In this document: one piece after another, positions 1 through 64,000 of the stretch
How the letters are laid out: the number at the start of each line of letters is the position of its first letter
Position numbering within the stretch: position 1 is the first letter of the stretch
Assembly: GCA_033856455.1 (NCBI GenBank)
Contig: JAWVEZ010000106.1
Coordinates: forward strand, 4,687-68,686
Origin: Solirubrobacterales bacterium
GTDB taxonomy: Bacteria; Actinomycetota; Thermoleophilia; Solirubrobacterales; 70-9
Direction: 5' to 3'
Length of the DNA stretch: 64,000 nt
Notes under the pieces: model-generated
What the model saw: the letters and a program-made list of their open reading frames with translations, nothing else
The model's database searches: none
Told to the model about the DNA's origin: nothing
Position numbers and translations under genes: made by a program

Positions 1-99
1 GACGCTCGCTTCGACTCCATGGAGAGCCGGATGGACGCTCGCTTCGACTCCATGGAGACCCGGATGGACGCGCGATTGAACTCCATGGAGACCCGGATG
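1..99. repeat. 33-bp tandem repeat, three near-identical copies (1-33, 34-66, 67-99) plus a degenerate fourth
   Basis: The unit gacgctcgcttcgactccatggagaSccggatg is directly repeated in phase with the reading frame (11 aa per unit). The array is cut by the window edge. Confidence 0.85.
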
Positions 100-234
100 G
101 ACGCGCGGCTGGAGGCGATCGAGGAGCGCTCCGCCGCCCTGCAGCGAACGCTGATCCTCGTCGGAGCCGGCCTTATCGGGACCCTGATCGCCGCTCTGAT
201 CTCGGCGATCGTCGCCGCGATCCTGCTGGCCTGA
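1..234 (+). CDS. 5'-truncated small 11-mer-repeat (coiled-coil-like) protein with a C-terminal transmembrane anchor
   Basis: Frame 1 is open from base 1. It translates as DARFDSMESRM / DARFDSMETRM / DARLNSMETRM repeats, then the hydrophobic tail LILVGAGLIGTLIAALISAIVAAILLA, with TGA at 232-234. The ATG at 19 is only one possible start; the gene probably begins upstream of the window. Confidence 0.5.
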   Translation, partial: DARFDSMESRMDARFDSMETRMDARLNSMETRMDARLEAIEERSAALQRTLILVGAGLIGTLIAALISAIVAAILLA

Positions 235-534
235 TCAGCCGGCCTTGGACGGCGAGAGCGGGTGCTCCTTCGCCCAGCTCGCGATCGCGCCGGAGCCGGA
301 GATCACCTCGCCGCCGTCGAGGACGAGGATCGGCACCTCGTTGGTGCCGCTCAGCTCCTTGACCTCGGCGCGCTCGTCGTTGCGGCTGCCCCAGGTCCAG
401 GGCATCAGCCGGTAGCCGCCGACCGTCTTCAGCTCGTACTCGTAGCCGGCGGCGTCGAGCGCCTTCCCGGCTTTCGCGCACGGATGGGCGAAACCGGGCC
501 CCATCGTCTTCTGCCCGCAGGTGTAGAGGACCAC
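235..534 (-). CDS. small thioredoxin-fold protein (glutaredoxin / GST N-terminal-domain-like)
   Basis: 99-aa ORF. MVLYTCGQ...HPCAKAGKALDAAGYEYELKTV...VPILVLDGGEVISGS matches the beta-alpha-beta plus cis-Pro region of glutaredoxin-like proteins. GTG start. Its stop abuts the convergent stop of the upstream gene (TGATCA). Confidence 0.6.
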   Translation of the reverse strand: MVLYTCGQKTMGPGFAHPCAKAGKALDAAGYEYELKTVGGYRLMPWTWGSRNDERAEVKELSGTNEVPILVLDGGEVISGSGAIASWAKEHPLSPSKAG

Positions 535-561
535 GCGGAAACCATATTCCGCGTGGTCCTC
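526..561. promoter_or_regulatory. perfect 15-bp inverted repeat with a 6-nt loop, overlapping the GTG start of the 235-534 gene
   Basis: gaggaccacgcggaa (526-540), accata, ttccgcgtggtcctc (547-561). On the minus-strand mRNA the start codon (534-532) lies inside the 3' arm. Confidence 0.5.
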
Positions 562-688
562 TAATCCAAATCGCTACTTCTTGACCAGGGCCAAGCTGCG
601 GTTCGTCGTGGTCACGGTCCCGTCGGCGGCGGTGAAGGTGATCTTCACGGTTTCAGCGCCATGCCTAGTGGGTTGCGGGAGGCTCTCC

Positions 689-1531
689 CTAGAGAACCCG
701 GTCGAGAAAGCGCTCGAGCGCGTCACCGAAAACGTCGTTGTCGTCGCCCGCGACCATGTGGCCCGCCGCGCCGACTTCGGCAAAGTCCGCCCCGGGCATG
801 AGCCGGCGCATGTCATCGACGCCGGCCGGGCCGACGACATCGGAGTCGGCGCCGCGGACGATCAGGGTCGGCGCCCGGACTTCTTCCGCGGCGCGACGAA
901 GGAACTCGGGGCCGCTTCGCCGCTGCGGCTCATCGCCGAGATCGACGAAGGCGGGGTCCCAATGCCAGCGCCAGCGGCCGTCGTCGCCGAGGCGCACGTT
1001 CTTGCGCAGTCCTTCGAGGTTCCGCGGGCGCTCTCGGTGGGGGTTGTAGGCCGCCACCGCGTCGGCGACATCCTCGAGCGAGTCGAATCCGTTCGGATAG
1101 GAACCCATGAAGCGGCGGATCTTCTCGACCCCCTCCCGTTCGAGCTCGACGACGACGTCGACCAGAACCAGGCCCGCCACCCACTCCGGATGCTTGGCCG
1201 CGACGACCAGGGCGATCATCCCGCCGAGCGAGGCGCCGACCAAGACCACCGACCGCTCGTGGCTCTCGAGGTACGCCGAGAGGTCGCCGACGAAAGCGTC
1301 GAGCAGGTAGTCGCCGCCGGGGTCCCACTGGCTGTCCCCGTGGCCACGGGCATCGAGTGCGACCACGGACCGGCGGCCGGCCGCGAGGCGCGCGGCCGTG
1401 CGGCGCCAGGAGTGCCTCGTCTGGCCACCGCCGTGGAGGAGCACCACGGTCGGCCGGCCGGGGTCGCCGTCCCAGCGCTCGCCGGCGAGCACGAGGCCGC
1501 CGGCCAGGTACTCGAAGGGTTCGCTGGTCAA
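689..1531 (-). CDS. alpha/beta-fold hydrolase
   Basis: 280 aa. Oxyanion-region VVLLHGGGQTRHSW, nucleophile elbow LVGASLGGMIA, and C-terminal His region GAAGHMVAGD. Confidence 0.85.
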   Translation of the reverse strand: MTSEPFEYLAGGLVLAGERWDGDPGRPTVVLLHGGGQTRHSWRRTAARLAAGRRSVVALDARGHGDSQWDPGGDYLLDAFVGDLSAYLESHERSVVLVGASLGGMIALVVAAKHPEWVAGLVLVDVVVELEREGVEKIRRFMGSYPNGFDSLEDVADAVAAYNPHRERPRNLEGLRKNVRLGDDGRWRWHWDPAFVDLGDEPQRRSGPEFLRRAAEEVRAPTLIVRGADSDVVGPAGVDDMRRLMPGADFAEVGAAGHMVAGDDNDVFGDALERFLDRVL

Positions 1532-1603
1532 GGTCCTGAGTGGGGGTCGAAAATGGGTTTGACGCCCTAATAATAGAAAAACCCGGCGGCGATGGTTTTT
1601 TTG

Positions 1604-1619
1604 TAGTATCGCTGCCGTG
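1604..1619 (+). promoter_or_regulatory. candidate -10 box (TAGTAT) 7 nt upstream of a GTG start; possible leaderless transcript
   Basis: tagtat at 1604-1609 lies in the only AT-rich stretch (1560-1610) between divergent genes. The GTG of the CitE-like gene is at 1617. I found no Shine-Dalgarno sequence and no clear -35. Confidence 0.3.
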
Positions 1620-2516
1620 CACGCCGCCGACCCTCAGGTCCGACGCCGTTCCTGTCTCTCCGTGCCGGCCTCCTCGGGGAAGATGCTGGCCCGCGCGCGC
1701 GAGATCGAGGTCGACGAGGTGGTGATCGATCTCGAGGACTCGGTCGTGCCCGAGGCCAAGGTGAGCGCCCGCTCGGCCGCGGTCGCGGCCCTGGCGTCGG
1801 GGCCGTGGAAGGCTCCGGTCCTCAGCGTCCGCGTCAACGCGCCCCGCTCGCCCTGGTGCGCGGCCGACCTGCTGGCCCTGGCGGCGCTGCCCGAGGCGCC
1901 ATTCTCGGTGGTTCTGCCAAAGGTCGAGAGTGGCGGCGACCTCGGCTTCGCCGACCGCCTCCTCGACGGCGCTGAAGCGGCGGCCCCGCGCCGGGCCCGG
2001 CTGCGACTGCAGGCCCTTATAGAGACCCCGGCCGGCGTCGCGGACGCCGTCGCCATCGCCGCCTCCAGCGAGCGCCTGGAAGCGCTGATCCTCGGCTACG
2101 CGGACCTCGGTGCCGCCCTCGGGCGCTCCCCTCGGGGAACCAAGAGCCTGGAGCTCTGGCTCAGCGCCCAGGATGCGGTGCTGGTTGCGGCCCGGACGGC
2201 GGGCCTGCAGGCGGTCGACGGACCCTACCTCGGCACCGTCGCCGACGCTGGGTTCGAAGCCGCCGCCGAGCGCGCCCGCGATCTCGGCTTCGACGGCAAG
2301 TGGGCGATCCACCCCTCGCAACTGGAGCCGCTGGCGTCGCTCTTCACCCCCACCAAGGCGGAGCTGGAGCGGGCCGAGGCAGTGGTCGACGCCCTGCGCA
2401 GGGCCGAGCGAGACGGCCTCGCGGGCGCCGTCGCCCTCGATGGCGAGATGCTCGACGAGGCCATCGCCGCGGCGGCGTGGGGAATCCTTGCACGGGCAGG
2501 ACGGAGCGGCAGGTGA
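1617..2516 (+). CDS. HpcH/HpaI aldolase / citrate-lyase beta (CitE)-like acyl-CoA lyase
   Basis: 299 aa. RSCLSVPASS...DEVVIDLEDSV, LVLPKVES, ALIETPAGV, ILGYADLGAALG and AIHPSQL are the CitE / malyl-CoA-lyase family motifs. Confidence 0.8.
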   Translation: MHAADPQVRRRSCLSVPASSGKMLARAREIEVDEVVIDLEDSVVPEAKVSARSAAVAALASGPWKAPVLSVRVNAPRSPWCAADLLALAALPEAPFSVVLPKVESGGDLGFADRLLDGAEAAAPRRARLRLQALIETPAGVADAVAIAASSERLEALILGYADLGAALGRSPRGTKSLELWLSAQDAVLVAARTAGLQAVDGPYLGTVADAGFEAAAERARDLGFDGKWAIHPSQLEPLASLFTPTKAELERAEAVVDALRRAERDGLAGAVALDGEMLDEAIAAAAWGILARAGRSGR

Positions 2517-3532
2517 GCGCCGTGGCGAGCGCCCGGACGCCGGTCGGAGGCCCCTTCTTCGAGCAGCTCGAGGTCGGCCAGACGATCGCCACCGCCCCGG
2601 CGATGACGTTGACCGAGGGGCACGCGGCGGTGCACCAGGCGATACTCGGCGACCGCCTGAGGTTGCCCCTGGACGCGACCCTGAGCGCCGCCGTCAGCGG
2701 CGAGGAGCGCCCGCTCGCGCATCCGGGTCTGGTCTGCGACGTCGCGATCGGCCAGTCGACGCTGGTCACCCAGCGGGTGATCGCCAACCTCTTCTACCGC
2801 GGCCTGGTGCTACGCCGACAGCCGCGGATCGGCGACACCCTGCGCACCACGGTCGAGGTCGGGGCCCTGCGCCAGAACAGCTCCCGGCCGGGCCGGGCCG
2901 GGTCCGGGATGGCGGCCCTGCGGGTCCGCACCGTCGACCAGGAGGAGCGCTTGGTCCTCGACTTCTGGCGTTGCGCGATGCTGCAGCTGGCCGATCCCGA
3001 GGCGGAGACCGGCCGGGCCGACGACCTCGACCTGATCTCGGCCGAGATCGACCTCGACGCGGTGCGCTCCTCCCTCGCCGGCTGGCGGCTCGATGCCTAC
3101 CGCGAGCTCGTCCCCGGTCCTCACTTCGGCGACCTCGAGCCCGGCGAGCGTTGGTCGATCTCCGCCGGCGACGTCGTCAGCGCCGCCCCGGAGCTGGCGC
3201 GCCTGACCCTGAACCTGGCGATGGCCCATCACGATGCCGACGCTTCCGGGCGGGGCCGGCGCCTCGTCTACGGCGGCCAGACGATCGGCCTCGCGGCAGC
3301 ACAGGTTTCGCGGGCGCTGCCAGGGCTCGTCACCTATGCCGCCTGGCACGCCTGCGACCACCTCGGCCCGGTCTTCGAGTACGACACCCTGTACTCCGAG
3401 GTCGAGCTGGAGCGGACCGAAGCGCTGCCCGAAGGGGGCGGCCTCGCACACCTTACGGTGACCACCAGTGCGCGTCGCGAGGGCCAGGACACCGAGGTGC
3501 TGAGATGGCGACCGGTGGCGGTGATGGCGTGA
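2513..3532 (+). CDS. MaoC-family double hot-dog acyl-CoA hydratase (itaconyl-/mesaconyl-CoA hydratase-like)
   Basis: GTG at 2513 overlaps the CitE-like stop (GTGA). FFEQLEVGQTI...TLTEGHAAVHQAILGDR starts the N-terminal hot-dog. A second hot-dog follows near FGDLEPGERWSISAGDVV...YGGQTIGLA. The 2300 start in the ORF track is an upstream extension. Confidence 0.75.
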   Translation: MSAVASARTPVGGPFFEQLEVGQTIATAPAMTLTEGHAAVHQAILGDRLRLPLDATLSAAVSGEERPLAHPGLVCDVAIGQSTLVTQRVIANLFYRGLVLRRQPRIGDTLRTTVEVGALRQNSSRPGRAGSGMAALRVRTVDQEERLVLDFWRCAMLQLADPEAETGRADDLDLISAEIDLDAVRSSLAGWRLDAYRELVPGPHFGDLEPGERWSISAGDVVSAAPELARLTLNLAMAHHDADASGRGRRLVYGGQTIGLAAAQVSRALPGLVTYAAWHACDHLGPVFEYDTLYSEVELERTEALPEGGGLAHLTVTTSARREGQDTEVLRWRPVAVMA

Positions 3533-3546
3533 GCACGATCCGCTTC

Positions 3547-3575
3547 TTGACAACGGTTGCGACGCGGTCTAGTCT
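3547..3575 (+). promoter_or_regulatory. sigma-70/SigA-type promoter candidate (TTGACA-17 nt-TAGTCT)
   Basis: ttgaca at 3547-3552, a 17-nt spacer, and tagtct at 3570-3575, in the 127-nt gap upstream of the first hydantoinase-A gene. Confidence 0.5.
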
Positions 3576-3587
3576 CCGCGGCTCGCC

Positions 3588-3607
3588 TGTACCGATCGGT
3601 CGGAACT
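3588..3607. promoter_or_regulatory. operator-like site TGTACCGA-TCGG-TCGGAACT (member of a 4-copy motif)
   Basis: Lies 13 nt downstream of the -10 candidate. The left half is identical, and the right half close, to the sites at 35908, 40161 and 40236. Confidence 0.4.
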
Positions 3608-3659
3608 TTAGGAATGAGGGAACTACAGGTGCGACTTGGAGTCGCCCGAGAGGGGATAT

Positions 3660-5792
3660 ATGAGCACGGCTAAGAGCAACGGCGCGACGGAGAACGGCGG
3701 CGGACTCGGTGAGGGCGAGGCCTTCGTCGGGGTCGACGTCGGCGGCACCCACACCGACGTCCAGGTGATCATGGGCAGCCGCGAAGCGCGTGGCAAGGCA
3801 CTCACCACCTATGACGACTTCAGCCGCGGCGTGCTCAGCGCAGTCGGCGTCGCCGCCGAGGACCTCGGGGTCTCACTCGAAGAGCTGCTCGGCTCGACCC
3901 AGCTGTTGGTCAACGCGACCACGGTCGTCACCAACTCGATCACCCAGCTCAGCGGCGCCGAGGTCGGGATCCTCGTCACCCGCGGCTTCCGCGACGAGTT
4001 CCGCTTTGCCGGCGGGCCCCGCATCCGCAACGTCGATGACCACGTCCAGACCAACGTCCCGGACATAGTCAAGCGCGCGAACATCCTCGAGGTCGAGGAG
4101 CGGACCGAATTCTCCGGCGCCGAGCTGGTGCCGCTGAACGAGGAGGACGTGCTCGAGGCGGCGCGGGTGCTGATCGAGGAGAACGGGGTCAGCGCGATCG
4201 CCGTCTGCTTCCTCTCCAGCTACAGCAACGGCTCGCACGAGCAGCAGGCCGCGGAGCTGATCGAAGCCAAGTACCCCGAGATCTTCGTCACCCCCTCGCA
4301 CCGGGTCAGCTCGGTTCGCGGCGAGTACCCGCGCTGGATGACGGCGGTGCTGAACTGCTTCGTCCACGAACACGCGAAGGGCTTCCTCAACGCGCTCGGG
4401 ACCAAGCTCCACGAGGCCGGGTTGCGGGGCAGCGTCGCCTTCTTCCAGGGCCTCGGCGGCGGCGTCAGCCAGGGCCGGGCAGAACAGCTGCCGCTGACCC
4501 TGCTCGGAGCCGGGCCTGCCGGCGGCGCCACCGGCGCCAACGAGCTGGCACGGCGGATGGGGCACGACCGGGTCCTGCTCGGCGACATGGGTGGCACCAG
4601 CTTCGACACCGGCCTGATCTACGACAACGTCGTCCACATCGAGAAGGACGTCAAGGTCGGCCGCTTCAAGACCTCGCTGCCGCTGGTCGACGTGATCTCG
4701 GTCGGCGCCGGCGGCGGCAGCATCGCCTGGATCAGCGAGCGCGGGGTTCCGCAGGTGGGCCCGCAGAGCGCCGGCTCGACCCCGGGCCCTGCCGCCTACA
4801 ACAACGGCGGCACCGATCCGACGGTCACCGACGCGATGATCGCGATGGGCCTGATCGACCCCGGCAACTACCTCGGCGGCCGGGTCGAACTGCGCAGCGA
4901 TCTCGCCGCCGACGCTCTGCTTCGGTTCGGTGAGCCGATGGGGTGGGGGGTCGAGGAGGCGGCCGCCGCGGTCCATGACCTCGTCGTCACCAACATGGCC
5001 AACGCGGTGCGCGAGGTCAGCGTCTCCCATGGGTATGACCCCCGTGAGTTCGTCTTCTACGCCTACGGCGGCACGATGCCGTGGTTCGCGGCGGAGATCG
5101 CCAACGTGCTCGGAATTGGCACCGTGCTGGTCCCCCACAGCAGCTCGGTGTTCTGCGCCCGCGGCCTGCTGGTCTCCGACTACGTCCTCCGCAACGACCA
5201 GACGCTGCAGTCGGCGCTCGACGGCGCCGAGGAGGTTGCCCGTGTCAACGCGGTCGCCCGCGACCTGGTCGCGGTCGGTGAGCAGAGCATGCGCGAGGAG
5301 GGGTTCACGAGCGACTCGATCGAGATCGCCAGGTCCGCCGACTTCCAGTTCGCCGGCCAGGTCCACGCACTGCCGATGCCCCTGCCCGACCGCGAGCTCA
5401 GCGCCGACGACGTGCCGGGGCTGAAAGAGAAGTTCAACGAGGTCTACGAACGGACCTACGGCAAGGGCACCGCCTGGCCGGACGCGCCGCCGCAGATGCT
5501 CAACTACTCGGTAACCGTTACCGGCAAGTTGCCGCGACCCTCGATCGAGGAGCGGCCGCTGGAACCGAGTGAGCGATCAGAGATGCTGCGCAGCGAACGC
5601 GAGGTCTACCTGCCGACCGAGCGCAAGCGCGAGGTGATCCCCGTCTACGACGAGACGAAGGTGACCCCCGGGAGCAGCATCGAGGGCCCGGCCCTGGTTG
5701 AGGCGGTCGACACGACCCTCTTCGTCCCACGCGGCGTCAGCGCCGAGCGGGACCAGCTGATGAACATCGTCCTGAGCACGAAGGAGGCGTAG
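3660..5792 (+). CDS. hydantoinase/oxoprolinase A-family subunit (acetone-carboxylase beta-like), copy 1
   Basis: FVGVDVGGTHTDV ATPase motif, GDMGGTSFD, ISVGAGGGSIAW. ATG at 3660 is preceded by gagagggga. Roughly 70 percent identical by eye to the 17070-19181 product. Confidence 0.9.
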   Translation: MSTAKSNGATENGGGLGEGEAFVGVDVGGTHTDVQVIMGSREARGKALTTYDDFSRGVLSAVGVAAEDLGVSLEELLGSTQLLVNATTVVTNSITQLSGAEVGILVTRGFRDEFRFAGGPRIRNVDDHVQTNVPDIVKRANILEVEERTEFSGAELVPLNEEDVLEAARVLIEENGVSAIAVCFLSSYSNGSHEQQAAELIEAKYPEIFVTPSHRVSSVRGEYPRWMTAVLNCFVHEHAKGFLNALGTKLHEAGLRGSVAFFQGLGGGVSQGRAEQLPLTLLGAGPAGGATGANELARRMGHDRVLLGDMGGTSFDTGLIYDNVVHIEKDVKVGRFKTSLPLVDVISVGAGGGSIAWISERGVPQVGPQSAGSTPGPAAYNNGGTDPTVTDAMIAMGLIDPGNYLGGRVELRSDLAADALLRFGEPMGWGVEEAAAAVHDLVVTNMANAVREVSVSHGYDPREFVFYAYGGTMPWFAAEIANVLGIGTVLVPHSSSVFCARGLLVSDYVLRNDQTLQSALDGAEEVARVNAVARDLVAVGEQSMREEGFTSDSIEIARSADFQFAGQVHALPMPLPDRELSADDVPGLKEKFNEVYERTYGKGTAWPDAPPQMLNYSVTVTGKLPRPSIEERPLEPSERSEMLRSEREVYLPTERKREVIPVYDETKVTPGSSIEGPALVEAVDTTLFVPRGVSAERDQLMNIVLSTKEA

Positions 5793-7982
5793 ATGACCAC
5801 CACGACGCACGATCCGGTTTCGGTTGAGATCCACCGCAAGGCGCTGGAGAACATCACCAACGAGATGGCGATCACGCTGACCCGGACCTCCGGTTCGCCG
5901 GTCGTCTACGAGGTGCAGGACTTCGCCACCTGCCTGATGGACACCGAGGGCGAGCACCTCAGCATGTCGGCCACGATCCTCTTCCACGCCGGCTCCTCAC
6001 TGCTGGGGACGCAGGCCGTGATCGCTTCGCTGGAGGACGGCGAGGAGGTGCGGCCGGGCGACGGCTGGATCGTCAACGACCCGTTCGAGGGCGGCGCCAT
6101 GCACCAGGGCGACGTCGCGATCATCATGCCCCAGTTCTACGAGGACAAGCACATCGGCTGGGCCTTTTCGAACGTCCACGTCGCCGACGTCGGCGGCATG
6201 GGGATCTCCGGCTTCGCCCCGGGTGCCGTCTCCGTCTACGACGAGGGGCTGCGCTTCGTCTCGACCAAGATCATCAGCGACGGCGTCCTCGACCGCGGCT
6301 GGGAACGCCACCTGCAGTCCAACGTCCGCGTCTCGAACCTGCTGCTGAACGACCTGCGCGGGATGATCGCGGCCAACAACGTCGCCCAGCAGAAGCTGAC
6401 CGAGGTCGTCTCGCGCTTCGGCTACGAGCGCTTCGTCGAGTACTGCGAGATCAACAAGACGCTGAGCGAGGAAGCCTTCCGCGAGCGGATCCAGAAGCTG
6501 CCCGACGGCGTCTACAAGACCTCGGAGTGGGTCGAGTTCGACGGCCACGGCGAGGACCTGCTGCTCGAGGTGGAAGTGACGATGGAGATCGACGACTCCG
6601 ACATCCGCTTCGACTTCGTCGCCGACGAGCAGACCTCCGCCTTCGTCAACGGGACCCGTGGAGTCGTTTACGGCAGCCTGATGACGACGTTCCTGACCAC
6701 GCTCGCCTACGGCGACCTGCCCTTCAACGCGGGCATGTGGAGGCCACTGACGATCAACATCGGCGACGAGGGCACGGTCGTCAACGCGGTGCCGCCGGCG
6801 CCGCTCAGCGCCGCCCACTCGACCGCCGGCATGCGCGTCACCCGTGCCGTCAAGGACCTCCTCAACCAGGCCTGCGCAAACAGCGATGACCCGGTGATCC
6901 GCGGCCGGGTCGGCGGCATGGCCGCCGACGGCGTCTGCCTGGTGCCTCTGACCGGGATCGGACGGGGCGGCGCCCCCACCGTTGTCTTCTTCATGGACAA
7001 CGTCACCGGCAACGGCGGCGGTGCGCAGAGCATCATCGACGGCCAGGATTGCTACGGGATCACGATCGGTCCCGGGGTCGGGCTCGGCAGCGTCGAGACC
7101 AACGAGGCCTCGCAGCCCGCGCTCTACCTGTGGCGCAAGCTGATCCAGAACTCGGGCGGCCCCGGGATCCACCGTGGCGGGCAGGGGTTGGAGATCGCCT
7201 ATGCCGTCCACGGCACCGGCCAGCTCGACGGCGCCGTCGCCTTCACCTGCGCGGAGATTCCGAGCAGGGGGGCCGGGGGCGGCTACCCCGCCGGCACCGG
7301 ATCCTGGTCGGCGACCCACGGCACCAATGTCAACTCCGACCTCGAGGCGGGCAAGCAGACCCACGAGGAGACGCTGACCGGCGACTCCCCGCCGGTGCCA
7401 TCCAACCTCGGCCGGCTGCACCTCGGACGCGGCGACGTCATCCGGGTAGGCGGCGGCGGTGGCGGCGGGGTCGGCGACCCGATCCTTCGCGACCCCCAAC
7501 GGGTCGCCGATGACGTCGCGGACGAGTACGTGACCGTGGACAACGCCCGCGCCGCCTACGGCGTCGTGATCGGGGATGACGGAGCGGTCGACACGAAGGC
7601 GACGGAGTCGCTGCGCACCGAAATCCGCGAAAACCGGATCGGCGCTGCGCCCTCGAGTCCTCAGGGCCTTCCGGACACCCCGGGCATCGCGGTCTCGATT
7701 GCCGGCGACGGTCACTGGCACTGCGCCTACTGCGACGGCGACCTTGGCGAGGGCGGCGACGATTGGCGGCAAGGGGCGGTCACCGCCGAAGCCTCGATCT
7801 CCGAGCGCCTCGCCGAGGCGGACATGCACGCGCGACTACGCCAGGGTGCCGGGCCGGTGATGCTCGCCGAGCACTACTGCCCGGACTGCGCCGGCCTGCT
7901 CCTCGCCGACCTCTTCCCGGAGGGCTTCACCGCGCTCGACGTCCCGCAGCTGAAGCAGGCTCGCTCGACGCTCGAGGTCTAG
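5793..7982 (+). CDS. hydantoinase B/oxoprolinase-family subunit fused to a C-terminal 4-Cys acetone-carboxylase-gamma-like domain, copy 1
   Basis: N-terminus DPVSVEIHRKALENITNEMAITLTRTSGSPVVYEVQDF, and GGGGGGVGDP near the usual family end. An extra ~110 aa follows with HCAYCDG ... MLAEHYCPDCAGLLLADLFP. The start abuts the upstream stop. Confidence 0.9.
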   Translation: MTTTTHDPVSVEIHRKALENITNEMAITLTRTSGSPVVYEVQDFATCLMDTEGEHLSMSATILFHAGSSLLGTQAVIASLEDGEEVRPGDGWIVNDPFEGGAMHQGDVAIIMPQFYEDKHIGWAFSNVHVADVGGMGISGFAPGAVSVYDEGLRFVSTKIISDGVLDRGWERHLQSNVRVSNLLLNDLRGMIAANNVAQQKLTEVVSRFGYERFVEYCEINKTLSEEAFRERIQKLPDGVYKTSEWVEFDGHGEDLLLEVEVTMEIDDSDIRFDFVADEQTSAFVNGTRGVVYGSLMTTFLTTLAYGDLPFNAGMWRPLTINIGDEGTVVNAVPPAPLSAAHSTAGMRVTRAVKDLLNQACANSDDPVIRGRVGGMAADGVCLVPLTGIGRGGAPTVVFFMDNVTGNGGGAQSIIDGQDCYGITIGPGVGLGSVETNEASQPALYLWRKLIQNSGGPGIHRGGQGLEIAYAVHGTGQLDGAVAFTCAEIPSRGAGGGYPAGTGSWSATHGTNVNSDLEAGKQTHEETLTGDSPPVPSNLGRLHLGRGDVIRVGGGGGGGVGDPILRDPQRVADDVADEYVTVDNARAAYGVVIGDDGAVDTKATESLRTEIRENRIGAAPSSPQGLPDTPGIAVSIAGDGHWHCAYCDGDLGEGGDDWRQGAVTAEASISERLAEADMHARLRQGAGPVMLAEHYCPDCAGLLLADLFPEGFTALDVPQLKQARSTLEV

Positions 7983-7984
7983 CC

Positions 7985-9538
7985 GTGGAGGCCGGTGGCG
8001 TCGGCTTCTCGGTCGCCGATCTGATCCGCAAGGGACCCCTTTCCAAAGGGAGTCCCGAGCGGGTCGCGCTGGTCTTCGGCGAGCGCCGGGTCACCTACGG
8101 CGAGCTCGACCAGCGCAGCGACCGGGTCGCCGCCGGCCTCACCGAGGCCGGCTTCGCCAAGGGCGAGCGGGCGGCGATCCTCTCCTACAACTCGGTCGAG
8201 TTCGTCGAGCTCTTTTTCGCCATCGCCAAGCTCGGCGGCATCCTCGTCCCGGTCAACTACATGCTGCGCGCGGCTGAGGTGGAGTACGCGCTGGAGGACT
8301 CCGGGGCCACCTGGCTGTTCGCCGACGAGCACGGGATCGAAGTCGCCGGCGAGGTGCTCGACGAGCATCCCGAGGTGCGAGCGGTCGAGATCGGGACCGG
8401 CAGCGACAGCCGAGGAATCGCCTACGAGGAGCTTGCCGCCTCGACCGGGCGGGCGCCGGGGCCCGAGCTGGTCTCGCCAAACGACGTGCTGCTGCTCCAG
8501 TACACCTCCGGGACCACCGGCTTCCCCAAGGGCGCGACCCACACCCACGCCACGGTCCTCTTCAACGCGATGCACCAGGTCCCCGACTTCAAGCTGACCG
8601 AGGACGACGTCTACATCTGCGCGCCGGCCCTCTGCTGGGCGGCCGGGCTGCACAACATCGTGATGCCGCTGTGGTGGATCGGCGGCAGGGTCGTCCTGCA
8701 GCCGAGCGGCGGCTTCGACCCCGACGGCCTCTGCGAGACGATCGCCGCCGAGGGCGGCACGGTGATGATCGTCGTCGCCTCGGTGCTCTCGCGGCTGGTC
8801 TCCTCCGGCGCCCTCGAGCGCCACGACCTCTCGCGGCTGCGGCTGCTCGCCACCGGGGGCGAAGCGGTATCCCTGCAGATGCTGGAAACGGTGCGCGGGG
8901 CGCTGCCGCAGACCGACGTCCTCCAGGTCTATGGCCAGTCGGAGTTCCCGACCCTGATGGCGCTGCTGAGCGCCGACCGGGCACTCGAGAAGCCCGCCTC
9001 GACCGGCAAGGCGACCTCGCTCTGCGAGTTGCGCGTGGTCGACTCCGAGGGCGGTGAGCTCCCCCCGCACGAACACGGCGACATCATCTGCCGCTCACCG
9101 GCGACGATGATCGGCTACTGGGAGAAGCCCGAGCAGACCGCGACGACGATCGTCGACGGCTGGCTCTGGACCGGCGATCGCGGTTACACCGACGAGGACG
9201 GCTTCCTCTACATCGCCGGCCGCAGCAAGGAGATGTACATCAGCGGCGGCCTCAACGTCTATCCGGCCGAGATCGAGGTGGTGCTGGCGTCTCACCCCGA
9301 CGTCAGCGAGGCCGCGGTCAGAGGCGTCCCGCACGATTCCCTCGGCGAGGTCGGCTGCGCCTTCGTCGTCGGCGAGGGAGTCGACCTCGAGCAGGTGGAG
9401 GCCTTCTGCCGCGAGCGCCTCGCCACCTACAAAGTGCCGAGGAGCTGGGTGCTGCGGGACGAGCCGCTGCCGCGCACCGCCTCCGGCAAGCCGGAAAAGC
9501 ACCGGCTCGAGGTTCCCGCGGAGACGGCCGGGGCTTGA
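7985..9538 (+). CDS. AMP-forming acyl-CoA synthetase (FadD/ANL family), copy 1
   Basis: LQYTSGTTGFPKGA (A3 motif), YGQSE, WTGDRGY, SGKPEK. GTG at 7985 is 2 nt after the upstream stop. The 7763 start in the track overlaps the preceding gene. Confidence 0.85.
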   Translation: MEAGGVGFSVADLIRKGPLSKGSPERVALVFGERRVTYGELDQRSDRVAAGLTEAGFAKGERAAILSYNSVEFVELFFAIAKLGGILVPVNYMLRAAEVEYALEDSGATWLFADEHGIEVAGEVLDEHPEVRAVEIGTGSDSRGIAYEELAASTGRAPGPELVSPNDVLLLQYTSGTTGFPKGATHTHATVLFNAMHQVPDFKLTEDDVYICAPALCWAAGLHNIVMPLWWIGGRVVLQPSGGFDPDGLCETIAAEGGTVMIVVASVLSRLVSSGALERHDLSRLRLLATGGEAVSLQMLETVRGALPQTDVLQVYGQSEFPTLMALLSADRALEKPASTGKATSLCELRVVDSEGGELPPHEHGDIICRSPATMIGYWEKPEQTATTIVDGWLWTGDRGYTDEDGFLYIAGRSKEMYISGGLNVYPAEIEVVLASHPDVSEAAVRGVPHDSLGEVGCAFVVGEGVDLEQVEAFCRERLATYKVPRSWVLRDEPLPRTASGKPEKHRLEVPAETAGA

Positions 9539-10557
9539 AGGCCGGAATCTGGGAGGGCGGCGGCACGATCTCCTGCGGCGAGGTCGAGCGGCCGCAGCCG
9601 GGGGCAGGTGAGCTGCTGGTCGAGATCGCCTACTGCGGCGTCTGCGGCACCGACCTGCACATCCTCGACGGCGAGTTCGACGTCGGCCCGCCGCCCCAGG
9701 TGCTCGGCCACGAGGCCGCCGGGGTGGTCGTCGCCGGCGGCCCCGAGACCGACCCGGACCTGATCGGCAGGGCGGTCGGCCTCAACCCGATCGGCCCCTG
9801 CGGCACCTGCGTCTGGTGTCGCGCCGGGCACCCGACCCACTGCCGCCGTCCGTATTTCAGCGCCAGCGCCTACGCCGAGTACGCGCTCTACCGGCCTCAG
9901 CAGCTGTATCGGCTGCCCGGCGGCGTGCCGCTGCTTGACGCCGCTCTGCTCGAGCCCTGGGCGACGGCGCTGCGGGCGGTCGAGACGGCACGGGTGCGGG
10001 CCGGAGAGAACGTGCTGGTGATCGGCGGCGGCTCGCTCGGCGTTCTGCTCGCCACCGCGGCGCGCGCTTTCGGCGCAGCCAGCATCACCGTCTCCGAGCC
10101 GCGCCGCCGCAATCGCGAGCTCGCCAAGGTTCGGGGCGCCGACGCCGCGGTCGACCCCGCGGTCGAGGACCTGGAGAGGCTCGCCGCCGCCACCGGTGAG
10201 CTGCGCGGCTTCGACGTCGTCTTCGAAGTTGCCGGCGTGGCCGCGGCCTTGCAGCAGGCGCCGGCGCTGTTGCGGCGAGCCGGCAGGCTGGTTGTCCTCG
10301 GTGTGTTCGGCGCGGAGATGAGGATCCCGCTCGCCCCGACGGCGCTGACCGAGCGCGAGCTGACGATTCTCGGCTCCTTCGGCGGTGGCGAGAGCTTCGG
10401 CCGCGCCGCCTCGCTGCTGTCGGCGGTTGACGCCGCCTCGCTCGTCACCGCGGTCGAGCCGGTCGAGAGGATCGCCGAGCTGTTCGGTCGGATCCGGGCC
10501 GGCGAGGAGGTCAAGGGGATGATCCAGCCGGGCCGTGGCGAGGATGTCGGCGCCTAG
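9535..10557 (+). CDS. zinc-dependent medium-chain alcohol dehydrogenase/reductase
   Basis: CGVCGTDLH, GHEAAGVV, structural-zinc Cys cluster GPCGTCVWC, and GGGSLG Rossmann motif. ATGA overlap with the upstream gene. Confidence 0.85.
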   Translation: MKAGIWEGGGTISCGEVERPQPGAGELLVEIAYCGVCGTDLHILDGEFDVGPPPQVLGHEAAGVVVAGGPETDPDLIGRAVGLNPIGPCGTCVWCRAGHPTHCRRPYFSASAYAEYALYRPQQLYRLPGGVPLLDAALLEPWATALRAVETARVRAGENVLVIGGGSLGVLLATAARAFGAASITVSEPRRRNRELAKVRGADAAVDPAVEDLERLAAATGELRGFDVVFEVAGVAAALQQAPALLRRAGRLVVLGVFGAEMRIPLAPTALTERELTILGSFGGGESFGRAASLLSAVDAASLVTAVEPVERIAELFGRIRAGEEVKGMIQPGRGEDVGA

Positions 10558-11789
10558 ACCGTGGTCGCGGTGCCGATTGCGACGACGCCGTCGTCCTCGA
10601 GCCTGCCGATCTCGGCCGGGCTGAGACCGAGCACCTCGGCGAGAACCTGCTCGGTGTGCTCACCGAGGGTGGGGGCACGACGAACGGGGACTCGGCCCGC
10701 AGCCGAGAAGTCGAGGGGCGAGCCCGGCATCAGGTAGCTGCCGACTCCGGGATGCTCGACCGTCTCGAACATCGGGTTCGCGGGCGAGCAGCGCGGGTCC
10801 TCGGCAACCAGCTGGCGAAAGGTCTGGTACGGGCCCCAGGAGACGCCGGTGCCGGCGAACGCCTCGCGGATCGTCTCCAGGTCGCGGCTCGCAAACCACG
10901 GTCGCAGCAGCGCCGCGATCAGGTCGCGGGCTTCGAAGCGGCCGCTCTCGGTGCTGAGGTCGTGGCCGGTGACCCGCTCGATCCCCGTGCACGCCTCGCC
11001 GATCTCGGTCACCTCCTGCAACGCGCTCCACTGCCGTGCGGTCAGCGCGACCACCATCAGGCGGCGGCCGTCGCGGGTCTCGAAGTCGTGTCCGAAGGCG
11101 CCGTAGAGGTAGTTGCCGTCCTTTGGGTTGTCCCTGCCGCCGAGCGTCGTCTCGGCGATCCGGCCGAGGTTGCCGACCATCGCGAAGGCGACGTCGGAGA
11201 GCGAGAGCCGGACCTGCTGGCCCTCGCCGCTGCGGGCGCGGCTGCGCTCCGCCGCCAGGAGGCCGACCGCCGCCAGGGTGCCCATCGCCACGTCCCAGGC
11301 GGGGAGGACGCTGTTCAGCGGCTCGGCCAGGTTGCGCGGCCCGGTCGCCCAGGGGAATCCGGTCGCCGGGTTGACGGTGTAGTCGACCTCGCTGGTGCCG
11401 TCCGGGTTGCCGGTCAGCGCGACCATGATCAGGTCGCGCCGGTGCCGGCGCAGGGACTCGTAGTCGAGCCAGCCGCGGGCCGGGAAGTTGGTCAGGAAGG
11501 TCCCGGCTTCGGACCCCGGGGCGGTGATCAGGGCCAGCGCCAGCTCCCTGCCCTCGGGCCGGCGCAGGTCGAGCTCGATCGAGCGCTTGCCCTTGTTGAG
11601 GCCGGCCCAGAAGAGGCTCTGGCCGTCGTCGGCCAGCGGCCAGCGACCGTGGTCGAGGCCGCCGCCGATCTGGTCGAAGCGGATCACGTCGGCGCCGAGC
11701 TGGGCCAGCGTCATCCCGCCCAAGGGGGCCGCGACGAAAGCCGAGCCCTCGACCACCCGCAGGCCCGCCAGCACCCCCTTGCCGTCCAT
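10554..11789 (-). CDS. family III CoA-transferase (CaiB/BaiF-like)
   Basis: MDGKGVLAGLRVVEGSAFVAAPLGGMTLAQLGADVIRFD is the family N-terminus. The ATG (cat at 11787-11789) was located by counting 411 codons from the stop. The remainder of the 711-aa track ORF is an Arg/Pro-rich artefact. Confidence 0.85.
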   Translation of the reverse strand: MDGKGVLAGLRVVEGSAFVAAPLGGMTLAQLGADVIRFDQIGGGLDHGRWPLADDGQSLFWAGLNKGKRSIELDLRRPEGRELALALITAPGSEAGTFLTNFPARGWLDYESLRRHRRDLIMVALTGNPDGTSEVDYTVNPATGFPWATGPRNLAEPLNSVLPAWDVAMGTLAAVGLLAAERSRARSGEGQQVRLSLSDVAFAMVGNLGRIAETTLGGRDNPKDGNYLYGAFGHDFETRDGRRLMVVALTARQWSALQEVTEIGEACTGIERVTGHDLSTESGRFEARDLIAALLRPWFASRDLETIREAFAGTGVSWGPYQTFRQLVAEDPRCSPANPMFETVEHPGVGSYLMPGSPLDFSAAGRVPVRRAPTLGEHTEQVLAEVLGLSPAEIGRLEDDGVVAIGTATTV

Positions 11790-11800
11790 CGGCGCCGGAC

Positions 11801-12997
11801 TCAGCTGGCGGGCTTGTAAACGGTGACGACGGCGGCGCCGCCGAGGCCGATGTTGTGCTGCAGCGCCACCTTGGCGCCGTCGACCTGGCGTTCGTCGGCC
11901 TTGCCCCGCAGCTGCCAGTTCAGTTCCGCGCACTGAGCGAGGCCGGTGGCGCCGAGCGGGTGGCCCTTGGAGATCAGGCCGCCCGAGGGGTTGATCACCG
12001 GGCCCTCGCCGCCGTAGGTGACGGCTTCGGCCTCGACCAGCTTCTGCCCCTCGCCCTCGTCGGCGAACCCGAGGGCTTCGTAGCTGATCAGCTCGTTGGT
12101 GCTGAAGCAGTCGTGCAGCTCGCAGACGTCGACGTCGTCCGGTCCCAGTTCGGCTTCCTCGTAGGCCTGGCGGGCCGCCTCGCGACTCATCTCCGAGCCG
12201 ACGATCTTCATGCAGTCGGTGTCGACGGCGAAGGTGGAGGAGAGGTCGGTGACCATCGCCTGGCCGACGATCTCGATCGCCTGGTCCCAGAGGTCGTGCT
12301 CGTCGACGAAGCGCTCGGAGGCAACGATCGCGGCGGCGCTGCCGTCGCTGGTCGGCGAGCACTGGAGCTTGGTCAGCGGCTCGTGGATCATTCGCGAGGC
12401 CTGGATCTCCTCGAGCGTGTAGACGTCCTGGAACTGGGCGTAGGGGTTGTTGGCCGAGTGCTTGTGGTTCTTCCACGCGATCCAGGCGAAATGATCGGGA
12501 GTCGAGCCGTAGCGCTGCATGTGGTCGCGGCCGGCGTTGCCGAACATTTCCGGCGCGAAGGGATTGCCCTCGGGTGAGCGCAGCTCGGCCATGCGATCGG
12601 TGTGGCGGCCGAGGGGGTTGGCACGGTCCGCGTAGCCGACGCCGAGCGAGCCGCGCTGCATTTTCTCGAAGCCGACCGCGAGAGCGCACTCGGCGAGGCC
12701 GCCCTTGACCGCCTCACGGGCCATCAACAGCGCCGAGGAGCCGGTCGAGCAGTTGTTGTTGACGTTGACGATCGGGATCCCCGAGAGGCCGAGGCCATAG
12801 ACGGCGCGCTGGCCCGCGGTGGAGTCGCCGTAGCAGTAGCCCGCGGCGGCGCGCTCGATTGCCCCGTAGGAGACCCCCGCGTCCTCGAGAGCCATCGAGC
12901 CGGCCTCTTCGACCCAGTCCGGGTAGTCGCCGGGCTTGCTTCCGGGCTTGTCGAACTTGGTCATCCCGACACCGATCACGTAGGTGCGATTGCTCAT
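11801..12997 (-). CDS. SCPx-type thiolase / lipid-transfer-protein (Ltp)-like
   Basis: [19 protein letters not shown], active-site region [11 protein letters not shown], and C-terminal GHPLGATG...NIGLGGA. Confidence 0.85.
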
Positions 12998-13177
12998 TTC
13001 CTCGGCTCTCTGCTCGCTTTTTAGGCGCCCAGCTCGCGCTTCTGGGCTTGGACTAGAGCCAAATCATAACAAGCTCCATCGCCGCTGCTTGTTTCGTGAT
13101 ATGTTGCCGCCCGCATTTGGGAAAGCAGGTCGGCGTTCAGGCGTTGGCGGCAACACCCGGAGGGTTAAACGAAAGGG

Positions 13178-14389
13178 ATGCAGATGAAGCGAATTTTTAG
13201 ACTGGGCGGTGCGCTGACCTGTTTGGCAGCCGCATTGCTGGCCATCGGCCTCAGTGCCTGTGGTGGCTCGGACGACAGCACCAGCAGTTCGAGTTCGGGC
13301 GCGAGCACCGAAGCGGGAAGCACCGAAAGTGGCAGCAGCGACGCCGACGCGGCGGTCGCCAAGGCCGAAAAATACCTCGAAGAAAACGGCAAAGGCGTGG
13401 GCGGTCCGCTCCCGACCGAGCCTGCCAAAGCCCCGCCCGGGAAAGACGTCTGGATCCTCTCCTGCGCCGAGGCTGCGAGCGGCTGTCAGACGATCACCGC
13501 CGGGATCAAAGAAGCGGCCGAGGAAGTCGGTTGGAAGACGACCGTCGTCGACGGTGCGGGCGACGTCACCAAATGGAACTCCGCGGTTGATCAGGCGAGG
13601 GTCGCCGGCGCCGACGCGTTCTTCGCCGTCTCGGTCGACTGTGCGCCGATCAAACAGGCTCTCGAACGGGCCAAAGCGTCGGGCATGATCACCGAGGGCG
13701 TCTCCGACTACGACTGCAGCGACCCGCTCGAGGGCGGCACCGAGCCGCTCTTCACCCACGTCTTCGAAGGCCCGTTCAAAGGCCCCGAAAGCTGGGCGAA
13801 ACTCGGCGAAGCGGGCGGTGGGCTCCAGGCCGCATGGGACATCGTCAACATCGAGGGCGACAAGAAAGCGATCCAGTTCACCTCGCAGGACGTCGCCGTA
13901 ACCCAGTACATCAGCAAAGGGTTCGAGGAGAACTTCGACTGCCCGGAATGCGAAATCGTCGGTGAGGTTCCGTTCCAGCTGACCGAATTGGGTGCGACGC
14001 TGACCCAAAAGGCCCAGACGGCGATGCTGAAATACCCGGACGCCAACATCATGGCGCCGCCGTATGACCCGGTCTCCGAAAACATCGCCGCGGCGATCGT
14101 CAATTCGGGCAAAGTCGGCAGCATCACCAATACGGGCCTGCTGGCCAGCCCCCCGAACATCGATTTGATTCGGTCGGGCCGTGGACAGGAGATGTCAGTC
14201 GGCTGGGACTCCCGCTGGTTCGGCTGGGCCGCCGTCGATGACGTGATCCGCCTGTTCAACGGACAGGAGCCGGTCTACTCCGGTTGGGATCAGGGCATCG
14301 TCGACAAAGACAACCTCCCCGAGGGAGACACGTACGTAGCACCCGTCGACTACATCTCCAACTACAAGAAGCTCTGGGGACTGGGTTGA
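13178..14389 (+). CDS. ABC transporter substrate-binding lipoprotein (type I periplasmic-binding fold, sugar/polyol-like)
   Basis: Signal peptide with lipobox LSAC followed by a Ser/Asp-rich linker. Adjacent to CUT2-type ATPase and permease genes. The alternative ATG at 13184 has better spacing from gaaaggg. Confidence 0.8.
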   Translation: MQMKRIFRLGGALTCLAAALLAIGLSACGGSDDSTSSSSSGASTEAGSTESGSSDADAAVAKAEKYLEENGKGVGGPLPTEPAKAPPGKDVWILSCAEAASGCQTITAGIKEAAEEVGWKTTVVDGAGDVTKWNSAVDQARVAGADAFFAVSVDCAPIKQALERAKASGMITEGVSDYDCSDPLEGGTEPLFTHVFEGPFKGPESWAKLGEAGGGLQAAWDIVNIEGDKKAIQFTSQDVAVTQYISKGFEENFDCPECEIVGEVPFQLTELGATLTQKAQTAMLKYPDANIMAPPYDPVSENIAAAIVNSGKVGSITNTGLLASPPNIDLIRSGRGQEMSVGWDSRWFGWAAVDDVIRLFNGQEPVYSGWDQGIVDKDNLPEGDTYVAPVDYISNYKKLWGLG

Positions 14390-14390
14390 G

Positions 14391-15983
14391 GTGAATCCAC
14401 CTACGGACACGGCTACCGCCCCCCAGGTGGCCCTCCGGGTGGGTGGCGTCGAGAAGTTCTTCGGCGCCACCCACGCCCTCCGGGGTGTCAGTCTGGACCT
14501 GAACCGGCATGAGGTCCATGGCCTCGTCGGCGAGAACGGCTGCGGCAAGTCGACCCTGGTCAAGGTCATGTCGGGGGTGCACCAGGCCGACGCGGGATGG
14601 ATCGAGCGCGACGGCGAGAAGCTCTCCGCCGAGGACGTCACCGCCGCCGCCGCGCGGGCGATGGGGGTCATCGTCGTCCACCAGGAGTCACCGATCTTCT
14701 CCTCGATGTCGGTCGAGGACAACCTCTCGCTGGGCCGCAAGTTCCCCACTCACCTCGGCCGCGTCGATCGCGGCGCCGTCCGCCGCCAGGCGGAAGAGGT
14801 GATCGAGCACTACGAAATTCCGGCTTCCCCTCGCACCCCGGCCAGCGAGCTCAATCCGGCCGTGCGGGCGATGCTCGCGATTGCCCGGGCGCTGCGCGAC
14901 AGCGAACACAAAGACCGCGGCGTCCTCATCCTCGACGAGCCGACCGCCGGTCTCAACGAGGCCGAAACCGACGACCTCCTGGAGGCGGTGCAGCGCTACG
15001 CCGACGAAGGACAAGCGGTGATGCTCGTCTCCCACCGGCTCGACGAGATCGTCGGCGCCTGCAAGCGGGTCACGGTGCTGCGGGACGGCTCGGTCGTGAC
15101 CACGCTCCAGGACGAGGAAATCGACCGCGGCAACATCGTCCGCCTGATGGTCGGCTCCGGCCTCGCCAAGGAGTACGAGGCTGACTCTTCGCGGACGATG
15201 GCAAACCTCGACACGCCGGTCGCGATGGAGTTCACCGACGTCGTCTCGGGCACCCTGCGCGGCGTCTCGCTGCGCGCCCACGAGGGCGAAATCGTCGGCC
15301 TCGCCGGCCAGCTCGGTGCGGGCTGCTCGGAGGCCCTGCGAGTTGCCTACGGAATAACTCCGTTCAGCGCCGGCGAGGTGACCGTCGCCGGCCGTTCGCT
15401 CTCCCGCGGAAGGGGAGTCAAGGCGCAGTCGGACATCGTCGGCTACGTCCCCGCCGATCGGCCCGGCGAAGGGATGTTCGCCGGGCGCTCGGTCCGGGAG
15501 AACCTCGGCGTCGCCGACCGCGGCGAGTACTGGAGGGGGGGCCTCTTCCGACGCGGCCCCGAAATCCGCGACTCGGCGGCGCTGATCGAGAAGTACAGGA
15601 TCAAGGCCGCCTCGCCCTCGGTGCTGATGACCAGCCTCTCCGGCGGCAACCAGCAGAAGGTCGTGATGGCGCGGGTGATGCGCCGCCACCGGCGGCTCCT
15701 GCTGCTCGACGAGCCGAGCCAGGGGGTCGATGTGGGCGCCCGCGCCGACATCCATAAAAGCGTCCGCGAAACGGCCGACGACGGCGCCGCCGTCGTCGTC
15801 GTCAGCTCTGACATGGAGGAGCTGGTGCGGCTCTGCGACCGGGTCGTGATCTTCGTCGACGGGCAGATCGCCGGCGAGCTCGCCAAGGAGAACCTGGACC
15901 GCGAGACCTTGAGCAACCTGATTCACCAAGACGTCCCAACCGGGATCCAACCGAGTTCAACCCAAAGCGGAGGAGAGGCATGA
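14391..15983 (+). CDS. ABC transporter ATP-binding protein with duplicated ATPase domains (RbsA/MglA-like)
   Basis: First domain has Walker A GENGCGKST. Second domain has signature LSGGNQQKV and Walker B LLLLDEPSQGVD. Confidence 0.9.
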   Translation: MNPPTDTATAPQVALRVGGVEKFFGATHALRGVSLDLNRHEVHGLVGENGCGKSTLVKVMSGVHQADAGWIERDGEKLSAEDVTAAAARAMGVIVVHQESPIFSSMSVEDNLSLGRKFPTHLGRVDRGAVRRQAEEVIEHYEIPASPRTPASELNPAVRAMLAIARALRDSEHKDRGVLILDEPTAGLNEAETDDLLEAVQRYADEGQAVMLVSHRLDEIVGACKRVTVLRDGSVVTTLQDEEIDRGNIVRLMVGSGLAKEYEADSSRTMANLDTPVAMEFTDVVSGTLRGVSLRAHEGEIVGLAGQLGAGCSEALRVAYGITPFSAGEVTVAGRSLSRGRGVKAQSDIVGYVPADRPGEGMFAGRSVRENLGVADRGEYWRGGLFRRGPEIRDSAALIEKYRIKAASPSVLMTSLSGGNQQKVVMARVMRRHRRLLLLDEPSQGVDVGARADIHKSVRETADDGAAVVVVSSDMEELVRLCDRVVIFVDGQIAGELAKENLDRETLSNLIHQDVPTGIQPSSTQSGGEA

Positions 15984-17011
15984 GCACCGCGACCCCCGAG
16001 AACCTGCAGGTGTCACCCGCTCCCCAATCACCTCCGGGTGCGGCTTCGCGGAGCCCCCTCTATCTGCTCGGTCAGGCGGCCGAGCGCGGCGGCCTGGTGC
16101 TCCTGCTGCTGGCCGCGATCGCCATCTTCGCGATCGTCGCGCCGGACACCTTCCCGACTTCGGCCAACCTGCAGAGCATCCTGCAGTCGAACTCGGTGCT
16201 CGGTGTGGTCGCCCTCGCCGCGGTGATCCCGTTCGTGGCGGGCCAGTTCGACCTCTCGATCGCCGCCAACGCGGGCTTCGGCTCGATGGTCGCCGGGGCG
16301 CTGATGTCGTTGAGCGGCTGGGCCCTGCTGCCCGCGATCGGCGTCGCGATCGCGCTGACCTCGACGGTCGGCCTGATCAACGGACTCGTCGTCGCCCGCC
16401 TCGGCGTCAACTCGATCATCACGACCCTGGGCACGGCCTCGATCCTCGCCGGGTTGATCCTCTGGATCAGCAAGGGCAACACCCTGGCGACCGGGATCTC
16501 GCCGAAGCTGCTGGAATTCGGCTCGGGGAAATCGCTCGGCCTTCCCCACGTCTTCTTCGTCCTGCTCGCGATCGCGATCCTCGCCGGCTACCTGCTGCGG
16601 CAGACTCCGTTCGGGCGCTCGCTCTACGCGATCGGCGACAACGATCGGGCGGCGACCCTGGTCGGCCTCCCGGTCGCTCGCTACACGATCACCGCCTTTG
16701 TGATCAGCGGTGCCCTGGCCGGTTGCGCCGGCGTTCTGCAGTTGGCCGCCGCCGGCTCCGCCGGCTCCCAGTTCGGCCCCAACCTGCTGCTGCCCGCGCT
16801 GAGCGCCGTCTTCCTCGGCGCCACCGCGATCCGCCCCGGCGACTACAACGTCACCGGCACCCTGATCGCCGTCGCCTTCAACGCCGTCTCGATCAGCGGC
16901 TTGCTGCTGGCGGGCGTCGCCAACTGGGTCCAGTCCGTCTACATCGGCGTCACCCTCGTCGTCGCTGTCGCCATCTCGACCCTGCTGAGGAAGCGACGGA
17001 CCGGACAGTGA
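15980..17011 (+). CDS. ABC transporter permease (RbsC/branched-sugar type)
   Basis: 343 aa, about 9-10 hydrophobic segments, ATGA overlap with the ATPase gene. Confidence 0.85.
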   Translation: MSTATPENLQVSPAPQSPPGAASRSPLYLLGQAAERGGLVLLLLAAIAIFAIVAPDTFPTSANLQSILQSNSVLGVVALAAVIPFVAGQFDLSIAANAGFGSMVAGALMSLSGWALLPAIGVAIALTSTVGLINGLVVARLGVNSIITTLGTASILAGLILWISKGNTLATGISPKLLEFGSGKSLGLPHVFFVLLAIAILAGYLLRQTPFGRSLYAIGDNDRAATLVGLPVARYTITAFVISGALAGCAGVLQLAAAGSAGSQFGPNLLLPALSAVFLGATAIRPGDYNVTGTLIAVAFNAVSISGLLLAGVANWVQSVYIGVTLVVAVAISTLLRKRRTGQ

Positions 17012-17069
17012 GGTTCGGGCTCGACTCACACAAGTCGATCGGCGCGACGCGCTACCTGCAAGGAGAGTC

Positions 17070-19181
17070 ATGAGCGGTAACGGAAACGGTTCGAGTGCGC
17101 GGGCATTCGTCGGCGTCGACGTCGGCGGCACCCACACCGACGTCCACGTCCACGTCGGCGGCGACGAAGCCCGTGGCAAGGCGCTGACCACCTACGACGA
17201 CTTCAGTCGGGGGGTCCTCGACGCCCTCAAGGTCGCCGCGGAAACCCTCGACATGTCGCTCGACGACCTGCTCTCGCAGACCGACCTGCTGGTCAACGCG
17301 ACCACGGTCGTCACCAACGCGGTGGCGCAGCTGCGCGGCTCCAAGGTCGGCGTGCTGACCACGTCTGGGTTCGGCGACGAACTGCGTTTCGCCGGCGGCC
17401 CGCGGCTGCGGATCGCCGACGAGCACATGCAGACCAACGTCCCCGACCTGGTCGATCGCCGCGACATCCTCGAGATCGACGGGCGGATCGACTACGCCGG
17501 CAAGGAGCTGGTGCCGCTCGACAGCGCGGCGGTGAAGGAGGCGGCGCGCTTCTTGGTCGAGGAGCGCGAAGTCAGCGCGATCGCGATCTGCTTCCTCTCC
17601 AGCTACCGCAACGACGCCCACGAGGCAGCGGCCGAGAAGATCGTCAAGGAGGCGTACCCGGACGTCTTCACCACCCCTTCCTACAGCGTCAGCGGGGTCC
17701 GCGGCGAGGCGGTGCGGTGGATGACCGCGGTCCTCAACTGCTTCGTCTTCGAGGATGCCGGCAACTTCCTCGACACCCTCAGCACCAAGCTCAACGACGC
17801 CGGCCTGGCGGGGCGCGTCGCCTTCTTCCAAGGGCTCGGCGGCGGCATCTCCAAGGAGCGCGCCGCGCGCCTGCCGCTGGCCCTGCTCGGGGCCGGCCCC
17901 GCCGCCGGTGCGACCGGCGCCAACCAGCTGGCGCGGACGATGGGCCACAGCCGCGTCCTCGTCGGCGACATGGGCGGCACCAGCTTCGACACCGGGCTGA
18001 TTCACGACAACGTCGTCCACGTCGAGAAGTCGGTGCGGGTCGGCCGCTTCCGCACCGCGATGCCGCTCGTCGACGTGATCTCGGTCGGCGCCGGCGGCGG
18101 CAGCATCGCCTGGATCGGCGAGCGCGGCGTGCCGCAGGTCGGCCCTCGCAGCGCCGGTTCGCAGCCGGGTCCCGCCGCCTACGGCAACGGCGGCACCGAG
18201 CCGACGGTGACCGACGCGATGGTCGCGATGGACCTGATCGACCCCGAGAACTATCTCGGCGGCCGGCTCGAGATCCGCAAGGACCTGGCGATCGAGGCCC
18301 TCCGCGAGAAGGTCGGCGAGCAGCTCGGCTGGTCGGTCGAGGAGACCGCCGCCGCCGTCTACGAGCTCGTCGTCGCAAACATGGCCAACGCGGTGCGCGA
18401 GGTCAGCGTCGCCCACGGCTACGACCCGCGCGACTTCGTCTTCTACGCCTATGGCGGCACGCTTCCGTGGTTCGCGGCGGAGATCGCGAGGACGCTGAAG
18501 ATCGAGCGCGTGCTGATTCCCAACAACAGCTCCGTCTTCTGCGCCCGCGGCCTGCTGGCCTCGGACTTCGTCCTCCGCTACGACCAGACGATCCAGTCGG
18601 GGCTCGACTCCGCCGAGGCGCTGCAGCGGATCAACGACGTCTACGGCGAAATGGTCGAGACCGGCCGCGAGGAAATGCGGCGGGAGGGGTTCGCCGACGA
18701 CGCGATCGCGATCGACCGCACGATCGACATGCAGTTCGCCGGCCAGGTCCACGCGCTGCCGATCGCGATCGCCGATCGCGAGATCGCCGACGCCGACGTC
18801 CCCGAGCTGCAGTCCAAGTTCAACGAGACCTACGAGCGCACCTACGGCGCCGGCACCGCCTGGCCGGGAGCGATTCCCCAAGCCCTCAACGTCGCGGTGA
18901 CGGTCAAGGGGCAGATGTCCTCGCACCACCTGACCGAGTATCCGCTCGAGCCCAGCGACGCCGAGGCGATGCGCAAGTCCGAGCGCGAGGTCTACCTGCC
19001 GTCCAGCCACGAACGGGTCTCGGTGCCGATCTACGACGAGGCGAAGTTCACCCCGGGCAGCTCGGTCGAGGGGCCGTCGGTGATCGAGGCGGTCGACACC
19101 ACTCTCTACGTGCCCGCGGGGACCAGCGCGGAGCGGGACCAATATCTGAACGTGCTGCTGACGGTAGGAGGGAACGACTGA
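17070..19181 (+). CDS. hydantoinase/oxoprolinase A-family subunit, copy 2
   Basis: Strong SD aaggagag lies 5 nt before the ATG. FVGVDVGGTHTDV, GDMGGTSFD. Collinear with copy 1. Confidence 0.9.
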   Translation: MSGNGNGSSARAFVGVDVGGTHTDVHVHVGGDEARGKALTTYDDFSRGVLDALKVAAETLDMSLDDLLSQTDLLVNATTVVTNAVAQLRGSKVGVLTTSGFGDELRFAGGPRLRIADEHMQTNVPDLVDRRDILEIDGRIDYAGKELVPLDSAAVKEAARFLVEEREVSAIAICFLSSYRNDAHEAAAEKIVKEAYPDVFTTPSYSVSGVRGEAVRWMTAVLNCFVFEDAGNFLDTLSTKLNDAGLAGRVAFFQGLGGGISKERAARLPLALLGAGPAAGATGANQLARTMGHSRVLVGDMGGTSFDTGLIHDNVVHVEKSVRVGRFRTAMPLVDVISVGAGGGSIAWIGERGVPQVGPRSAGSQPGPAAYGNGGTEPTVTDAMVAMDLIDPENYLGGRLEIRKDLAIEALREKVGEQLGWSVEETAAAVYELVVANMANAVREVSVAHGYDPRDFVFYAYGGTLPWFAAEIARTLKIERVLIPNNSSVFCARGLLASDFVLRYDQTIQSGLDSAEALQRINDVYGEMVETGREEMRREGFADDAIAIDRTIDMQFAGQVHALPIAIADREIADADVPELQSKFNETYERTYGAGTAWPGAIPQALNVAVTVKGQMSSHHLTEYPLEPSDAEAMRKSEREVYLPSSHERVSVPIYDEAKFTPGSSVEGPSVIEAVDTTLYVPAGTSAERDQYLNVLLTVGGND

Positions 19182-21373
19182 TGAAGACCCAAACCGCAGA
19201 TCCAGTCTCGATCGAGATCCACCGCAAGGCGCTGGAGAACATCACCAGCGAGATGGCGATCGCCCTGACCCGGACCTCGGGCTCGCCCGTCGTCTACGAG
19301 GTCCAGGACTTCGCCACCAGCCTGCTCGACGTCGACGGCGAGCAGCTGGCGATGTCGGCGACGGTCCTCTTCCACGCCGGCTCCTCGCTGCTCGGGACCC
19401 AGGCGATCATCGAGTCCCTCGACGGCGCCTCGCCGAGCGAAGGCGAGGGCTGGATCGTCAACGACACCTTCGAGGGCGGTGCCCAGCACCAGGGCGACGT
19501 CGCGATCATCATGCCGACCTTCTACGAGGGCGACCACGTCGGCTGGGCCTTCACCAACGTCCACGTCCTCGACGTCGGCGGCATGGGCGTCTCCGGCTTC
19601 GCCCCCGGCGCCAAGACGGTCTTCGACGAGGGGGTCCGCTTTCCGGCGACGAAGATCATGCGCGACGGCGAGCTCGACCCCGAGTGGGTGAAATACATCA
19701 GCGCCAACGTCCGCATCGCCGATCTCGTGATCAACGACCTGCGGGCGATGATCGCCGCCAACAACGTCGCCCAGAAGAAGCTGGTCGACCTGATCGACCG
19801 CTTCGGGTTCGAGGACTTCAGGGAATTCTGCGAGATCAACAAGACCCTGACCGAGGAAGCGTTCCGCTCCCGGATCGCCAAGCTCCCGGACGGCGTCTAC
19901 GAGACCGCGGAGTGGGTCGAGTACGACGGCCAGCGCAAGGCGGAGCTGCTGGAGCTGCGCTGCCGGCTCGAGGTTCGCGACACCGACATCCACGTCTCCT
20001 TCACCGGGGTGCCGCAGACCACCGGCTTCGTCAACGCCGGCAAAGGCGTCGTCTACGGCGCTGTGATGTGCACGATCCTGACCACGCTCGGTTACGGCGA
20101 CCTGCCGTTCAACGCGGGGATCTGGCGGCCGATCACGATCGACCTCGGCGAGCCCGGGACGATCGTCAACGCCGTCACCCCCGCCGCCTGCACCAGTGGT
20201 CACGCCAACTGTGGCGTCCGCGTCACCCGCGCCAGCAAGGAGGTCTTCGACCAGGCCTGCGGCCTCAGCGAGGATCCGGTCCTGCGTTCCCGCGTGGGGG
20301 CGATGGCGCACGACTCGATCGTCCTCAACCCACTCGCCGGGATCGGCCACGGCGGGGTCCCGACCGTGGTCTTCTTCATGGACCTGACCACCGGCCACGG
20401 CGGCGGCGCCCAGTCGATCTTCGACGGTCAGGACAGCTACGGCCTCACCTGCACGCCGGGTGTCGGGCTGCCCAACGTCGAGACCAACGAGGCCCAGCAG
20501 CCCGCCCTCTATCTCTGGCGCCGGCTGGTGCCCCAGTCCGGTGGCCCCGGAACCTTCCGCGGCGGCCAGGCTCTGGAGTTGGCCTACAGCGTCTACGAGA
20601 CCGAGCTGCTCGACGGCGCCGTCACCGCCGGCTGCACCGAGACGCCGGCCCGCGGCGTCGCCGGCGGCCTCTCCGGTGCCGGGTCCTCCTGGAGCTCCTA
20701 CCACGACACCAACGTCGAGCAGCTGCTCGAGGAAGGGCGCCAGCCGCTGAAGCGGGTGCTCGAGGGCGACGAGCCGACCCAGAAGAACAACGAGGGCCGC
20801 CTCGAACTGCAGGAGACCGACGTGATCCGGATGCGCGGCGGCGGCGGCGGTGGCCTCGGGGACCCGCTGATGCGCGAGCCCGAGCTCGTCGCCAAGGACA
20901 TCAGGGACCGCTACATCGACAGCGCCCACGCCGAGGCCGTCTACGGGGTGGTTCTCGACGGCGACGAGGCCGACGCCGACGCGACCGAGAAGCGCCGGGC
21001 GCAGATCCGCGAGCAGCGGCTCGGCGGCTCGCCGTCCCGATCCGCCGCGGCTCCGCGCGACGTCGGCGTCTCCGTCGTCGTCGGCTCCGACGAGGACTGG
21101 TGCTGCGCCTACTGCGAGCACTCGCTCGGCTCGCTCAGCGCCAACTGGCGTGAGTCGGCGACCGTGAACGAGCGGCCGCTGGCCGCGGCCTATGCCGAGT
21201 TCGAGATGGGCGTTCGCGACCGGGCCGAAGAGCCGCGGGTGATGCTCGCCGAGCACTTCTGCCCCGCCTGCGCCGGCCTGCTCGTCGCCGATCTCTACCC
21301 GCAGGGCTTCTCCGGCTACGTCGCGCCCCGGCTCGGCGACGTCGAAGTGGCTCCGCTGGAGGTGCCCCGATGA
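19181..21373 (+). CDS. hydantoinase B-family subunit fused to a 4-Cys gamma-like domain, copy 2
   Basis: ATG at 19181 overlaps the upstream TGA by 1 nt. MKTQTADPVSIEIHRKALENITSEM. C-terminus CCAYCEH ... MLAEHFCPACAGLLVADLYP. The 17717 start in the track is an out-of-context extension through the upstream gene. Confidence 0.9.
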   Translation: MKTQTADPVSIEIHRKALENITSEMAIALTRTSGSPVVYEVQDFATSLLDVDGEQLAMSATVLFHAGSSLLGTQAIIESLDGASPSEGEGWIVNDTFEGGAQHQGDVAIIMPTFYEGDHVGWAFTNVHVLDVGGMGVSGFAPGAKTVFDEGVRFPATKIMRDGELDPEWVKYISANVRIADLVINDLRAMIAANNVAQKKLVDLIDRFGFEDFREFCEINKTLTEEAFRSRIAKLPDGVYETAEWVEYDGQRKAELLELRCRLEVRDTDIHVSFTGVPQTTGFVNAGKGVVYGAVMCTILTTLGYGDLPFNAGIWRPITIDLGEPGTIVNAVTPAACTSGHANCGVRVTRASKEVFDQACGLSEDPVLRSRVGAMAHDSIVLNPLAGIGHGGVPTVVFFMDLTTGHGGGAQSIFDGQDSYGLTCTPGVGLPNVETNEAQQPALYLWRRLVPQSGGPGTFRGGQALELAYSVYETELLDGAVTAGCTETPARGVAGGLSGAGSSWSSYHDTNVEQLLEEGRQPLKRVLEGDEPTQKNNEGRLELQETDVIRMRGGGGGGLGDPLMREPELVAKDIRDRYIDSAHAEAVYGVVLDGDEADADATEKRRAQIREQRLGGSPSRSAAAPRDVGVSVVVGSDEDWCCAYCEHSLGSLSANWRESATVNERPLAAAYAEFEMGVRDRAEEPRVMLAEHFCPACAGLLVADLYPQGFSGYVAPRLGDVEVAPLEVPR

Positions 21374-22119
21374 ACTGCGCCGGGAAGGTCGCTGTGGTCG
21401 CGGGAGGAAGCTCTGGACTGGGCGCGGCGACGGTCGAAGCGCTGACCGACGCCGGTGCCACGGTGGTGGTGCTCGACGTCTCGGTTCCCGAGGAGGGAGC
21501 CGGGTACGAGGGAACGCATTACCGCCTTGCCGACGTTCGTGACTCCGACCAGGTCGCCGCGGCGATCGAGTACGCGGCGAGCCTTGGCGATCTGCGAATC
21601 GTCGCCTCCTGCGCCGGCGTCGGCTCGGTCGGCAAGATCACCCGCAAGGGCCAGCCGCTCGATCTCGACGAGTTCCAGCGGGTGATCGACATCAACCTGG
21701 TCGGCACCTTCAACGTGCTCCGCCACGCGGCGACGCTGATGGTGGAGAACGAGCCGATCGAAGACGAGCGCGGCGTCCTCATCGTCACCGCCTCGGCGGC
21801 CGCCTTCGAAGGCCAGATCGGCCAGGTCGCATACGCCGCCTCGAAGGGGGGCATCGTCGGGATGACCCTGCCGATCGCCCGTGACCTGGCCGCCTCGCAG
21901 GTGCGCTGCGTGGCGATCGCGCCCGGGCTCTTCAACACCCCGCTGCTGGGAGCCCTGCCCGAGGCCGCGCGCAAAGCACTCGAGGAAACGATCCCCAACC
22001 CCTCACGCCTCGGTCGCCCCTCGGAGTTCGGGCAGCTGATGCGGCAGATCGTGGAGAACCCGATGATCAACGGAGAGACCTTGCGGATCGACGGGGCTCT
22101 ACGCATGGCGCCGCGCTGA
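21370..22119 (+). CDS. type II (HSD17B10-like) 3-hydroxyacyl-CoA dehydrogenase, SDR family
   Basis: GKVAVVAGGSSGLG. FQRVIDINLVGTFNV...TASAAAFEGQIGQVAYAASKGGIVGMTLPIARDLA...IAPGLFNTPLL closely tracks my recollection of human HSD17B10. Confidence 0.85.
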   Translation: MNCAGKVAVVAGGSSGLGAATVEALTDAGATVVVLDVSVPEEGAGYEGTHYRLADVRDSDQVAAAIEYAASLGDLRIVASCAGVGSVGKITRKGQPLDLDEFQRVIDINLVGTFNVLRHAATLMVENEPIEDERGVLIVTASAAAFEGQIGQVAYAASKGGIVGMTLPIARDLAASQVRCVAIAPGLFNTPLLGALPEAARKALEETIPNPSRLGRPSEFGQLMRQIVENPMINGETLRIDGALRMAPR

Positions 22120-22120
22120 G

Positions 22121-23734
22121 GTGGGCGCGAACCCCGTGTCAGCGCAGCCCCCTCCCGCGGCCCCGGAGCGGAGCCTGGCGACGATCCTCTCCCGGGCCGC
22201 CGCCGACCCCCGCCTGAGCGTAGCCACGGCCGTCTCCTGCGACGGCGCCGAGCGCAGCTTCGGCCAGCTGCACGAGCGCTCCCAACGCCTCGCCGCCGGG
22301 CTCGCCGCGGCCGGTGTCCGTCGCGGCGACTGCGTCTCCGTTCTCCTCCCCAACCGCATCGAGTGGGTCGAGCTGTTGTTCGGAATCGCCGCCGCGGGCG
22401 GCGTCTGCGTCCCGGTCAACGTGCTGCTCGCGCCGGCGGAGGTCGCCCATGTCTGTGAGGACAGCGGCTCGCGCTGGATCGTCGTCGATGGCCGAAGCCT
22501 CGACCTGCTCTCGGAGCTGCCGGAGTGCGTCGAGCAGGTGATCGTGGTCGGCGAGCCAGCCACCGGGCTGGAGCCGCAGCCGCTCCGCTACGAGGATCTG
22601 ATCACGGAGCGGACGCCCCCCGCCGGGGAGGGGCCCCGGCCCGAGGATCTGGCGATCATCTACTACTCCTCCGGCACGACCGGCAAGCCCAAGGGCGCCG
22701 CCCACACCCACACCAGCGTGCTCTGGAACGCGATGGGCCAGATCGTCGACATCGGCCTCACCCGCGAGGACACCTACCTGCTGGTTCCCTCGCTCTCCTG
22801 GGCCGCCGGGTTCAACAACGTCTTCCTCTCACTGCTCTGGCTCGGCGGCCACTCGGTTGTCCTGCCGACCCACGAAACGGCGATCGGGTCGATCGTCGCC
22901 AACCTCGAGAGCTCGCGGGCGACGCACCTGATGCTGGTCCCGACCCTGGTCAAGCAGCTGCTCGAAGCGCCGGAGCTGATCGCCCGCGTGCGCGCCTGCG
23001 AGCTGCGCTGGATCATGACCGGCGGCGAGCCGATCCCGAAGAACCTGATCGAAAGCTTCGAAGCGCAGCTGCCCGGGTGCCGGCTGGCCCAGGCCTACGG
23101 AATGTCGGAGTTCCCGACGATCGCGACGATTCTCGGCTCCGAGCACGCCGCCTCCCACGCCGGCAGCGCCGGGCTGCCCCTCTGCCACACGCAGATCGCC
23201 GTGCGCGACGACGAGGGGCAGATCGTCGAGCGCGGTGAGGGCGAGATCCTGCTGCGCTCGCTGGCGGTGATGCGCGAGTACTTCGGCAACCCCGATGAGA
23301 CCGCCCGCGTCTTCGCCGACGGCTGGTTCGCCTCCGGCGACCGCGGCCGGATCGACGACGAGGGCTTCCTCTGGATCACCGGCCGGGTCAAGGACATGAT
23401 CATCTCCGGCGGCCTCAACGTCTACCCGCGGGAGATCGAGGAGGTCATCTACCGCCTCGACGACGTCACCGAGGCCTGCGTCGTCGGCGTCCCCGACGAG
23501 CGCTGGGGAGAGGTCCCCGCTGCCGTGATCGTCTCCGAGCGCGAGCAGTGGGAGCCGGCCACGGTGATCGAGCACTGCCGGCAGAGCCTGGCTTCATACA
23601 AGTGCCCCAAGCACGTCTTCGTGCGCTCCGAGCGGCTTCCGCGGAACCCCTCGGGGAAGGTCCTCAAGCGCGAGGTCGCCCCCTGGGCCGCCGAGCGCGT
23701 CAGCTCTTCATCCAGCCAACAACAGCGGAGGTAA
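22121..23734 (+). CDS. AMP-forming acyl-CoA synthetase, copy 2
   Basis: IYYSSGTTGKPKGA, YGMSE, ASGDRG, SGKVLK. Confidence 0.85.
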   Translation: MGANPVSAQPPPAAPERSLATILSRAAADPRLSVATAVSCDGAERSFGQLHERSQRLAAGLAAAGVRRGDCVSVLLPNRIEWVELLFGIAAAGGVCVPVNVLLAPAEVAHVCEDSGSRWIVVDGRSLDLLSELPECVEQVIVVGEPATGLEPQPLRYEDLITERTPPAGEGPRPEDLAIIYYSSGTTGKPKGAAHTHTSVLWNAMGQIVDIGLTREDTYLLVPSLSWAAGFNNVFLSLLWLGGHSVVLPTHETAIGSIVANLESSRATHLMLVPTLVKQLLEAPELIARVRACELRWIMTGGEPIPKNLIESFEAQLPGCRLAQAYGMSEFPTIATILGSEHAASHAGSAGLPLCHTQIAVRDDEGQIVERGEGEILLRSLAVMREYFGNPDETARVFADGWFASGDRGRIDDEGFLWITGRVKDMIISGGLNVYPREIEEVIYRLDDVTEACVVGVPDERWGEVPAAVIVSEREQWEPATVIEHCRQSLASYKCPKHVFVRSERLPRNPSGKVLKREVAPWAAERVSSSSSQQQRR

Positions 23735-23737
23735 CCC

Positions 23738-25030
23738 ATGGCAATTGACTTCTCGATCGAACCGGAGTTCCAGCAGAAGCTCGACTGGATCAACGAGCTC
23801 CTGCGGGAGGAGATCTACCCGCTCGAGGTCTTGGAGCTGACCCACCCGCAGCTGCTGGAGCTGGTCGCGCCGCTGCGCGAGCGCGTCGTCGAGCAGCAGC
23901 TGTGGGCGCCCCACCTCGATCCCGAGCTCGGCGGCCAGGGCTACGGTCAGGTCAAACTCGGCCTGATCCACGAACTGCTCGGCCGCTCGCGGATCGCGCC
24001 GTTCGTCTTCGGGGCCCAGGCTCCGGACTCCGGCAACAGCGAGATCCTCGCCCTGCACGCCAACGACGAGCAGAAGGAGCGCTGGCTCTACCCGCTCCTC
24101 GACGGCAAGATCCTCTCCTGCTACGCGATGACCGAGCCCGGCGCCGGCGCGGACCCGACCCAGCTCTCCTGCAGTGCCGTGCTCGAGGGCGACGAGTGGG
24201 TGCTCAACGGCGACAAGTGGTTCATCACCAACGCCTCGATCGCCGATTTCTTCATCTTCATGGTCGTCACCGAGCCCGACGCGGCTCCGCACGCCCGCGC
24301 CTCGCAGATCATCGTCCCCGCCGACACGCCCGGGCTGAACGTGGTTCGTGAGCTCGGCACGCTGGAGGACGCCCATCCGCGCTGGGGCACCTGGGACAAC
24401 CACGCGGTGGTCGAGCTGCGCGACGCCCGCGTCCCGGCCGGCAACATCCTCGGCGAGCGCGGCACCGGCTTCGTCCAAGCCCAGCAGCGACTCGGCCCGG
24501 GCCGGATGCACCACGCGATGCGCTGGATCGGTCAGGCCCAGCGGGCCTTCGACATGCTCTGCGAGCGCGCGCTCTACCGCAAAGCGCGCGGCGGCATCCT
24601 CGCCGACAAGCAGACGATCCAGAACTGGATCGCGGACTCCGCGGTGGAACTCGAAGCGGCGCGGCTGATGACCCTGAAAGCGGCCTGGATCATGGACACC
24701 CAGGGCTCTCGCGCGGCCCGCAAGGAGATCTCGATGATCAAGTTCTGGGGGGCGAAGATCCTCCACGACGTGATCGACCGGGCGCTGCAGGCGCACGGCT
24801 CGTTCGGCTACTCCAGCGACATGCCGCTGGAGGAGATGTACCGCTACGCCCGCGCGGCGCGGATCTACGACGGCCCCGACGAGGTCCACCGGGAAACGGT
24901 CGCGCGCCAGATCCTGCGCGGATACGAGGTGCCCGCCGACGAGGTCCCGACCGAGCACATCCCGACCCGACGGGCGGCCTCGGAAGCGCGCTTCTCCCAC
25001 GTCCTCGAGCAGGTCGCCGGGAACGAGTGA
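23738..25030 (+). CDS. acyl-CoA dehydrogenase of the ACAD10/ACAD11 (LvaC-like) type
   Basis: 430 aa. The N-terminal helical extension MAIDFSIEPEFQQKLDWINELL and GDKWFITNASIADFFIFM are typical of this ACAD subgroup. SD ggagg precedes the ATG. Confidence 0.8.
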   Translation: MAIDFSIEPEFQQKLDWINELLREEIYPLEVLELTHPQLLELVAPLRERVVEQQLWAPHLDPELGGQGYGQVKLGLIHELLGRSRIAPFVFGAQAPDSGNSEILALHANDEQKERWLYPLLDGKILSCYAMTEPGAGADPTQLSCSAVLEGDEWVLNGDKWFITNASIADFFIFMVVTEPDAAPHARASQIIVPADTPGLNVVRELGTLEDAHPRWGTWDNHAVVELRDARVPAGNILGERGTGFVQAQQRLGPGRMHHAMRWIGQAQRAFDMLCERALYRKARGGILADKQTIQNWIADSAVELEAARLMTLKAAWIMDTQGSRAARKEISMIKFWGAKILHDVIDRALQAHGSFGYSSDMPLEEMYRYARAARIYDGPDEVHRETVARQILRGYEVPADEVPTEHIPTRRAASEARFSHVLEQVAGNE

Positions 25031-26010
25031 CCCGGATGCTCTCCCTGCAGGTCGATCGTCTGGCCGGGCCCAAAGCCCTGAGCCTGGTCGAGGTTCCGGT
25101 CCCCGACGCTGCCGGCGGCGTGGTCATCGACGTCCACGCCGCCGGCGTCAGCTTTCCCGACCTGCTGATGATCAAGGGCGAGTACCAGCTGCACCCCGAG
25201 CCCCCGTTCGCGCCCGGGACCGAGGTCGCCGGGGTGGTCCGCGAGGCCCCCGCCGGCAGCGCCTGGAGACCCGGCGACCGGGTCAGCGCCTACACCAGCT
25301 GGGGCGGCTACAGCGAGGTGATCGCGGTCGATGCGGGCGCGGTGGTGCGGGTGCCGCCGGCGCTGGACTTCGTCCAGGGGGCGGCGATGATGATCAACTA
25401 CCAGACCGCCTACTTCGCGCTGCGGATCCGCAGCCACCTGAACCGCGGCGAGACGCTGCTGGTGCACGGCGCCGCGGGAGGGGTCGGCATCGCCGCCGTC
25501 CAGATCGGCCACGCGCTCGGCGGCCGCGTGATCTCGGTCGTGCGCGGCTCCGAGAAAGCGGCCTTCGTGCGCGAGGCCGGCTGCGACGAGGTGATCGACC
25601 TCGAGCAGACCGAGAACTGGGTCGAGGCGGTGCGGGAGCTGACCGACGGCAATGGCGCCGAGATCGCCTTCGACCCGGTCGGTGGCACCCGGTTCGACCA
25701 GAGCCTGCGGGCGATTCGCCGCGACGGCAAGGCGCTGATCATCGGCTTCGCCTCGGGCGAGATCTCGAAGATCCCGGCCAACCACCTGCTGCTGAAAAAC
25801 GTCGACGCCGTCGGCGTCGCCTGGGGGATGTACCTGAAGCAGGAACCGCAGCTCCTGCGCGACATCGGCAAGGAGCTCGACGCGCTGGTCGAAGAGCAGG
25901 GCCTGCGGCCGATGGTCGGCGCCACCTACCCGTTGGCCGAGGGCGCCGCGGCACTGGAGCAGCTTGCCTCGCGTCAGGCGCTGGGCAAGAGCGTCCTGGT
26001 GGTGCGCTGA
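25027..26010 (+). CDS. NAD(P)H:quinone-oxidoreductase-like MDR (zeta-crystallin type)
   Basis: VDVHAAGVSFPDLLMIKGEY, GAAGGVGIAAVQI, no zinc ligands. GTGA overlap with the upstream gene. Confidence 0.8.
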   Translation: MTRMLSLQVDRLAGPKALSLVEVPVPDAAGGVVIDVHAAGVSFPDLLMIKGEYQLHPEPPFAPGTEVAGVVREAPAGSAWRPGDRVSAYTSWGGYSEVIAVDAGAVVRVPPALDFVQGAAMMINYQTAYFALRIRSHLNRGETLLVHGAAGGVGIAAVQIGHALGGRVISVVRGSEKAAFVREAGCDEVIDLEQTENWVEAVRELTDGNGAEIAFDPVGGTRFDQSLRAIRRDGKALIIGFASGEISKIPANHLLLKNVDAVGVAWGMYLKQEPQLLRDIGKELDALVEEQGLRPMVGATYPLAEGAAALEQLASRQALGKSVLVVR

Positions 26011-26083
26011 GCGCGATGGGCCCCCCAACTTCCACATCTACCGATACGTCGAAGGCCAGGCGGCACTCGAAGAAAGGCATTTC

Positions 26084-27262
26084 ATGGGACCACTAGAGGG
26101 AATCAAGGTCGTCGAGCTCGGCGGCATCGGACCGGGACCGTTCACGGCGATGATGCTGGGCGACATGGGGGCCGACGTGGTCCGGATCGATCGCCGGCCC
26201 AGCGGCGAAGAGCAGGAACACCAGGTGGCCGAGCTCGACCTGATGCAGCGCAGCCGGCGCTCGCTGATCCTCGACCTCAAGTCCGAGGCGGGCCGCGCGG
26301 CGCTGCTGCGCCTGATCGAGCAGGCCGACGTCCTGATCGATCCCTTCCGGCCCGGCGTCGCCGAGCGGCTCGGCGTCGGTCCCGACGTTTGCATGGAGCT
26401 CAACCCGGGACTCGTCTTCGGGCGGATGACGGGCTGGGGCCAGACCGGCCCGCTCGCCCACGTCGCCGGCCACGACCTCAACTACGCGGCGCTGGCCGGC
26501 CCGATCGCGGCGATGGGGCGTCGCGACGCCCCCCCGTCGCCGGCGCTGAACCTGATCGGCGACTTCGGCGGTGGCGGCATGCTGCTGACGCTGGGCATCC
26601 TCGCCGCCCTGGTCGAGCGCCAGAAATCCGGGCACGGGCAGGTGATCGACGCCGCGATGGTCGACGGCACCGCGTTGCTGTGCGCCAGCATCGTCGGGAT
26701 GACGACGATGGGGGCCTGGCGGCCCGAGCGCGAGAACAACCTGGTTGACGGTGGCGCTCACTTCTACGACGCCTACGAGACCGCGGACGGCAAATTCGTC
26801 ACGATCGGCGCGATCGAGCCGAAGTTCTACGCCGAGCTGCTGGAGCGCCTGGAGCTCGATCCGAGCGAGTGGCCGCACGAAGATCCCACCCTCTGGGCCG
26901 AGCTCTCGGTGAAGATGGCGGCGGTCTTCAAGACGAAGACGCGGGCCGAGTGGGTCGAGCTGCTGGAAGGCACCGACATCTGCTTCGCCCCGGTCCTCAG
27001 CTTCGCCGAGGCGCCCGAGCACCCGCACCTGAAGGCGCGCGAAACCTACGTCGAGGCCTTCGGCCAGGTCCAGCCGGCCCCGGCCCCCCGCTTCAGCCGC
27101 ACCCCGGGGAAGGTCGCGACCCCGCCCGCGGTGCCGGGAGAGCACAGCCGCGAAGTGCTGGCCGCCTGGGGCTTCGAGCAGGCCGAGATCGACGCGCTCG
27201 AGTCCGACGGCGTAACCGAAGACCGTGAGCGCGACGAGTCCGTGACGATCGGGGCTGCGTAG
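26084..27262 (+). CDS. mcr: alpha-methylacyl-CoA racemase-like family III CoA-transferase
   Basis: MGPLEGIKVVELGGIGPGPFTAMMLGDMGADVVRIDR, MTGWGQTGP, NLIGDFGGGGM, GQVIDAAMVDG, GAIEPKFYA and APRFSRTPG track my recollection of M. tuberculosis MCR along the whole length. Confidence 0.8.
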   Translation: MGPLEGIKVVELGGIGPGPFTAMMLGDMGADVVRIDRRPSGEEQEHQVAELDLMQRSRRSLILDLKSEAGRAALLRLIEQADVLIDPFRPGVAERLGVGPDVCMELNPGLVFGRMTGWGQTGPLAHVAGHDLNYAALAGPIAAMGRRDAPPSPALNLIGDFGGGGMLLTLGILAALVERQKSGHGQVIDAAMVDGTALLCASIVGMTTMGAWRPERENNLVDGGAHFYDAYETADGKFVTIGAIEPKFYAELLERLELDPSEWPHEDPTLWAELSVKMAAVFKTKTRAEWVELLEGTDICFAPVLSFAEAPEHPHLKARETYVEAFGQVQPAPAPRFSRTPGKVATPPAVPGEHSREVLAAWGFEQAEIDALESDGVTEDRERDESVTIGAA

Positions 27263-27266
27263 CCCG

Positions 27267-28316
27267 ATGGGCAGCCCCCTCCAGCCCGAGATCAAGGCCG
27301 ACGCGGCGATCCCGGTCGCCGCGCTGACCGGGTACTTCCGCGAGCGCTACGGCACCGCGGTCACCCTCGTCGGCGCCAAGGTGGCGAGCGAGGGCATGTC
27401 CGACGACACCTGGATGGTCGACGTCGAGACGCCGGCCGGGATCGAGGAACTTGTCGTTCGTCGCTATCGCACGGGCGGCGCGCTGCGAGAGGAGACCGAT
27501 TCCGAACGCCACTTCCGCATCCTCCGCGGCATCCCCTCGGATCGGATCCCGGCGCCGGAGGCGATCTGGTTCGAATCCGAGCCGGAGGTCGCCGGCGGCC
27601 CGTTCTTCGTCATGCGCCGGGTCCACGGCCGGATCGTCGTCCCCTGGTCGAATGAGGGGCGCGAGTTCCTGGCGGAGGCCGGCCGCGGCGTCCTCGGGGA
27701 GCAGTTCGTCACCACCCTCGTCGACATCCACGGGCTCGACTGGCGTGCCGGCGGTCTCGAGTTCCTCGGCGCCGAGGCCGAGGGGGAAGGCGCGGACGAC
27801 GCCGTCCACCGCGTCGCCGCGATGCGGGGGGTAGTCGAGCGCTACAAGCTGGAGCCCGAGCCGGTGCTGGCGGATGCCCTCGGCTGGCTCGAAGCCAACA
27901 TCCCCGAGCAGGTCCGGACCGGCTTGATCCACGGCGACTACCGCACCGGCAACATCGTCTGGGGCGAGAACCGCATCAACGCCGTGCTCGACTGGGAGTT
28001 CGCCCGGGTCGGCGACCCCGCCTGCGATCTCGGCTGGCTGCTCTGCCGGACCAACCGGATGGGCTCGGACCTCGCCTGTTACATGCTCGAGCGCGAGCGT
28101 GTGCTCGAGCTCTACCACGAGCACGCCGGCTGGGTCCCCAGCGAGCAGAGCCTGAAGTTCTGGGAAATCCTCGAACTCGTCCGCAACACCGGGCTCTGGC
28201 TCAGCGGCGAGTTCAACTACGTCAACGGAGCGACCAGCGAGCTGAGCCTGGCGCGCTGGAGCTACACCCTCCCCAACATGCGAGGTATGTTGCTCGACGC
28301 TCTGGAGGAAGCATGA
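27267..28316 (+). CDS. aminoglycoside-phosphotransferase (APH)-fold kinase, ACAD10/11 N-domain / LvaA-like
   Basis: Catalytic loop LIHGDYRTGNIVW and DWEFARVGDP. Confidence 0.8.
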   Translation: MGSPLQPEIKADAAIPVAALTGYFRERYGTAVTLVGAKVASEGMSDDTWMVDVETPAGIEELVVRRYRTGGALREETDSERHFRILRGIPSDRIPAPEAIWFESEPEVAGGPFFVMRRVHGRIVVPWSNEGREFLAEAGRGVLGEQFVTTLVDIHGLDWRAGGLEFLGAEAEGEGADDAVHRVAAMRGVVERYKLEPEPVLADALGWLEANIPEQVRTGLIHGDYRTGNIVWGENRINAVLDWEFARVGDPACDLGWLLCRTNRMGSDLACYMLERERVLELYHEHAGWVPSEQSLKFWEILELVRNTGLWLSGEFNYVNGATSELSLARWSYTLPNMRGMLLDALEEA

Positions 28317-28747
28317 TCGAGCCACAGCGCGCCCTGCGCGACATCCGCCGCAATCTGCGCGAGTCGGTGATGCCGGAGCTCAGCTCAGCCCATTCCCGAG
28401 CGGTGCTGGCCGCCGCCCTGGGGATCCTCGACGAAGTCGTCGATCGCGTCCGCCTCGACGAGGGCCCCGCCGCGGCGACCGTGGCGGAGATGCTGCCGGC
28501 CCTGGAGGGGTGGGAGCGCGCTCTCGCGGCCCCGGCGCCTGCCGCCGCCGCGGCGATCGCCGAGTCGCGCCGCCAAGCGGCGGCGGCGAGCGACCCGCTG
28601 CTGGCGCGGACCGAGGTTCTCGGCGCCGCCGAGTGCGCTGTCGCCGCTGCGTGGGGAGATTTCGATCCGGCCGAGCGCGACCAGCTCCTCGGCCAGATCA
28701 GGCAACTGCTTCGTGCGGACACCATCAGGCAAAAAGGAGAGAGATGA
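28313..28747 (+). CDS. small hypothetical protein translationally coupled to the kinase (positionally LvaB-like)
   Basis: 144 aa, helical and Ala-rich, with ATGA overlaps at both ends. No motif recognised. Confidence 0.5.
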   Translation: MIEPQRALRDIRRNLRESVMPELSSAHSRAVLAAALGILDEVVDRVRLDEGPAAATVAEMLPALEGWERALAAPAPAAAAAIAESRRQAAAASDPLLARTEVLGAAECAVAAAWGDFDPAERDQLLGQIRQLLRADTIRQKGER

Positions 28748-29547
28748 GCGAGGGCAGTCAAGACCAGGCAACCGAGGCACCCGTAGTCCTGCTGGAGCGC
28801 CGTGACGGAATCCTGGTGATCACCCTGAACCGGCCGGAGGCGCGCAACTCGCTCAACCTGGCGTTGACCCGGGCGATCTCCGATGCCTTCGACGAGCTCG
28901 ACGCCGACCCCGAGCTCAGCGCCGGGGTGATGACCGGCGCCGGCAAGGGCTTCTGCTCGGGGATGGATCTGAAGGCCTTCGTCGCCGGCGAGGAGGTCTG
29001 GGAGGGCGAGGAGGACGACCGCGGCCTGCGCCGGATCGTCACGCGGCCCCCGCGCAAGCCGCTGATCGCCGCGGTCGAGGGCTTCGCCGTGGCCGGCGGC
29101 TTCGAGCTGGCCCTCGCCTGCGACCTGCTCGTCGCCGGTCGCTCGGCAAAGTTCGGGGTGCCGGAGGTCAAGCGTTCGCTGGTTGCCGCCGGCGGCGCCC
29201 TGCTCGAGCTGCCCCGGCGCTGCGGCCCGGGCGCGGCGATGAAGCTGGCCCTCACCGGCGACCTGATCGACGGCGCCGAAGCCGCGGCGATCGGGCTCGT
29301 CGACGAGCTCAGCGAGGACGGCGAGGCGCTCGAGGGGGCCCTGGCGATCGCCCGGAGGATCGGCGAGAACGGCCCGCTCGCGGTGATCGCCAGCAAGCAG
29401 GTGATGCGGGGCGCCGCGGACTGGTCCGCGGAGGAATTCTGGGCTCGCCAGAAGGAGATCTGCGACCCCGTCTTCGCCTCCCATGACGCGACCGAGGGAG
29501 CGACCGCCTTCGCCGAGAAGCGGCTGCCGGTCTGGACCGGGGCATGA
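28744..29547 (+). CDS. enoyl-CoA hydratase/isomerase (crotonase)
   Basis: VVLLERRDGILVITLNRPEARNSLN, GAGKGFCSGMDLK, AAVEGFAVAGGFELALACD. ATG at 28744 overlaps the upstream stop. Confidence 0.85.
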   Translation: MSEGSQDQATEAPVVLLERRDGILVITLNRPEARNSLNLALTRAISDAFDELDADPELSAGVMTGAGKGFCSGMDLKAFVAGEEVWEGEEDDRGLRRIVTRPPRKPLIAAVEGFAVAGGFELALACDLLVAGRSAKFGVPEVKRSLVAAGGALLELPRRCGPGAAMKLALTGDLIDGAEAAAIGLVDELSEDGEALEGALAIARRIGENGPLAVIASKQVMRGAADWSAEEFWARQKEICDPVFASHDATEGATAFAEKRLPVWTGA

Positions 29548-31136
29548 GCATGGCGGCGACGGTTGCAACCGAGCTCCAGCCCGCGGGCGAGACGATCCGC
29601 TCCTTCTGGGACGGGCGCGTGGCCGCGACCCCGAGCGCTCCCTTCCTCGTCTACGGCCAGGGGACCGAGAGCTATGAGGAGTTCGACGCGGTGGTCAACT
29701 CGAGCGCCAACGGCCTCGCCGCCCAGGGAGTGCAGGCCGGCGACCGGGTTGCCCTGTTGCTGCCCAGCGATCGCCAGCTGCTGGTCCTGGAGCTGGCGCT
29801 GGCGAAGCTCGGAGCGGTGATGGTGCCGATGATCTCGAACCTGTCGAGGCCCGAGATCGTCTACGTGCTCGACCACTGTGAAGCCTCGGTCTTCATCACC
29901 GACGCCGCGGGCTGGGAGGTGAGCGCCGCCGACGGCGACCTCGGACTCGACCACGAGCTCACCGCCTACGTGCTCGGCGGCGCCGAGGGTGCTCGTGATG
30001 CCGACGTCCTCGTCGCCGACGAGATCTCACCGCCGCCGCAACCGGGCATCGGCCCGATGGACCCGATGGCGATCATGTACACGTCCGGCAGCACCGGCAA
30101 ACCCAAGGGCGTGATCCAGCCGGGCGCCGGCTTCGCCACCGCGGGCCGCGCCCTCGCCGCCCGCCAGGCGGCCGACGCGAGCGACAACTTCTTCTGCGCG
30201 ATCCCGATCTTCCACACCGCCGGAGCCCACATGCTGCTGGCGCCGGCGATCGCCGTCGGCGCTCGTTTCACGCTGATTCCCAAATTCAGCCGCAGCCAGT
30301 TCTGGGACCAGGTGCGCGAGAGCGGCGCTACGCTCAGCATCGTGATGCCGGCCCAGCTCTCGATTCTGATGACGGCGCCGGCCTCCGAGCGCGACCGCGA
30401 GCATGAGCTGCGATGCGTCGCCAGCCACGTGCGTCCGGCCGACTTCTGCGAGCGCTTCGGCGTCGACGTGGTGACCTGCTGGGCGATGACCGAGGTCTCG
30501 GGCATGGGGACGATGAGCGCCCTCGGGTCCTCCCGCCATCCCGAGAAATACATCGGCCGGCCGGTCCCTGAGGAGGCCGAGGCAAAAATCGTCAAGCCAG
30601 ACGGGGAGCCGGCGGCGCCCATGGAGCCGGGGGAACTCTGGTTCCGCCACCCGCACGTGATGCGCGCCTACCATCGCAACCCGACCGCGACGGCGGAATC
30701 GCTCGTCGACGGCTGGGTCCGAACCGGCGACCTCTGCGCCGCCGACGAGCAGGGCGGGATCTACTTCCACGGCCGGATCAAGCACGTGATCAAGCGGGCC
30801 GGGGAGAACATCTCCGGCGAGGAGGTCGAGGCGGCCGTGGTCGCCCACCCCGAGGTCGAGGAGTGCATCGTCGTCGGCGTCCCCGACCCGATCTACACGG
30901 AGGAGATCTACGCCACCGTGTCGCTGCGGCCGGGAGCGCAGTTGGACGAGACCGAGCTGATCGAGTGGTGCGGGCAGCAGCTCGCAACCTGGAAGCTGCC
31001 CCGCTACCTGGACTTCGGCGACGCGGAGCTGCCGAAGCTCGCCAACGGCAAGCCGGATCGGCGCCGGATCGCCGACGCGGCCGCGATCGATGCCGCCTGG
31101 GACCGGGTCGCGGCGGAATCGGGAGCGGCCCGATGA
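29544..31136 (+). CDS. AMP-forming acyl-CoA synthetase, copy 3
   Basis: IMYTSGSTGKPKGV, RTGDL, NGKPDR. Confidence 0.85.
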   Translation: MSMAATVATELQPAGETIRSFWDGRVAATPSAPFLVYGQGTESYEEFDAVVNSSANGLAAQGVQAGDRVALLLPSDRQLLVLELALAKLGAVMVPMISNLSRPEIVYVLDHCEASVFITDAAGWEVSAADGDLGLDHELTAYVLGGAEGARDADVLVADEISPPPQPGIGPMDPMAIMYTSGSTGKPKGVIQPGAGFATAGRALAARQAADASDNFFCAIPIFHTAGAHMLLAPAIAVGARFTLIPKFSRSQFWDQVRESGATLSIVMPAQLSILMTAPASERDREHELRCVASHVRPADFCERFGVDVVTCWAMTEVSGMGTMSALGSSRHPEKYIGRPVPEEAEAKIVKPDGEPAAPMEPGELWFRHPHVMRAYHRNPTATAESLVDGWVRTGDLCAADEQGGIYFHGRIKHVIKRAGENISGEEVEAAVVAHPEVEECIVVGVPDPIYTEEIYATVSLRPGAQLDETELIEWCGQQLATWKLPRYLDFGDAELPKLANGKPDRRRIADAAAIDAAWDRVAAESGAAR

Positions 31137-32137
31137 GGCGGCTCTCGATCTCCCTGATCCTGGCGGAGACCCCGATCACCGAGATGGTCGAGATCGCTCG
31201 CGACTTCGAGCGCAGTGGCGTCGAGCGGGTCTGGCTCGGCGAGGCCTGGCGAGAGCCGGTGGTGCCGATCACCGCGATGACCGCCGGCACCGAGCGGATC
31301 GGCGTCGGTACCGCGGTCGCCCAGATCTTCCCGGTCAACCCGGTGATCGTCGCCCAGCAGACGGCGCAGCTGCAGGAGCTGTCCGGCGGTCGCTACGCCC
31401 TCGGCCTCGGCCTCGGGGCCTCTTTCGTGGTCGAACGCTGGTTCGGCGTCGACCCCTCGCGGCCGCTGCGCCGCGCCCGCGAGTTCATCGAGATCGTCCG
31501 CGGCGTCCTGCGCTCGCCCGAGGACGGTCCCTTCAGCTACCAAGGGGAGCTGCTGAGCACCCGCAAATACAGGCTGCCGTTCGCCGCCGAGGCGGTCGAG
31601 GTGCCGATCAACCTCGCCGCCGTGGGGCCGAAGATGCAGGAGCTGGCCGGTGAGCTCGCCGATGGAATCGTCGTCGGCGCTCTCCACTCCGAGGGCTACA
31701 TCGAGGAAACGCGCGAGCGGCTGCGCACCGGTGCCGAGCGCGCCGATCGCGATCCGGCCGAGCTCGATCTCTGGGTCTCGATCATCTGCTGCGTCGACGA
31801 AGACGCCGAGGCCGCCCGCCGCCAGGCCCGCCGCAGCCTCGTCTACGTCGCTCAGTACCCCCACTACCAGCGCGTCTACGAGCGCGAGGGCTTCGGTGAG
31901 ATCGTCCAGAAGATCGCCGCGCTGGTGCGCGAAAAGAAGATGGACGAGGCCGAGGCGCTGGTCAGCGACGAGATGATCGAGGCCTTCTGCCTGGCCGGCA
32001 CGTTGGCGGAATGTCGCCAGCAGCTGGGCCGCTTCGATTACGGCGGGGCGATCCCGGTCCTGCACCTGGTCCCGTTCCGGACCAGCGAGGCGGAGGTGGT
32101 CGAGTCGCTGCGGCTGGCCGCCGGGCTCAGCGAGTGA
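31133..32137 (+). CDS. luciferase-like (LLM-class, probably F420-dependent) oxidoreductase
   Basis: MRRLSISLIL...VERVWLGEAW and GLGLGAS are LLM TIM-barrel signatures. ATGA overlap with the upstream gene. Confidence 0.75.
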   Translation: MRRLSISLILAETPITEMVEIARDFERSGVERVWLGEAWREPVVPITAMTAGTERIGVGTAVAQIFPVNPVIVAQQTAQLQELSGGRYALGLGLGASFVVERWFGVDPSRPLRRAREFIEIVRGVLRSPEDGPFSYQGELLSTRKYRLPFAAEAVEVPINLAAVGPKMQELAGELADGIVVGALHSEGYIEETRERLRTGAERADRDPAELDLWVSIICCVDEDAEAARRQARRSLVYVAQYPHYQRVYEREGFGEIVQKIAALVREKKMDEAEALVSDEMIEAFCLAGTLAECRQQLGRFDYGGAIPVLHLVPFRTSEAEVVESLRLAAGLSE

Positions 32138-32570
32138 GCGCGGGCGCGGCGAGCACGGTCGCGCTGGCGCGGAGGACCGGGTCGCCGTTCTGAGCGGTGG
32201 CCTCGAGCTCGATCTCGGCCCGGTCATCCTCGACGGAGACGACGCGGCCGTTGAAGGTGAGCACGTCGCCCGGCCAGACCTGGCCGGTGAAGCGGACCGT
32301 GAAGCCGCGGATGTTGTCGGGGCCGACCCAGCGCGCCAGCTCGACTCCGAGCATGCCCGCGTGCAGCATCCCCATACCGAAGACGGTCGCCATCCCAGCC
32401 GCGGTGGCGTACTCCTCGTCGTGGTGGATCGGATGGAAGTCGCCGCCGGCGCCGGCGTAGCGGACGAAGTCGGTGCGGGTGAAGGGCTCGGTCACGACCG
32501 TCGGCATCTCCGCGCCGGGAGTCAGCGCGGCAGGGGCCGCCGGGATCGAGGGGGGGCCGGCGCCGCTCAT
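32127..32570 (-). CDS. MaoC-like (R)-specific hydratase subunit (HadB/ChsH2-like)
   Basis: 147 aa. YAGAGGDFHPIHHDEEYA is the hydratase-2 motif. The ATG (cat at 32568-32570) was located by codon counting. Confidence 0.8.
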   Translation of the reverse strand: MSGAGPPSIPAAPAALTPGAEMPTVVTEPFTRTDFVRYAGAGGDFHPIHHDEEYATAAGMATVFGMGMLHAGMLGVELARWVGPDNIRGFTVRFTGQVWPGDVLTFNGRVVSVEDDRAEIELEATAQNGDPVLRASATVLAAPALTR

Positions 32571-33031
32571 CGCGGAGCCGTCTCGATCAGGGTGTCGTAC
32601 CGCTTCGCCGCGACCTCTCCGTCTTGGTCGACGTAGGTCGTCTCCACCCGCACCATCTTCATCTCGCCCCCGCGCTTGCCCTCGCGCGTCTCGATCCCGG
32701 CGAGCACAGAAGTCGCGCTGAGCTCGTCGCCGCCGCGCAACGGCCGCTCGAACTCCCAGCTGACCTCGCCGTGGAGCACCCGGGTGAGGTCGAGGCCCGC
32801 GGCCTGGGCGTGGAAGGTTGCTCCGTCCTCGCGCCAGTGATCCGCGATCGCGGTCGCCGTCGGCGGTACCGGTAGGCCATCGAAGCCAGCAGCGGCAGCC
32901 GCCTCCGGGTCGAACCAGAGGGGGTCTGCGTCTTTGAAGGAGCGGGCCAGCTCGAGCAGCTTCGCTCGCTCGAGCGGAAAGGTGACGGAGCCGAGGTTTC
33001 GCCCCTCGCCTTCGCTGATCTTGCTTCCCAT
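32567..33031 (-). CDS. MaoC_N / FAS1-like hot-dog partner subunit (HadA/ChsH1-like)
   Basis: 154 aa from MGSKISEGEG. FKDADPLWFDPEAAAAAGFDG...LHGEVSWEF. 4-nt overlap with the downstream hydratase subunit. Confidence 0.7.
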   Translation of the reverse strand: MGSKISEGEGRNLGSVTFPLERAKLLELARSFKDADPLWFDPEAAAAAGFDGLPVPPTATAIADHWREDGATFHAQAAGLDLTRVLHGEVSWEFERPLRGGDELSATSVLAGIETREGKRGGEMKMVRVETTYVDQDGEVAAKRYDTLIETAPR

Positions 33032-33047
33032 GGGGGGCCAGCCTAGC

Positions 33048-33074
33048 AAAAAAAAAGCATGCCTGATGCTTTTT
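33048..33074. promoter_or_regulatory. AT-rich inverted repeat (A9 run; aaaaagcat-gcctg-atgcttttt) in a divergent promoter region
   Basis: Lies between the minus-strand start at 33031 and the plus-strand start at 33121. It is the most AT-rich spot in this part of the window. Confidence 0.4.
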
Positions 33075-33120
33075 ATGTATACGATGGCTCCTTGGTCGTG
33101 CGGCGAACCCGGAACAGACA

Positions 33121-33897
33121 ATGAGCATCGGTCTTCGCGTCAGCGCCGATCGGGTCGCCGAGATCCGCCTCGAACGGCCGCAGCGGGCCAATGCGCTCGA
33201 CCTCGAGCACGCCCGGGAAATGGGTGCGCACGTTGCCGAGTGTGGGCGCCGCGACGACGTCGGCGCGGTCCTGATCAGCGCCGAGGGCGCCGCCTTCTGC
33301 GCCGGCGGCGACATCGGCCACTTCGGCGCCGAGATCGACCGCGCCGACGCGGTGATCGCGCAGATGGTGGAGGAGATGCACGCGGTGATCCGCGACCTGG
33401 CGGCGCTGCCGATGCCGGTGATCGTCGCCGTCAACGGTCCCGCGGCTGGGCTCGGGCTCAGCCTCGTCTGCCTCGCCGACCTCGCGCTGGCCGCCGTCGC
33501 GGCGCGCTTCAAGGTCGCCTACACCGAGATCGGGCTCTCCCCCGACGGCGGCAGCAGCTGGCTGCTGCCGCGGCTGGTCGGCCGCGCCGCCGCCGCCGAC
33601 CTGATCCTCACCAACCGCGTCGTCGACGCCGCCACCGCGCTCGAGCTCGGGATCGTCTCGCGGGTGGTCGCCGCCGACGATCTCGCCACCGAGGCGCGGG
33701 GCCTCGCCGCGGCCCTCGCCGCGGGATCCCTTCCCGCCCACGCCGCAGTCAGGCGGCTGCTGCTCGAGTCCTCGACCAACAGCTTCGCCCAGCAGCTGGA
33801 GCTGGAGGCGGCGGAGATCATTCGCCTCGCCGGCAGCGAGGGTGGCCGCGAGGGCATCGCCGCGTTCCTCGAGCAGCGTCCGGCGAGCTTCCGATGA
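33121..33897 (+). CDS. enoyl-CoA hydratase/isomerase (crotonase)
   Basis: VAEIRLERPQRANALD, GAAFCAGGDI, VAVNGPAAGLGLSL. Confidence 0.8.
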   Translation: MSIGLRVSADRVAEIRLERPQRANALDLEHAREMGAHVAECGRRDDVGAVLISAEGAAFCAGGDIGHFGAEIDRADAVIAQMVEEMHAVIRDLAALPMPVIVAVNGPAAGLGLSLVCLADLALAAVAARFKVAYTEIGLSPDGGSSWLLPRLVGRAAAADLILTNRVVDAATALELGIVSRVVAADDLATEARGLAAALAAGSLPAHAAVRRLLLESSTNSFAQQLELEAAEIIRLAGSEGGREGIAAFLEQRPASFR

Positions 33898-35042
33898 GCG
33901 TGAGTCGTCTGCTGCCCTCCCCCGAGGCGGAGGAGATCGTCGCCCTCGCCCGCGACATCGCCCAGAACCAACTGCGCCCGCGGGTCGCCGCCGCCGAGGC
34001 CGACGCGGCGTTCCCCCGCGACGTCTTCGAGACGCTCGGCTCGCTCGGCTTCCTCGGCATGCCCTACCCGGAGGAGGTGGGGGGAGCCGGCCAGCCCTAC
34101 GAGGTCTACCTGCAGGCGCTGGAGGAGATTGCCGCGGTCTGGGCCAGCGTCGGCGTCGGGCTCAGCGTCCACATCATGTCCTCCTACCCGCTCGCCACCT
34201 GGGGCAGCGACGAGCAGCGCGACCGCTGGCTGGAGGAGATGCTGGCGGGCGATCTGCTCGGCGGCTACTGCCTCTCGGAGGTCGACGCGGGATCGGACCC
34301 GGCGGCGATGCGGACCCGGGCGAGCAAGGACGGCGAGGGCTACCGCGTCTCCGGCTCCAAGGCCTGGGTCACCCACGGCGGCGAGGCCGACTTCTACACC
34401 CTCTTTGCCCGCACCTCGGAGGACCGCAGCCGCGGCATCTCCTGCTTCCTCGCCCCCGGGCAGGCGCCGGGCCTAACCGCGCAGGAGCCCGAGCGGAAGA
34501 TGGGCCTGACCGGCTCGACCACGGCGGCCCTCGACTACGACGGGGTCGAGCTCGAGCCCGAGCGGCTCATAGGCGAGGAGGGCCAGGGGCTGGCGATTGC
34601 GCTGCAGGCGCTCGACAGCGGTCGGCTTGGGATCGCCGCCGTCGCCGTCGGCCTCGCCCAGGGTTCGCTCGACCACGCCGTCGCCTACGCCGGCGAACGC
34701 GAAACGTTCGGGGTGCCGATCATCGAGCACCAGGGACTGGGCTTCCTCCTCGCCGACATGGCGGCGGCGGTCGAGTCGGCCCGCGCGGTCACGCTGGAGG
34801 CCGCGCGTCGCCGCGACCGCGGCCTCCCCTTCGCCCGCCAGGCCTCGATCGCGAAGCTGGTCGCCACCGACGCGGCGATGAAGGTCACCACCGATGCGGT
34901 CCAGGTCCTCGGCGGCTTCGGCTATACGAAGGACTTTCCGGTCGAGCGCCAGATGCGCGAGGCGAAGGTGATGCAGATCTTCGAGGGCACGAATCAGATC
35001 CAGCGCATGGTCATCGCCCGGCACCTGCAGCGCGGCTCCTGA
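33894..35042 (+). CDS. acyl-CoA dehydrogenase (short/medium-chain type)
   Basis: ATG at 33894 (ATGA overlap). GFLGMPYPEEVGGAG, CLSEVDAGSDPAAM, SGSKAWVTHG, QVLGGFGYTKDFPVERQMREAKVMQIFEGTNQIQR. Confidence 0.9.
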   Translation: MSVSRLLPSPEAEEIVALARDIAQNQLRPRVAAAEADAAFPRDVFETLGSLGFLGMPYPEEVGGAGQPYEVYLQALEEIAAVWASVGVGLSVHIMSSYPLATWGSDEQRDRWLEEMLAGDLLGGYCLSEVDAGSDPAAMRTRASKDGEGYRVSGSKAWVTHGGEADFYTLFARTSEDRSRGISCFLAPGQAPGLTAQEPERKMGLTGSTTAALDYDGVELEPERLIGEEGQGLAIALQALDSGRLGIAAVAVGLAQGSLDHAVAYAGERETFGVPIIEHQGLGFLLADMAAAVESARAVTLEAARRRDRGLPFARQASIAKLVATDAAMKVTTDAVQVLGGFGYTKDFPVERQMREAKVMQIFEGTNQIQRMVIARHLQRGS

Positions 35043-35067
35043 GAAAAATCCCGCTTCCCTGCGCTGC

Positions 35068-35691
35068 TCAGGAAGTGGTCTGGTCGGTGCCGTCCTTGAT
35101 CAAGCCGTTGAGAATGTCGCCGCGGGCGAATTTCCACTGGCGATCGATCGTGGCTTTGGAGTGCCGCAGGAGGCGCAGTACGGCAAGGCCGCGGATGGTT
35201 GCGATCGAGGTCGTCCAACGATGGGTCAGCTGCGGGTCGGCGAACTCCTCGGCGCCGAAGATTTCGACCCCGAGCTGGTGGACGGTCAGGGACATCGAGC
35301 GCTCCTCGTCGGCGATCGCGGCTTTCAACTCCGGCTCGCGGCGGGCGGCAAGCGAGAGCTCGAGGATCGCTGCGAAGAAGGTGCCGCTGTACATCTCGAA
35401 GATGAAGTCGAGGGCGCCGACGATCCGCGAGTGCCCGTGGGGCAGGGCGGCGATCTTCTCCTGCAGGGCGTCGAGCTCGCGGGCCGACATGTGTCGCACC
35501 GACTCCACCACCAGCGTTTGCCGGTTGGCGAAGTGATGCTGATGGGCGCCGCGGCTGACCCCGGCGCGGCGGGCGACCGTGGAGGCGGAGATTCCGGCAT
35601 AGCCCTCTTCGACCAAGACCTCGACCGCAGCGTCGAGGAGCCGCCGCCGGGTCGCGTGGCTCCGTGCCTGTTTGGGTTCGAGCATGTTCAT
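35068..35691 (-). CDS. TetR-family transcriptional regulator
   Basis: RRRLLDAAVEVLVEEGYAGISASTVARRAGVSRGAHQHHFANRQTL is a canonical TetR_N HTH. Confidence 0.85.
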   Translation of the reverse strand: MNMLEPKQARSHATRRRLLDAAVEVLVEEGYAGISASTVARRAGVSRGAHQHHFANRQTLVVESVRHMSARELDALQEKIAALPHGHSRIVGALDFIFEMYSGTFFAAILELSLAARREPELKAAIADEERSMSLTVHQLGVEIFGAEEFADPQLTHRWTTSIATIRGLAVLRLLRHSKATIDRQWKFARGDILNGLIKDGTDQTTS

Positions 35692-35833
35692 CAGTGAATC
35701 TCCACCGGCCGGCGTGCCTTACGAGCGAAATGGACCGCGCCGTACTCTTCCACACGCCCACGACTGACATTTCTCGGCTCACTGTACACCAATAACCAGC
35801 AGCGCTGCATGTTTCGTGGTAGCTTCCACTGCA

Positions 35834-35865
35834 CGGCCGCGCGGTTGCCTCCTCGGCCGCGCGGT
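35834..35865. repeat. direct repeat CGGCCGCGCGGT x2 with 20-nt phasing, just upstream of a -35 box
   Basis: Copies at 35834-35845 and 35854-35865. Each contains the palindrome ccgcgcgg. Confidence 0.4.
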
Positions 35866-35876
35866 CAACTCCCCCC

Positions 35877-35906
35877 TTGACACCCGCCGTTGCCGGCGAT
35901 TAGGGT
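35877..35906 (+). promoter_or_regulatory. promoter candidate TTGACA-18 nt-TAGGGT
   Basis: ttgaca at 35877-35882 and tagggt at 35901-35906 (TANNNT type), about 90 nt upstream of the 35994 start. Confidence 0.45.
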
Positions 35907-35907
35907 C

Positions 35908-35927
35908 TGTACCGAACGCTCGGTACG
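35908..35927. promoter_or_regulatory. operator-like palindrome TGTACCGA-ACGC-TCGGTACG
   Basis: 7-bp perfect inverted arms gtaccga/tcggtac, beginning 2 nt after the -10 candidate. Same motif as at 3588, 40161 and 40236. Confidence 0.5.
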
Positions 35928-35993
35928 GGACGCAAGTATGGGACGGACGCCGCACGGCGGCCGACTTTCGCCGCAACCAGAAGGAGGAGACTC

Positions 35994-37544
35994 GTGGCCG
36001 CTTACACGATCGCCAGCGTGATTCAGAAGGACGCCACTGAGTTCAGCGCAAGGTCCGCTGTCGCACTCGCATTCGAAGACCGCCGTGTCGGCTACTGGGA
36101 GATCGACGAGCGCAGCGACATGCTCGCCGCCGGCCTGCTCGCCGCCGGCGCCGCTCCCGGAGACCGGATCGCGGTTCTCTGTCGCAACTCGGTCGAGTCG
36201 GTCGAGATCTTCTTCGCCGCCGCCAAGCTCGGGGCGGCCCTGGTCCCGATCGAGGCGAGCCTGCAGGGGTTCGAGATCGACTATCGCCTACGCGATTCCG
36301 GGGCCCGCTGGCTGTTCGCCGATTGGTCTGGCTGGGACTGCGCCCGGGATCTGGTCGGCACCGACTCGGGGCTCCGGCTCGTCGCCGTCGGCGACGAGAT
36401 GTGGACCCGCGGTGGGAAGGGGCTCCTGCCCTACGAGGAGCTGGTCGAGGGCGGCGCCGGCAGGCGCTTGGAGGTTGAAGTCGAGGCCGACCAGACCCTG
36501 CTTCTCCGCTATGGCTCGGGGACGACCGGAGTGCCGCGGGCAGTGGCTCAGAGCCACGACTTCGTCCTCACCAACGCCCTGCGCCAGGTCTACGACTTCG
36601 GGCTGGCCCCGGGCGACGTCTTCATGCCGGCGTCGGTGGCCGAATGGACCGCCGACTGCGACGACCTCAGCCTCGCCCTCTGGCTGGTCGGCGGCAGCGT
36701 CTGCCTGCCGCCGAGCACCCGCTTCGACGCCGACCACCACTGCGCCGCGCTCGCCGCCGCCGAGGCGACGGTCACCGTCGCCTCGCCCTCGCACCTGCGG
36801 GTGATCTCCCATTCGGGAGCGCTGGGCCGCCACGACCTCTCGCCGCTGCGCCTGGTCTGCGCGGCGGGCACACCCTCCGCGGCAGAGCTGCTGCAGGGTC
36901 TCGCTCGACAGCTGCCCGGCCGCGAGGTGGTGCAGTCCTTCGGCCACCCCGAGCAACCCGGCGCGATCGCGTTGCTCGACAGCGATGAGGCGGAGGCGGG
37001 GGCGGGGTCGGTCGGCCGTTCGACCGGGCTCTGCGAGCTCGCCGTCGTCGACGCGGAGGGCGCCCCCGTCGCCGCGGAGACGGTCGGCGAGATCGTCTGC
37101 CGCTCGCGCCCGGGCAGCCGCGAAGATGGCGCCGACCCGGGCGCCTGGCTGCAGACCGGCGACCGCGGCTACCTCGACCGGGAGGGCTTCCTCTTCGTCC
37201 TCGAGGGTCGCTCCGAGACGATTGTCAGCGCCGGCCTTCGCGTCCACCTGGCCGACGTCGAAGCGGCTCTGGCCGGCCACCACGGGGTGGCCGAGATCGC
37301 CCTCGTCCCGATCGCCAGCGACCTGCTCGGCGAGTGCAGTCGAGCCCACGTCAGGGCCCGCGACGGCGTCGCCCTCGATCGCCGTGAGCTCGAGGAGTAC
37401 GCCCGCGCCCGGCTCTCTCCTTACAAGGTGCCATCGGAGTGGGTCCTGCACGATTCGCCGCTGCCGCGCGCCGCCTGCGGCCGCTTGGAAAGGCGCTCGC
37501 TGGTTGCCGCTGGCCCCGCTGCGCCGCCGAGTCCGCTCGGGTGA
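35994..37544 (+). CDS. AMP-forming acyl-CoA synthetase, copy 4 (divergent)
   Basis: GTG start after ggagga. LRYGSGTTGVPRAV, QTGDRGY. The C-terminal Lys motif is degenerate (ACGRLER). Confidence 0.75.
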   Translation: MAAYTIASVIQKDATEFSARSAVALAFEDRRVGYWEIDERSDMLAAGLLAAGAAPGDRIAVLCRNSVESVEIFFAAAKLGAALVPIEASLQGFEIDYRLRDSGARWLFADWSGWDCARDLVGTDSGLRLVAVGDEMWTRGGKGLLPYEELVEGGAGRRLEVEVEADQTLLLRYGSGTTGVPRAVAQSHDFVLTNALRQVYDFGLAPGDVFMPASVAEWTADCDDLSLALWLVGGSVCLPPSTRFDADHHCAALAAAEATVTVASPSHLRVISHSGALGRHDLSPLRLVCAAGTPSAAELLQGLARQLPGREVVQSFGHPEQPGAIALLDSDEAEAGAGSVGRSTGLCELAVVDAEGAPVAAETVGEIVCRSRPGSREDGADPGAWLQTGDRGYLDREGFLFVLEGRSETIVSAGLRVHLADVEAALAGHHGVAEIALVPIASDLLGECSRAHVRARDGVALDRRELEEYARARLSPYKVPSEWVLHDSPLPRAACGRLERRSLVAAGPAAPPSPLG

Positions 37545-39544
37545 GCGCTCCGGTGCAGCAGACCGCCGCCGCGGACGAGCTCGGCGCCGACGCGCTCGCC
37601 CGTATGTACGGCGAGATGCTGCGCATCCGCCGCTTCGAGGAGAGCGCCGCGGAAATGTTTCGCAACGGCGAGGTGCCGGGGTTCCTCCACCTCTCGATCG
37701 GTCAGGAGGCGGTGCCGGTCGGCATCTCCTGGCCGCTCGACGACGGCGACGTCGTCACCTCCACCCACCGCGGCCATGGGCACGTGCTCGCCAAGGGCGG
37801 CGACCTCAGCGCCATGTTCGCCGAGCTGATGGGGCGGCGACTGGGGACCTGCGCCGCCCGCGGGGGGTCGATGCACATCGCCGACGTCTCGCTCGGGATC
37901 TTCGGCGCCAACGGCATCGTCGGCGCCGGCCTGCCGATCGCCTGCGGCGCCGCGCAGGCGGCGAGGATGCGCGACGCCGGCGGGATCGCGGTTGCCTATT
38001 TCGGTGACGGCGCCGTTTCCCAGGGCGCCTTCCATGAGGCCATCACCACCGCCTGCCACCTGGAGCTGCCGCTGCTCTTCGTCTGCGAGAACAACCAGTA
38101 CGCCGAGTTCACCAACACCTCCTCGGCGGCAGCGGTTCCGCTGGAGCAGCGGGCCTCCGGCTACGGCATCCGCTTCGAGCGGGTCGACGGCAACGAGGTC
38201 GAGGCGGTGGCGGCGACCGCCGACCGGCTCGTCGCCGAGTTGCGGGCAGGAGCGCCGCCGATCCTGCTCGAGGCGGTCACCCTGCGCGCCCGCGGCCACT
38301 ACGAGGGCGACGCCGAGGAATACCGGGACCTCGAGCGCGACAGCGAATGGGCCGACCGCGATCCACTCGCGCTCGTCGCTTCGCGCCTGAGCGCCGAGGG
38401 GCTCTCAGATCAGCGTCTGGAGGAGATCCGCGAGCGGGTCGAGACGGAGATCGCCGCGGCGTTGGCGGCCGCCCGTGAGAGCGATGAACCCGAGGTCTCC
38501 GAACTGCTCGACAACGTCATCTCCGCGCGCCCACGGCCGCCGGCGCGGGGGTCGGAGCCGGAGGGCGAGGGGGAGATCCGCACGATTCGCGCGATTCGCG
38601 ACGCGCTCCACGATGCCCTCGCCGACGACGAGTCGGTGTTCATGGCCGGGATCGACATCGGACGCGGCGGCGGCGTCTTCAACGCCTCCAAGGGGCTCTA
38701 TGACGAGTTCCCGGGACGGATGCTGGACATGCCGATCGCCGAGACCGCGATCGTCGGCCTCGGCGTTGGCGCGGCGATGGCGGGAATGCGCCCGATCGTC
38801 GAGGTCATGTACCTCGACTTCATCAGCGTCTGCTTCGACCAGATCGTCAACCAGGCAGCGAAGTTGCGCTACATGACCGGCGGCGGCGCCGAGATCGCGC
38901 TGACGATCCGCACCCAGTTCGGCGCCGGCCGCTCCTCCGGGGCCCAGCACTCGCAGAGCCTCGAGGCTCTGCTCGCCCACATCCCCGGGCTGACCGTGTT
39001 GATGCCCTCGACCGCCGCCGACGCCTACGGTCTCCTGCGCAGCGCCGTTGACGACCCCAACCCGGTGATCGTGATCGAGAACCGGATCCTCTACGGCCAG
39101 AAGGGGGCGGCGCCCCCGGCCGGGCACCGGGTCCCGATCGGTCGCGCCAGGGTCGTCCGCGAGGGGACCGACCTGACCGTGGTCTCGGTCTCGCGGATGG
39201 TCCAGGTCGCCGCCGAAGTCGCCGACGAGCTTGCCGCCGAGGGGGTCAGCGTCGAGGTGATCGATCTGCGCACGGTCGCGCCACTGGACCGCCAGTGCAT
39301 CCTCGATTCGGTGGCGAAGACCAACCGGCTCGTCGTCGCCCACGAGGCGGTTACCGACTTCGGGATCGGGGCCGAGATCGCGGCGATGGCGGCGGACGCC
39401 GGCTTCTGGGATCTCGACGCGCCGATTCGCCGCGTCGGCGCCGCCTTCTCACCGGCTCCCTACGCCCCCGCGCTCGAGCAGGCCTGGATGCCCGACGCGG
39501 CGCGGGTCAAGGCAGCGGTGCTCGAGACCCTGGGAGGGATTTAG
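37541..39544 (+). CDS. fused alpha-beta E1 component of a TPP-dependent 2-oxoacid/acetoin dehydrogenase
   Basis: GTGA overlap with the upstream gene. Alpha part: FLHLSIGQEA, YFGDGAVSQGAFHEA...FVCENNQYA (TPP motif). Beta part: VFMAGIDIGRGGGVFNASKGL, MPIAETAIVGLGVGAAMAG. Confidence 0.85.
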   Translation: MSAPVQQTAAADELGADALARMYGEMLRIRRFEESAAEMFRNGEVPGFLHLSIGQEAVPVGISWPLDDGDVVTSTHRGHGHVLAKGGDLSAMFAELMGRRLGTCAARGGSMHIADVSLGIFGANGIVGAGLPIACGAAQAARMRDAGGIAVAYFGDGAVSQGAFHEAITTACHLELPLLFVCENNQYAEFTNTSSAAAVPLEQRASGYGIRFERVDGNEVEAVAATADRLVAELRAGAPPILLEAVTLRARGHYEGDAEEYRDLERDSEWADRDPLALVASRLSAEGLSDQRLEEIRERVETEIAAALAAARESDEPEVSELLDNVISARPRPPARGSEPEGEGEIRTIRAIRDALHDALADDESVFMAGIDIGRGGGVFNASKGLYDEFPGRMLDMPIAETAIVGLGVGAAMAGMRPIVEVMYLDFISVCFDQIVNQAAKLRYMTGGGAEIALTIRTQFGAGRSSGAQHSQSLEALLAHIPGLTVLMPSTAADAYGLLRSAVDDPNPVIVIENRILYGQKGAAPPAGHRVPIGRARVVREGTDLTVVSVSRMVQVAAEVADELAAEGVSVEVIDLRTVAPLDRQCILDSVAKTNRLVVAHEAVTDFGIGAEIAAMAADAGFWDLDAPIRRVGAAFSPAPYAPALEQAWMPDAARVKAAVLETLGGI

Positions 39545-40158
39545 GGAGCGCGGAGGCCGACGAAGAGCGAGTCGCAGAAGACCTCGGCAACCTGCTCGGG
39601 TTCGAGCCGGCCGGAGGGGCGAATCCAGAGGTAGGCGTAGTTGAACTGGCCCAGCACGCCTTTGACGGCGATCGGGTCGAGGTCGCGCAGCTCGCCGCTG
39701 CTGATTCCCTCTTCGAGGATGTCCTTGACGATCTGCTCAAAGCCCTGCCGCAGCTCCAGCACTTCCTCCAGGCGCGCGCCGCTGAGGGCGATGAAGTCCC
39801 GGAAGAAGACAGTCCACTCCGGGATGTGATCGGCGATGTTGCGCATCAGCTTCGCCGCCAGCGCCCGGAAGCGCTCCTCGGCGCTGCCGGCGCCGTCGCG
39901 GATCTCGGTCCCGATGGCGATCATCTCGGTCACGTTGACGCGGCAGATCTCGGCAAGGACGCTCTCCTTGCTACCGATGTGGTAGTACAGACCACCGCGG
40001 CCAAGTTCGACTTGTTGAGAAAGTTCCTCTATACCGGTGCCGTGGTACCCCTGCTTGGCAAACAGCGTCGCGGCCGCTTGGAGGATGCGCGCTCGTTGGA
40101 TCGGCGCCGCCACCCGGGTCGGCTTCTTGGCTGAATTAGGCGGCACGCGCTGAATCAT
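39541..40158 (-). CDS. TetR-family transcriptional regulator
   Basis: 205 aa from MIQRVPPNS. RARILQAAATLFAKQGYHGTGIEELSQQVELGRGGLYYHIGSKESVL. The rest of the 768-aa track ORF is antisense to the two SDR genes. Confidence 0.85.
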   Translation of the reverse strand: MIQRVPPNSAKKPTRVAAPIQRARILQAAATLFAKQGYHGTGIEELSQQVELGRGGLYYHIGSKESVLAEICRVNVTEMIAIGTEIRDGAGSAEERFRALAAKLMRNIADHIPEWTVFFRDFIALSGARLEEVLELRQGFEQIVKDILEEGISSGELRDLDPIAVKGVLGQFNYAYLWIRPSGRLEPEQVAEVFCDSLFVGLRAP

Positions 40159-40160
40159 AA

Positions 40161-40180
40161 TGTACAGACGGGTCGGTACA
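40161..40180. promoter_or_regulatory. operator-like site TGTACAGA-CGGG-TCGGTACA
   Basis: Begins 3 nt upstream of the TetR start codon (minus strand). 16/20 identical to the site at 40236. Confidence 0.5.
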
Positions 40181-40235
40181 CAGGCCGATCCTCCGTGCTC
40201 CCTCGGCAGGGCTCCGCCGAGTCCTTTTCGGCTAA

Positions 40236-40255
40236 TGTACCGACAGATCGGTATA
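40236..40255. promoter_or_regulatory. operator-like site TGTACCGA-CAGA-TCGGTATA
   Basis: Lies 38 nt upstream of the SDR GTG at 40294. Second copy in the same divergent intergenic region. Confidence 0.5.
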
Positions 40256-40293
40256 ACGATGTCGGGGAGCTCGAGCGGACATAGGGGAGTGGC

Positions 40294-41079
40294 GTGAACG
40301 GGGCCGCGGTGATCACCGGCGCCGGGCGCCCTACCGGGATCGGGTTCGCCGCCGCGAAGGCCCTGGCCGCCGACGGCTGGCCGGTCCTGCTCTCCGACCT
40401 CGAGCTCGAGGATTCGGTGCTCGCGGGCCTGCCCGCCGGGGCCGACTCGGCAAGCTTCGCGGCCGACGTCACCGACTCCGCCCAGGTCGAGGCGCTCGGC
40501 GACTTCGCGGTCGAGCGCTGGGGAGCGATCGGCGCTTGGGTCAACAACGCCGGCGCCATGCTGGGCGCCGGCCCGATCGCCGGCGTCGTCGACGAGGACT
40601 GGCAGCGCTGTCAGGCGATCAACGCCGGCGGCTGCTTCCACGGCTGCCGGGCGGCGGTGCGCCGCATGCAGGCGGCGAGCGAGCCGCGCGGCGGCCGCAT
40701 CGTCAACGTCTCCTCGCAGGCCGGGAAGACCGGGCCGCCGTACTTCGCCGCCTACGCGGCGGCCAAGTTCGCGGTGATCGGGCTGACCCAGTCGGTCGCC
40801 GCCGAGGTCGGCCGCAGCGGCATCACGGTCAACGCCGTCTGCCCGGGAACGGTCGACACCCCGCTGCTCGATGAGCCCGGGGGAGTCTGGGAGACGATGG
40901 CGGCGGCGCGCGGGATCAGCGTCGAGCGTGCCCGCGAACGCGCTCCCCGCGCGGCCCCGATCGGGCGCATGGTCGAGCCAGGCGAGGTCGCGAGCATGAT
41001 CGCCTACCTCTGCTCCGACGCGGCCGCCGCGATCAGCGGTGCCGCGATCAACATCACCGGCGGCGACGAGGTTCACTGA
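40294..41079 (+). CDS. SDR-family oxidoreductase
   Basis: AAVITGAGRPTGIGFA, NNAG, and catalytic YAAAKFAV. Confidence 0.85.
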   Translation: MNGAAVITGAGRPTGIGFAAAKALAADGWPVLLSDLELEDSVLAGLPAGADSASFAADVTDSAQVEALGDFAVERWGAIGAWVNNAGAMLGAGPIAGVVDEDWQRCQAINAGGCFHGCRAAVRRMQAASEPRGGRIVNVSSQAGKTGPPYFAAYAAAKFAVIGLTQSVAAEVGRSGITVNAVCPGTVDTPLLDEPGGVWETMAAARGISVERARERAPRAAPIGRMVEPGEVASMIAYLCSDAAAAISGAAINITGGDEVH

Positions 41080-41844
41080 GTGACCGCGGCCACGACCGAG
41101 GTCGGCGCGCTGCGCCCGCTGCTGGGCCGGACCGCGCTGGTGACCGGTGGCTCGCGCGGGATCGGCGCCGCGATCAGCCGCGAGCTCAGCGATGCGGGCG
41201 CCCAGATCGCGGTCAATTTCCACACCAATCACGAGGCCGCCGCGCTTGTCCTGGCCGACCTCCGTCAGGGGTCGACCTCCTGGCCCGCCGACGTCGCCGA
41301 TGCCGATGCGGTCGAGGCGATGGTCAGCGCGGTGGTCGAGCGCTACGGCAGCCTCGACGTCCTCGTCGTCAACGCCGGCATCTGGCGCGGCGGCGCGGTC
41401 GATCGGTTGGCGCCGGAGGACTGGTCGCTGGTCGTCGACACCTCGCTGACCGGCGCTTACCACCTGGTTCGCGCGGCCCTGCCGGCGATGAGGCAGCAGG
41501 GATTCGGCCGGGTGATCGTGCTCAGCTCGGTGGTCGGCCTGGTCGGTCATCCCGGTGACAGCGCCTACGCGGCGGCGAAGGCGGGACTGCTCGGCTTCGT
41601 CAAGGCGGTGGCGAAAGAGACCGGCCGGGACGGGATCACCGTCAACGCGATCGCTCCCGGCTTCGTCGAGACCGAGATGACCGCCGAGGTGCCCGAGCGG
41701 GGGCGCGAACGGATGATGGCGCGGACGCCGCTGCGCCGGGCCGGGACGCCGGAGGAGGTCGCCTCGGCGGCCCGCTTTCTTGCCTGCGACGCTTCCTACG
41801 TGACCGGTCACACCCTCGTCGTCGACGGCGGCTACTCGCTCTAA
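41080..41844 (+). CDS. SDR-family oxidoreductase (FabG-like 3-oxoacyl reductase)
   Basis: ALVTGGSRGIGAA, VNAGI, YAAAKAGLLGF, PGFVETEM. Confidence 0.85.
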   Translation: MTAATTEVGALRPLLGRTALVTGGSRGIGAAISRELSDAGAQIAVNFHTNHEAAALVLADLRQGSTSWPADVADADAVEAMVSAVVERYGSLDVLVVNAGIWRGGAVDRLAPEDWSLVVDTSLTGAYHLVRAALPAMRQQGFGRVIVLSSVVGLVGHPGDSAYAAAKAGLLGFVKAVAKETGRDGITVNAIAPGFVETEMTAEVPERGRERMMARTPLRRAGTPEEVASAARFLACDASYVTGHTLVVDGGYSL

Positions 41845-41865
41845 CATTCATTCGCGAATGAATGT
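41844..41865. promoter_or_regulatory. perfect 22-bp AT-rich palindrome ACATTCATTCG|CGAATGAATGT abutting the TetR start codon
   Basis: Occupies the whole gap between the SDR stop (TAA, 41842-41844) and the TetR ATG (41866). Confidence 0.55.
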
Positions 41866-42495
41866 ATGCTGGCGAGCGTGCCAGCGGCGACGACCCCGGA
41901 CAAGACCCGCCGAAGTCAGGAGGAACGCCGCGCCGGCACCCGCGCGACCCTGCTGGACGCCGCTCTCGAGTGCTTGGTCGAGGTCGGTTACGCGCGCACC
42001 ACGACCGGCTTGGTCTGCGAGCGCGCCGGGCTCTCTCGCGGCGCTCACCTGCACCATTTCGGCACCCGCGCCAGCCTCGTCGCGGCGGCGCTGGTCGAGC
42101 TCTCCAAGCGCCGCGAAGCCGAGTTCGGGGAACAGATCGCCGCGCTGCCCAGCGGCGCTGGGCGCGAGGAGCAGGCCTTGGATCTGCTCTGGAGCTGGTA
42201 CACCGGGCCGCTCTTCTACGCCTCGGTCGACCTCGGCGCCGCCGCTCGCACCGACTCTGAGCTGCGCGCCCGCCTGGAACCGGTCGAGCGCCACCTCAAC
42301 CAGCTGACGCTGATCCGCTGCCGGCGCATGTTCGCCGCCGGTCCCGAGGACCCGAGCCGCGACCAACCGATCCAGTTGGCGCTATCCGCGATCCGCGGGC
42401 TTGCCCTGTTGCCGGTTCTACACCCGGGCGCCGGCAAGGCCGAGCAGCAGTGGGGCTTCGCCCGCGACGAGCTGCTGCGGATCCTGGCGGACTGA
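41866..42495 (+). CDS. TetR-family transcriptional regulator
   Basis: TRATLLDAALECLVEVGYARTTTGLVCERAGLSRGAHLHHFGTRASL. Confidence 0.85.
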   Translation: MLASVPAATTPDKTRRSQEERRAGTRATLLDAALECLVEVGYARTTTGLVCERAGLSRGAHLHHFGTRASLVAAALVELSKRREAEFGEQIAALPSGAGREEQALDLLWSWYTGPLFYASVDLGAAARTDSELRARLEPVERHLNQLTLIRCRRMFAAGPEDPSRDQPIQLALSAIRGLALLPVLHPGAGKAEQQWGFARDELLRILAD

Positions 42496-42503
42496 GGAGA
42501 GAG

Positions 42504-43550
42504 ATGAAGGTCGACTTCACCGGCTCCTTCTCACGCCTCGACGACGCGGGCGAGTCAGCCCGCGAGGCCCAGGAGCGGGGGTATGACGGTTGGTGGGTGA
42601 CCGAGACCAAAGTCGACCCGCCGCTCGCCTGTGCGGTCGCCGCCGAGCGGACCGAGCGAATCGAAATCGGCACCGCGATCACGATCGCCTTCGCCCGCAA
42701 CCCGATGACCGTGGCCCTGCAGGCCAACGACCTGCAGACGCTCTCGGGCGGCCGCTTCTCGATTGGGCTCGGCTCGCAGATCAAGGCCCACGTGACCAAG
42801 CGCTTCTCGATGCCGTGGACCAAACCGGGGGCGCGGATGCGCGAGTTCGTGACCGCGATGCGGGCGATCTGGGAGAGCTGGGAGCAGGGGTCCCCGCTGA
42901 GCTTCGAGGGCGAGTTCTACACCCACACCCTGATGACGCCGTTCTTCGACCCGGGACCGAACCCGCACGGTGTCCCCGACGTCTACCTGGCCGCGGTCGG
43001 GCCCCGGATGACCGAAGTCGCCGGCGAAGTCGCCGACGGCGTCATCTGCCATGCCTTCTCGACCGAGCGCTACGTGCGCGAGGTGACCAGGCCGCTGGTC
43101 GAACGCGGCCGCGCCGCCGCCGGCAAAGAGTCCGAGGCCTTCGACCTGATCGCGCCGGGCTTCGTCGTCGTCGGCGATGACGAGCAGCAGCTGGCCGCCG
43201 GAATCAAATCCGTAAAGGAGCAGATCGGCTTCTATGGCTCGACCCCGGCCTACCGGCCGGTGCTCGAGCTGCACGGCTGGGGTGACCTTCAAGACCGGTT
43301 GGGGGCGATGACCAAGCGGGGCGAATGGGATCGCCTCGACAGCGCGATCAGCGACGAGGTGCTCGACGCCTTCGCGGTAGTCGGCACCCCCGAGCAGGCG
43401 GTCACCGAGCTCTCCCGCCGCTACGGAGACCTCGCGACCCGCCTGACGATCGCCCTGCCGGAGCGCCCCGACATGGAGCGCTGGGCACCGCTGCTCTCCG
43501 ACCTGCAGAAGACCGGAAGCCAACCGAAGAAGAAAGGGAGTGGAGGATGA
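42504..43550 (+). CDS. luciferase-like (LLM-class, probably F420-dependent) oxidoreductase
   Basis: ATG at 42504 after ggagagag. MKVDFTG...GYDGWWVTETKVDP, FSIGLGSQ. Confidence 0.75.
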   Translation: MKVDFTGSFSRLDDAGESAREAQERGYDGWWVTETKVDPPLACAVAAERTERIEIGTAITIAFARNPMTVALQANDLQTLSGGRFSIGLGSQIKAHVTKRFSMPWTKPGARMREFVTAMRAIWESWEQGSPLSFEGEFYTHTLMTPFFDPGPNPHGVPDVYLAAVGPRMTEVAGEVADGVICHAFSTERYVREVTRPLVERGRAAAGKESEAFDLIAPGFVVVGDDEQQLAAGIKSVKEQIGFYGSTPAYRPVLELHGWGDLQDRLGAMTKRGEWDRLDSAISDEVLDAFAVVGTPEQAVTELSRRYGDLATRLTIALPERPDMERWAPLLSDLQKTGSQPKKKGSGG

Positions 43551-44329
43551 GCGAGGTAGAGCTGAGCTGGGAGCGGGACGAGATTGCGGTGGTGACGCTG
43601 AACCGCCCGCAGAGCCTCAACTCGATGAACCGGGCCTTGGTCGCCGGCCTCGGCGCCATCCTCACCGAGCTCGAGGCCGAGGGCCGGGCCCGGGTTGTCG
43701 TGGTCACCGGCGCCGGTCGCGGCTTCAGCTCCGGTCACGATCTCAGCGAGCTCGAATCCGAGGCCGCGGCCGCCGACCTCGACGACCTGATGGTGAATCA
43801 GCAGGCCTTCTCGGATCTGATCATCCGCATCAAGGAGCTGAGGGTCCCTGTCGTCGCCGCCGTCAACGGACCCGCCGCGGGGGGTGGCCTGGCGATCGCC
43901 CTGGCCGCCGACACCCGCGTCTGCGACGACGCCGCCCGCTTCAATGCCGCCTTCGTCCGGCTCGGCATCTCCGGCTGCGACGTCGGCGTCTCCTACCTGC
44001 TGCCGCGAATCGTGGGGCCGACCCTGGCCTTCGAGATGATGCTGACCGGCCGGCTGATCGACGCCGAGGAGGCCCTCCACTCAGGTCTGGTCCTGCGCGT
44101 CGTCCCGGAGGGCGAGGTCCTCGCCGCCGCCCTCGAGATCGCCGACGCGATCCTCGCCAACTCTCGCTTTGGGGTGCAGATGACCAAGGAGGTGATGTGG
44201 TCCAACCTCGACGCCCCCGACCTCCGCAGCGCGATCATCACCGAGGACCGCACCCAGGCGATGTGCCTGATGGGGGAGGACGCCCGGCGAGCGATCCCCG
44301 CCATGCTCGCCTCCCGCAGCTCGCGCTGA
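43547..44329 (+). CDS. enoyl-CoA hydratase/isomerase (crotonase)
   Basis: ATGA overlap with the upstream gene. IAVVTLNRPQSLNSMN, GAGRGFSSGHDL, AAVNGPAAGGGLAIALAAD. Confidence 0.85.
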   Translation: MSEVELSWERDEIAVVTLNRPQSLNSMNRALVAGLGAILTELEAEGRARVVVVTGAGRGFSSGHDLSELESEAAAADLDDLMVNQQAFSDLIIRIKELRVPVVAAVNGPAAGGGLAIALAADTRVCDDAARFNAAFVRLGISGCDVGVSYLLPRIVGPTLAFEMMLTGRLIDAEEALHSGLVLRVVPEGEVLAAALEIADAILANSRFGVQMTKEVMWSNLDAPDLRSAIITEDRTQAMCLMGEDARRAIPAMLASRSSR

Positions 44330-44339
44330 GCGACGCCGG

Positions 44340-44990
44340 CTACGTCGCGTTCGCGCGCGCCAGCTCCCGGTCCGGCTCGTCGCCGAGAAAGTGAAGCGCA
44401 CATAGATGAACCATCTCGGCGTGCAGGTCCCCGATGGTGTCGACCCTGCCGCTCCTCAGATGGGAAGCCACGACGAAGAGGAAACCTCTCGCGAGCAGTT
44501 CCTCGATCCGTGGCGGTGGGTCGCAGTAATCCGCGCCCCTGAGCTCGCGCCCCGCGGTGCGCCCACCCTTCAGCGCCGCCTGAAGCGCCTCGGCTCCGGC
44601 GTCGACGCACGAGCCGCAATTCCCCTCCACGCTTATGGAATGAATCAGGCAAAGCTCGGCCAGGAGCGGCGCCGTCACTGTCTCGGCCAAGAAGACGGCG
44701 ATGGTGTCGCTCACCTGCTCTGACCAAGGGCGCGGTTCGCCGAGTGTCGCCCGGACCGGGTCGAAAACCCGTTTCTCCGCCTCCTGGCAGGAGAACCGCA
44801 AGCAATCGTCCTTGTCGTCGAACAGCTTGTAGAAGCCCACCCGGGAGATCCGTGTTCGGGTGGCGATGTCGCCGACCGTCAGGCTCGAGACCCCGCGCTC
44901 ATGGGCAAGCTCTGAGACCGCGTCCATAACGCAGCGCCGACGCTGATCTTCAAGGAAACCTGGCGGCAGAGGATGACCAATGGAAACCAT
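44340..44990 (-). CDS. TetR-like regulator paralog T1 (Cys-signature subfamily)
   Basis: QRRRCVMDAVSELAHERGVSSLTVGDIATRTRISRVGFYKLFDDKDDCL. Confidence 0.7.
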   Translation of the reverse strand: MVSIGHPLPPGFLEDQRRRCVMDAVSELAHERGVSSLTVGDIATRTRISRVGFYKLFDDKDDCLRFSCQEAEKRVFDPVRATLGEPRPWSEQVSDTIAVFLAETVTAPLLAELCLIHSISVEGNCGSCVDAGAEALQAALKGGRTAGRELRGADYCDPPPRIEELLARGFLFVVASHLRSGRVDTIGDLHAEMVHLCALHFLGDEPDRELARANAT

Positions 44991-45020
44991 AGGTCATCCT
45001 AGACAAAACCAAGCTAGAAA

Positions 45021-45665
45021 CTAGCTGCCTGGTGCTTCGCCCAGCAGCTCCCGCGCTCGCCGGGCCAAACGCAAGCCTTCCTCCTGCCCGAGGAAGGTGA
45101 CGGTGGTCCCGTAAATGAAGTCCGGCAGTAGACGTGGCAGGCGCTCGGTCCGGCCGGCGGCGATTTCCCGCCGGACCACGGCCTCGGCCCCTCCGATCGC
45201 GGCGCGCGCGGTGCTGACCGGCTGCCCCCCGCTCACCGCGTAATCGCGGCCGCGGTCGAACATCGCCGCGAGCATGCGATTGCCGGCGTCATAGGCGGTG
45301 CGCAGCTCGGGTGGCCCCATCTGGCGGGCGCCGATGAAGGAGAGCTGGGCGAAGGAGGGATGGGCAGCCATGAACTCGAGGATCGCCTTGATCCCGACCA
45401 TCGCGCTGTCCCATTCGGAGCGGTCAGCGGAGTAGGACGCGCCGACGATCGCCAGCACCTCGGCGATCACCGCGTCGAAGGCGCTGACGACGCAGGCCTC
45501 CTTGCTGCCGAACAGCTCGGCGAAGGTCCGCTCGGAGACCGCGGCGCGCTTGATCACCTCGGCGACGCTCGTCTCGGCGTAGCCACGCTCGGCGCACAGC
45601 TCGACCATCGCCCGCATGATCCGCTCGCGCTCGGAGGGGGAGAGGATGCTGGCGGTCACCTCCAT
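45021..45665 (-). CDS. TetR-like regulator paralog T2
   Basis: ERERIMRAMVELCAERGYAETSVAEVIKRAAVSERTFAELFGSKEACV. C-terminus GGAEAVVRREIAAGRTERLPRLLPDFIYGTTVTFLGQEE is shared with T4 and T5. Confidence 0.75.
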   Translation of the reverse strand: MEVTASILSPSERERIMRAMVELCAERGYAETSVAEVIKRAAVSERTFAELFGSKEACVVSAFDAVIAEVLAIVGASYSADRSEWDSAMVGIKAILEFMAAHPSFAQLSFIGARQMGPPELRTAYDAGNRMLAAMFDRGRDYAVSGGQPVSTARAAIGGAEAVVRREIAAGRTERLPRLLPDFIYGTTVTFLGQEEGLRLARRARELLGEAPGS

Positions 45666-45666
45666 C

Positions 45667-46272
45667 TCAGAGTGCCCCCGATGCGGCCCGCATCTCGTCG
45701 GCCGCGCGCTCGGGCCCCATGAAGGGGACGAGGACCGAGAAGAGGATCTCCGGCGCCATCGCCGGCAGCCCGCCGCCGCGCCCGGCGTTGACCTCGCTGA
45801 AGATGATCGCCTCGGCTGCTCCGATCGCCAGCATCTCCACCTCGCTCGGCAGCTCCTCCTCGACGCCGGAGTAATCGCGCCCCTCCCGCATAAAGGGGAG
45901 AAAGCGCTCGAGCAGCTCGACGTAGCGCTCGTAGGTCGCCGGGCGGATGCCCGGGAACGAGCGGGTCAGCACACGCGCCATATCTGGGTCGGAGGCGATC
46001 AGCGCGAGCAGCGCTGTGAGCCCAGTCCGGACCCGCTCGGGCCAGGGGTCGCTCGATGAGCAGCCCACGGTCGCCTGCGCCACGACGCGGTCGGTGAGAT
46101 GGGCGTAGGCGGCGAACAGGCACGAGTCCTTGTCACCGAACTCCGCCACGAACTCGGCGTCGGAGACCCCGGCGACCTCGCAGGCGCGCACAACCGCGGC
46201 CTCGCCGTAGCCCTTCTCGCCCAACTCGAACAGCATCGCCATCAGCAATGCCTCCCTTTGCGCTCCCTCCAT
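45667..46272 (-). CDS. TetR-like regulator paralog T3
   Basis: QREALLMAMLFELGEKGYGEAAVVRACEVAGVSDAEFVAEFGDKDSCL. Its stop is 1 nt from the T2 start. Confidence 0.7.
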   Translation of the reverse strand: MEGAQREALLMAMLFELGEKGYGEAAVVRACEVAGVSDAEFVAEFGDKDSCLFAAYAHLTDRVVAQATVGCSSSDPWPERVRTGLTALLALIASDPDMARVLTRSFPGIRPATYERYVELLERFLPFMREGRDYSGVEEELPSEVEMLAIGAAEAIIFSEVNAGRGGGLPAMAPEILFSVLVPFMGPERAADEMRAASGAL

Positions 46273-46365
46273 CAGACCTCCTCGGCAGCTGGATTGGCAC
46301 CTGGCCTCGATCGTCGGAGCGCCTCCCGTAACGGTGGCAACGCTACCACTGTCCGTATCCCTTGC

Positions 46366-47037
46366 TTACGGCCACTTTTCGACCCCCTGGTTCGTTCCCT
46401 GTACAAGTAGGTTTGCCCGCCGCGCCAGCCTCAGCGCCTCCGCCTGGCCGAGGAAAGGGACCATCGCTCCGTAGGTGAGCGGCGCCAGCAGCAGCGGCAG
46501 CTCCTCGACTCCCCCGCGCGCGATGGCGACCCGCACCACCGTCTCCGCCGAACCGAGCGCGGCGCGCGTGGCGCCGAGCGGCTGGGTGTCGACGGTCGAG
46601 TATTGGCGCAGCCGTTCCATCATCACCAGCAACGCCTGGGTCGCGGCCTCGTGGGCCTCGCGCACCCGCGGCGGCGCCATGTGCCGGGAGACGATGTAGG
46701 CCAGCTTCGCGTAGGAGGGGCGGGCGGCCATCAGCTCGAGGATCGCCAGCGCGCCGGCGAGGATGCTGTCGGCCTCGGCCAGGTCCTCCGAGTAGGCGCC
46801 CGACATCGCCGCGATCGTCTCGCCCATGACCACGTGCACCGCGGCCAGCAGGCACTCCTCCCTGTCCTCGCCGAACAACGCCTCGACTTCGGCGACCCCG
46901 ACGTCCGCGCCGGCCGCGACGTCGGCGAGCGTGGTCGCCTCGTAGCCCCGCTCCGCGCAGAGGCGCGCCATCGCCTCCAGGATGCGGTCACGCTGGGAAG
47001 GGGCGAGGGCTTCGGGCGCTGGTGGCGCCGGGGTCAA
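46366..47037 (-). CDS. TetR-like regulator paralog T4
   Basis: QRDRILEAMARLCAERGYEATTLADVAAGADVGVAEVEALFGEDREECL. Confidence 0.7.
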   Translation of the reverse strand: MTPAPPAPEALAPSQRDRILEAMARLCAERGYEATTLADVAAGADVGVAEVEALFGEDREECLLAAVHVVMGETIAAMSGAYSEDLAEADSILAGALAILELMAARPSYAKLAYIVSRHMAPPRVREAHEAATQALLVMMERLRQYSTVDTQPLGATRAALGSAETVVRVAIARGGVEELPLLLAPLTYGAMVPFLGQAEALRLARRANLLVQGTNQGVEKWP

Positions 47038-47723
47038 TGCCGCCCACCCGGCGGCGAGGCCGCCGCCGCTCGCCCAAGCCGCAGCGCCTCCGCCTGTCCC
47101 AGGAGCGGGGCGAGAGTGCCGTAGACCAGGGCGGGGAGCAGGCGCGGCAGCTGCGCCGCCCGCCCGGCGACCACCTCGCGCCTGACCAGTGCCTCGGCTC
47201 CGCCCAGCGCGGCCCGCGTCGCCGGCGCCGGCAGCGCCGCGCCGACCGCGGCCACGTGCGCCCGGCTGACCATCACCGAGATCAGATGCAGGCTGGCCTC
47301 ATAGGTGAAGTGAAGGCGCTCGGTGCCTCCCTGCCGCGCCTCGACGCAGCCGAGGTACGCGGAGGCCGGCTGCCCGGCGATCAGCTCGAGCGCCGCCCGC
47401 AGCCCTGCCAGCTCCTGGTCCAGAGCGCCCGCGCTCCCGCGTCCGGCGGTTGCGGCTGTGGTGAGGACCTCCGAGGCGAGCTGGTTCAGGGCCGCGATCG
47501 CGCAGGCCTCCTTGTCGGCGAAGAGGAGGTCGAACGTCTCCCGGGCCACGCCCGCCCGCGCAAGCACCTGCTCGATCGAGGTCCCCTGGTAGCCGCTCTC
47601 GGCGCAGCACTCGGTCAGGGCCGCCAGGATGCGGTCGCGCTCACTGGGAGTGAGGACTTCGAGCCCCGGATCACGGATACCGCCGCCGGGGGGCTTGATC
47701 GAGCCAGCGTTCCCCGTTGCCAT
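47034..47723 (-). CDS. TetR-like regulator paralog T5
   Basis: ERDRILAALTECCAESGYQGTSIEQVLARAGVARETFDLLFADKEACA. 4-nt overlap with T4. Confidence 0.75.
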   Translation of the reverse strand: MATGNAGSIKPPGGGIRDPGLEVLTPSERDRILAALTECCAESGYQGTSIEQVLARAGVARETFDLLFADKEACAIAALNQLASEVLTTAATAGRGSAGALDQELAGLRAALELIAGQPASAYLGCVEARQGGTERLHFTYEASLHLISVMVSRAHVAAVGAALPAPATRAALGGAEALVRREVVAGRAAQLPRLLPALVYGTLAPLLGQAEALRLGRAAAASPPGGRH

Positions 47724-47897
47724 AAGGGCCGATGGTAGCGCCTAGCCAGCCAAACAGTTTGAGAAGGGCTAGGCACCGTGCTGTTCTAGGAAAGAATATG
47801 GTTTCGCAAGGCGGCGGGAGACGCCCCGGCAACCCAACCAGAGCGAGCTCGATGCGGAATCGAATTCTTTCCGAGGCGGAACTATGGCTTTGCCCAA
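47724..47897. promoter_or_regulatory. divergent intergenic (promoter) region between the minus-strand and plus-strand TetR-like sub-arrays
   Basis: Locally AT-richer. 9-bp inverted arms ggaaagaat (47789-47797) and attctttcc (47864-47872). No confident -35/-10 assignment. Confidence 0.35.
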
Positions 47898-47933
47898 TTG
47901 GGCGGGTCCGCGACCGGCAGCTATCCTGCGCCG

Positions 47934-48587
47934 ATGCCGAAGGCGCCAAAGGGGGTGGTGTCGCGAGCCCGACCGGGCGGCCACCAGCTGCGCCCGGAGG
48001 TGATCGTCCACCATCAGCGCCAGCGCATCCTCACCGGCGCCGCGAAGGCGATCGCCGCGAAGGGCTACCGAGAGACCTCGGTCGCGGACATCGTCAAGAG
48101 CGCGGCGATCGCCCGCGCCCGCTTCTACGAGAACTTCTCCTCCAAGGAGGACTGCTTCCTCGCCCTCTACGACGCCACCGCCGAGGCGACCCTGAGCGTC
48201 GTCGCCGAGGCCTGCGCGACGGCGGAGGGCGAGTTCTCCGACCGGGTCGAGGTCGGCCTCGACGCCCTGCTCGCGTACTTCGCCGCGGACCCGGACCTTG
48301 CCCGTGCCTTCATCGTCGAGGGCCCGGCGGTGGGGGCGCCGATCAACGAGCGCTTCGAGCGCCTGATCGCCGACTTCGCGGCGATGCTGCGCAAGGGACG
48401 TCCGCGAGAGGCCGCCACCGAGCTGCCGGAGACGGTCGAGGAGACGGTCGTCGGCGGGCTCTACTGGTTGCTCTACTACGCGCTGCTCGACAACCGTCCG
48501 AAACGGATCCAGAAGCTGCTGCCCCAGCTGACGGAGTTCTCGCTGATCCCCTTCTCGGGCGGCGAGGCCACCCCGGCTCTCTCCTAG
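47934..48587 (+). CDS. TetR-like regulator paralog T6
   Basis: QRQRILTGAAKAIAAKGYRETSVADIVKSAAIARARFYENFSSKEDCF. ATG at 47934 is preferred; TTG at 47898 is the track alternative. Confidence 0.75.
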   Translation: MPKAPKGVVSRARPGGHQLRPEVIVHHQRQRILTGAAKAIAAKGYRETSVADIVKSAAIARARFYENFSSKEDCFLALYDATAEATLSVVAEACATAEGEFSDRVEVGLDALLAYFAADPDLARAFIVEGPAVGAPINERFERLIADFAAMLRKGRPREAATELPETVEETVVGGLYWLLYYALLDNRPKRIQKLLPQLTEFSLIPFSGGEATPALS

Positions 48588-48609
48588 CTCTCTCAGGCGG
48601 CCGGCGCCG

Positions 48610-49236
48610 GTGAGCCGGCCCTGGCCCGGGGGTCGGATCGAGCCGGCCGAGGAGCGACGAAGGCTGCTCGTCGCCTTCGTCGAGCTCGTCGCCGAGGGTG
48701 GCATCGACGCGGCCGATCGCGGCTCGGTCTGTGCCCGTGCCGGCCTCGGGCGACGCGCCTTCGAACGCCACTTCGTGGATCGTCCCACCTGCTTCGACGC
48801 CGCCTGGGACTGGCTCAAGCTCGAGTACCTGGGACGGCTCGAGGCGGCGCTCGCCCCTCACGAGGGTTGGCGCCAGCGGCTGCGAGCGGGCGCGGGGGAG
48901 ACGCTGCGATTGGTCGGGGAGCATCCCCAGCAGGCGCGCTTCCTGGCGGTCGAGTCGCTTGCCCTCGAAGCCGGTCGTTCCCGCCAGCGGGCGCTGGGGG
49001 ATCGCATAGCCCAGCGGCTGGACGGCTTCCGCGCCGAGCTCGTGGATCCGAGCGGGCCACCCGCGGCGACCTCCAGCTGGGTCGTCGGCCTCTTCTTCGA
49101 CCGCATCTACCGGTGCCTCTCGGCCGGCGAAGAGCAGGCCCTTCCCGCGCAGCTGCCGCAGTTGCTGTTCCTCGCGGTCAGCGCGTACTCGGGGACAGAG
49201 GCGGGCCTCGAGGAGCTGCGCGCGCCCCCGCCCTAG
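48610..49236 (+). CDS. TetR-like regulator paralog T7 (most divergent HTH)
   Basis: RRRLLVAFVELVAEGGIDAADRGSVCARAGLGRRAFERHFVDRPTCF. GTG start. Confidence 0.6.
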   Translation: MSRPWPGGRIEPAEERRRLLVAFVELVAEGGIDAADRGSVCARAGLGRRAFERHFVDRPTCFDAAWDWLKLEYLGRLEAALAPHEGWRQRLRAGAGETLRLVGEHPQQARFLAVESLALEAGRSRQRALGDRIAQRLDGFRAELVDPSGPPAATSSWVVGLFFDRIYRCLSAGEEQALPAQLPQLLFLAVSAYSGTEAGLEELRAPPP

Positions 49237-49264
49237 CCGCACACAGTTCTAGAATGCTTTTCCA

Positions 49265-49963
49265 GTGTTGAGCAAGCCGCCAGGGGATAGTCCAGACCAT
49301 CCGGACGAGTTGGCCCAGCTCCCCCACGGCCGTCACGGCCTGCCGCAGGAGTTCGTCGAGCACAACCAGCGCGAACGCCTGATCGCGGCCTTCACCGAAC
49401 TGGTCGGCGAGGTCGGCTACAACGAGGTGACGATCAGCGCCACCACCGCCGGCGCCGCCGTCTCCAGCCGCACCTTCTACACCTTCTTCGCGACGATCGA
49501 GGAGTGCTTCCTCGGCGCCTTCGAGGTCGCCCTCGAGCGCCTCGGGCCGCCGCTGCTCGAAGCCTTCGAGTCCGAGGACGAGTGGCCGCGCGGGGTCCGA
49601 GCCGGCCTGGCGCAGGGGCTCTCCCTGCTCTCCTCCGACCCCGCCACAGCTCGTCTGCTCACCGCCGAGCCCTTCGTCGCCGGCTCCGCCGTCGCCGAGC
49701 GTTACAAAACCGCGCTGGAAGCGGTCACCCCCTACCTGCGCGCCGGGCGCAAGCTGCGCGCGCCGGGCGCTCCCGAGCTCCCGGAGAGCACCGAGCGCGG
49801 CCTGCTGGGGGCGATCAACGGGCTCGTCGCCCGCAAGGTCAACGCGGGCGGCGCCAGCGATCTGCTTGACCTCCTGCCCGACCTTACCCAGTTCGTCCTC
49901 ACGCCTTACCTCGGTGCCGCGGCCGCCCGCGAGCTCGCCACCGAAACCATGGCTCATCCTTGA
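49265..49963 (+). CDS. TetR-like regulator paralog T8
   Basis: QRERLIAAFTELVGEVGYNEVTISATTAGAAVSSRTFYTFFATIEECF. GTG start. Confidence 0.7.
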   Translation: MLSKPPGDSPDHPDELAQLPHGRHGLPQEFVEHNQRERLIAAFTELVGEVGYNEVTISATTAGAAVSSRTFYTFFATIEECFLGAFEVALERLGPPLLEAFESEDEWPRGVRAGLAQGLSLLSSDPATARLLTAEPFVAGSAVAERYKTALEAVTPYLRAGRKLRAPGAPELPESTERGLLGAINGLVARKVNAGGASDLLDLLPDLTQFVLTPYLGAAAARELATETMAHP

Positions 49964-49993
49964 CAAGTACGCGTCCTCTCATGTACGGTACCG

Positions 49994-50017
49994 GCGTCTT
50001 CTCGGGATAGAAGACGC
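49994..50017. promoter_or_regulatory. 9-bp inverted repeat gcgtcttct-cgggat-agaagacgc between T8 and the secreted-protein operon
   Basis: Lies 31 nt after the T8 stop and 78 nt before the TTG start at 50095. No U-tract follows, so it could be either a terminator or an operator. Confidence 0.35.
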
Positions 50018-50094
50018 GCAGGGGGCCTGCCAGGGGCAGTCCCGCACCGAAGCAGGGGCCACCAGGGGGCCTCCGGGACAAGGAGAGACGTACG

Positions 50095-53000
50095 TTGAGA
50101 AGCCACGCGAGGGTTCTTCTGGCAGTCGCAGCTCTGGCGGCTCTTGCTGCCCTAACCGCCATCCCCACTGCCGCGATCGCGGGCCCGCCGACGATCTCGC
50201 CTGACCCCGTCGCCGACCCGGCGATCAGCAAAGCCCACCTCACCGGCACCGTGACGATCGACGGCGAAGGGGACGGCGGCTCCCTCACCTGGGTCATGTT
50301 CCAGTACTGCCGCCCCCAGAGCCCCGGCGAATGCACCGAGACGACGGGCTCCTGGGAACTCGGTCCTGAACAGTTCACCAAACAGTTCCCGGCCGGGACC
50401 AGCGCCGAAGCCCACGAGGAAGACCTCACCGGGCTGAAAGCCAACACCGAATACGTGGTCCGCATGATCGCCTACCCCGAAGCCGGCGGGGAATTCTTCT
50501 CGCCCGAAGGCGGCTACCAGGCCTTCACCACCGACCCGGCGCCGACCGCCCCGGTGCCGACCCTCACGACGGCGACCCCCGGCTACGTCTCGATCCACCT
50601 CGAGGGCTCCGTCGATCCCGAAGGCGGCAACGACAACGGCGGCGAGCCGCTGCCGATCCACTGGGCCTTCGAGGTCTCCACCAGCGGCGACCCCGGGACC
50701 TGGTCTGCCAACGGCGCCGAAGGCGACATCACCGGCGCCGAAGCCGGCGAAAGCAACCCGATCGCGATCTCCAGCGACCTCGGCAGCCTCGCGCCCGGGA
50801 CCACCTACTTCTACCGCCTTCGCGTCACCTACGGCGGCCTCGAGGTAATCGAGGGCGGCGGCTCGTCGGTCGAAACCTCGCCGGTCGCCAAACCGGCGAT
50901 CGTGTTCGACCCGGTCTCAGCGATCACCGGCGACAGCGCCCACCTCTCCGGCGAAGTCGACCCGGGGGGCTCAGACCCCGCCTTCACGACCAACTGCCGC
51001 TTCGAGTACATCCGCGACATCGACTACCAACCGCGCAACGAGGTGCGGCAGGTGAAACTGCTGGGCAGCAGCGGGACCCGCGTCTGGTACTACAGGAACG
51101 GAGCGGAACAGACCCCGCCGCTCCCCTACAACGTCTCCGCGCCCGTCCTGCAGGCGGCGCTCGAGGCGCTTCCCGAAATCGGAACGGGCAACATCTCGGT
51201 CAGCGGAGGGCCGGGAGACGCGACCGGCTCGACCCCCTACATCTTCACCTTCACCGGCGCTTTCGCGGGCACCGACATGTGGCAGTCCATCACCGTGGAC
51301 AGCCCCTCGACCGACACCACCCTGGTCGAGGGCTACCCCGGCGGGTATGACTACGGGACCCCCATCCCCTGCGACCCGGCAACGCTCGAAGGCTCAGGCA
51401 GCCAGGAGGTCGAGGCCGACCTCGCGGACCTCCAGCCGAACACGCTCTATCACGTGCGCTTGGTCGCCAACAATGCCGCCGGCGCCTCGATCGAGCAGAG
51501 CACCTTCACCACCGCCGCGGTGCCGCCCACCGTGGCCGCGGCCACGGTGGGCGCCGTGAGTGACACCGCCGCCCGCCTCACCGCAAGCGTCGACGCCAAC
51601 AACTCCCCGACCGACGTCAGCTTCGAATACGCGACTGAGGCGGACTTCTCCGACGCCCTCACCGCCCCGAGCGGCGAGGGGACCGAGCTCTCGGGCAACG
51701 GTGAGCTCGCTTTCGCCGACCTCACCGGCCTCGAGCCCGACACCGAGTACTTCTGGCGGGTCGGCGCCGAGAACCCTGAGGGCACCGACGCCGACGTCGC
51801 CGAGGTGCCCTTCAAGACCTGGCCGGCAGCCGGCCCCGATCAGGGTGGGGTCGGCGTAGAAGGCCGGCGCCAGATCGAGCTGATCAGCGACCCGAAGGCG
51901 TCGAACGCCGTCAACCGGGCGGCGCTGTCTGCCTCCGGCGACCGCGTCCTCTACACCGTGCTTGCAGGCTCGGACCAGGCCAGCTACAGCGACCAAGGGG
52001 AAATGCTCGCCGATCGCACCGCGACTGGTTGGAAGATCCGCAACGCGCTTCCGCCCGCCAGCGCCTTTCAGCAGGACAACGCCAAGATCCAAGGCTACTC
52101 GGCGGACTTCACCCGGTTTGCCGTCAGAGCAACGTCTCACTTCCCAGCGTCAGGCCCCGGAACGGTCGACACCGGGCTGTGGGAACCCGACACCGGCAAA
52201 CTCACGCGCTGGGCCTCGGGGACGCCTCAGGACGCAAACGCCAGCTCCACGATGATCTTCCCGGAGAGTGGAAACCGGCTGCTGTGGGACTTCGAAGCCA
52301 CCTCGGGCGATCAAATGTTGCTCTATGAACTCGCCGGCGAGAATCCGGTCGAGGTCAGCCTGCTGCCGGATGAAAGCTCCCCTCCCTGCGGAGTCGGGAG
52401 TATTGCCTTCGGACACATCATCACCAACAACGCAATCGGGACGCAGAACTGGATCTCCGAAGACGGCGAACGGTTCGTCTTCCAGACTCCCACGGGCAAC
52501 GACTGCGGCGCCCCGCAACAGCTCTACATGCGCGAAGGAGGCGTCGACGGCACAACGATCCGGATCTCCCCGCCAGCGGTGGCGGGGCCCGAGCAGGGGG
52601 CTAAGTTCATCCAGGCGACGCCGGACATGTCGGTGATCTTCTTCTTGACGGCGGCCCGGATTGACCCAGTCGACCTCAACCAGACCAACGACCTCTACCG
52701 CTACACGGTCGGAGGCGCCGCCGAGTGCGTCACCTGCGTGGTTCCGCAGGCAGACATCAACTCGAATATCCACCCCGCCAGCGAAAGCACGCTCGCGGTG
52801 TCAGAAAACGGCGAGCGCGCCTACTTCGCCTCCGAACGTGTATTGGCGCCGGCGGCGGCGGGAGTGAATGGCCTCAAGGTGTATGTGTGGAGGGACGAAT
52901 CGCCCGATTCAATCGGCTACGTAGCGCCGTTTCCTGGCTCGTGGTCATTTAAGACGACGTCGTCTTCCTTTTCCTCCGCGACGACGCCGAACGGACGGGT

Positions 53001-53745
53001 TCTCCTCTTTCACTCCAGCTTGAAAAGCATGGATCAGCTCACCGCGAGCACCAATGGCGGAGTTGAGCAGGCGTACCGCTACGATGACCGCAGCCGCAGC
53101 CTCACCTGTCTCTCCTGCCCGTCAGCCACTGGGCTCGCAGTCGGGATGAGGACTGCCATCGGATCGCCAGCCCTCTTCTCGCTTGCTCGCGGCTCGACGC
53201 TCACTCCGGCCGGAGACACCTACTTCTTCGAGACCAAGCAGGCATTGGTCGACGAGGACCTCAACAACAACAGGGAGGACCTCTACGAGTGGCGGCGCGG
53301 CCAGCTCGCCCTGATTACCCGCGGCGCGGCCTTTTCCGCGCCCGTGCAGTTCAACGAGGAAGTCGCTCCCTTCGCGACGACCGCGGATGCGGGAACGGTC
53401 CTGTTCAAGTCTGTGGAGAATCAGGTCTCCGGCCTGGCCCCCCGCTCGAGCAGGCTCTACGTCGCCCGCGTCGGCGGCGGCTTCCCGACCGTCACCCCGC
53501 CGACCCCCTGCACGGGGGAAGGCTGCCGCTCGGCGCCCACCCCGAAACCGGCCGACAGCGGCCCGATCACGCCCAACTTCTCGGGCCCCGGCAACACCAA
53601 GACGCAGCCGAAGTGCCCCAAGGGCAAGGTCAGAAAGAACGGCCGCTGCGTGAAGAAGAAGGGGAAGGGGTCCGGCAAGCAGGGCTCCAAGTCCAAGGGC
53701 AAGTCCAAGAACCGAATCAACCGCAGCCTGGAGGGTGGCAAATGA
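50095..53745 (+). CDS. 1216-aa secreted protein P1: FN3-like repeats, PD40/TolB-like propeller-type region, Cys motif and polybasic tail
   Basis: TTG start 7 nt after aaggagag. Signal peptide MRSHARVLLAVAALAALAALTAIPTAAIA. FN3-like ends TGLKANTEYVVRM, LAPGTTYFYRLRV, LQPNTLYHVRLVA and LEPDTEYFWRV. DLNNNREDLYEW is a PD40-like turn. The protein ends ...VGGGFP..PCTGEGC...KCPKGKVRKNGRCVKKKGKGSGKQGSKSKGKSK. Confidence 0.8.
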   Translation: MRSHARVLLAVAALAALAALTAIPTAAIAGPPTISPDPVADPAISKAHLTGTVTIDGEGDGGSLTWVMFQYCRPQSPGECTETTGSWELGPEQFTKQFPAGTSAEAHEEDLTGLKANTEYVVRMIAYPEAGGEFFSPEGGYQAFTTDPAPTAPVPTLTTATPGYVSIHLEGSVDPEGGNDNGGEPLPIHWAFEVSTSGDPGTWSANGAEGDITGAEAGESNPIAISSDLGSLAPGTTYFYRLRVTYGGLEVIEGGGSSVETSPVAKPAIVFDPVSAITGDSAHLSGEVDPGGSDPAFTTNCRFEYIRDIDYQPRNEVRQVKLLGSSGTRVWYYRNGAEQTPPLPYNVSAPVLQAALEALPEIGTGNISVSGGPGDATGSTPYIFTFTGAFAGTDMWQSITVDSPSTDTTLVEGYPGGYDYGTPIPCDPATLEGSGSQEVEADLADLQPNTLYHVRLVANNAAGASIEQSTFTTAAVPPTVAAATVGAVSDTAARLTASVDANNSPTDVSFEYATEADFSDALTAPSGEGTELSGNGELAFADLTGLEPDTEYFWRVGAENPEGTDADVAEVPFKTWPAAGPDQGGVGVEGRRQIELISDPKASNAVNRAALSASGDRVLYTVLAGSDQASYSDQGEMLADRTATGWKIRNALPPASAFQQDNAKIQGYSADFTRFAVRATSHFPASGPGTVDTGLWEPDTGKLTRWASGTPQDANASSTMIFPESGNRLLWDFEATSGDQMLLYELAGENPVEVSLLPDESSPPCGVGSIAFGHIITNNAIGTQNWISEDGERFVFQTPTGNDCGAPQQLYMREGGVDGTTIRISPPAVAGPEQGAKFIQATPDMSVIFFLTAARIDPVDLNQTNDLYRYTVGGAAECVTCVVPQADINSNIHPASESTLAVSENGERAYFASERVLAPAAAGVNGLKVYVWRDESPDSIGYVAPFPGSWSFKTTSSSFSSATTPNGRVLLFHSSLKSMDQLTASTNGGVEQAYRYDDRSRSLTCLSCPSATGLAVGMRTAIGSPALFSLARGSTLTPAGDTYFFETKQALVDEDLNNNREDLYEWRRGQLALITRGAAFSAPVQFNEEVAPFATTADAGTVLFKSVENQVSGLAPRSSRLYVARVGGGFPTVTPPTPCTGEGCRSAPTPKPADSGPITPNFSGPGNTKTQPKCPKGKVRKNGRCVKKKGKGSGKQGSKSKGKSKNRINRSLEGGK

Positions 53746-56700
53746 ACTCCGTCGCTAAAGCCCTACAGCGTCCGCTACTCGTCTTGGCGCTGGCGCTTGG
53801 CATCGGTGCAAGCACCGCCGCAAGCGCATCTGCCGACGTGATCTGGGACATCCAGGCCACCCACGGCCCGACCGTGATGCAGCCCGGCGAGAAGGCCGAA
53901 TTCGTCTTCTTCGTCCACAACCTCGGCGACGAAGCGGCCGACGAGGTGACGATGCAGATCGAGCTGCCGCCGGGGGCGACCACGCGGATGAAGCCGAAGG
54001 TCGAATACTACGTTCCCGAAGGCCCCGAATCGAGCTGGTTCGCAAGTGGTGAAGGCTCCACCTGGGAGTGCGGCACCCCCGCCGCGGGGCAGTCCAGCCT
54101 CACCTGCACGGCCCCGAACATCCTGCCGGTCAGAGCCGGCGCCCCGCATCTCGGCCGCCTGGCCGTGTGGGTCGACATCCCGCCGAGCGCCACCGGCACC
54201 CTGGAGGCGACGGCCACCGTGACCGGCGGCGGCGCCCAGGCGGTCCACGTCGAGCGCGCGCAGGTCGGCCCGGCCCCGGACCGCTTCGGCATCGACCCGG
54301 CGTCGTTCAAAGCCGACGCCTTCGACGCCGACGGGCAGCCCGCCCGTCAGGCGGGGTCCCGGCCCTTCCGCGCGCACTCGACCTTCAGCTTCTTGCAGCG
54401 CAACGTTGCCTCTCGTTTCGGCAGCGTGCTCGACCACTCGAAGCCGTTCGGGAATCCGCGCGACGTCGAAGTGCGGCTGCCGCGCGGTTTCGTCGGCAAC
54501 CCGCAGGTCGTGGTCACGTGCACCCCGTTCGGACTGGATGTCTACGGAGGGGCGTACTGCCCGGCGGAGAGCCAGGTCGGCAACGCCGAGGTGATGATCG
54601 GGTCCGCGTTCTACGCGGAAGGAGCGTCCGACGCGCTCTTCCCGTCGGACATCCAGCCCGTCTACAACATGCCTACCCCGAAGGGAGTGCTGGCGCGCTT
54701 CGCCTTCGCCCTCGCCGGCCGCCCCACCTACATCGACGCGGTGCTCGACCCGACCGACTACTCGGTCATCGCCCAGGTGAAGAACATCCCCTCGACCGTC
54801 CCGGTCTACTTTCAGCAGCTGAACCTCTGGGGCGTGCCCGGGGACCCGGTCCACGACAGCGAGCGCTACAGCCCCGAGACCCGGTGGGGCTCGCCCTTCA
54901 ACCTTCCGGTTAAGCCCTTCCTCTCGCTGCCGACCGAGTGCAACGTCGCCGACACGACCGACCTGGTGACGCTGACCTCCTATGCGAACCGGGAGACCAA
55001 CGTCGCCGAAGGCCTGAAATCCGAGCCCGCGACCCTGCACGGCTGCGACCAGCTCGACTTCGACCCGACGGTCGAGGTCAAACCCTCGACCAACGTCGCC
55101 GACGCCCCTGCCGGCCTGGAATTCGACCTCCACATCCCCCAGAACGAAGACCCCGAGGGTCGCGCCACCGCGCACCTCAAAGACGCCGTGGTCACGCTGC
55201 CGGCGGGCATGACCGTCAACCCGCCGTCGGCCGACGGCCTCGGCGCCTGCTCGCTGGAGCAGATCGGGTTGGGGACCAACGACCCGGTCGCCTGCCCGGA
55301 GAGCTCCAAGCTCGGCACCGTTGAAGCTTCCTCGCCCCCGGTCGACCATCCGCTTCCCGGATCGGTCTACCTGGCCGAGCAGAACCGCAACCCGTTCAAC
55401 TCCCTGATCGCGATGTACCTGGTGATCGAGGACCCGGAGACCGGCCTGCTGGTAAAGCTCCCCGGCCGCGCGGACCTCGACCCCACCACGGGTCAGATCA
55501 CCGCCACCTTCAAGAACAACCCCCAGCTGCCGGTCGAAGACCTGGCGCTGAAGTTCTTCGAGGGACCGAGGGCCGCCCTGAAGACCCCCACGACCTGCGG
55601 CAACCACACCACCCAGGCCACCTTCACCCCATGGTCATCGCCCGAAGGAGCCGACGCCACCGAGCAGAGCACCTTCAGCCTCACCCAGGGCCCGGCCGGA
55701 GGCGCCTGCCTGCCGGCGGGAGCCCAGGCCCCCAACGCCCCGGCCTTCAGCGCCGGCACCGCCGACCCCACCGCGAAGGCCTACACCCCGTTCAGCCTCA
55801 AACTGACCCGGGCCGACGGCACCCAGCAGCTGCAGGGCATCGACACCCTGCTGCCCGAAGGGCTGACCGGCAAGCTCGCCGGCATCCCCTACTGCTCGGA
55901 GGCCTCCCTGGCCGCCGCCCAGGCCAAGCAGGGCAAAGCCGAGCAGGCCGTCCCGAGCTGTCCCCTCGCCAGCAAGGTCGGCATCGTCAACGTCGGCGCC
56001 GGAGCGGGCAGCACCCCGCTCTACGTCCAGGGCCAGGCCTACCTCGCCGGCCCCTACAAAGGCGCCCCGCTCAGCCTGGCGATCGTCACCCCGGCGGTGG
56101 CGGGCCCCTTCGACCTCGGCACCGTCGTGGTCAGGACCGCGCTCCACGTCGACCCGGCGACCGCTCAGATCCACGCGGTGAGCGACCCCTTCCCGCGGAT
56201 CCTCGAGGGGGTCCCGCTGAACATCCGCTCGATCGCCCTGCGGATGGACCGGCCCGATTTCACCCTCAACCCGACCAGCTGCGACCCGATGGCGATCACC
56301 GGCTCGGCGCTCTCGGTCTTCAACCAGCTCACGCCACTCTCCGAGCGCTTCCAGGTGGGTGAGTGCAGCAAGCTGAAGTTCAAGCCGAAGCTGAGCTTGC
56401 GCCTCAAGGGCAAGACCAAGCGCACCGGGCACCCGGCGCTGACCGCGGTGCTGACCCAGCCGCAGGGCGGCCAGGCCAACATCGACCGCGTCTCGGTCGT
56501 CCTGCCGCGCGCCCAGTTCATCGACCAGGGCCGGATCGGCGAAGTCTGCACGCGCGATCAGTTCGCGGCCAGGGCCTGCCCGGCGAAGTCGATCCTCGGC
56601 ACGGCGACCGCCTACACGCCGCTGCTCGACCGGCCCCTGACGGGGACCGTCTACCTGCGCGCCAACGGCGGCGCGCGCGAACTGCCCGACATGGTCGCCG

Positions 56701-57014
56701 CCCTGCGCGGGCAGATCAACGTCGACCTGGTCGGCTACGTCGACGCGGTGGTCACGCCCGGCACCGAAATATCTCGGATCCGCAACACCTTCGCGATCGT
56801 CCCCGACGCGCCGGTGAGCAAATTCGTCCTGAGGCTGAACGCGGGCAAAAAAGCCCTGCTTGAAAACAGCCGCAACCTTTGCAAATCCACCCAGGAGGCG
56901 ACCGTCAGGATGCTCGGCCAGAACGGCAAGGCCTACGACTTCTCGCCGTCGGTGGAGAACGACTGCGCGAAGAAGCCGAAGAACGGCAAGGGCGGCAAAG
57001 GCAAACGGGGCTGA
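53742..57014 (+). CDS. 1090-aa secreted Cys-paired multidomain protein P2 (paralog of P4) with polybasic tail
   Basis: ATGA overlap with P1. Signal peptide MNSVAKALQRPLLVLALALGIGASTAASASA. N-terminal DUF11/CARDB-like segment GEKAEFVFFVHNLGDEAADEVTMQIELPPG. Collinear with P4. Ends CAKKPKNGKGGKGKRG. Confidence 0.8.
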   Translation: MNSVAKALQRPLLVLALALGIGASTAASASADVIWDIQATHGPTVMQPGEKAEFVFFVHNLGDEAADEVTMQIELPPGATTRMKPKVEYYVPEGPESSWFASGEGSTWECGTPAAGQSSLTCTAPNILPVRAGAPHLGRLAVWVDIPPSATGTLEATATVTGGGAQAVHVERAQVGPAPDRFGIDPASFKADAFDADGQPARQAGSRPFRAHSTFSFLQRNVASRFGSVLDHSKPFGNPRDVEVRLPRGFVGNPQVVVTCTPFGLDVYGGAYCPAESQVGNAEVMIGSAFYAEGASDALFPSDIQPVYNMPTPKGVLARFAFALAGRPTYIDAVLDPTDYSVIAQVKNIPSTVPVYFQQLNLWGVPGDPVHDSERYSPETRWGSPFNLPVKPFLSLPTECNVADTTDLVTLTSYANRETNVAEGLKSEPATLHGCDQLDFDPTVEVKPSTNVADAPAGLEFDLHIPQNEDPEGRATAHLKDAVVTLPAGMTVNPPSADGLGACSLEQIGLGTNDPVACPESSKLGTVEASSPPVDHPLPGSVYLAEQNRNPFNSLIAMYLVIEDPETGLLVKLPGRADLDPTTGQITATFKNNPQLPVEDLALKFFEGPRAALKTPTTCGNHTTQATFTPWSSPEGADATEQSTFSLTQGPAGGACLPAGAQAPNAPAFSAGTADPTAKAYTPFSLKLTRADGTQQLQGIDTLLPEGLTGKLAGIPYCSEASLAAAQAKQGKAEQAVPSCPLASKVGIVNVGAGAGSTPLYVQGQAYLAGPYKGAPLSLAIVTPAVAGPFDLGTVVVRTALHVDPATAQIHAVSDPFPRILEGVPLNIRSIALRMDRPDFTLNPTSCDPMAITGSALSVFNQLTPLSERFQVGECSKLKFKPKLSLRLKGKTKRTGHPALTAVLTQPQGGQANIDRVSVVLPRAQFIDQGRIGEVCTRDQFAARACPAKSILGTATAYTPLLDRPLTGTVYLRANGGARELPDMVAALRGQINVDLVGYVDAVVTPGTEISRIRNTFAIVPDAPVSKFVLRLNAGKKALLENSRNLCKSTQEATVRMLGQNGKAYDFSPSVENDCAKKPKNGKGGKGKRG

Positions 57015-57015
57015 G

Positions 57016-58902
57016 TTGAACCGACCGGGCCAGCTCGCCGGAGCGCTTGCCGCGGCGGCGAGCGCGCTGGCGCTGGCGGCATCGCCGGCATTCGGCCTTT
57101 CGGCCGACCGCGGCTGGGAGATGGTCAGCCCGGTCGACAAGAACGGCGGCAGCATCGAGGGGCCGGAAGCGAACCTCGGCGGCGGCGTCTTCCAGGCCGC
57201 CGCGCAGGGCGGCGCCGTCACCTACACCTCCGGGGCCTCGTTCGCCGCGCCCCAGGGCTCGCCCGGCCCCAACCAGTACCTCGCCCTCCGCACGGGCGAG
57301 GGCTGGAGCACCGAGAACGTCACCCTGCCGCTCTACTCCGGCTCCTACCCAAACGGGTCCGACCCGGGGGTTCCCTACCAGCTCTTCTCCTCTGACCTGG
57401 CAACCGGCCTGGTCACCAACGGCAAACGCTGTCGCGCCACCGGCAGCGCCTGTCCGGTCGCCAACCCGCCACTGCCGGGCTCGGGCGCGCCGGCGGGCTA
57501 TCGGAACTACTACCTGCGCGCCAACGCAACCGGTGCCGCGCAGGCACTCTTGACCACCGCTGGGATCGCCGGGCTCGGTCTCGGACCCGACGAGTTCGAG
57601 GTCGCGGTCGCGGGCGCCACCTCCGACCTCGGCCAGGTCGTGCTCTCGAGCTGCGCGGCGATCACCGCGAACGCGACCGAGGTGCCGGGGGTCGGGGGCG
57701 AATGCGACCCCGAAGAGCAGAACCTCTACCGCTGGGCGGGCGGCACCCTCTCCCTGGTCAACCTGATGCCGGGAGAGGGCGAGGGCACGCCGGGCGCCGA
57801 GCTCGCCGCGGCGAGCGGGGCGATCGCGAACGACGGAAGCCGGGTCTACTGGAGCGACGGCGACGCCCTCTACCTGCGCGAAGGCGGCCAGAGCTTCGCG
57901 GTCGACGGGACGATCGGCGGCGGCGCGGGCTTCGAGGGCGCGGCCGCCGACGGCTCGCTCGCCTACCTGACCAAAGGCGGGCATCTCTACCGCTACGACG
58001 CCGTGACCAAGGCGCTGACCGATCTCACTCCTTCGGGCGGGGTAGAGGGCGTGCTCGGAAGCTCAGCCACCGGCACCCGCGTCTACTACCTGGACGCCAC
58101 CGGCCTCATCCTCCGTGACGGCGCGGTGACGACCAAAGTCGCCGACGCCGCCGACGCCGCCAACTATCCGCCGGCCACGGGCACGGCCCGGGTCAGCGCC
58201 GACGGCAGCCGCCTCGCGTTCGTCGCCTCCGAGCAGATCGGCGCGTTCGACAACGACGGGAGGGCGGAGGTCTACCTCTTCTCGGTCGCCGGACCGACGC
58301 TCACCTGCGCCTCCTGCAACTCGACCGGTAAACCCCCGCTGGGCCCCGCCTCGATGCCGGGTGCGATCCGCAACGGCACGGCGATCCAGACCTACAAGCC
58401 ACGCAACCTCGTCGCCGGCGGCAGCCGCCTCTACTTCGACACCTTCGACGCGCTGGTGCCGCAGGACACCAACAAAGATCGCGACGTCTACCAGTGGGAG
58501 GCGGGGGGCACCGGGACCTGCGTCAAACCAGGCGGCTGCGTCAGCCTGATCTCCAGCGGCCGCTCCGAAGACGGCGCCCGCTTCGTTGACGCCTCGGCCG
58601 ACGGCACGGACGTCTTCTTCACCACCGACGGCTCGCTGGTGCCGGGCGACTCGGGCGCGGTCGACCTCTACGACGCCAGGGTGGGAGGGGGCTTCCCGCT
58701 GCCCCCGGTAGTGATCCCCTGCAACGGCGACGCCTGCCAGCCGCTGCCGCCCGAACCCGAAGACCCGACGCCCGGGACGCTGCTGAGCAAGCCGCAGGGC
58801 AATCCGCCGCTCACCTTCCCGAAGGAACGACGCAAGAAGAAGCCCGGCAAGAAGAAGCCCGGCAAGAAGGGCAAGGGGAAGCAGCGCGGGGGTCGACGGT
58901 GA
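57016..58902 (+). CDS. 628-aa secreted PD40/TolB-like propeller-type protein P3 (paralog of the P1 C-terminal half) with polybasic tail
   Basis: TTG at 57016 (1 nt after the P2 stop) gives the signal peptide NRPGQLAGALAAAASALALAASPAFG. VSADGSRLAFVASE, DTNKDRDVYQWE, SADGTDVFFTT. Ends VGGGFP..PCNGDAC..KERRKKKPGKKKPGKKGKGKQRGGRR. The start codon choice is uncertain. Confidence 0.7.
   Translation: MNRPGQLAGALAAAASALALAASPAFGLSADRGWEMVSPVDKNGGSIEGPEANLGGGVFQAAAQGGAVTYTSGASFAAPQGSPGPNQYLALRTGEGWSTENVTLPLYSGSYPNGSDPGVPYQLFSSDLATGLVTNGKRCRATGSACPVANPPLPGSGAPAGYRNYYLRANATGAAQALLTTAGIAGLGLGPDEFEVAVAGATSDLGQVVLSSCAAITANATEVPGVGGECDPEEQNLYRWAGGTLSLVNLMPGEGEGTPGAELAAASGAIANDGSRVYWSDGDALYLREGGQSFAVDGTIGGGAGFEGAAADGSLAYLTKGGHLYRYDAVTKALTDLTPSGGVEGVLGSSATGTRVYYLDATGLILRDGAVTTKVADAADAANYPPATGTARVSADGSRLAFVASEQIGAFDNDGRAEVYLFSVAGPTLTCASCNSTGKPPLGPASMPGAIRNGTAIQTYKPRNLVAGGSRLYFDTFDALVPQDTNKDRDVYQWEAGGTGTCVKPGGCVSLISSGRSEDGARFVDASADGTDVFFTTDGSLVPGDSGAVDLYDARVGGGFPLPPVVIPCNGDACQPLPPEPEDPTPGTLLSKPQGNPPLTFPKERRKKKPGKKKPGKKGKGKQRGGRR
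58834..58863 (+). repeat. perfect 15-bp tandem duplication aagaagaagcccggc x2 (KKKPG KKKPG) inside the P3 tail
   Basis: Copies at 58834-58848 and 58849-58863, followed by a partial third copy aagaagggcaagggg. Confidence 0.8.
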
Positions 58903-61838
58903 GGCGCGCTCAAGCCTCGGCTAGCAGTTGCTCGCACCAGGCGAGCGCGCAACCGGTCAAGGATCGAGGGCCCTGGGCTGGGATGCTGGCCTCGCTTGCC
59001 ATCGCCTCGCTCGCAATGGCCGTGCTCGCGATTTCTCCCGCCGCCGCCGGGGCGGCGTTCGGCTTCCTGCCGGGGTCCGCGGGCTTCCAGGCGGTTCCGA
59101 GCGTCGAGGGCGGCGAACGGGCGGAGCTCGCCGGATCGCACCCGTTCGCGCTGACCACGGAGGTGAACTTCAAGCTCGCGCCCGAATCGCCGTCGGAGCC
59201 AGGCGTGCAGTTCACCGACGGCGACCTGCGGGACCTGACGATCGACCTGCCGCCGGGCCTGATCGAAAACCCGAGCGTGGTCCCCCGGTGCACTCCGGCG
59301 CAGTTCCAGGCTCCGCGGAGCTCCCCGTTCGAAGCGAGCCTCTCCGGCGAGAGCTGCCCGGACAAGACCCAGATCGGCACGATCGAGATCCGCTCCTCGT
59401 TCGAGGGCGGGACCGCCAGGACCTTCGGAGTCTTCAACCTGGAGCCGCCGCCGGGCTTCCCCTCGCGCTTCGGCGCCAGCCCGCACGGGACGCCGGTCGT
59501 GATCACCCCGCGGATCCGCGAAACCGGCTCCGAGTTCGGGCTCAGCCTCGAGCTGAGGAACTTCCCCCAGCGCTTCGACACCTACGGCTTCACGCTGAGG
59601 CTCTGGGGGACCCCGTGGAGCGTCGCCCACGACGGGCAGCGAGGTAACTGCCTGAACCAGCGGGAGCCGAGCTTCCCGAACGCCAAATGCTCGGTCGGCC
59701 AGCCGCGCTTCAATCTGCGCCAGGCGTATCTGACCCTGCCCTCCTCCTGTGACGGACCGCTGAGCTTCGGGGTCAGCGCGACGTCCTGGCAGCAGCCGGG
59801 GACGGTGCGGGCGGAGTCCGCGGGGCCGCCGCTGAGCGCCTGCGAGACGCTGCCCTTCGGCCCGGCGCCGCTCGCCCGCCTCAACACCGACCGCGCCGGC
59901 TCGCCCTCGGGCTTCGACTTCACCCTGCAGGGCGACACCGAGGGCCTCACGGAACCGGCGCAGCGGGCTGCCTCCCCCGTTAAGAAGGCGGTGGTGATGA
60001 TGCCGGCGGGGATCACGATCAATCCCTCGATCGGGGCGGGGCTCGGCACCTGCTCGCCGGCGCAGTTCGCGGCCGAGACGCTCACCTCAGCGCCGGGGGC
60101 GGGGTGTCCGAACGCTGCCAAGATCGGCGAGCTGACGGTCAAAAGCCCGCTCTTCGAAGGCGAAGTCAAAGGCGGCCTCTTCCTCGCCCAACCCGACGAC
60201 CCCGACAGTCCCGGGCCCGAGAACCCCTTCGACTCGATGATCGCGCTCTATCTCGTCGCCAAGTCGCCTGAGCGCGGGGTGATGGTGCGGCTGGCCGGGA
60301 AGACCGTCGCCGACCCGGCCAGCGGCCAGCTCACCACCACCTTCGACGGCCTCCCGCAACTGCCCTACACCACCTTCAACGTCAACTTCCGCGACGGCCA
60401 GCGCACCCCCCTCGCCACCCCGGCTACCTGCGGCCACTACGCGACCGAGATCCGGCTCAGCCCCTGGCTGGAGCCGGCCGAGGTCGCGACCTACAGCACC
60501 CCGTTCGAGCTCGACGCCGGGATCGGCGGGGGGCCCTGTCCGGCCGGCACGCCGCCGTTTCACCCGGGAGCCGTCAACGGCACGATCAACCGCGCCGCCG
60601 GTGCCTACACCTCTTTCTACATGCGCCTCTCGCGAACCGACGCCGAGCAGGAGATCACCTCCTACTCGGCGCTCTTCCCGCCGGGCCTGCTCGGCAGGCT
60701 GAAAGGCGTTCCCTACTGCCCGGAGGCGGCGATCGAGACGGCGAAACGAAACACCGGCATCGCCGAGCGGCGCGACCCGTCCTGCCCGGCCGCCTCGCTG
60801 ATCGGGCGCACCCACTCGGGCTACGGCCTCAGCTCGGTGCTCGCCTACGCGCCCGGCAACCTCTACCTCGCGGGACCCTACGGCGGCTCGCCCTTCTCGA
60901 TCGTCGCGATCAACGCCGCCCTCGTCGGTCCCTTCGACCTGGGCGTCGTCACGGTCCGCTCGGCGATCCGGATCGACCGCCGCACCGCCCAGGTCTCGGT
61001 CGACTCCTCCGACTCGGACCCGATCCCCCACATCCTCGACGGCATTCCGCTGCACCTGCGCGACGTGCGGGTCTATCTCGACCGCCCGAACTTCATGCTC
61101 AACCCGACCTCCTGCGACCCGTTCGCGGCGGTCTCGTCGATGAACGGATCCGGTGCCGATTTCGCCTCGAGCGCCGACGACGTCACCGTCGCGGTGCCGA
61201 GCCTCTTCCAGGTCTCGAGCTGCTCGGACCTCCAGTTCAAGCCGCGGATGCGGTTCACGCTCCGAGGCGGAAATCGGCGCGGGCAGTACCCGAAGCTGCA
61301 GGCGGTGGTGCGGCCACGGCCAGGGAACGCCAACATCGGCTACGCCTCGGTGCTGCTGCCCCCGAGCCTGTTCCTCGCCCAGGAGCACATCGACACGATC
61401 TGCACCCGGCGCCAGTTCGAGCTCGCGAACTGCCCGCCCGGCTCCCGTTACGGCTACGCGAAAGCGGTGACGCCGCTGCTTGGTCAGCCGCTGCAGGGGC
61501 CGGTGTACCTGCGGGCATCCGACAACCTGCTCCCGGACCTCGTCGCCGACCTCTCCGGCGCGGGGGTGCGGATCGAGGTGGGGGGGAGGATCGACTCCGT
61601 CCGGGGCGGCATGCGCGCGACCTTCTCGGTCCTCCCCGACGCCCCGGTGACCAAGTTCACGATGAACCTGAGGGGCGGCAAGAAAGGACTGCTGGCGATC
61701 TCCGACAACCTCTGCAAGGTCGAGGCGGTCGTGAACTCGCGGATGGGCGGTCAGAACAACATCGGCACGATCGTGCGCTCGCCGATCGAGGTCGAATGCC
61801 CGAAGCAGGGTAACGGGGGACGGGGGGGACGGCGATGA
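58899..61838 (+). CDS. ~950-980-aa secreted Cys-paired multidomain protein P4 (paralog of P2) with short basic tail
   Basis: GTGA overlap with P3. The alternative ATG at 58983 gives the signal peptide MLASLAIASLAMAVLAISPAAAGA. Blocks shared with P2 include LPPGLIENPSVVPRCTP, LWGTPWSVAHD, MPAGITINPS, NPFDSMIALYLV, DRPNFMLNPTSCDP and GGKKGLLAISDNLC. Ends ECPKQGNGGRGGRR. Confidence 0.8.
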   Translation: MRRAQASASSCSHQASAQPVKDRGPWAGMLASLAIASLAMAVLAISPAAAGAAFGFLPGSAGFQAVPSVEGGERAELAGSHPFALTTEVNFKLAPESPSEPGVQFTDGDLRDLTIDLPPGLIENPSVVPRCTPAQFQAPRSSPFEASLSGESCPDKTQIGTIEIRSSFEGGTARTFGVFNLEPPPGFPSRFGASPHGTPVVITPRIRETGSEFGLSLELRNFPQRFDTYGFTLRLWGTPWSVAHDGQRGNCLNQREPSFPNAKCSVGQPRFNLRQAYLTLPSSCDGPLSFGVSATSWQQPGTVRAESAGPPLSACETLPFGPAPLARLNTDRAGSPSGFDFTLQGDTEGLTEPAQRAASPVKKAVVMMPAGITINPSIGAGLGTCSPAQFAAETLTSAPGAGCPNAAKIGELTVKSPLFEGEVKGGLFLAQPDDPDSPGPENPFDSMIALYLVAKSPERGVMVRLAGKTVADPASGQLTTTFDGLPQLPYTTFNVNFRDGQRTPLATPATCGHYATEIRLSPWLEPAEVATYSTPFELDAGIGGGPCPAGTPPFHPGAVNGTINRAAGAYTSFYMRLSRTDAEQEITSYSALFPPGLLGRLKGVPYCPEAAIETAKRNTGIAERRDPSCPAASLIGRTHSGYGLSSVLAYAPGNLYLAGPYGGSPFSIVAINAALVGPFDLGVVTVRSAIRIDRRTAQVSVDSSDSDPIPHILDGIPLHLRDVRVYLDRPNFMLNPTSCDPFAAVSSMNGSGADFASSADDVTVAVPSLFQVSSCSDLQFKPRMRFTLRGGNRRGQYPKLQAVVRPRPGNANIGYASVLLPPSLFLAQEHIDTICTRRQFELANCPPGSRYGYAKAVTPLLGQPLQGPVYLRASDNLLPDLVADLSGAGVRIEVGGRIDSVRGGMRATFSVLPDAPVTKFTMNLRGGKKGLLAISDNLCKVEAVVNSRMGGQNNIGTIVRSPIEVECPKQGNGGRGGRR

Positions 61839-63793
61839 GGTCGAGGGCATTGCGCGTTTGCGTCGGCGCCCTCGCGGCGATGGCGATGGCCTGGGCCCCG
61901 GCAGTCACTCAGGCCGCGCCCTACCCGTTTCTGAAAGTGGCCGCGACGGGTACGCCCGGGAGCTCGGTCAGCCAACCCTTCGACGACGCCTGCGGGCTCG
62001 CCGTCGATGAGAGCGCACGCCTCTTCGTCTCGGACTACCACCACGGCCTCGTCGCAAGGTTCGGGACCGAACTGTTCCCCCCTCCTCCGTCGGAACCCGA
62101 GCTCGTCGTTCCCTATCAGTCCAAATTCGTCTCGACGGAACAGGAAAACTCCCCCTGTGCGATCGCCGCCGACTCCTCCGGAGACGTCTTCGCGGCCAAC
62201 TTCCACCAGGGCGTGGTCCGCTACCCGGCCGCCGGCGCTCCGCAGGCGATCGCGCCCGGCCACGCCACCGGTCTCGCCGTCGACAGGGCCACCGGCACTC
62301 TCTACGTCACCTACCGTGACCACGTCGCCGCCTACAGCGCGCCGGTCACCCCCCTGAGTGTGCCCATCTCGATTGGCCTGGGCTCCCTCGGCGACGCCTA
62401 TGGCGCCGCCGTCTCCGGCTTCGCCGCCACCGCGGGCTATCTCTACGTCGCCGACGCCACCGATGACACCGTCAAGGTCTTCGACCCCGCCGCCGACCCG
62501 GTCAACCCAGTGGCCACGATCGACGGCGCCGCGACGCCCCCGGGCGAGTTCCGTGAGCTCGCCGATGCGAGCCTGGCGGTCGACGACAACAGCGGCGACA
62601 TCTTCGTTCTCGACAATCTCCAGCCCGGATTCGAGCACCCGGCCGCGGCGGTCTACGGTTTCAGGTCGAACGGCGGGTACCTCGGCCGATTGCCCAAAGG
62701 AATCGTCCACGGTGGCCCGTCGGGGTTGGCGATCGACAACTCCGCCGCCGACACCCGGGGCCTGATCTACGTCACCTCGGGCAACGAGATCGTGCTCAAC
62801 CCGAGCACGCAGCAGGACGAGGGCTCGCAGGTCTACGCCTTCTGTCCGAGGATCCCGGCTTCGGTCGCCCTCGCGCTCGCCTGTCCCGATCCGACTCCAG
62901 CCCTGCCGCTCGAGGTGATCCGCGCCGGGAATGGCGCAGGTTCCGTGACTGGCACCGGTGCCCAGATCCAGTGCGGCGTGCTCTGCGCGACCGAAGCGGA
63001 CCAGGGGGCGATCGTGACCCTGGTCGCCACCCCGAAACCGCACTCGGCCTTCTCTGGCTGGACGGTGACGGGGGGCAGCTCCAGTTGTGGGACGGCGCCG
63101 ATCTGCAAACTGACGCTCAGCTCCGCGGCGCAGGTCACCGCAACCTTTGCCGCGATTCCGCAGCGGCAGCTGACGGTGACGACGACCGGCTCCGGCTCCC
63201 TGACCAGCTCCCCGGTCGGGCTCGACTGTGGAGCCACCTGCGTCGCCGGGTTCGACCAGGGCACCGTCGTCACGCTTCATCCCGAACCGGGGCCGGGAGC
63301 GGAATTCACCGGCTGGTCCGGTGCGTGCGGTGGCACCGGCGTCTGCAAAGTCGCCCTCTCAGCCGACGCCAGCGTCGGGGCCTTCTTCAAGCCGATCGAG
63401 CGCGTCGCCCCGATCCCTCCCGGAGAGAGCCTGCGGGTCCTCGCGATCTCGGTCGGCGGAGAAGGCGCCGGCACGATCACCTCCGACCCGGCGGGGATCG
63501 AGTGTGGTACCCCTTGCTCGGTTGCCTACCCGCCGGGCCAGACCGTCACTCTGAGCGCCACCCCTAACCCGGAATCGCGGTTCGTGGGCTGGTCGGGCTG
63601 CGATCTGGTCGCGGCCGGCCGCTGCACCGTGACGCTTGCCACCTCTCGAACTGTCGGTGCCGCCTTCGCCGAGGCGAAGCCAAGGAAGACGAAGCCGTGT
63701 CGCAAGAAGCAGAGCGGCAAGAACCGCAAGGGGTCGAAGTGCAAGGGCGCCAGGAACGGGAAGGCAGCCGGGAAGGGCAGGGGACGGCGATGA
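61835..63793 (+). CDS. 652-aa secreted protein P5: NHL-type propeller-like region, three Cys-containing InlB-B-repeat-like modules and polybasic tail
   Basis: ATGA overlap with P4. Signal peptide MRSRALRVCVGALAAMAMAWAPAVTQA. Blade-like motifs GLAVDRATGTLYVT, YLYVADATDDTVKVFD, LAVDDNSGDIFVLD and GLAIDNSAADTRGLIYVT. Ends KPRKTKPCRKKQSGKNRKGSKCKGARNGKAAGKGRGRR. Confidence 0.8.
   Translation: MRSRALRVCVGALAAMAMAWAPAVTQAAPYPFLKVAATGTPGSSVSQPFDDACGLAVDESARLFVSDYHHGLVARFGTELFPPPPSEPELVVPYQSKFVSTEQENSPCAIAADSSGDVFAANFHQGVVRYPAAGAPQAIAPGHATGLAVDRATGTLYVTYRDHVAAYSAPVTPLSVPISIGLGSLGDAYGAAVSGFAATAGYLYVADATDDTVKVFDPAADPVNPVATIDGAATPPGEFRELADASLAVDDNSGDIFVLDNLQPGFEHPAAAVYGFRSNGGYLGRLPKGIVHGGPSGLAIDNSAADTRGLIYVTSGNEIVLNPSTQQDEGSQVYAFCPRIPASVALALACPDPTPALPLEVIRAGNGAGSVTGTGAQIQCGVLCATEADQGAIVTLVATPKPHSAFSGWTVTGGSSSCGTAPICKLTLSSAAQVTATFAAIPQRQLTVTTTGSGSLTSSPVGLDCGATCVAGFDQGTVVTLHPEPGPGAEFTGWSGACGGTGVCKVALSADASVGAFFKPIERVAPIPPGESLRVLAISVGGEGAGTITSDPAGIECGTPCSVAYPPGQTVTLSATPNPESRFVGWSGCDLVAAGRCTVTLATSRTVGAAFAEAKPRKTKPCRKKQSGKNRKGSKCKGARNGKAAGKGRGRR
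62903..63670 (+). repeat. three ~75-85-aa protein-level repeats (G-x-G-x-V/I-T-S-x-P-x-G-I/L-x-CG-x-x-C ... F-x-GW-S/T-G-x-C ... C-x-V/L-x-L ... F)
   Basis: By-eye alignment of P5 residues ~357-440, 445-518 and 533-612. The pattern matches my recollection of the divergent InlB B-repeat family. Confidence 0.6.
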
Positions 63794-64000
63794 GGCGCCT
63801 GGCCACCACCGGGTGCCTGCTCGTCTTCGCACTCGCGGCGCTCGCCCAGGCCGAGATAGTCCAGCGCGGCAACTTGCGGATCGCCGTCGACGGCCAGATC
63901 TCCCCGGAGAGGCTGCCGCGCGAGGGCTCGGCCCCGGTGCGGGTCTCGGTCTTCGCCGAGATCGCCTCGACCAAGAAGGGGACGAGCCCGCCGCAGCTGC
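63790..64000 (+). CDS. 3'-truncated secreted protein P6
   Basis: ATGA overlap with P5. I translate MRRLATTGCLLVFALAALAQAEIVQRGNLRIAVDGQISPERLPREGSAPVRVSVFAEIASTKKGTSPPQL. The frame is open to the window end, so it is absent from the ORF track. Confidence 0.65.
   Translation, partial: MRRLATTGCLLVFALAALAQAEIVQRGNLRIAVDGQISPERLPREGSAPVRVSVFAEIASTKKGTSPPQL

Follow-up and report, generated by a model that had tools for sequence, protein, structure and literature searches.

Among ATP-dependent, biotin-free ketone carboxylases, acetone carboxylase (Acx) and acetophenone carboxylase (Apc) are, to our knowledge, the only two kinds to have been characterised. Their gamma subunit has been taken as a marker that tells them apart from lactamases and hydantoinases, which have two subunits. 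In the characterised carboxylases gamma is a separate polypeptide, as the first-pass annotation of the present DNA had assumed, whereas the characterised hydantoinase-type enzymes are all without it (PMC5214803). The published structures place the subunit well away from the active sites, and no part in catalysis is known for it (PMC5214803; PMC5543143). Bicarbonate dependence is a property also of the caprolactamase CapAB (PMC8453981).

The window (the whole stretch of 64,000 nucleotides that was analysed) contains two gene pairs of this superfamily, in each of which Hydantoinase_A (PF01968) and Hydantoinase_B (PF02538) proteins are encoded side by side and the B protein carries an Asp-His-Asp-His site. 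The ORFs at 5793..7982 and 19181..21373, both on the forward strand, translate to HyuB-family proteins of 729 and 730 aa (hyuB1-gamma and hyuB2-gamma), which are 60% identical and consist of a Hydantoinase_B core (residues 1 to ~611 in hyuB1) with a gamma-type domain (PF08882) fused to it in frame. The tail strings given in the first-pass annotation were found in both proteins, GDGHWHCAYCDGDLGEGGDDWRQGAV...GPVMLAEHYCPDCAGLLLADLFPEGF in hyuB1 and DEDWCCAYCEHSLGSLSANWRESATV...PRVMLAEHFCPACAGLLVADLYPQGF in hyuB2; the start assigned there to the second tail, 21058, is one base out of frame with the ORF start at 19181, and 21059 is in frame. PF02538 matched hyuB1-gamma over residues 7-563 (3e-107) and hyuB2-gamma at 2.6e-108. 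The Pfam model stops at about residue 563 of HyuB, the alignment to CapB at ~607 and that to Acx alpha at ~617. The extension past the usual family end, computed from the alignment ends, is ~110-120 aa, in line with the 105-115 aa originally claimed.

Including the conserved linker, the gamma (Acetone_carb_G) domain occupies 7626..7982 (+) in copy 1 and 21014..21373 (+) in copy 2. Both domains contain two CxxC pairs, and the candidate zinc ligands are C644, C647, C696 and C699 in copy 1 (codons 7722-7724 through 7887-7889), equivalent to C642, C645, C694 and C697 in copy 2 (codons 21104-21106 through 21269-21271). None of the four varied in alignments of 30 tails or of 61 full-length proteins. 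The candidate metal site of hyuB2, D43/H103/D106/H128, was invariant in 61 homologues and corresponds to D41/H99/D102/H124 of CapB (CapB residues from PMC8453981). As a means of telling carboxylases from hydrolases this tetrad was rejected, being common to both kinds of enzyme.

When analysed with PF08882 (gathering threshold 21 bits), copy 2 scored 30.4 bits within the full-length protein and 34.5-34.8 bits as an isolated tail, and copy 1 was borderline with 17.6 and 21.7 bits, respectively. The hmmscan that had been proposed for the tails was thus positive, clearly so for copy 2, and 30 of 30 family tails tested matched the model, the best at 7e-13. A profile of 30 tails retrieved from the PDB sequences only 5l9w_C, 5m45_C and 5svb_C (E 7e-5 to 1e-4; next E 0.2), all of them products of the ApcB gene or AcxC. 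The copy 2 tail was modelled alone by AlphaFold (pLDDT 91.5), and the top five Foldseek matches of this model were all gamma chains (5l9w_C, 5svc_C, 5m45_C, 5svb_F and 5svb_C), with probability 1.00 and query-normalised TM-scores up to 0.62; the following matches had E>1. In the full-length model of hyuB2-gamma (pLDDT 91.5, pTM 0.92), the pLDDT of the tail was mostly 92-98, dropping over the last ~10 residues, which would agree with an ordered domain packed against the HyuB core. The tail cysteines aligned with the ligands of Apc gamma (C22/C25/C75/C78) and AcxC (C74/C76/C124/C127). The HyuB tails are true homologues of the gamma subunit (AcxC and the ApcB gene product) by sequence and predicted fold, and on this point the hmmscan, the PDB profile search and the fold search all agreed with the earlier proposal.

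An origin of the tails from a frameshift, from a mis-joined gene or from chance zinc-ribbon-like sequence with no relation to gamma is extremely improbable. The borderline score of copy 1 by itself (17.6 bits within the full-length protein) would fit such an origin, but all 30 tails matched PF08882, gamma chains alone were returned by the profile and fold searches, GC3 was 0.93-0.94 over the entire hyuB ORFs, and the fusion with its linker was kept in frame in more than 100 homologues of many taxa. The linker is kept in frame in many genomes, which rules out a frameshift or an error of assembly as the source of the tails.

The fusion was far commoner than the first-pass annotation had implied. 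The CxxC...CxxC pattern was present within the last 140 aa of 120/120 closest homologues and in most (90/150) of the nearest 50%-identity clusters, and CxC or Cys-less variants occurred in others; these clusters showed 28-47% identity and belonged to Actinomycetota and some Proteobacteria. All six untailed relatives examined had a separate PF08882 gene of 91-97 aa directly after hyuB, and A-B-gamma triple fusions were also found. Gamma is present in every clade member examined, mostly fused to B and otherwise as a separate downstream gene or in a triple fusion, and the fusion, far from being a rarity, is what most members of this very large and uncharacterised clade have. A search of a 5.8-billion-protein set with the tail profile gave only 5 matches, a number restricted by the word index and from which counts of free gamma are not derivable; one match was a contig-end fragment named 'acetone carboxylase subunit gamma' by NCBI. 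In the literature searched (on this fusion, PF08882, ketone carboxylases of Actinobacteria, and levulinate together with hydantoinase), neither the architecture nor the clade was described, and no biochemical data on any clade member were found. The 'acetophenone carboxylase' of Paraconexibacter and Rhodococcus genome papers was considered and set aside, as it denotes four-subunit apc-type clusters and not the HyuB-gamma architecture.

The ATP-binding Hydantoinase_A-type subunits are encoded by hyuA1 (3657..5792, +; 711 aa when started at the ATG at 3657, whereas the mechanically called ORF opens with the TTG at 3636) and hyuA2 (17070..19181, +; 703 aa), both recognised by Pfam. The matches of hyuA1 to Hydant_A_N, Hydantoinase_A and Hydant_A_C reached E 7e-75, and its best NCBIfam match was CapA with 469 bits, far under the cut-off of 1000. 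Against PDB sequences, hyuA2 scored 335 bits with CapA, 329 with Apc alpha, 306 with NMHase and 245-246 with Acx beta; by these scores CapA and Apc alpha are tied. The B core scored 195 bits with CapB, 135 with NMHase, 109 with ApcD and 103-106 with Acx alpha, the last in two fragments of 20-22% identity. That the B core is nearest to CapB (195 bits vs 109 for ApcD and 106 for Acx alpha) speaks against reading these enzymes as carboxylases. None of the subunits reached the cut-off of an NCBIfam equivalog model. The CapA and CapB models were best, with 469-483 bits for A and 226-231 bits for B (cut-offs 1000, a shortfall stated as 4-5 fold), and ApcD gave 107-123 bits (cut-off 1500) and ApcB 15-19 bits (cut-off 250).

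Some features are shared with the carboxylases. In Foldseek with the full-length model, the query-normalised TM-score was 0.76-0.77 for ApcD and Acx alpha and 0.71 for CapB and NMHase. The C-terminal helix of B ('RAQIREQRL') aligned with 'RAQIRKDRL' of Acx alpha, whereas CapB stops earlier. The B segment ~492-520 aligned with Acx and Apc and was gapped in CapB and NMHase; since CapB has a shorter version of it, this segment is only a weak signature separating carboxylases from hydrolases. A neighbour-joining tree of 139 B cores, in which the four references (CapB, NMHase, ApcD and Acx alpha) were rebuilt from HMMER alignments, was star-like, with internal branches of 0.01-0.07 vs terminal branches of ~0.7. 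Bootstrap values were 84% for CapB+NMHase and only 11% for Apc+Acx, and the window clade joined neither carboxylase. Judged from sequence, the core subunits stand at least as near to caprolactamase as to Acx or Apc. The first-pass annotation had pointed to ketone carboxylases and not hydantoinases or oxoprolinases; the gamma homology and the A/B-gamma order speak for this assignment, whereas the best match of the B core (CapB), the tie of the A subunit and the star-like tree do not.

Both operons are translationally coupled and contain AMP-ligase and ADH/SDR genes. In cluster 1, an HpcH/CitE-type acyl-CoA lyase gene (1617-2516) and an ORF weakly resembling MaoC/mesaconyl-CoA hydratase (2477-3532; together 1617..3532, +) lie upstream of hyuA1, and the order HpcH>MaoC>HyuA>HyuBg recurs in the related loci L012 and L013. 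A sigma-70-like promoter candidate (TTGACA, 17-nt spacer, TAGTCT; 3547..3575, +), read by eye and of low weight, precedes hyuA1. The hyuA1 stop TAG abuts the hyuB1 ATG. An acyl-CoA synthetase gene (7985..9538, +; Pfam AMP-binding 8e-85) begins 2 nt past the hyuB1 stop, and its own stop is overlapped by the start of a Zn-dependent alcohol dehydrogenase gene (9535..10557, +; Pfam ADH_N, ADH_zinc_N). On the reverse strand lie genes for a family III CoA-transferase similar to the intramolecular mesaconyl-CoA C1-C4 transferase (Mct-like; 10554..11789; TIGR04253 567 bits, cut-off 725) and an SCP-x/lipid-transfer-type thiolase (11801..12997; NF006102 624 bits, cut-off 436; Pfam Thiolase_C_1).

In cluster 2, a sugar-type ABC importer (Peripla_BP_4 binding protein, double ATPase and permease; 13178..17011, +) is encoded directly upstream of hyuA2. 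The same transporter type adjoins hyuAB-gamma in L003, L004 and several genome loci, and its conservation suggests a polar substrate rather than acetone. hyuA2 and hyuB2 overlap by 1 nt (TGATG), and hyuB2 is overlapped by ATGA by a short-chain dehydrogenase gene (21370..22119, +; Pfam adh_short), followed by genes for an AMP-binding acyl-CoA synthetase (22121..23734, +) and an ACAD11/LvaC-type acyl-CoA dehydrogenase-family protein (23738..25030, +), which scored 262-264 bits with ACAD11 in the PDB vs ~170 with ordinary ACADs. Beyond these are a Zn-ADH/quinone-oxidoreductase-type gene (25027-26010) and a family III CoA-transferase gene (26084-27262; together 25027..27262, +), and then an APH-family kinase gene (27267-28316) with a small 144-aa ORF (28313-28747; together 27267..28747, +), a pair that resembles LvaA/LvaB. 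The APH protein matched the kinase domain of ACAD11 (8v3v); homology between LvaA and ACAD11 has been described (PMC12440821). Near hyuAB-gamma in L001 and L003 there is likewise an APH gene with a small ORF behind it. Genes for an enoyl-CoA hydratase, a third acyl-CoA synthetase and a luciferase-like monooxygenase (28744..32137, +) recur in related loci.

Of 62 related genome loci, 26 had an AMP-ligase gene no more than 1.5 kb from the hyuAB pair, and 14 had an SDR gene. A gene for the beta-keto-acid cleavage enzyme BKACE is directly upstream in the relative L008, and SDR, thiolase/DUF35 and AMP-ligase genes flank the pair in L009. Genes for aminotransferases, amidases, carbamoylases or ammonia handling were absent from the annotated genes of the window and from the nine Pfam-annotated related loci. 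Such neighbours favour an enzyme that makes a carboxylic acid, with a CoA thioester formed from it in the next step, and this would fit a carboxylation. The frequent ACAD11-like and APH kinase neighbours imply 4-hydroxyacyl-CoA chemistry, which a simple beta-keto-acid route does not need.

We consider it reasonably probable that each pair is a two-polypeptide, three-module enzyme of the hydantoinase/ketone-carboxylase superfamily, an Acx-like carboxylase of a ketone or oxo compound dependent on ATP and bicarbonate. Since gamma is without a known catalytic role and far from the active sites, the ketone-carboxylase function is one that we infer, mainly from gene context. In such an enzyme, the enolised ketone and bicarbonate would both be phosphorylated by the single HyuA, and the intermediates would move through an internal tunnel to the HyuB metal site (D43/H103/D106/H128), where the C-C bond would be made. 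The gamma domain would act as a structural zinc clamp on HyuB, the fusion merely ensuring 1:1 assembly. The ketone could be supplied from a secondary alcohol by the neighbouring alcohol dehydrogenases; the translationally coupled AMP-ligase would turn the beta-keto-acid product into a CoA thioester, and the adjacent thiolase, CoA-transferase, hydratase and ACAD11/LvaA-like enzymes might then degrade it.

The pairs could alternatively be ATP-dependent ring-opening hydrolases of lactamase, hydantoinase or imidase type that have retained or acquired a structural gamma and release an amino or carbamoyl acid. We regard this as unlikely, since characterised Hyd-type enzymes all lack gamma (PMC5214803) and known lactam routes pass through a transaminase (PMC8453981), whereas near the pairs acyl-CoA ligase is the dominant neighbour and neither the window nor the nine annotated loci held an aminotransferase, amidase, carbamoylase or ammonia-handling gene. 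The low NCBIfam CapA and CapB scores point the same way, even if CapA and CapB are the best sequence matches of the core subunits. A hydrolase would also accord with the published view of gamma as a structural part that lies away from catalysis, with a metal tetrad that does not discriminate, and with the neighbour-joining tree, which attached CapB and NMHase inside the gamma-bearing radiation at negligible support.

We know of no superfamily member that carboxylates an oxo-acid, which counts against another alternative, namely that the substrate is a CoA thioester or oxo-acid and not a free neutral ketone, e.g. levulinate or levulinyl-CoA (4-oxoacyl) giving a 3-oxo-dicarboxylate. Such a substrate would connect the enzymes with the Lva-like 4-oxo/4-hydroxyacyl-CoA module and with the adjacent intramolecular CoA-transferase (Mct-like, 567 bits), and a polar substrate is what the conserved ABC importer implies. 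The ACAD is of ACAD11/LvaC type, the APH protein matches the ACAD11 kinase domain, the order 'APH> AMPlig> HyuA> HyuBg> (ACAD>)' was repeated in many genome loci, and the SDR, AMP-ligase and small ORF of the window match lvaABCDE (PMC12440821). Gene context is the sole basis of this alternative, however; copy 1 and many relatives are without the APH/ACAD module, and nothing in the searched literature linked levulinate to the hydantoinase family. We hold it to be quite improbable.

If the ketone-carboxylase reading is extended to the whole clade, the clade may, as a tentative proposal that we would not yet favour, be a third branch of biotin-independent ATP-dependent carboxylases, very large, so far undescribed and marked by a short gamma usually fused to B. 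It would comprise at least seven loci in one Solirubrobacterales MAG and others in further Actinomycetota and Proteobacteria, and would carboxylate imported polar oxo compounds (hydroxy-ketones, oxo-acids) into CoA-dependent routes, including an LvaABC/ACAD11-like 4-hydroxyacyl-CoA module. Were the clade carboxylases, the known diversity of such CO2-fixing chemistry would rise many-fold, notably in the abundant soil Actinomycetota, thousands of 'hydantoinase B' and 'N-methylhydantoinase B' genes would need re-annotation, and simpler two-polypeptide enzymes would be at hand for biocatalytic C-C bond formation. Were they hydrolases, gamma would be invalid as an annotation marker.

Compared with the known systems, CapAB and the ATP-dependent hydantoinases/NMHase (PDB 6YRA, 7HK5) were the top scorers in sequence searches with either core subunit, and they share the metal tetrad and two-gene layout. 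They have no gamma domain or gene, whereas the window B carries one in place of the 'two subunits, no gamma' of the Hyd branch (PMC5214803); CapB ends ~120 aa earlier than the window B, the window scores fall short of CapA/CapB equivalog level, and the CapAB/NMHase pathways use transaminases, of which none was found among the annotated window genes. ApcABCDE of Aromatoleum aromaticum (EC 6.4.1.8; PDB 5L9W) provides the best structural match of the short gamma (5l9w_C, query-normalised TM-score 0.62), and ApcD tops the Foldseek list for the full-length hyuB2-gamma model. The pathway logic is that of the ethylbenzene route (SDR, carboxylase, CoA ligase, thiolase), but with one HyuA gene per cluster the window is without the second ATP-binding subunit (alpha') and epsilon, and the gene order differs.

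AcxABC of Xanthobacter autotrophicus (EC 6.4.1.6; PDB 5M45, 5SVB, 5SVC; 776/717/168 aa) has the same A, B, gamma order, acxB and acxC being fused in the window, and likewise one ATP-binding subunit per B. The gamma fold and zinc-ligand positions align with the window tails, the C-terminal 'RAQIR..RL' helix of B is common to both, and the metal-site residues are conserved. The window proteins have neither the Acx-type subunit lengths nor a close sequence relationship to Acx: B scored 103-106 bits with Acx alpha, and A scored lower with Acx beta (245 bits) than with CapA or Apc alpha. AcxABC carboxylates acetone to acetoacetate with ATP and bicarbonate. The window gamma is without the ~50-aa N-terminal part of AcxC and has CxxC where AcxC has CxC, and the B core, ~20-22% identical to Acx alpha (776 aa), is without its N-terminal extension and long C-terminal arm; beside the window pairs lie genes for ~520-aa acyl-CoA ligases, for an ABC importer and for an Lva-like module. 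The same short-gamma clade also includes uncharacterised three-gene relatives (hyuA, hyuB of ~620 aa and gamma of 91-97 aa; e.g. L004 from Chloroflexota, L005 from Acidobacteriota, and L006-L009). Their B is 28-36% identical to the window B and their gamma is of the same short type; L004 has an AMP-ligase and a Peripla_BP_4 ABC transporter as neighbours, as in the window, L009 an AMP-ligase, and L008 an ABC transporter of a different type. In these relatives gamma is a separate polypeptide, whereas in the window it is fused to B.

Gene calling guided by GC3 in the window (G+C approximately 70%) resolved two paralogous hyuA-hyuB pairs, both on the + strand. Pair 1 consists of hyuA1 (3657–5792) and hyuB1 (5793–7982; 729 aa), and pair 2 of hyuA2 (17070–19181) and hyuB2 (19181–21373; 730 aa). 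The copies are 67% identical in the A proteins, 60% in the B proteins, and 44% in the C-terminal tails of the latter. The Pfam Hydantoinase_B match stops at HyuB residue ~563, and the alignments end at residue ~607 with CapB of caprolactamase and at ~617 with Acx alpha; beyond these cores, the HyuB proteins have approximately 110–120 extra residues with two CxxC pairs. The sequence strings quoted in the first-pass annotation were present in both HyuB translations, and the copy 2 tail had been read correctly except for its start, which is at the in-frame position 21059 instead of 21058.

These tails had been likened to gamma, the small zinc-binding subunit of acetone carboxylase (AcxC) and acetophenone carboxylase (Apc). 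With the Acetone_carb_G model (PF08882; cut-off 21 bits), the likeness held for copy 2 both in the full-length protein (30.4 bits) and in the tail alone (34.5 bits), and for copy 1 in the tail alone (21.7 bits), whereas the full-length copy 1 protein stayed under the cut-off (17.6 bits). PF08882 was matched by all 30 diverse family tails that were aligned (best 7e-13), and the four cysteines were invariant among them. A search of all PDB sequences with the tail profile returned Apc gamma (5l9w_C, 7e-5) and AcxC (5m45_C and 5svb_C, ~8e-5) and no others before E 0.2, and the tail Cys pairs aligned with the Zn or Hg ligands published for gamma (PMC5214803, PMC5543143). The AlphaFold2 model of the isolated tail (pLDDT 91.5) gave exactly five significant Foldseek matches in the PDB, all of them gamma chains with probability 1.00 (5l9w_C, query-normalised TM-score 0.62; 5svc_C, 5m45_C, 5svb_F, and 5svb_C), followed by a gap to E>1. 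In the full-length HyuB2-gamma model (pLDDT 91.5, pTM 0.92), most of the tail had pLDDT 92–98, as would be expected if the domain is ordered and packs against the HyuB core. We regard it as practically certain that the tail is a gamma-subunit domain fused to HyuB.

Untailed HyuB representatives of ~620 aa had a separate PF08882 gene of 91–97 aa directly after hyuB in all six cases looked up, and these free gammas aligned with the window tails over their whole length. Gamma was thus present in every member examined of an A/B/gamma system, of which the window has the fused version. Two loci with separate gamma have contexts that point to beta-keto-acid chemistry: in L008 (1919–7179), a BKACE beta-keto-acid cleavage enzyme is encoded directly upstream of hyuA, and in L009 (311–11308), the genes are surrounded by a thiolase/DUF35 pair, an SDR, an AMP-ligase, and a B12-dependent acyl-CoA mutase with MeaB.

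The fusion proved to be very common when its frequency was surveyed. The best 120 matches from a search of a 5.8-billion-protein set were ~720–735 aa long, and every one had the CxxC..CxxC pattern; they came from Solirubrobacterales, Conexibacter, Pseudonocardia, Nocardioides, Protofrankia, and Acrocarpospora, and were named only ‘hydantoinase B/oxoprolinase family’ or ‘N-methylhydantoinase B’. When 1.84 billion cluster representatives were searched exhaustively with HMMER, 1,259 reached E<=1e-30. Among the best 150 of these (28–47% identity), 90 had the 4-Cys tail, other tails were AcxC-like (CxC...CxxC) or Cys-less, and a few proteins of ~1,400 aa joined A, B, and gamma in a triple fusion. 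The single-polypeptide triple fusions P0157, P0249, P0252, and P0272 (~1380–1430 aa) have tails that are in some cases AcxC-like CxC...CxxC and in others Cys-less, so that part of the clade can dispense with the zinc site. Fused forms are also carried by Proteobacteria (Novosphingobium, Tsuneonella, Cellvibrionales, and Porticoccaceae). Carriers available in culture include Nocardioides sp. Root122, Conexibacter spp., Pseudonocardia endophytica, Nocardia jiangxiensis, Cryobacterium levicorallinum, and Tsuneonella sp. The nearest genome match, a Thermoleophilia MAG, has both copies on one contig, 96% and 61% identical to copy 2. At least seven paralogous hyuB-gamma loci (L045, L049, L050, L053, L055, L057, and L086) occur in the MAG Solirubrobacterales MFD00731.bin.2.60, which implies that the family has diversified towards several substrates.

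The first-pass annotation had gone on from the gamma homology to ketone carboxylases. The homology was borne out by PF08882, profile, and fold, but the core scores and the tree did not assign the pairs to one branch of the superfamily. The B core scored highest against CapB (195 bits), ahead of the hydantoinase-type NMHase (135), ApcD (109), and Acx alpha (106), and the A subunit gave 335 bits to CapA, 329 to Apc alpha, 306 to NMHase, and 246 to Acx beta. No cut-off of the NCBIfam equivalog models was approached, and a neighbour-joining tree of 139 B cores was star-like, without any supported placement. The Asp-His-Asp-His metal site (D43/H103/D106/H128) was invariant among aligned HyuB homologues, and this site is common to hydrolases and carboxylases (PMC8453981). 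Bicarbonate stimulation of ATPase activity is likewise no mark of a carboxylase on its own, since caprolactamase displays it (PMC8453981). With the HyuB2-gamma model, Foldseek ranked ApcD first (2.3e-43; query-normalised TM-score 0.76), and the corresponding scores were 0.77 for Acx alpha and 0.71 for both CapB and NMHase. Unlike CapB, the carboxylases share the HyuB segment ~492–520, and the C-terminal ‘RAQIRKDRL’ of Acx, also lacking in CapB, aligns with the HyuB helix ‘RAQIREQRL’, which may correspond to the arm with which Apc clasps gamma (PMC5214803).

The gene context also bears on the choice between lactam opening and carboxylation. Within 1.5 kb of the pair, 26 of 62 loci had an AMP-ligase, the most frequent immediate neighbour in the set of 80 related genome loci, and 14 of 62 had an SDR, the next most frequent; the order APH> AMP-ligase> HyuA> HyuB-gamma> recurred many times. 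There was no aminotransferase, amidase, or carbamoylase among the annotated window genes (to ~49 kb) or in nine Pfam-annotated loci. Because of this context, the enzyme product is probably a carboxylic acid turned directly into a CoA thioester. Such a product would suit carboxylation of a ketone, of which the Apc/Bal/thiolase route is an example (PMC5214803), better than lactam opening, the routes of which go via transaminases (PMC8453981). Carboxylase function of HyuA/HyuB-gamma is the best-supported inference, and we consider it moderately probable.

The junctions, as read in the sequence, place both pairs in tightly coupled operons. Cluster 1 comprises a promoter-like TTGACA-N17-TAGTCT, hyuA1, hyuB1-gamma, an AMP-ligase, and a Zn-ADH. 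Upstream of hyuA1 lie a CitE/HpcH-type acyl-CoA lyase and a weakly MaoC/mesaconyl-CoA-hydratase-like ORF (1617–3532), an HpcH>MaoC>HyuA>HyuB-gamma order also found in loci L012 and L013. Divergently downstream are an SCP-x thiolase and an Mct-like intramolecular CoA-transferase (10554–11789, - strand), which reached 567 of the 725 bits set as cut-off in the model for the intramolecular mesaconyl-CoA C1-C4 transferase. The flanking lyase, MaoC-like ORF, and CoA-transferase hint at dicarboxylyl-CoA intermediates.

Cluster 2 runs from a sugar-type ABC importer through hyuA2, hyuB2-gamma, an SDR, an AMP-ligase, an ACAD11-type ACAD, a quinone-oxidoreductase-type ADH, a CoA-transferase, an APH kinase with a small ORF, an enoyl-CoA hydratase, and a second AMP-ligase to a luciferase-like monooxygenase. 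A split LvaABCDE/ACAD11-like module (21370–28747) adjoins hyuB2-gamma and includes the SDR, the AMP-ligase, the ACAD (262–264 bits to ACAD11 vs ~170 to other ACADs), the APH-family kinase, which matches the ACAD11 kinase domain, and the small ORF (144 aa), which had no match in Pfam or NCBIfam. The module suggests phosphorylation and elimination of a 4-hydroxyacyl-CoA. The catabolic island extends over 29544–44329 with more AMP-ligases, two further ECH genes, another ACAD, two SDRs, a second luciferase-like monooxygenase, several TetR regulators, and a fused E1 alpha/beta 2-oxoacid dehydrogenase-like gene (37541–39544). Five consecutive large + strand ORFs at 50251–63793 (1164, 1076, 628, 951, and 652 aa) seem unrelated to it and probably encode secreted or surface proteins; their sole Pfam matches were FN3/PhoD_N-like stretches in the 1164-aa ORF and repeats of the Flg_new_2 type (InlB B-repeat-like) in the 652-aa ORF.

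In published structures, gamma is far from both active sites and is treated as structural (PMC5214803, PMC5543143); its fusion to HyuB would most simply secure 1:1 assembly. Because each B subunit is accompanied by only one HyuA, the enzymes would more plausibly use one ATP sequentially, as Acx does, than follow the two-site mechanism of Apc. Speculatively, the substrate may not be acetone but a polar compound with a hydroxy or oxo group, as hinted at by the ABC importer and by the LvaABC/ACAD11-like module (PMC12440821). The fusion itself is no discovery, as the PF02538+PF08882 architecture is already in precomputed database annotations; our literature search found no paper describing it or this gamma-bearing clade. 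In the published classification, gamma is taken to be a separate gene confined to the Acx and Apc branches, and the A/B/gamma order of the window system is the same as the gene order of acxABC (PMC5214803).

Follow-up and report, generated by a model that had tools for sequence, protein, structure and literature searches.

In the window, by which we mean the whole 64,000-nt stretch of DNA analysed here, eight TetR-like genes (T1-T8, positions 44340-49963) adjoin an operon (P1-P6) for secreted proteins. The eight open reading frames were confirmed at the coordinates and on the strands given by an earlier, sequence-only reading of this DNA, with five genes (T1-T5) in a minus-strand arm and three (T6-T8) in a divergent plus-strand arm. 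Successive gaps from T1 through T8 measured 30, 1, 93, -4, 174, 22 and 28 nt, with a further 131 nt between T8 and P1; the spacings that reading had listed for T5/T4, T3/T2, T6/T7, T7/T8 and T8-P1 were all borne out. All eight copies are intact, with a coding-like GC3 of 0.78-0.93. The genes are as follows.

T1, 44340..44990, minus strand: 216 aa; TetR_N 30.8 bits; family HMM 249 bits; final gene of the distal arm
T2, 45021..45665, minus strand: 214 aa; TetR_N 40.1 bits
T3, 45667..46272, minus strand: 201 aa; TetR_N 12.5 bits; own SD, GAGGAGG
T4, 46366..47037, minus strand: 223 aa; TetR_N 28.3 bits; TTG start overlapping the T5 stop by 4 nt
T5, 47034..47723, minus strand: 229 aa; TetR_N 30.3 bits; first gene of the distal arm
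T6, 47934..48587, plus strand: 217 aa from the revised start; TetR_N 47.2 bits; opens the P-proximal arm
T7, 48610..49236, plus strand: 208 aa; TetR_N 15.9 bits; degenerate HTH
T8, 49265..49963, plus strand: 232 aa; TetR_N 23.4 bits; adjoins P1
P1-P6 operon, 50095..64000, plus strand: signal-peptide proteins with Lys/Arg-rich C-terminal tails

Two start codons needed attention. For T6 the most likely start is ATG 47934 in place of TTG 47898, in view of a conserved -10 box (TATCCT) 6 nt before the former and of a length of 217-220 aa in more than 100 orthologues; the divergent gap therefore becomes 210 nt. The T5/T4 overlap rests on the TTG start of T4, and this start has support, since conserved helix 1 would be lost with the shorter JGI call.

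Full-length alignment of the eight proteins gives pairwise identities of 23-47%, and the closest trio is T2, T4 and T5. The N- and C-terminal residue patterns quoted earlier are visible in this alignment, as is an invariant Cys after K-E/D-x. As to their TetR nature, the Pfam TetR_N model (PF00440, gathering cut-off 24 bits) was passed by five of the eight (T1, T2, T4, T5 and T6), and T8, T7 and T3 scored below the cut-off. Full-length BLAST tied these three to the rest with E values of 1e-12 to 1e-25. T3 had the lowest Pfam score, and its AlphaFold2 model (pLDDT 92, 10 helices) matched Bacillus FadR/YsiA with TM 0.77-0.83 and an rmsd of 2.4-3.0 Å, and the top matches of this model in a Foldseek search of the PDB were all TetR regulators, at probability 1.00. 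A PDB profile search likewise matched FadR-type TetRs and Mce3R across profile positions 23-187. The eight are members of the TetR/AcrR family, by the TetR_N domain and by the nine- to ten-helix fold with its three-helix DNA-binding domain and helical C-terminal regulatory core, as the sequence-only reading had proposed. Because a family HMM built from the eight copies gave each of them 235-278 bits, versus 35-44 bits for the three ordinary TetR genes elsewhere in the window, we take them as one distinct subfamily and not a chance run of TetRs. A database search showed a sharp fall in score, and 2,335 clusters at 50% identity reached E<1e-30.

Structurally, the closest known proteins are the acyl-CoA-responsive repressors of the Bacillus FadR type (YsiA; PDB 5gp9, 3whc, 1vi0), which share with the T proteins an N-terminal HTH and an all-helical ligand/dimerisation domain. 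In contrast to FadR, to which they are only 16-20% identical, the T genes form a cluster of eight paralogues whose order is conserved; the gene on the other side of the divergent region is itself a TetR gene, and the recognition helix is non-canonical in five copies. Assignment to the Bacillus-type FadR equivalog of NCBIfam (NF053878) was rejected, as the best scores were 31-34 bits (T2, T6) against a cut-off of 200, and the likeness is structural only. The ScbR/ArpA gamma-butyrolactone receptor class (NF041196) was also rejected, its scores reaching no more than 32.9 bits where the cut-off is 150, as was the double-TFR class (Mce3R-like, ~400 aa), since each T protein holds one module of 201-232 aa. 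Six T proteins, P1 and P4 were compared with the PADLOC anti-phage defence models, and none of them matched (E<=1e-3).

To establish how widely the arrangement is conserved, we compared 13 array loci (distinct GTDB species or metagenome contigs) and five held-out loci, the latter picked through T6 orthologues alone. The gene order P2<-P1<-T8<-T7<-T6 <> T5/T2-like->T3->T2-like(n)->T1 recurs in about 19 independent loci, which come from MAGs of uncultured soil Solirubrobacterales/Conexibacteraceae. Positional orthologues are 43-74% identical, as compared with the 23-47% among paralogues; T3 is among the best-conserved groups (43-69%), T1 is the least conserved (28-40%), and T6 has orthologues in more than 120 distinct clusters at 63% identity or more. 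Since order and positional orthologues are kept across many Solirubrobacterales species, the duplications are older than those species, and each copy is under purifying selection. The T2/T4/T5 clade is recently expanding, T4 being an additional T2-clade copy specific to this lineage. Some features would suit a neutral tandem amplification confined to one lineage, in which the copies decay and serve no function together: this clade has one to four copies depending on the locus, and a few loci carry split or truncated copies (L004 11296-11987, L010 5794-6460). This explanation is nevertheless refuted, and we give it almost no weight, in view of the orthologue identities across species, the intact window copies with their coding-like GC3, the breadth of the T6 clusters and the conserved intergenic blocks. 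The range of 43-74% also argues against a single recently transferred element. Judged by this conservation, the eight-gene block is ancient and not a lineage accident.

The linkage of the array with the secreted-protein operon, for which the sequence-only reading had asked for a synteny comparison, proved to be conserved across many genomes, so that the refuting outcome named in that reading, an array and operon never linked in related genomes, did not arise. Genes of the P1/P2 type lie beyond T8 in 14 array loci, and no P homologue was found within 10 kb in five (L004, L011, L015, L017, L018). The singleton relatives that adjoin other P cassettes are T8-like. These genomes carry several copies of the P cassette, and the background adjacency is raised accordingly. 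The P1-P6 products are giant secreted, multi-Ig-like proteins of surface type; P1 and P3, and P2 and P4, are paralogous pairs, and the operon therefore contains a duplicated two-gene cassette.

The regulatory features of the array and of the P1 upstream region are given below.

44970..45000, no strand assigned: T1-start palindrome AGGATGACCaATGGaaaCCATaGGTCATCCT, 31 nt, with 14-nt arms 93% complementary
45012..45026, minus strand: terminator-like hairpin overlapping the T2 stop
47724..47933, no strand assigned: divergent control region, four conserved blocks (B1-B4) in a 9-locus alignment
47737..47732, minus strand: B1, T5 -10 box TACCAT, 8 nt before the ATG
47787-47807: B2, TAGGAAAGAATATGGTTTCGC, shared motif on the minus strand
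47851-47876: B3, inverted repeat, CGGAA-N9-TTCCG in the window
47922-47927: B4, conserved TATCCT, the T6 -10 box
49250..49255, plus strand: T8 -10 box TAGAAT, 9 nt before the T8 GTG
49943..49989, plus strand: P1 promoter region, conserved, with shared motif GAAACCATGGCTCATCC abutting the -35 box
49960-49965, plus strand: P1 -35 box TTGACA, overlapping the T8 stop
49984-49989, plus strand: P1 -10 box TACGGT, 18-nt spacer from the -35 box
49990..50094, plus strand: P1 5' leader, conserved and structured, ~105 nt
49994-50017, plus strand: leader hairpin H1
50055-50073, plus strand: leader hairpin H3, loop ACCAGGG
50080-50085, plus strand: P1 SD AAGGAG

A conserved promoter of leaderless type precedes each of T5, T6 and T8, and T5 and T6 appear to be leaderless. 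That T8 has a promoter of its own is marked by its -10 box, which is kept as TAGAAT/TAAGAT in L004-L011, and the terminator-like hairpin at the T2 stop suggests separate expression of T1. The array comprises at least four predicted transcription units, with promoters for T5, T6, T8 and probably T1. The two sub-arrays described earlier hold as divergent arms and fail as two sub-operons, and the proposal that the plus arm reads straight into the P operon was not upheld, T8 and P1 each having a conserved promoter of their own. In the P1 leader, RNAalifold found compensatory changes in 8 of 19 pairs, and a covariance model of the leader matched in ten array loci; Rfam gave no match for it. With a strong promoter and leader of its own, P1 could be controlled independently of the array.

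An AT-rich motif, RAACCA-N5-8-TTCC, is shared by three places, namely the start of T1, the divergent region and the promoter of P1. The palindrome that spans the T1 start codon holds GAAACCAT (RAACCA-N-TYCC) and is itself a candidate operator, with an equivalent site at the T1 start in L005, L006 and L010. RAAACCAW occurs six times in the window against 1.1 expected, four of the six at array intergenic spots. The longer motif was counted 17 times against ~1 expected, with 14 in array zones; this test is partly circular, as these orthologous sites had themselves served to define the motif. The strict pattern was found at the predicted positions in only two of the five held-out loci (L033 and L037), and the motif is missing at those loci in which a P cassette has a lone T8-like gene beside it. 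The equivalent of B3 in L005 and L006 is a perfect GGAAC-N6-GTTCC. The motif sites (44970-45000, 47787-47807 and 49943-49960) count as candidate operators, as does the inverted repeat of B3 (47851-47876). The shared motif is AT-rich and abuts the -35 box, and for this reason it could alternatively be an UP element or a site for another factor.

Collectively, these results suggest that the array is a subfunctionalised multi-TetR control locus which regulates itself and the adjacent P1-P6 surface-protein operon, a reading to which we assign a probability of roughly 0.55 and whose targets we infer from synteny and motifs. The canonical FY of recognition helix a3 is kept only by T1, T6 and T8, with T6 (FYENF) showing the strongest canonical TetR HTH of the set; T2-T5 and T7 do not have it, the HTH of T3 being conserved yet acidic (efeaEF), and the a3 motif varies between orthologue groups, which, together with the helix divergence described below, speaks for subfunctionalisation. 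In the proposed mechanism T6, T8 and T1 would bind the shared-motif sites and the GGAAC-N6-GTTCC repeat, and thereby set how strongly the two arms and P1 are transcribed. The non-canonical T2-T5 and T7 would add ligand inputs, either via operators of their own or by pairing with a canonical partner. Ligands might perhaps be acyl-CoA-like, a faint hint from the similarity to the FadR fold. In L005, L006, L007, L033 and L037 the T7 orthologue is without the whole DNA-binding (HTH) domain and still sits in place, 20-44 nt after T6; T7, being dispensable for DNA binding, would most likely work through protein-protein contact.

The default TetR paradigm (PMC3511530) offers another account, in which the eight are independent homodimeric, ligand-gated repressors with their own signals and operators, some elsewhere in the genome, co-located merely by tandem duplication and shared promoters. 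Identity between paralogues is lowest in recognition helices a2 and a3 and in pocket helix a7, which stay conserved inside orthologue groups; together with the separate promoters for T5, T6, T8 and probably T1, and with arrays that have no P neighbour, this pattern agrees with such independence. We consider the account possible and yet rather unlikely, as it leaves unexplained the frozen gene order across species, the retention of the HTH-less T7 and the recurrence of the same motif at three control points of one locus.

Those HTH-less copies would fit a further reading, in which neighbouring paralogues such as T6 and T7, or T7 and T8, form obligate heterodimers or higher heteromers on asymmetric operators, so that the locus would encode a few composite regulators and not eight. 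The missing FY in T2-T5 and T7, the imperfectly palindromic shared motif and the tight gene spacing with its 4-nt overlap point the same way. Fusions do so too: 138 of the 150 best relatives are natural two-domain fusions and seven are three-domain ones, and in L004 and L006 a two-domain copy lies within the array or close to it. Mce3R provides a structural precedent, since two unlike TFR modules can there act together as a single asymmetric unit that binds a non-palindromic operator (PMC11667970). However, identity between the fusions and T1-T8 is only 30-40%, and the paralogue types that they combine follow no consistent pairing; helix a8 of the dimer interface ranks with the most diverged helices between paralogues (0.24) and would favour self-pairing; and an HTH-less copy is equally explicable as a ligand sink. 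Helix-by-helix conservation did not tell homodimers from heterodimers. We regard obligate heteromers as a tentative alternative, and heteromeric pairing of some members as plausible. The combinatorial heterodimers or multi-input switch put forward in the sequence-only reading would likewise have indirect support from the retained HTH-less T7, the natural fusions and the Mce3R precedent. A wider, speculative version would have T6, T8 and T1 pair with T7, T3 and the T2 clade, as sensing modules plugged onto a few DNA-reading modules that switch multi-copy surface-protein cassettes; it is doubtful at present. If true, such combinatorial heteromeric TetR logic would be of a kind not described for bacterial one-component regulators.

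Returning to the multi-TetR control locus that we favour, we found no account of a comparable array layout in the literature, in agreement with what had been said before, and a conserved array beside a secreted-protein operon suggests a multi-part regulatory device of undescribed kind. Overall, the earlier observation is confirmed and its interpretation partly supported. Mce3R (PDB 9b7y), the fifth-best PDB match of the T profile with two matched stretches, belongs to the same broad TetR branch, and the T1-T8 subfamily resembles it in its abundant two- and three-domain fusions. Unlike Mce3R, T1-T8 are separate single-module genes; Mce3R targets mycobacterial lipid and cholesterol genes, and no array is known around mce3R. 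In Streptomyces, adjacent TetR pairs or triplets such as SAV576/SAV577 (PMC4051647) and the butenolide/GBL receptors AvaR1/AvaR2 (PMC5744401) are likewise similar neighbouring genes that co-regulate a nearby target and one another. These sets have two or three genes versus eight to ten, and are without the conserved divergent two-arm architecture or an HTH-less member. Large tandem sets of paralogous one-component regulators are formed by the PAS4-LuxR solos of Photorhabdus (plu0915-plu0925, plu2001-plu2016), whose clustering and redundancy are unexplained (PMC4235431); they belong to an unrelated LuxR/PAS4 family in a different phylum, and the analogy is one of layout only. TetR family regulators typically lie divergent from a neighbour at a distance of no more than about 200 bp (Ahn et al., PMC3511530), a rule that the window array fits.

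Eight open reading frames (ORFs) for TetR-like proteins, T1-T5 in a minus-strand arm and T6-T8 in a plus-strand arm, were found exactly where the sequence-only reading had placed them. The tight spacings that it described were recovered as well: from T1 to T8, the gaps are 30, 1, 93, -4 (the T5/T4 overlap), 174, 22 and 28 nt in order.

The eight TetR-like genes
44340-44990, minus strand: T1, ORF
45021-45665, minus strand: T2, ORF
45667-46272, minus strand: T3, ORF
46366-47037, minus strand: T4, ORF
47034-47723, minus strand: T5, ORF
47898-48587, plus strand: T6, ORF from the longest-ORF start (ATG 47934 more likely)
48610-49236, plus strand: T7, ORF
49265-49963, plus strand: T8, ORF

GC3 of the eight genes is 0.78-0.93. 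As had been claimed, the proteins can be aligned over their whole length, at pairwise identities of 23-47%, and the closest paralogues are T2, T4 and T5 (39-47%). A profile built from T1-T8 gave 235-278 bits for each copy, compared with 35-44 bits for three ordinary TetR genes elsewhere in the window, which matched through the N-terminal DNA-binding domain (HTH) alone. Judged by this difference in score, T1-T8 are one distinct subfamily and not a chance accumulation in a TetR-rich genome. For T6, the plus-strand ORF stood as first described, but its longest-ORF start is probably too early; the 217-aa call shared by NCBI and JGI is probably right. Because a conserved TATCCT (block B4, below) lies 6 nt before ATG 47934, T6 most likely starts at this codon and would be leaderless, in agreement with the 217-220 aa of its orthologues. 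In the automated JGI annotation, T1 (195 aa) and T4 (201 aa) begin too late and lose the conserved helix 1. At NCBI, the proteins of the array are QOE75_1358-1364, from an uncultured Solirubrobacterales MAG. The upstream flank (35068-44329) is given to lipid and acyl-CoA metabolism and is not kept in other array loci. It holds three ordinary TetR genes (35068-35691, about 39541-40160 and 41866-42495), two SDRs, an LLM-class oxidoreductase (42450-43550) and an enoyl-CoA hydratase gene (43547-44329) that is convergent with T1.

The TetR fold was confirmed. Pfam TetR_N scored above its curated cut-off in T1, T2, T4, T5 and T6, and below the cut-off of 24 in T8 (23.4 bits), T7 (15.9) and T3 (12.5). 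T3, the weakest scorer, was chosen for a structure model, built from an alignment of family members; the model has ten helices at pLDDT 92, its nearest structures are Bacillus FadR/YsiA (TM 0.77-0.83, rmsd 2.4-3.0 A), and all of its top structural matches are TetR regulators. A profile search of PDB sequences matched FadR-type TetRs and Mce3R, a double TetR-family regulator (TFR), at about 55 bits across both domains. No NCBIfam equivalog came near its cut-off for T1-T8. The eight proteins belong to the TetR family, but to no characterised subfamily. Where helix 4 begins, the K-E/D-x motif is directly followed by a Cys (residue 63 of T1) that is invariant in all eight paralogues and also conserved in the orthologue groups. 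Most TetRs carry Leu at this position, and the Cys may be a redox-sensitive or structural residue.

Comparison loci (L-numbers) were gathered by three routes: long contigs with family hits, a scan seeded with the T2/T4/T5 trio in which each GTDB species was represented by one genome, and a held-out set of five loci selected through T6 orthologues alone. Family members in each locus were labelled by the best-matching window paralogue. About 19 array-type loci were obtained, all from Solirubrobacterales, Conexibacteraceae or Thermoleophilia MAGs, with the recurring block P2-like <- P1-like <- T8 <- T7 <- T6 <> T5/T2-like -> T3 -> T2-like (1-3 copies) -> T1. Eight to ten copies are present in L005, L006, L008-L011, L033 and L035, five or six in partial or rearranged arrays (L007, L034, L036, L037), and five in reduced arrays (L013-L015, L017, L018). 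Orthologue identities (T6 46-74%, T8 48-68%, T3 43-69%, T2 45-72%, T7 35-55%, T1 28-40%) are higher than those between paralogues, so the duplications giving T1, T3, T6, T7, T8 and the T2 clade predate the divergence of the species. On this comparison of identities, each copy of the array is retained by selection. Only in the T2/T4/T5 clade is copy number still variable, and T4 of the window is an extra copy. In public metagenomes, T6 by itself accounts for more than 120 distinct clusters of orthologues at >=63% identity; no T6 orthologue was found in a cultured organism. These clusters and the positional orthologues in about 19 loci rule out a lineage-specific accident. Two Catellatospora loci were rejected as array members; they match the HTH pattern only and fall outside the family.

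The largest array, L004 (6937-15279), contains twelve family domains; one copy is divided between two ORFs (11296-11987), and another gene encodes a two-domain fusion of 434 aa (12003-13358). Because it is flanked by ArdC-like, transposase and SNIPE/T5orf172 genes and has no P cassette, this array may be located on or beside a mobile element.

The recognition helix (a3) retains the canonical TetR FY..F in T1, T6 and T8, has lost the Tyr in T2, T4, T5 and T7, and has a conserved acidic version in T3; it is systematically different among orthologue groups. Between paralogues, helices a2, a3 and a7 are the least alike (identity 0.18-0.25) and a1, a6 and a9 the most alike; within orthologue groups every helix is conserved (0.42-0.59). 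This pattern fits diverged DNA and ligand specificities. In five loci, T7 is reduced to the C-terminal ligand and dimerisation domain.

T7 orthologues with the C-terminal domain only
L005, 6738-7184
L006, 8667-9122
L007, 7917-8420
L033, 10695-11129
L037, 10719-11189

These genes encode 149-170 aa and keep an equal position 20-44 nt from T6, a distance in which an HTH cannot be encoded. Since they are retained in place, a DNA-binding domain of its own would be dispensable for T7. An exhaustive profile search collected 2,335 clusters at E<1e-30, and the best 150 of these included 138 two-domain and 7 three-domain fusions, which share only 30-40% identity with T1-T8 and do not join the types in any fixed combination. 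The structure of Mce3R shows that two unlike TFR modules can bind a non-palindromic operator together, as a single asymmetric unit (PMC11667970). Members of the array may act as independent homodimers or as heteromers. T7 copies without an HTH, degenerate recognition helices and the natural fusions in the subfamily speak for some heteromeric pairing; the divergence of helix a8 and the lack of consistent partners in the fusions speak against a simple rule.

The regulatory DNA of the array is conserved as well. Cross-locus alignment revealed four blocks in the T5/T6 divergent region.

Conserved blocks between T5 and T6
B1, minus strand: -10 TACCAT, 8 nt before the T5 start
B2, 47787-47807: central block
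B3, 47851-47876: inverted repeat, CGGAA-N9-TTCCG in the window
B4, 47922-47927: TATCCT, 6 nt before ATG 47934

In L005 and L006, B3 is a perfect GGAAC-N6-GTTCC. A small ORF from the conserved ATGGTTyC of B2 was rejected; its length (9-29 aa elsewhere) and sequence are unconserved, and in the window it is an open overlap frame instead. A generic sigma-70 scan found no promoter, and the proposed promoters are based on cross-locus conservation; those of T5 and T6 are without a -35 consensus. A separate -10 box (TAGAAT/TAAGAT) is conserved 9-10 nt upstream of the conserved T8 start, a terminator-like hairpin lies 3' of T2, and the T1 start codon lies within a 31-nt palindrome. PADLOC gave no match.

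P1, the first gene of the secreted-protein operon (P1-P6) beyond T8, has a conserved promoter, TTGACA-18 nt-TACGGT, which overlaps the T8 stop. It is followed by a leader of about 105 nt (49990-50094) with three hairpins, whose stems show compensatory and G-U changes across loci; H3 presents a conserved ACCAGGG loop just upstream of the SD. A covariance model located the leader after T8 in ten array loci. Because Rfam gave no match at E<=1 across 43500-51000, the leader may be a new cis-regulatory RNA, but its H1 hairpin, GCGTCTTCT-N6-AGAAGACGC, could instead be a DNA operator at the transcription start.

The two arms and the P operon share a short AT-rich motif. RAAACCAW occurs six times in the window, with 1.1 expected, and four copies fall at three places: the start of T1, block B2 and right beside the P1 -35 box; the three positions and relative orientations are equal in L005, L006, L009 and L010. 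The extended pattern RAACCA-N5-8-TYCYT was counted 17 times in 12 array loci (about 1 expected), 14 times in array intergenic zones, a count that is partly circular because the pattern was derived from these sites. Among the held-out loci, the strict pattern was present at the predicted positions in L033 and L037 and not found there in L034-L036. At the T5/T6 promoters the sites lie near -60, and at P1 the site comes immediately before the -35 box. The idea that the motif marks P cassettes in general was rejected, since singleton loci L021-L029 are without it.

The proposed link between the array and the secreted operon is conserved: in 14 array loci (the window, L005-L010, L013, L014 and L033-L037), genes of the P1/P3 and P2/P4 types are located beyond T8, and no P genes were found within 10 kb in five array loci. 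Single T8-like genes also stand beside other P cassettes (L021-L024, L026, L027, L029), and L006 has a two-domain family member 3' of P2. In the window, the operon is a duplicated two-gene cassette, P3 resembling P1 in its C-terminal part and P4 resembling P2 (37% identity over 940 aa), followed by P5, which has NHL and InlB B-repeat domains, and by the first part of P6, a sixth protein with a signal peptide. Across 50095-64000 (plus strand), each P protein carries Cys motifs and, after them, a C-terminal tail rich in Lys and Arg. The P2/P4 family numbers more than 2,200 proteins; every one is annotated as hypothetical, and the family has no Pfam domain. An AlphaFold2 model of P4 (pLDDT 77) shows an all-beta chain of Ig-like sandwiches with weak likeness to integrin legs, complement/alpha-2-macroglobulin MG domains and Gram-positive adhesins. 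Foldseek with this model returned only generic Ig-like multi-domain matches (TM<=0.24) and no specific assignment, and PDB sequence searches with P1 and P2 gave noise or fn3 matches only. The Ig-like model and its weak matches suggest that the P proteins are extracellular and surface or adhesin-like.

Taken together, the array is real, conserved and mechanistically suggestive, in an uncultured lineage. We consider it somewhat better than an even chance (roughly 0.55) that it is a subfunctionalised multi-TetR control module, which would autoregulate its two arms and control the adjacent surface-protein operon through the shared motif sites. TetR proteins are the textbook case in which a single gene gives one homodimer with one ligand and one operator, whereas here eight to ten diverged paralogues have their order frozen across a bacterial order. 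According to Ahn et al. (PMC3511530), a TFR usually regulates a divergent neighbour that is less than 200 bp away, and regulators are only 1% of such neighbours; here, both divergent partners are TFRs. The closest comparable layouts are the neighbouring TetR pairs of Streptomyces (PMC4051647), and the unexplained PAS4-LuxR solo clusters of Photorhabdus (PMC4235431) are similar by analogy only. As the first reading had supposed, literature searches turned up no account of a conserved TetR array with eight to ten genes.

Solirubrobacterales are an abundant and almost unstudied soil lineage, and the array would be a first functional handle on their secreted-protein family of more than 2,200 members. 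It would also suit as a natural test of paralogue cross-talk, of signal integration by heterodimers and of regulatory complexity via tandem duplication, and would provide orthogonal TetR parts for synthetic biology.

Far from the array, a near-perfect hairpin of about 15 bp at 523-560, AGAGGACCACGCGGAA-ACCAT-ATTCCGCGTGGTCCTCT, contains the array motif as GGAAACCATATTCC. It lies 40 nt upstream of a 329-aa ORF (581-1570) without a Pfam hit, near which a second motif copy is found at 1592-1599 on the minus strand. The hairpin could be a remote member of the regulon, or a coincidence.

Follow-up and report, generated by a model that had tools for sequence, protein, structure and literature searches.

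A seven-gene operon from a soil actinobacterium of the order Solirubrobacterales was found to encode uncharacterised proteins with Sec-like leaders throughout, five of which (P1 to P5) end in polybasic tails. The operon consists of a tandem duplication of a two-gene module (P1-P2 and P3-P4) and three further genes, an arrangement that had been missed in the original prediction for this DNA. In the reading that we favour, with somewhat less than even confidence, the tails would tether the proteins non-covalently, by charge, to anionic components of the envelope, and the two partners of each module would act together in a cell-surface complex.

Six consecutive genes, P1 to P6, were confirmed on the plus strand at positions 50095-64000 of the window (the whole stretch of DNA analysed, 64,000 nt), where they are tightly packed. 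P1 (50095-53745, 1216 aa) has a TTG start with AAGGAGAG 8 nt upstream and is followed by P2 (53742-57014, 1090 aa) and P3 (57016-58902, 628 aa), which also starts with TTG and is 100% identical to NCBI MDX6623436.1, annotated with the same 628 aa. P4 ends at 61838, P5 spans 61835-63793 (652 aa), and P6 starts at 63790 and is cut by the window end at 64000, leaving its N-terminal 70 aa inside. The third-codon-position GC of the six frames was 0.81-0.88, matching the expectation at 70% GC and indicating that these are real genes.

Of the junctions proposed to be translationally coupled, three ATGA overlaps (53742, 61835 and 63790) and the gap of 1 nt at 57015 were read directly in the sequence. 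The GTGA overlap between P3 and P4 at 58899 exists in the sequence as well, but it hinges on the P4 start codon, which is uncertain: GTG at 58899 would give 979 aa, whereas two independent gene callers placed the start at ATG 58983 (951 aa), leaving an 80-nt gap after P3. For P5, one gene caller chose a start 15 codons later; the start at 61835 is more plausible, since the later one would lose the charged n-region. The operon was correctly expected to continue past the window: on contig L081, which is 99.96% identical, P6 is completed at 254 aa and is followed by a seventh gene of 166 aa, after which the operon ends.

Upstream of P1 lies an array of about seven TetR-like paralogues (44754..49963), detected by Pfam TetR_N and by seven tblastn matches with the TetR family found next to the module elsewhere. 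Four of the genes are on the minus strand and three on the plus strand (47898-48587, 48610-49236 and 49265-49963). The same family is the commonest module neighbour elsewhere (72 genes in 34 loci), and the array genes are probably regulators conserved beside the module. The stretch separating P1 from the last TetR gene contains a perfect 9-bp inverted repeat, GCGTCTTCT-cgggat-AGAAGACGC (49994..50017, plus strand), a possible operator or terminator; no T-run follows it.

In each module, a gene for a PD40/TolB-type beta-propeller (P1, P3) precedes a gene for an all-beta, Cys-rich protein of about 900 aa (P2, P4). P1 contains FN3 and purple-acid-phosphatase-N-like beta-sandwich domains, a PD40-type propeller region and the motif GGGFP..PC.GEGC, and is 30% identical to P3 over its C-terminal 200 aa. 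P3 has the propeller and a conserved CxGDxCQxLP motif; its Pfam PD40 match was weak (15.8 bits against a cut-off of 20.9). Its AF2 model (pLDDT 85.8, pTM 0.83), searched with Foldseek as originally suggested, matched tricorn, TolB and S9-peptidase propellers with probability 1.0 and TM 0.2-0.34. P2 consists of a weak DUF11-like N-terminal domain and a Cys-rich multi-beta-sandwich core of about 900 aa. P4 is its paralogue (37% identity over 940 aa, E = 8e-172), shares the multi-beta-sandwich architecture and is devoid of the DUF11-like domain. The P4 model (952 aa, pLDDT 91.3, pTM 0.84) is almost all beta, with generic multi-Ig matches only (TM <=0.19, identities 6-11%). That P2 and P4 would match nothing recognisable was borne out: P2 had no Pfam match above the cut-off, and neither protein had a match in Pfam, NCBIfam, PDB or PHROG.

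Of the other genes, P5 encodes an NHL-type propeller and three divergent InlB B-repeat (Flg_new_2) domains, with Pfam PF18998 found in three stretches (E = 3.4e-22) and a weak NHL match; its homologues carry PF18998 and PF01436. P6 contains Cys, is predicted to be secreted and is 48.6% identical to P6 of locus L001; a P6-class gene lies 3' of a P4-type gene in about 20 loci. The seventh product is small and also predicted to be secreted.

The module is repeated several times per genome in Solirubrobacterales, and the propeller-then-multi-Ig order was found in most of 79 loci from metagenome-assembled genomes of this order. The recurrent neighbours over these loci were TetR-like regulators, MMPL transporters, PucR-like regulators and small secreted proteins. 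Clustering at 50% identity divides the very large P2/P4 family into 18,370 clusters, none of them named, and the family has no described member.

Signal peptides were called by a heuristic based on n-region charge, core hydropathy and cleavage motif. As predicted, a Sec-like N-terminus was present in 6/6 of P1-P6, each with an n-region of +1 to +3, a 12-residue hydrophobic core (mean Kyte-Doolittle 2.1-2.9) and a small-residue cleavage motif. The bodies are acidic, with pI 4.3-5.7 and net charges of -9 to -78, and the 15 invariant Cys of the P2/P4 family fit extracytoplasmic folding. These features fit export of the proteins.

All five complete products end in a basic tail, as claimed, with measured lengths of 12 to 46 aa on the plus strand. 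The P1 tail (53605..53742, QPKCPKGKVRKNGRCVKKKGKGSGKQGSKSKGKSKNRINRSLEGGK) is 46 aa long with 14 Lys and 4 Arg and contains a Cys-x10-Cys cationic loop. The P2 tail (56967..57011, AKKPKNGKGGKGKRG) comprises 15 aa past the last Cys, with 6 Lys and 1 Arg. In P3, a Pro-rich linker and tail together make up 45 aa (58765..58899, PTPGTLLSKPQGNPPLTFPKERRKKKPGKKKPGKKGKGKQRGGRR), of which 27 aa are the tail proper, with 11 Lys and 5 Arg; residues 570-628 have a pLDDT of about 50 in the AF2 model and are predicted to be disordered. The weakest tail is that of P4 (61800..61835, PKQGNGGRGGRR), with 12 aa past the last Cys, 1 Lys, 3 Arg and a net charge of +4, and the P5 tail (63668..63790, AEAKPRKTKPCRKKQSGKNRKGSKCKGARNGKAAGKGRGRR) has 41 aa, 11 Lys, 7 Arg and a Cys-bracketed loop. 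The Cys residues adjoining or bracketing four of the tails were found where they had been quoted. Basic residues account for 33-59% of the tails against 4-8.5% of the bodies, and in the comparison with the acidic bodies the tails had net charges of +8 to +19. Such tails were found in 0/32 of the other genes in the window. Within the operon, P6 (ending in SCKVR) and the seventh product are tailless, which had gone unnoticed.

With a tail defined as a net charge of +6 or more over the final 25 aa, tails were found in 93% of the P1 class, 75% of the P2 class, 87% of the P3 class and 84% of the P4 class, the corresponding figure for the 698 other ORFs of related loci being 3%. Nearly all of the 120 P2 homologues listed end in Cys followed by a basic tail. 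In 114 P3 homologues, a median of 61 aa with a net charge of +15 (range +7 to +24) follows CxGDxC, and the Cys-x10-Cys loop motif recurs in 42% of 120 P3 homologues as well as in P1 and P3 of L001. Conservation of the tails in orthologues held for the P1-P4 classes but not throughout: the P5 tail is kept only in the closest orthologues (P0391, P0392, P0396 and P0398), the remoter ones ending in a different domain, a clade restriction that had been overlooked. About 7-25% of the family members have little or no tail, which indicates that it is not indispensable.

These frequencies bear on the possibility that the tails are functionless and arise from purine-rich downstream ribosome-binding sites, from composition or from errors of gene calling. 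Over their last 5-7 codons, P1, P3, P4 and P5 do overlap G-rich Shine-Dalgarno-like sequences that serve the next gene, e.g., GGAGGGTGG and GGGGGACGGGGGGGACGG, which favour Gly and Arg codons. However, tails of 27-46 residues extend far past any ribosome-binding site. The tails use AT-rich Lys codons despite a genomic GC content of 70%, are encoded in the frame of high third-position GC, and are kept over hundreds of homologues from different sources. Moreover, 72% of the family members with no family gene downstream still reach +6. The low frequency in control ORFs, the latter figure and the Lys codons largely refute this explanation, to which we give almost no weight.

The absence of any known anchor was upheld. 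P1-P5 have no C-terminal LPXTG and no C-terminal hydrophobic helix (maximum 17-aa hydropathy <=1.02 over the last 80 residues), and no anchor or sorting domain was found in Pfam and NCBIfam searches of the products. It had been suggested that the tails could be a new sorting or processing signal. On this reading, a dedicated enzyme would recognise the tail in combination with either the conserved CxGDxCQxLPxEPEDPTPGT...GNPP segment or the Cys loop, and would remove it or use it for covalent attachment. The conserved motifs upstream of the tail in the propeller class are in keeping with this, as is the occurrence of one tail type on three unrelated folds of one operon (propeller, multi-Ig and NHL/InlB-repeat), since C-terminal sorting signals are shared in this way. 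On the other hand, every known C-terminal sorting signal of such a type has, to our knowledge, a hydrophobic helix, and the basic part has neither a fixed length nor a cleavage motif. None of the families that recur near the 79 loci is a peptidase, sortase or transpeptidase, so the suggestion lacks neighbourhood support; we consider it very unlikely.

In the tether model that we prefer, the tails would be exported with the protein and would then hold it by charge on anionic envelope components, e.g., wall glycopolymers or anionic lipid head groups. In the propeller proteins, a Pro-rich spacer precedes the tail, which often includes the Cys-x10-Cys cationic loop. The composition is consistent with this: Lys is preferred in the tails (Lys:Arg about 43:20) although the genome is Arg-rich (K 2.3% and R 6.6% in the other window genes). 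Passage through SecY is far easier for Lys than for Arg (PMC9110029), and the excess of Lys therefore fits tails that need to be exported. A literature search on Solirubrobacterales wall chemistry (teichoic or teichuronic acids) found nothing; docking on anionic wall polymers, as originally proposed, appears to be the reading that fits best.

Among 58 adjacent module pairs, both partners were tailed in 74% and neither in 7%. From their conserved adjacency, the partners of P1-P2 and P3-P4 most likely act together, and they would do so outside the membrane as a cell-surface complex, with the tails, and not a sortase or lipid anchor, keeping them co-localised at the surface. The multi-component surface assembly first proposed is supported in part, namely by the Sec-like leaders, the Cys residues, the acidic all-beta bodies, the gene pairing and the tails.

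A different use of the charge would be subunit assembly, the basic tail of one protein docking on the acidic body of its partner to form a fibre, sheath or lattice, for which arginine-rich arms in virus capsids and charge-zipper contacts in some S-layers are models. The strong charge contrast between tails and bodies, the conserved pairing of tailed partners, the high pTM of the P4 model, which for a multi-domain structure suggests a rigid building block, and the archaeal S-layer protein 8c8o among the structural neighbours of P4 are in its favour. However, the tails vary widely among homologues in sequence and in length (0 to >40 residues), which is unusual for a specific protein-protein interface, and the structural matches of P4 are generic. 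S-layer proteins usually come from a single gene with high expression, in contrast to the many paralogous pairs per genome found here. We regard this assembly as quite improbable.

Several observations would suit adhesins, either released or displayed, with tails binding external polyanions (extracellular DNA, clay/silica, humic material or acidic polysaccharides) and gluing the cells to soil or biofilm matrix: the soil origin of the lineage, the K/S/G-rich P1 tail and the Cys-bracketed cationic loop, two features typical of peptides that bind polyanions, the binding of sulfated glycans by the Lys-rich C-terminal domain of HBHA from mycobacteria (PMC3293801), and the huge diversification of the family, with several loci per genome, expected of environment-facing adhesins. 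Yet a tail used outward would leave the protein no hold on the cell, no other anchor having been found, and the P3-class tail follows a Pro-rich spacer, like the wall-proximal ends of Gram-positive surface proteins. Co-localisation also fits better than ligand specificity, because both module partners are tailed. Adhesion of this kind is possible but unlikely.

These proteins and the tether that we propose for them differ from the closest known systems. Despite its matches to TolB/PD40, S9 peptidase and tricorn propellers, P3 has neither a peptidase domain nor the TolB N-terminal domain, belongs to a monoderm lineage and carries in addition the CxGDxC motif, linker and polybasic tail. The best structural neighbours of P4 are integrin alpha legs, Saf and CFA/I pilins, the Nitrosopumilus S-layer and complement MG-domain proteins, with which it shares only the beta-sandwich domain class; it belongs to no sequence family and shows no features of a propeller, a thioester or donor strands. 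LPXTG/sortase signals resemble the tails in being C-terminal extensions that end in a basic cluster, with a Pro-rich wall-spanning-like spacer upstream as in the P3 class, but the tails have no LPXTG-type motif or hydrophobic helix and no sortase in their neighbourhoods. HBHA has no signal peptide and consists of a coiled-coil body with methylated KKAAPA-type repeats that bind host heparan sulfate. It resembles the present proteins in being exposed on the surface of an actinobacterium and in binding polyanions through disordered, Lys-rich repeats at its C-terminus (PMC3293801, PMC8467707), whereas the tails described here, with no sequence relationship to it, are found on Sec-like substrates with beta-propeller or multi-Ig bodies. 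Among monoderm bacteria, the basic wall-binding regions of Lactobacillus S-layer proteins and the GW modules of InlB, which bind lipoteichoic acid, fold into domains or repeats some 80-120 aa long that belong to recognisable families, unlike the short (12-46 aa), disordered and variable tails without a Pfam/NCBIfam match; in this comparison, which draws on the literature and reviews and not on homology, the proposed logic is the same, a positively charged C-terminal region that binds anionic wall polymers and so holds a Sec-exported protein on the cell non-covalently.

Six consecutive genes, P1 to P6, were read on the plus strand from position 50095 onward: P1 at 50095–53745 (1216 aa; TTG start with AAGGAGAG 8 nt upstream), P2 at 53742–57014 (1090 aa; ATG start), P3 at 57016–58902 (628 aa; TTG start), P4 at 58899–61838 (979 aa from GTG, or 951 aa from the ATG at 58983), P5 at 61835–63793 (652 aa; ATG start), and P6 from 63790 (ATG start), which is cut by the window end. 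GC content was approximately 70% all along the window, and the third-codon-position GC of 0.81–0.88 in all six frames, typical of real genes in this genome, indicates that P1 to P6 are real genes. The 628-aa reading of P3 agrees with the NCBI annotation MDX6623436.1 ("MAG Solirubrobacterales bacterium"). The original prediction described these genes as translationally coupled; in the sequence, ATGA overlaps were found at 53742, 61835, and 63790 and a gap of 1 nt at 57015, all as claimed. The GTGA overlap at 58899 is also present, but two independent gene callers placed the start of P4 at ATG 58983; P3 and P4 therefore either overlap by 4 nt or lie 80 nt apart. For P5, one gene call set the start 15 codons downstream of 61835 (ambiguous stretch 61835–61880); the ambiguous stretch of P4 is 58899–58985, and the upstream starts of both genes give better signal-peptide n-regions. 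Scanning 47500–64000 showed 12 terminator-like hairpins, all weak and intragenic and not in excess of the 8.4 ± 3.1 expected by chance, and no sigma-70-like promoter, and thus speaks neither for nor against co-transcription, which is plausible.

The operon had been expected to run past the window end, and this was borne out. The assembly index had no exact entry for P5, but a sibling of P3 in its 90% cluster led to contig L081, 99.96% identical to window positions 54518–64000, and with it to the operon end. In the stretch 9273–12556 of this contig, P6 is complete (254 aa, ending in ...SCKVR) and overlaps by 4 nt a seventh gene encoding a 166-aa secreted, helix-rich protein; neither product has a polybasic tail, and neither matched a family in the family scans. 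After a gap of 400 nt follow genes for a 193-aa sigma factor of the ECF type and for a protein of 344 aa, possibly an anti-sigma factor, in which a single membrane segment is predicted. These data indicate an operon of seven genes.

In a heuristic check, P1 to P6 all had the characteristics of Sec (type I) signal peptides, with an n-region charge of +1 to +3, a 12-aa core of mean hydropathy 2.1–2.9, and AxA-like sites 8–25 residues past the hydrophobic core; the n-region of P4 is uncharged if the start is ATG 58983. The lipobox [LVI][ASTVI][GAS]C was absent after the hydrophobic core from all six N-termini, the Cys residues of P5 (LRVC) and P6 (TTGC) preceding the core and lying off the lipobox pattern.

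P1 to P5 end in polybasic tails rich in Lys, Arg, and Gly. The tail of P1 has 46 aa (14 Lys, 4 Arg) with a Cys-x10-Cys loop; that of P2 has 15 aa (6 Lys, 1 Arg) and starts after the last Cys; that of P3 has 27 aa (45 with a Pro-rich linker; 11 Lys, 5 Arg) with a Pro-rich spacer upstream; that of P4 has 12 aa (1 Lys, 3 Arg) and a net charge of only +4; and that of P5 has 41 aa (11 Lys, 7 Arg) with a Cys-bracketed loop. Basic residues make up 33–59% of the tails versus 4–8.5% of the bodies, and no such ending was found in the 32 other genes of the window. The P3 tail is predicted to be disordered, since its pLDDT in the AF2 model is approximately 50. The bodies are acidic, with a pI of 4.3–5.7 and a net charge of −9 to −78. 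One reading of so strong a charge difference is that each partner's acidic body is a docking site for tails, whose binding would drive assembly; this we consider improbable, if somewhat less so than the sorting signal discussed below. The ratio of Lys to Arg in the tails is approximately 43:20, versus 2.3% Lys and 6.6% Arg in the other window genes. In Sec transport, Arg is rate-limiting and Lys is able to cross the channel deprotonated (PMC9110029); the bias toward Lys in an Arg-rich genome thus fits tails that have to pass SecYEG.

The cationic Cys-x10-Cys loop lies at 53614–53649 in P1 and was also observed in the P1 and P3 tails of the related locus L001. Its consensus, C-[KR]-K-[GN]-Q-[VF]-K-[KR]-x-G-[KR]-C-V-K-K, recurs in tails of unrelated proteins, and the P1-like form C-[KR]-K-[GN]-Q-[VF]-K-[KR]-x-G-[KR]-C was present in 50 of 120 P3 homologues (42%). 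A subset of P2 homologues carries another conserved basic motif, C-x11-13-C-E-K-x-A-[RQ]-x-[KR]-Y-G-P. Both look like mobile mini-modules.

Known anchors were searched for by regular expression, hydropathy, NCBIfam, and Pfam, and, as originally stated, none was found. No LPXTG-type motif occurs within approximately 35 residues of the C-terminus; the regular expression matched only LPGSG, which lies inside P3 at residue 153. A C-terminal hydrophobic helix is absent: over the last 80 residues, the highest Kyte-Doolittle mean of any 17-aa segment was −0.67 to 1.02. NCBIfam, whose models recognise PEP-CTERM, GlyGly-CTERM, PGF-CTERM, and related exosortase, rhombosortase, and archaeosortase signals, had no match at all for P1 to P4, and the sole match of P5, far below threshold, was the NHL part of ScyF (25 bits versus a cut-off of 350). 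Pfam scans of P1 to P6 revealed no SLH, CWB2, LysM, GW, WxL, or other wall-binding domain. The tails might be a new sorting or processing signal in themselves; however, neither a sortase nor a peptidase nor any other candidate for a processing enzyme recurred around the module in 79 related loci, and we regard this explanation as quite improbable.

P2 and P4 are paralogues, sharing 37% identity over 940 aa (E = 8e-172). Their core had no Pfam match above cut-off and no NCBIfam, PHROG, or PDB sequence match. DUF11 (PF01345) scored 17.0 bits in P2 against a cut-off of 24.6, over the first ~120 residues only, and was absent from P4; some homologues have a precomputed PF01345 match and bear the JGI name "TIGR01451 family". 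The AF2 model of P4 (pLDDT 91.3, pTM 0.84) is nearly all beta, and Foldseek searches of PDB and BFVD with this model returned generic multi-Ig proteins only, with TM of at most 0.19 and identities of 6–11%. The neighbours included integrin alpha legs, Saf and CFA/I pilins, the Nitrosopumilus S-layer protein, and complement MG domains; these indicate a domain class only and are not read as homology. Sequence searches of PDB chains with P2, P4, P3, and P6 gave nothing significant, and the best match, to plant-virus coat proteins (E = 0.28), was rejected as chance. A phage structural protein, such as a tail fibre, was likewise rejected, as there was no PHROG match and the BFVD matches were generic Ig/FN3 repeats (TM at most 0.19). 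That P2 and P4 resemble nothing recognisable, as originally stated, was thus confirmed in Pfam, NCBIfam, PHROGs, and PDB.

The family is very large. When 1.84 billion representative proteins were searched with the family profile, 18,370 clusters (50% identity) matched at E ≤ 1e-3, of which 6,059 also passed E ≤ 1e-30; all named members are "hypothetical protein", and 15 Cys are invariant in an alignment of 95 members. Giant relatives (P0241–P0250) of 2,100–7,161 aa, from Actinomycetota MAGs where named, have 5–15 stretches matching the P2/P4 profile, the best of which cover most of the C-terminal ~650 profile positions. This repetition indicates that these positions behave as a self-contained repeatable unit. 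The polybasic tail is mostly missing from the giants. Scans of Pfam, NCBIfam, and PHROG assigned no family to the P2/P4 core, P3, P6, the seventh-gene product, or the giant relatives.

The AF2 model of P3 (pLDDT 85.8) had tricorn, TolB, and S9-peptidase propellers as top Foldseek matches (probability 1.0, TM 0.2–0.34), and as modelled P3 is a PD40/TolB-type beta-propeller at the level of fold only; P3 has no catalytic domain. Pfam PD40 scored 15.8 bits against a cut-off of 20.9, and PF07676 is precomputed in a few of the P3 homologues, of which 1,525 scored at E ≤ 1e-3 in a word-filtered search. The C-terminal 200 residues of P1 share 30% identity and a "GGGFP...PC.G..C" motif with P3, and in P1 the propeller is preceded by FN3 and purple-acid-phosphatase-N-like sandwiches. 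P5 matched PF18998 (Flg_new_2) in 3 stretches (78.6 bits versus a cut-off of 23.6, E = 3.4e-22) and NHL at 19.1 bits (cut-off 20), and its homologues have PF18998 and PF01436; by these matches, P5 is an NHL-type propeller with three divergent InlB B-repeats.

The 79 loci compared come from Solirubrobacterales and Conexibacteraceae MAGs. The recurring unit was a two-gene module, a propeller gene of P1/P3 type followed by a multi-Ig gene of P2/P4 type, sometimes doubled and often with a P6-type gene next. The P2/P4 paralogy and the C-terminal likeness of P1 and P3 indicate that the operon arose by tandem duplication of this module. Several module loci occur in single genomes, four of them on chromosome OY970165.1. 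In L001, which is syntenic, the order P1-P2-P3-P4-P5-P6 is kept and P1 to P5 carry basic tails.

The tails were retained widely. Nearly all of the 120 P2 homologues among the matches listed end in a Cys and then a basic tail, whose length differs among them, and in the P3 homologues (n = 114) the part past the conserved CxGDxC motif has a median of 61 aa and a median net charge of +15 (+7 to +24), with medians of 13 Lys versus 5 Arg. Among the 79 loci, the net charge of the last 25 residues was +6 or higher in 93% of P1-class, 75% of P2-class, 87% of P3-class, and 84% of P4-class proteins, and in 3% of 698 other ORFs; P6-class proteins never had a polybasic tail. In adjacent propeller/multi-Ig pairs (n = 58), both members were tailed in 74% and neither in 7%. 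Conservation in orthologues thus holds for the P1 to P4 classes but not for P5, whose Cys-bracketed tail was found in the closest orthologues only, another domain standing at the end of remoter ones. The idea that tails are a general trait of secreted proteins in this lineage was rejected, as only 5 of the 698 non-family ORFs reached at least +8 and most of these were doubtful and Arg-rich. The last few Gly/Arg codons of the tails overlap G-rich Shine-Dalgarno-like sequences, and the tails could in principle be non-functional by-products; however, 72% of family members with no family gene downstream still reached at least +6, so the tails are not a by-product of the ribosome-binding site of the next gene, and we give this explanation hardly any credence. 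That the tail is common to three unrelated folds and missing from the two small proteins of the same operon argues for a functional role of the tail as a module added to proteins of this system.

P1 is immediately preceded by approximately seven TetR-like paralogues in an array (~44754–49963; four on the minus and three on the plus strand). Elsewhere, this TetR-like family neighbours the module more often than any other: 34 of the 79 loci have 72 such genes in total, and no locus has more than 6. In the 130-nt leader that separates P1 from the last TetR-like gene there is a perfect 9-bp inverted repeat at 49994–50017, GCGTCTTCT cgggat AGAAGACGC, with no T-run after it, which may act as a TetR operator or as a terminator. 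Upstream of the array, and unrelated to the operon, are metabolic genes at 40294–44329 (two short-chain dehydrogenases, a TetR gene, a luciferase-like monooxygenase, and an enoyl-CoA hydratase). An MMPL transporter gene was near the module in 13 loci, in about eight of them within ~140 nt after the P2-type gene. In six loci (L005, L011, L013, L027, L031, and L036), its end is translationally coupled (−8, −4, or −1 nt) to a member of the small-protein family of the seventh gene, and in L005, L027, L031, and L036 it lies 50–140 nt downstream of the P2-type gene. Such a gene order hints that the module and MMPL-type export are functionally linked. The window itself has no MMPL or PucR-like gene.

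The features of these proteins fit exported, disulfide-bonded, acidic ectodomains paired at the cell surface. The tails would tether them non-covalently, by charge, to anionic components of the envelope, either wall glycopolymers or anionic lipid head groups, and the Pro-rich segment of the propeller class would serve as a spacer. This whole chain of export, surface pairing, and electrostatic tethering is the reading we prefer, tentatively, at slightly less than an even chance. The same tails could bind external polyanions and act in adhesion, for which the Lys-rich tail of HBHA offers a comparison (PMC3293801); we consider this rather unlikely. About equally speculative is an extension of charge tethering in which the tail, often with the Cys-x10-Cys loop, would be a mobile C-terminal retention module of a new kind, gained independently by at least three unrelated folds. 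The operon would then belong to a lineage-specific, massively diversified surface machinery of Solirubrobacterales, in which propeller and rigid multi-Ig protein form a receptor- or adhesin-like heterodimer charge-tethered to the envelope; through the shared small secreted protein, this machinery may have a functional link to MMPL-type exporters.

Solirubrobacterales are abundant soil Actinomycetota. To our knowledge, their cell surface is essentially unstudied. Neither the literature searches on Solirubrobacter/Conexibacter envelopes and S-layers nor those on polybasic or Lys-rich C-terminal tails of secreted proteins yielded a paper that treats this family or describes such tails as anchors. 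The P2/P4 family and the module are thus without a described member in the libraries and literature searched. The analysis defines a large unannotated protein family with a conserved partner family, recurring several times per genome, and points to charge-based surface display in which the members of an undescribed, very large family bear a short disordered tail; the description is solid, and from it we infer the function. Such tails would be a simple way for a monoderm cell to retain exported proteins without sortase, lipid, or folded wall-binding domain. If true, this would be a new entry among bacterial surface-display mechanisms, a signature for annotation pipelines, and a natural test case for selection of Lys over Arg in Sec-exported polycationic segments; should the tails bind soil polyanions or DNA instead, the family would count among the major classes of soil adhesin.

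Compared with known systems, the defining features of LPXTG, PEP-/PGF-/GlyGly-CTERM, lipoproteins, and SLH/CWB2/LysM proteins are missing here. The LPXTG/sortase signal also has a basic C-terminal tail, but the helix before it is missing from this system. P1 to P5 are not members of the families of Lactobacillus S-layer proteins, InlB, or HBHA, and the proposed likeness is one of logic: the basic regions of the S-layer proteins and the GW modules of InlB anchor surface proteins of monoderm bacteria non-covalently through cationic segments, and the Lys-rich tail of HBHA follows a like logic of charge-based anchoring.
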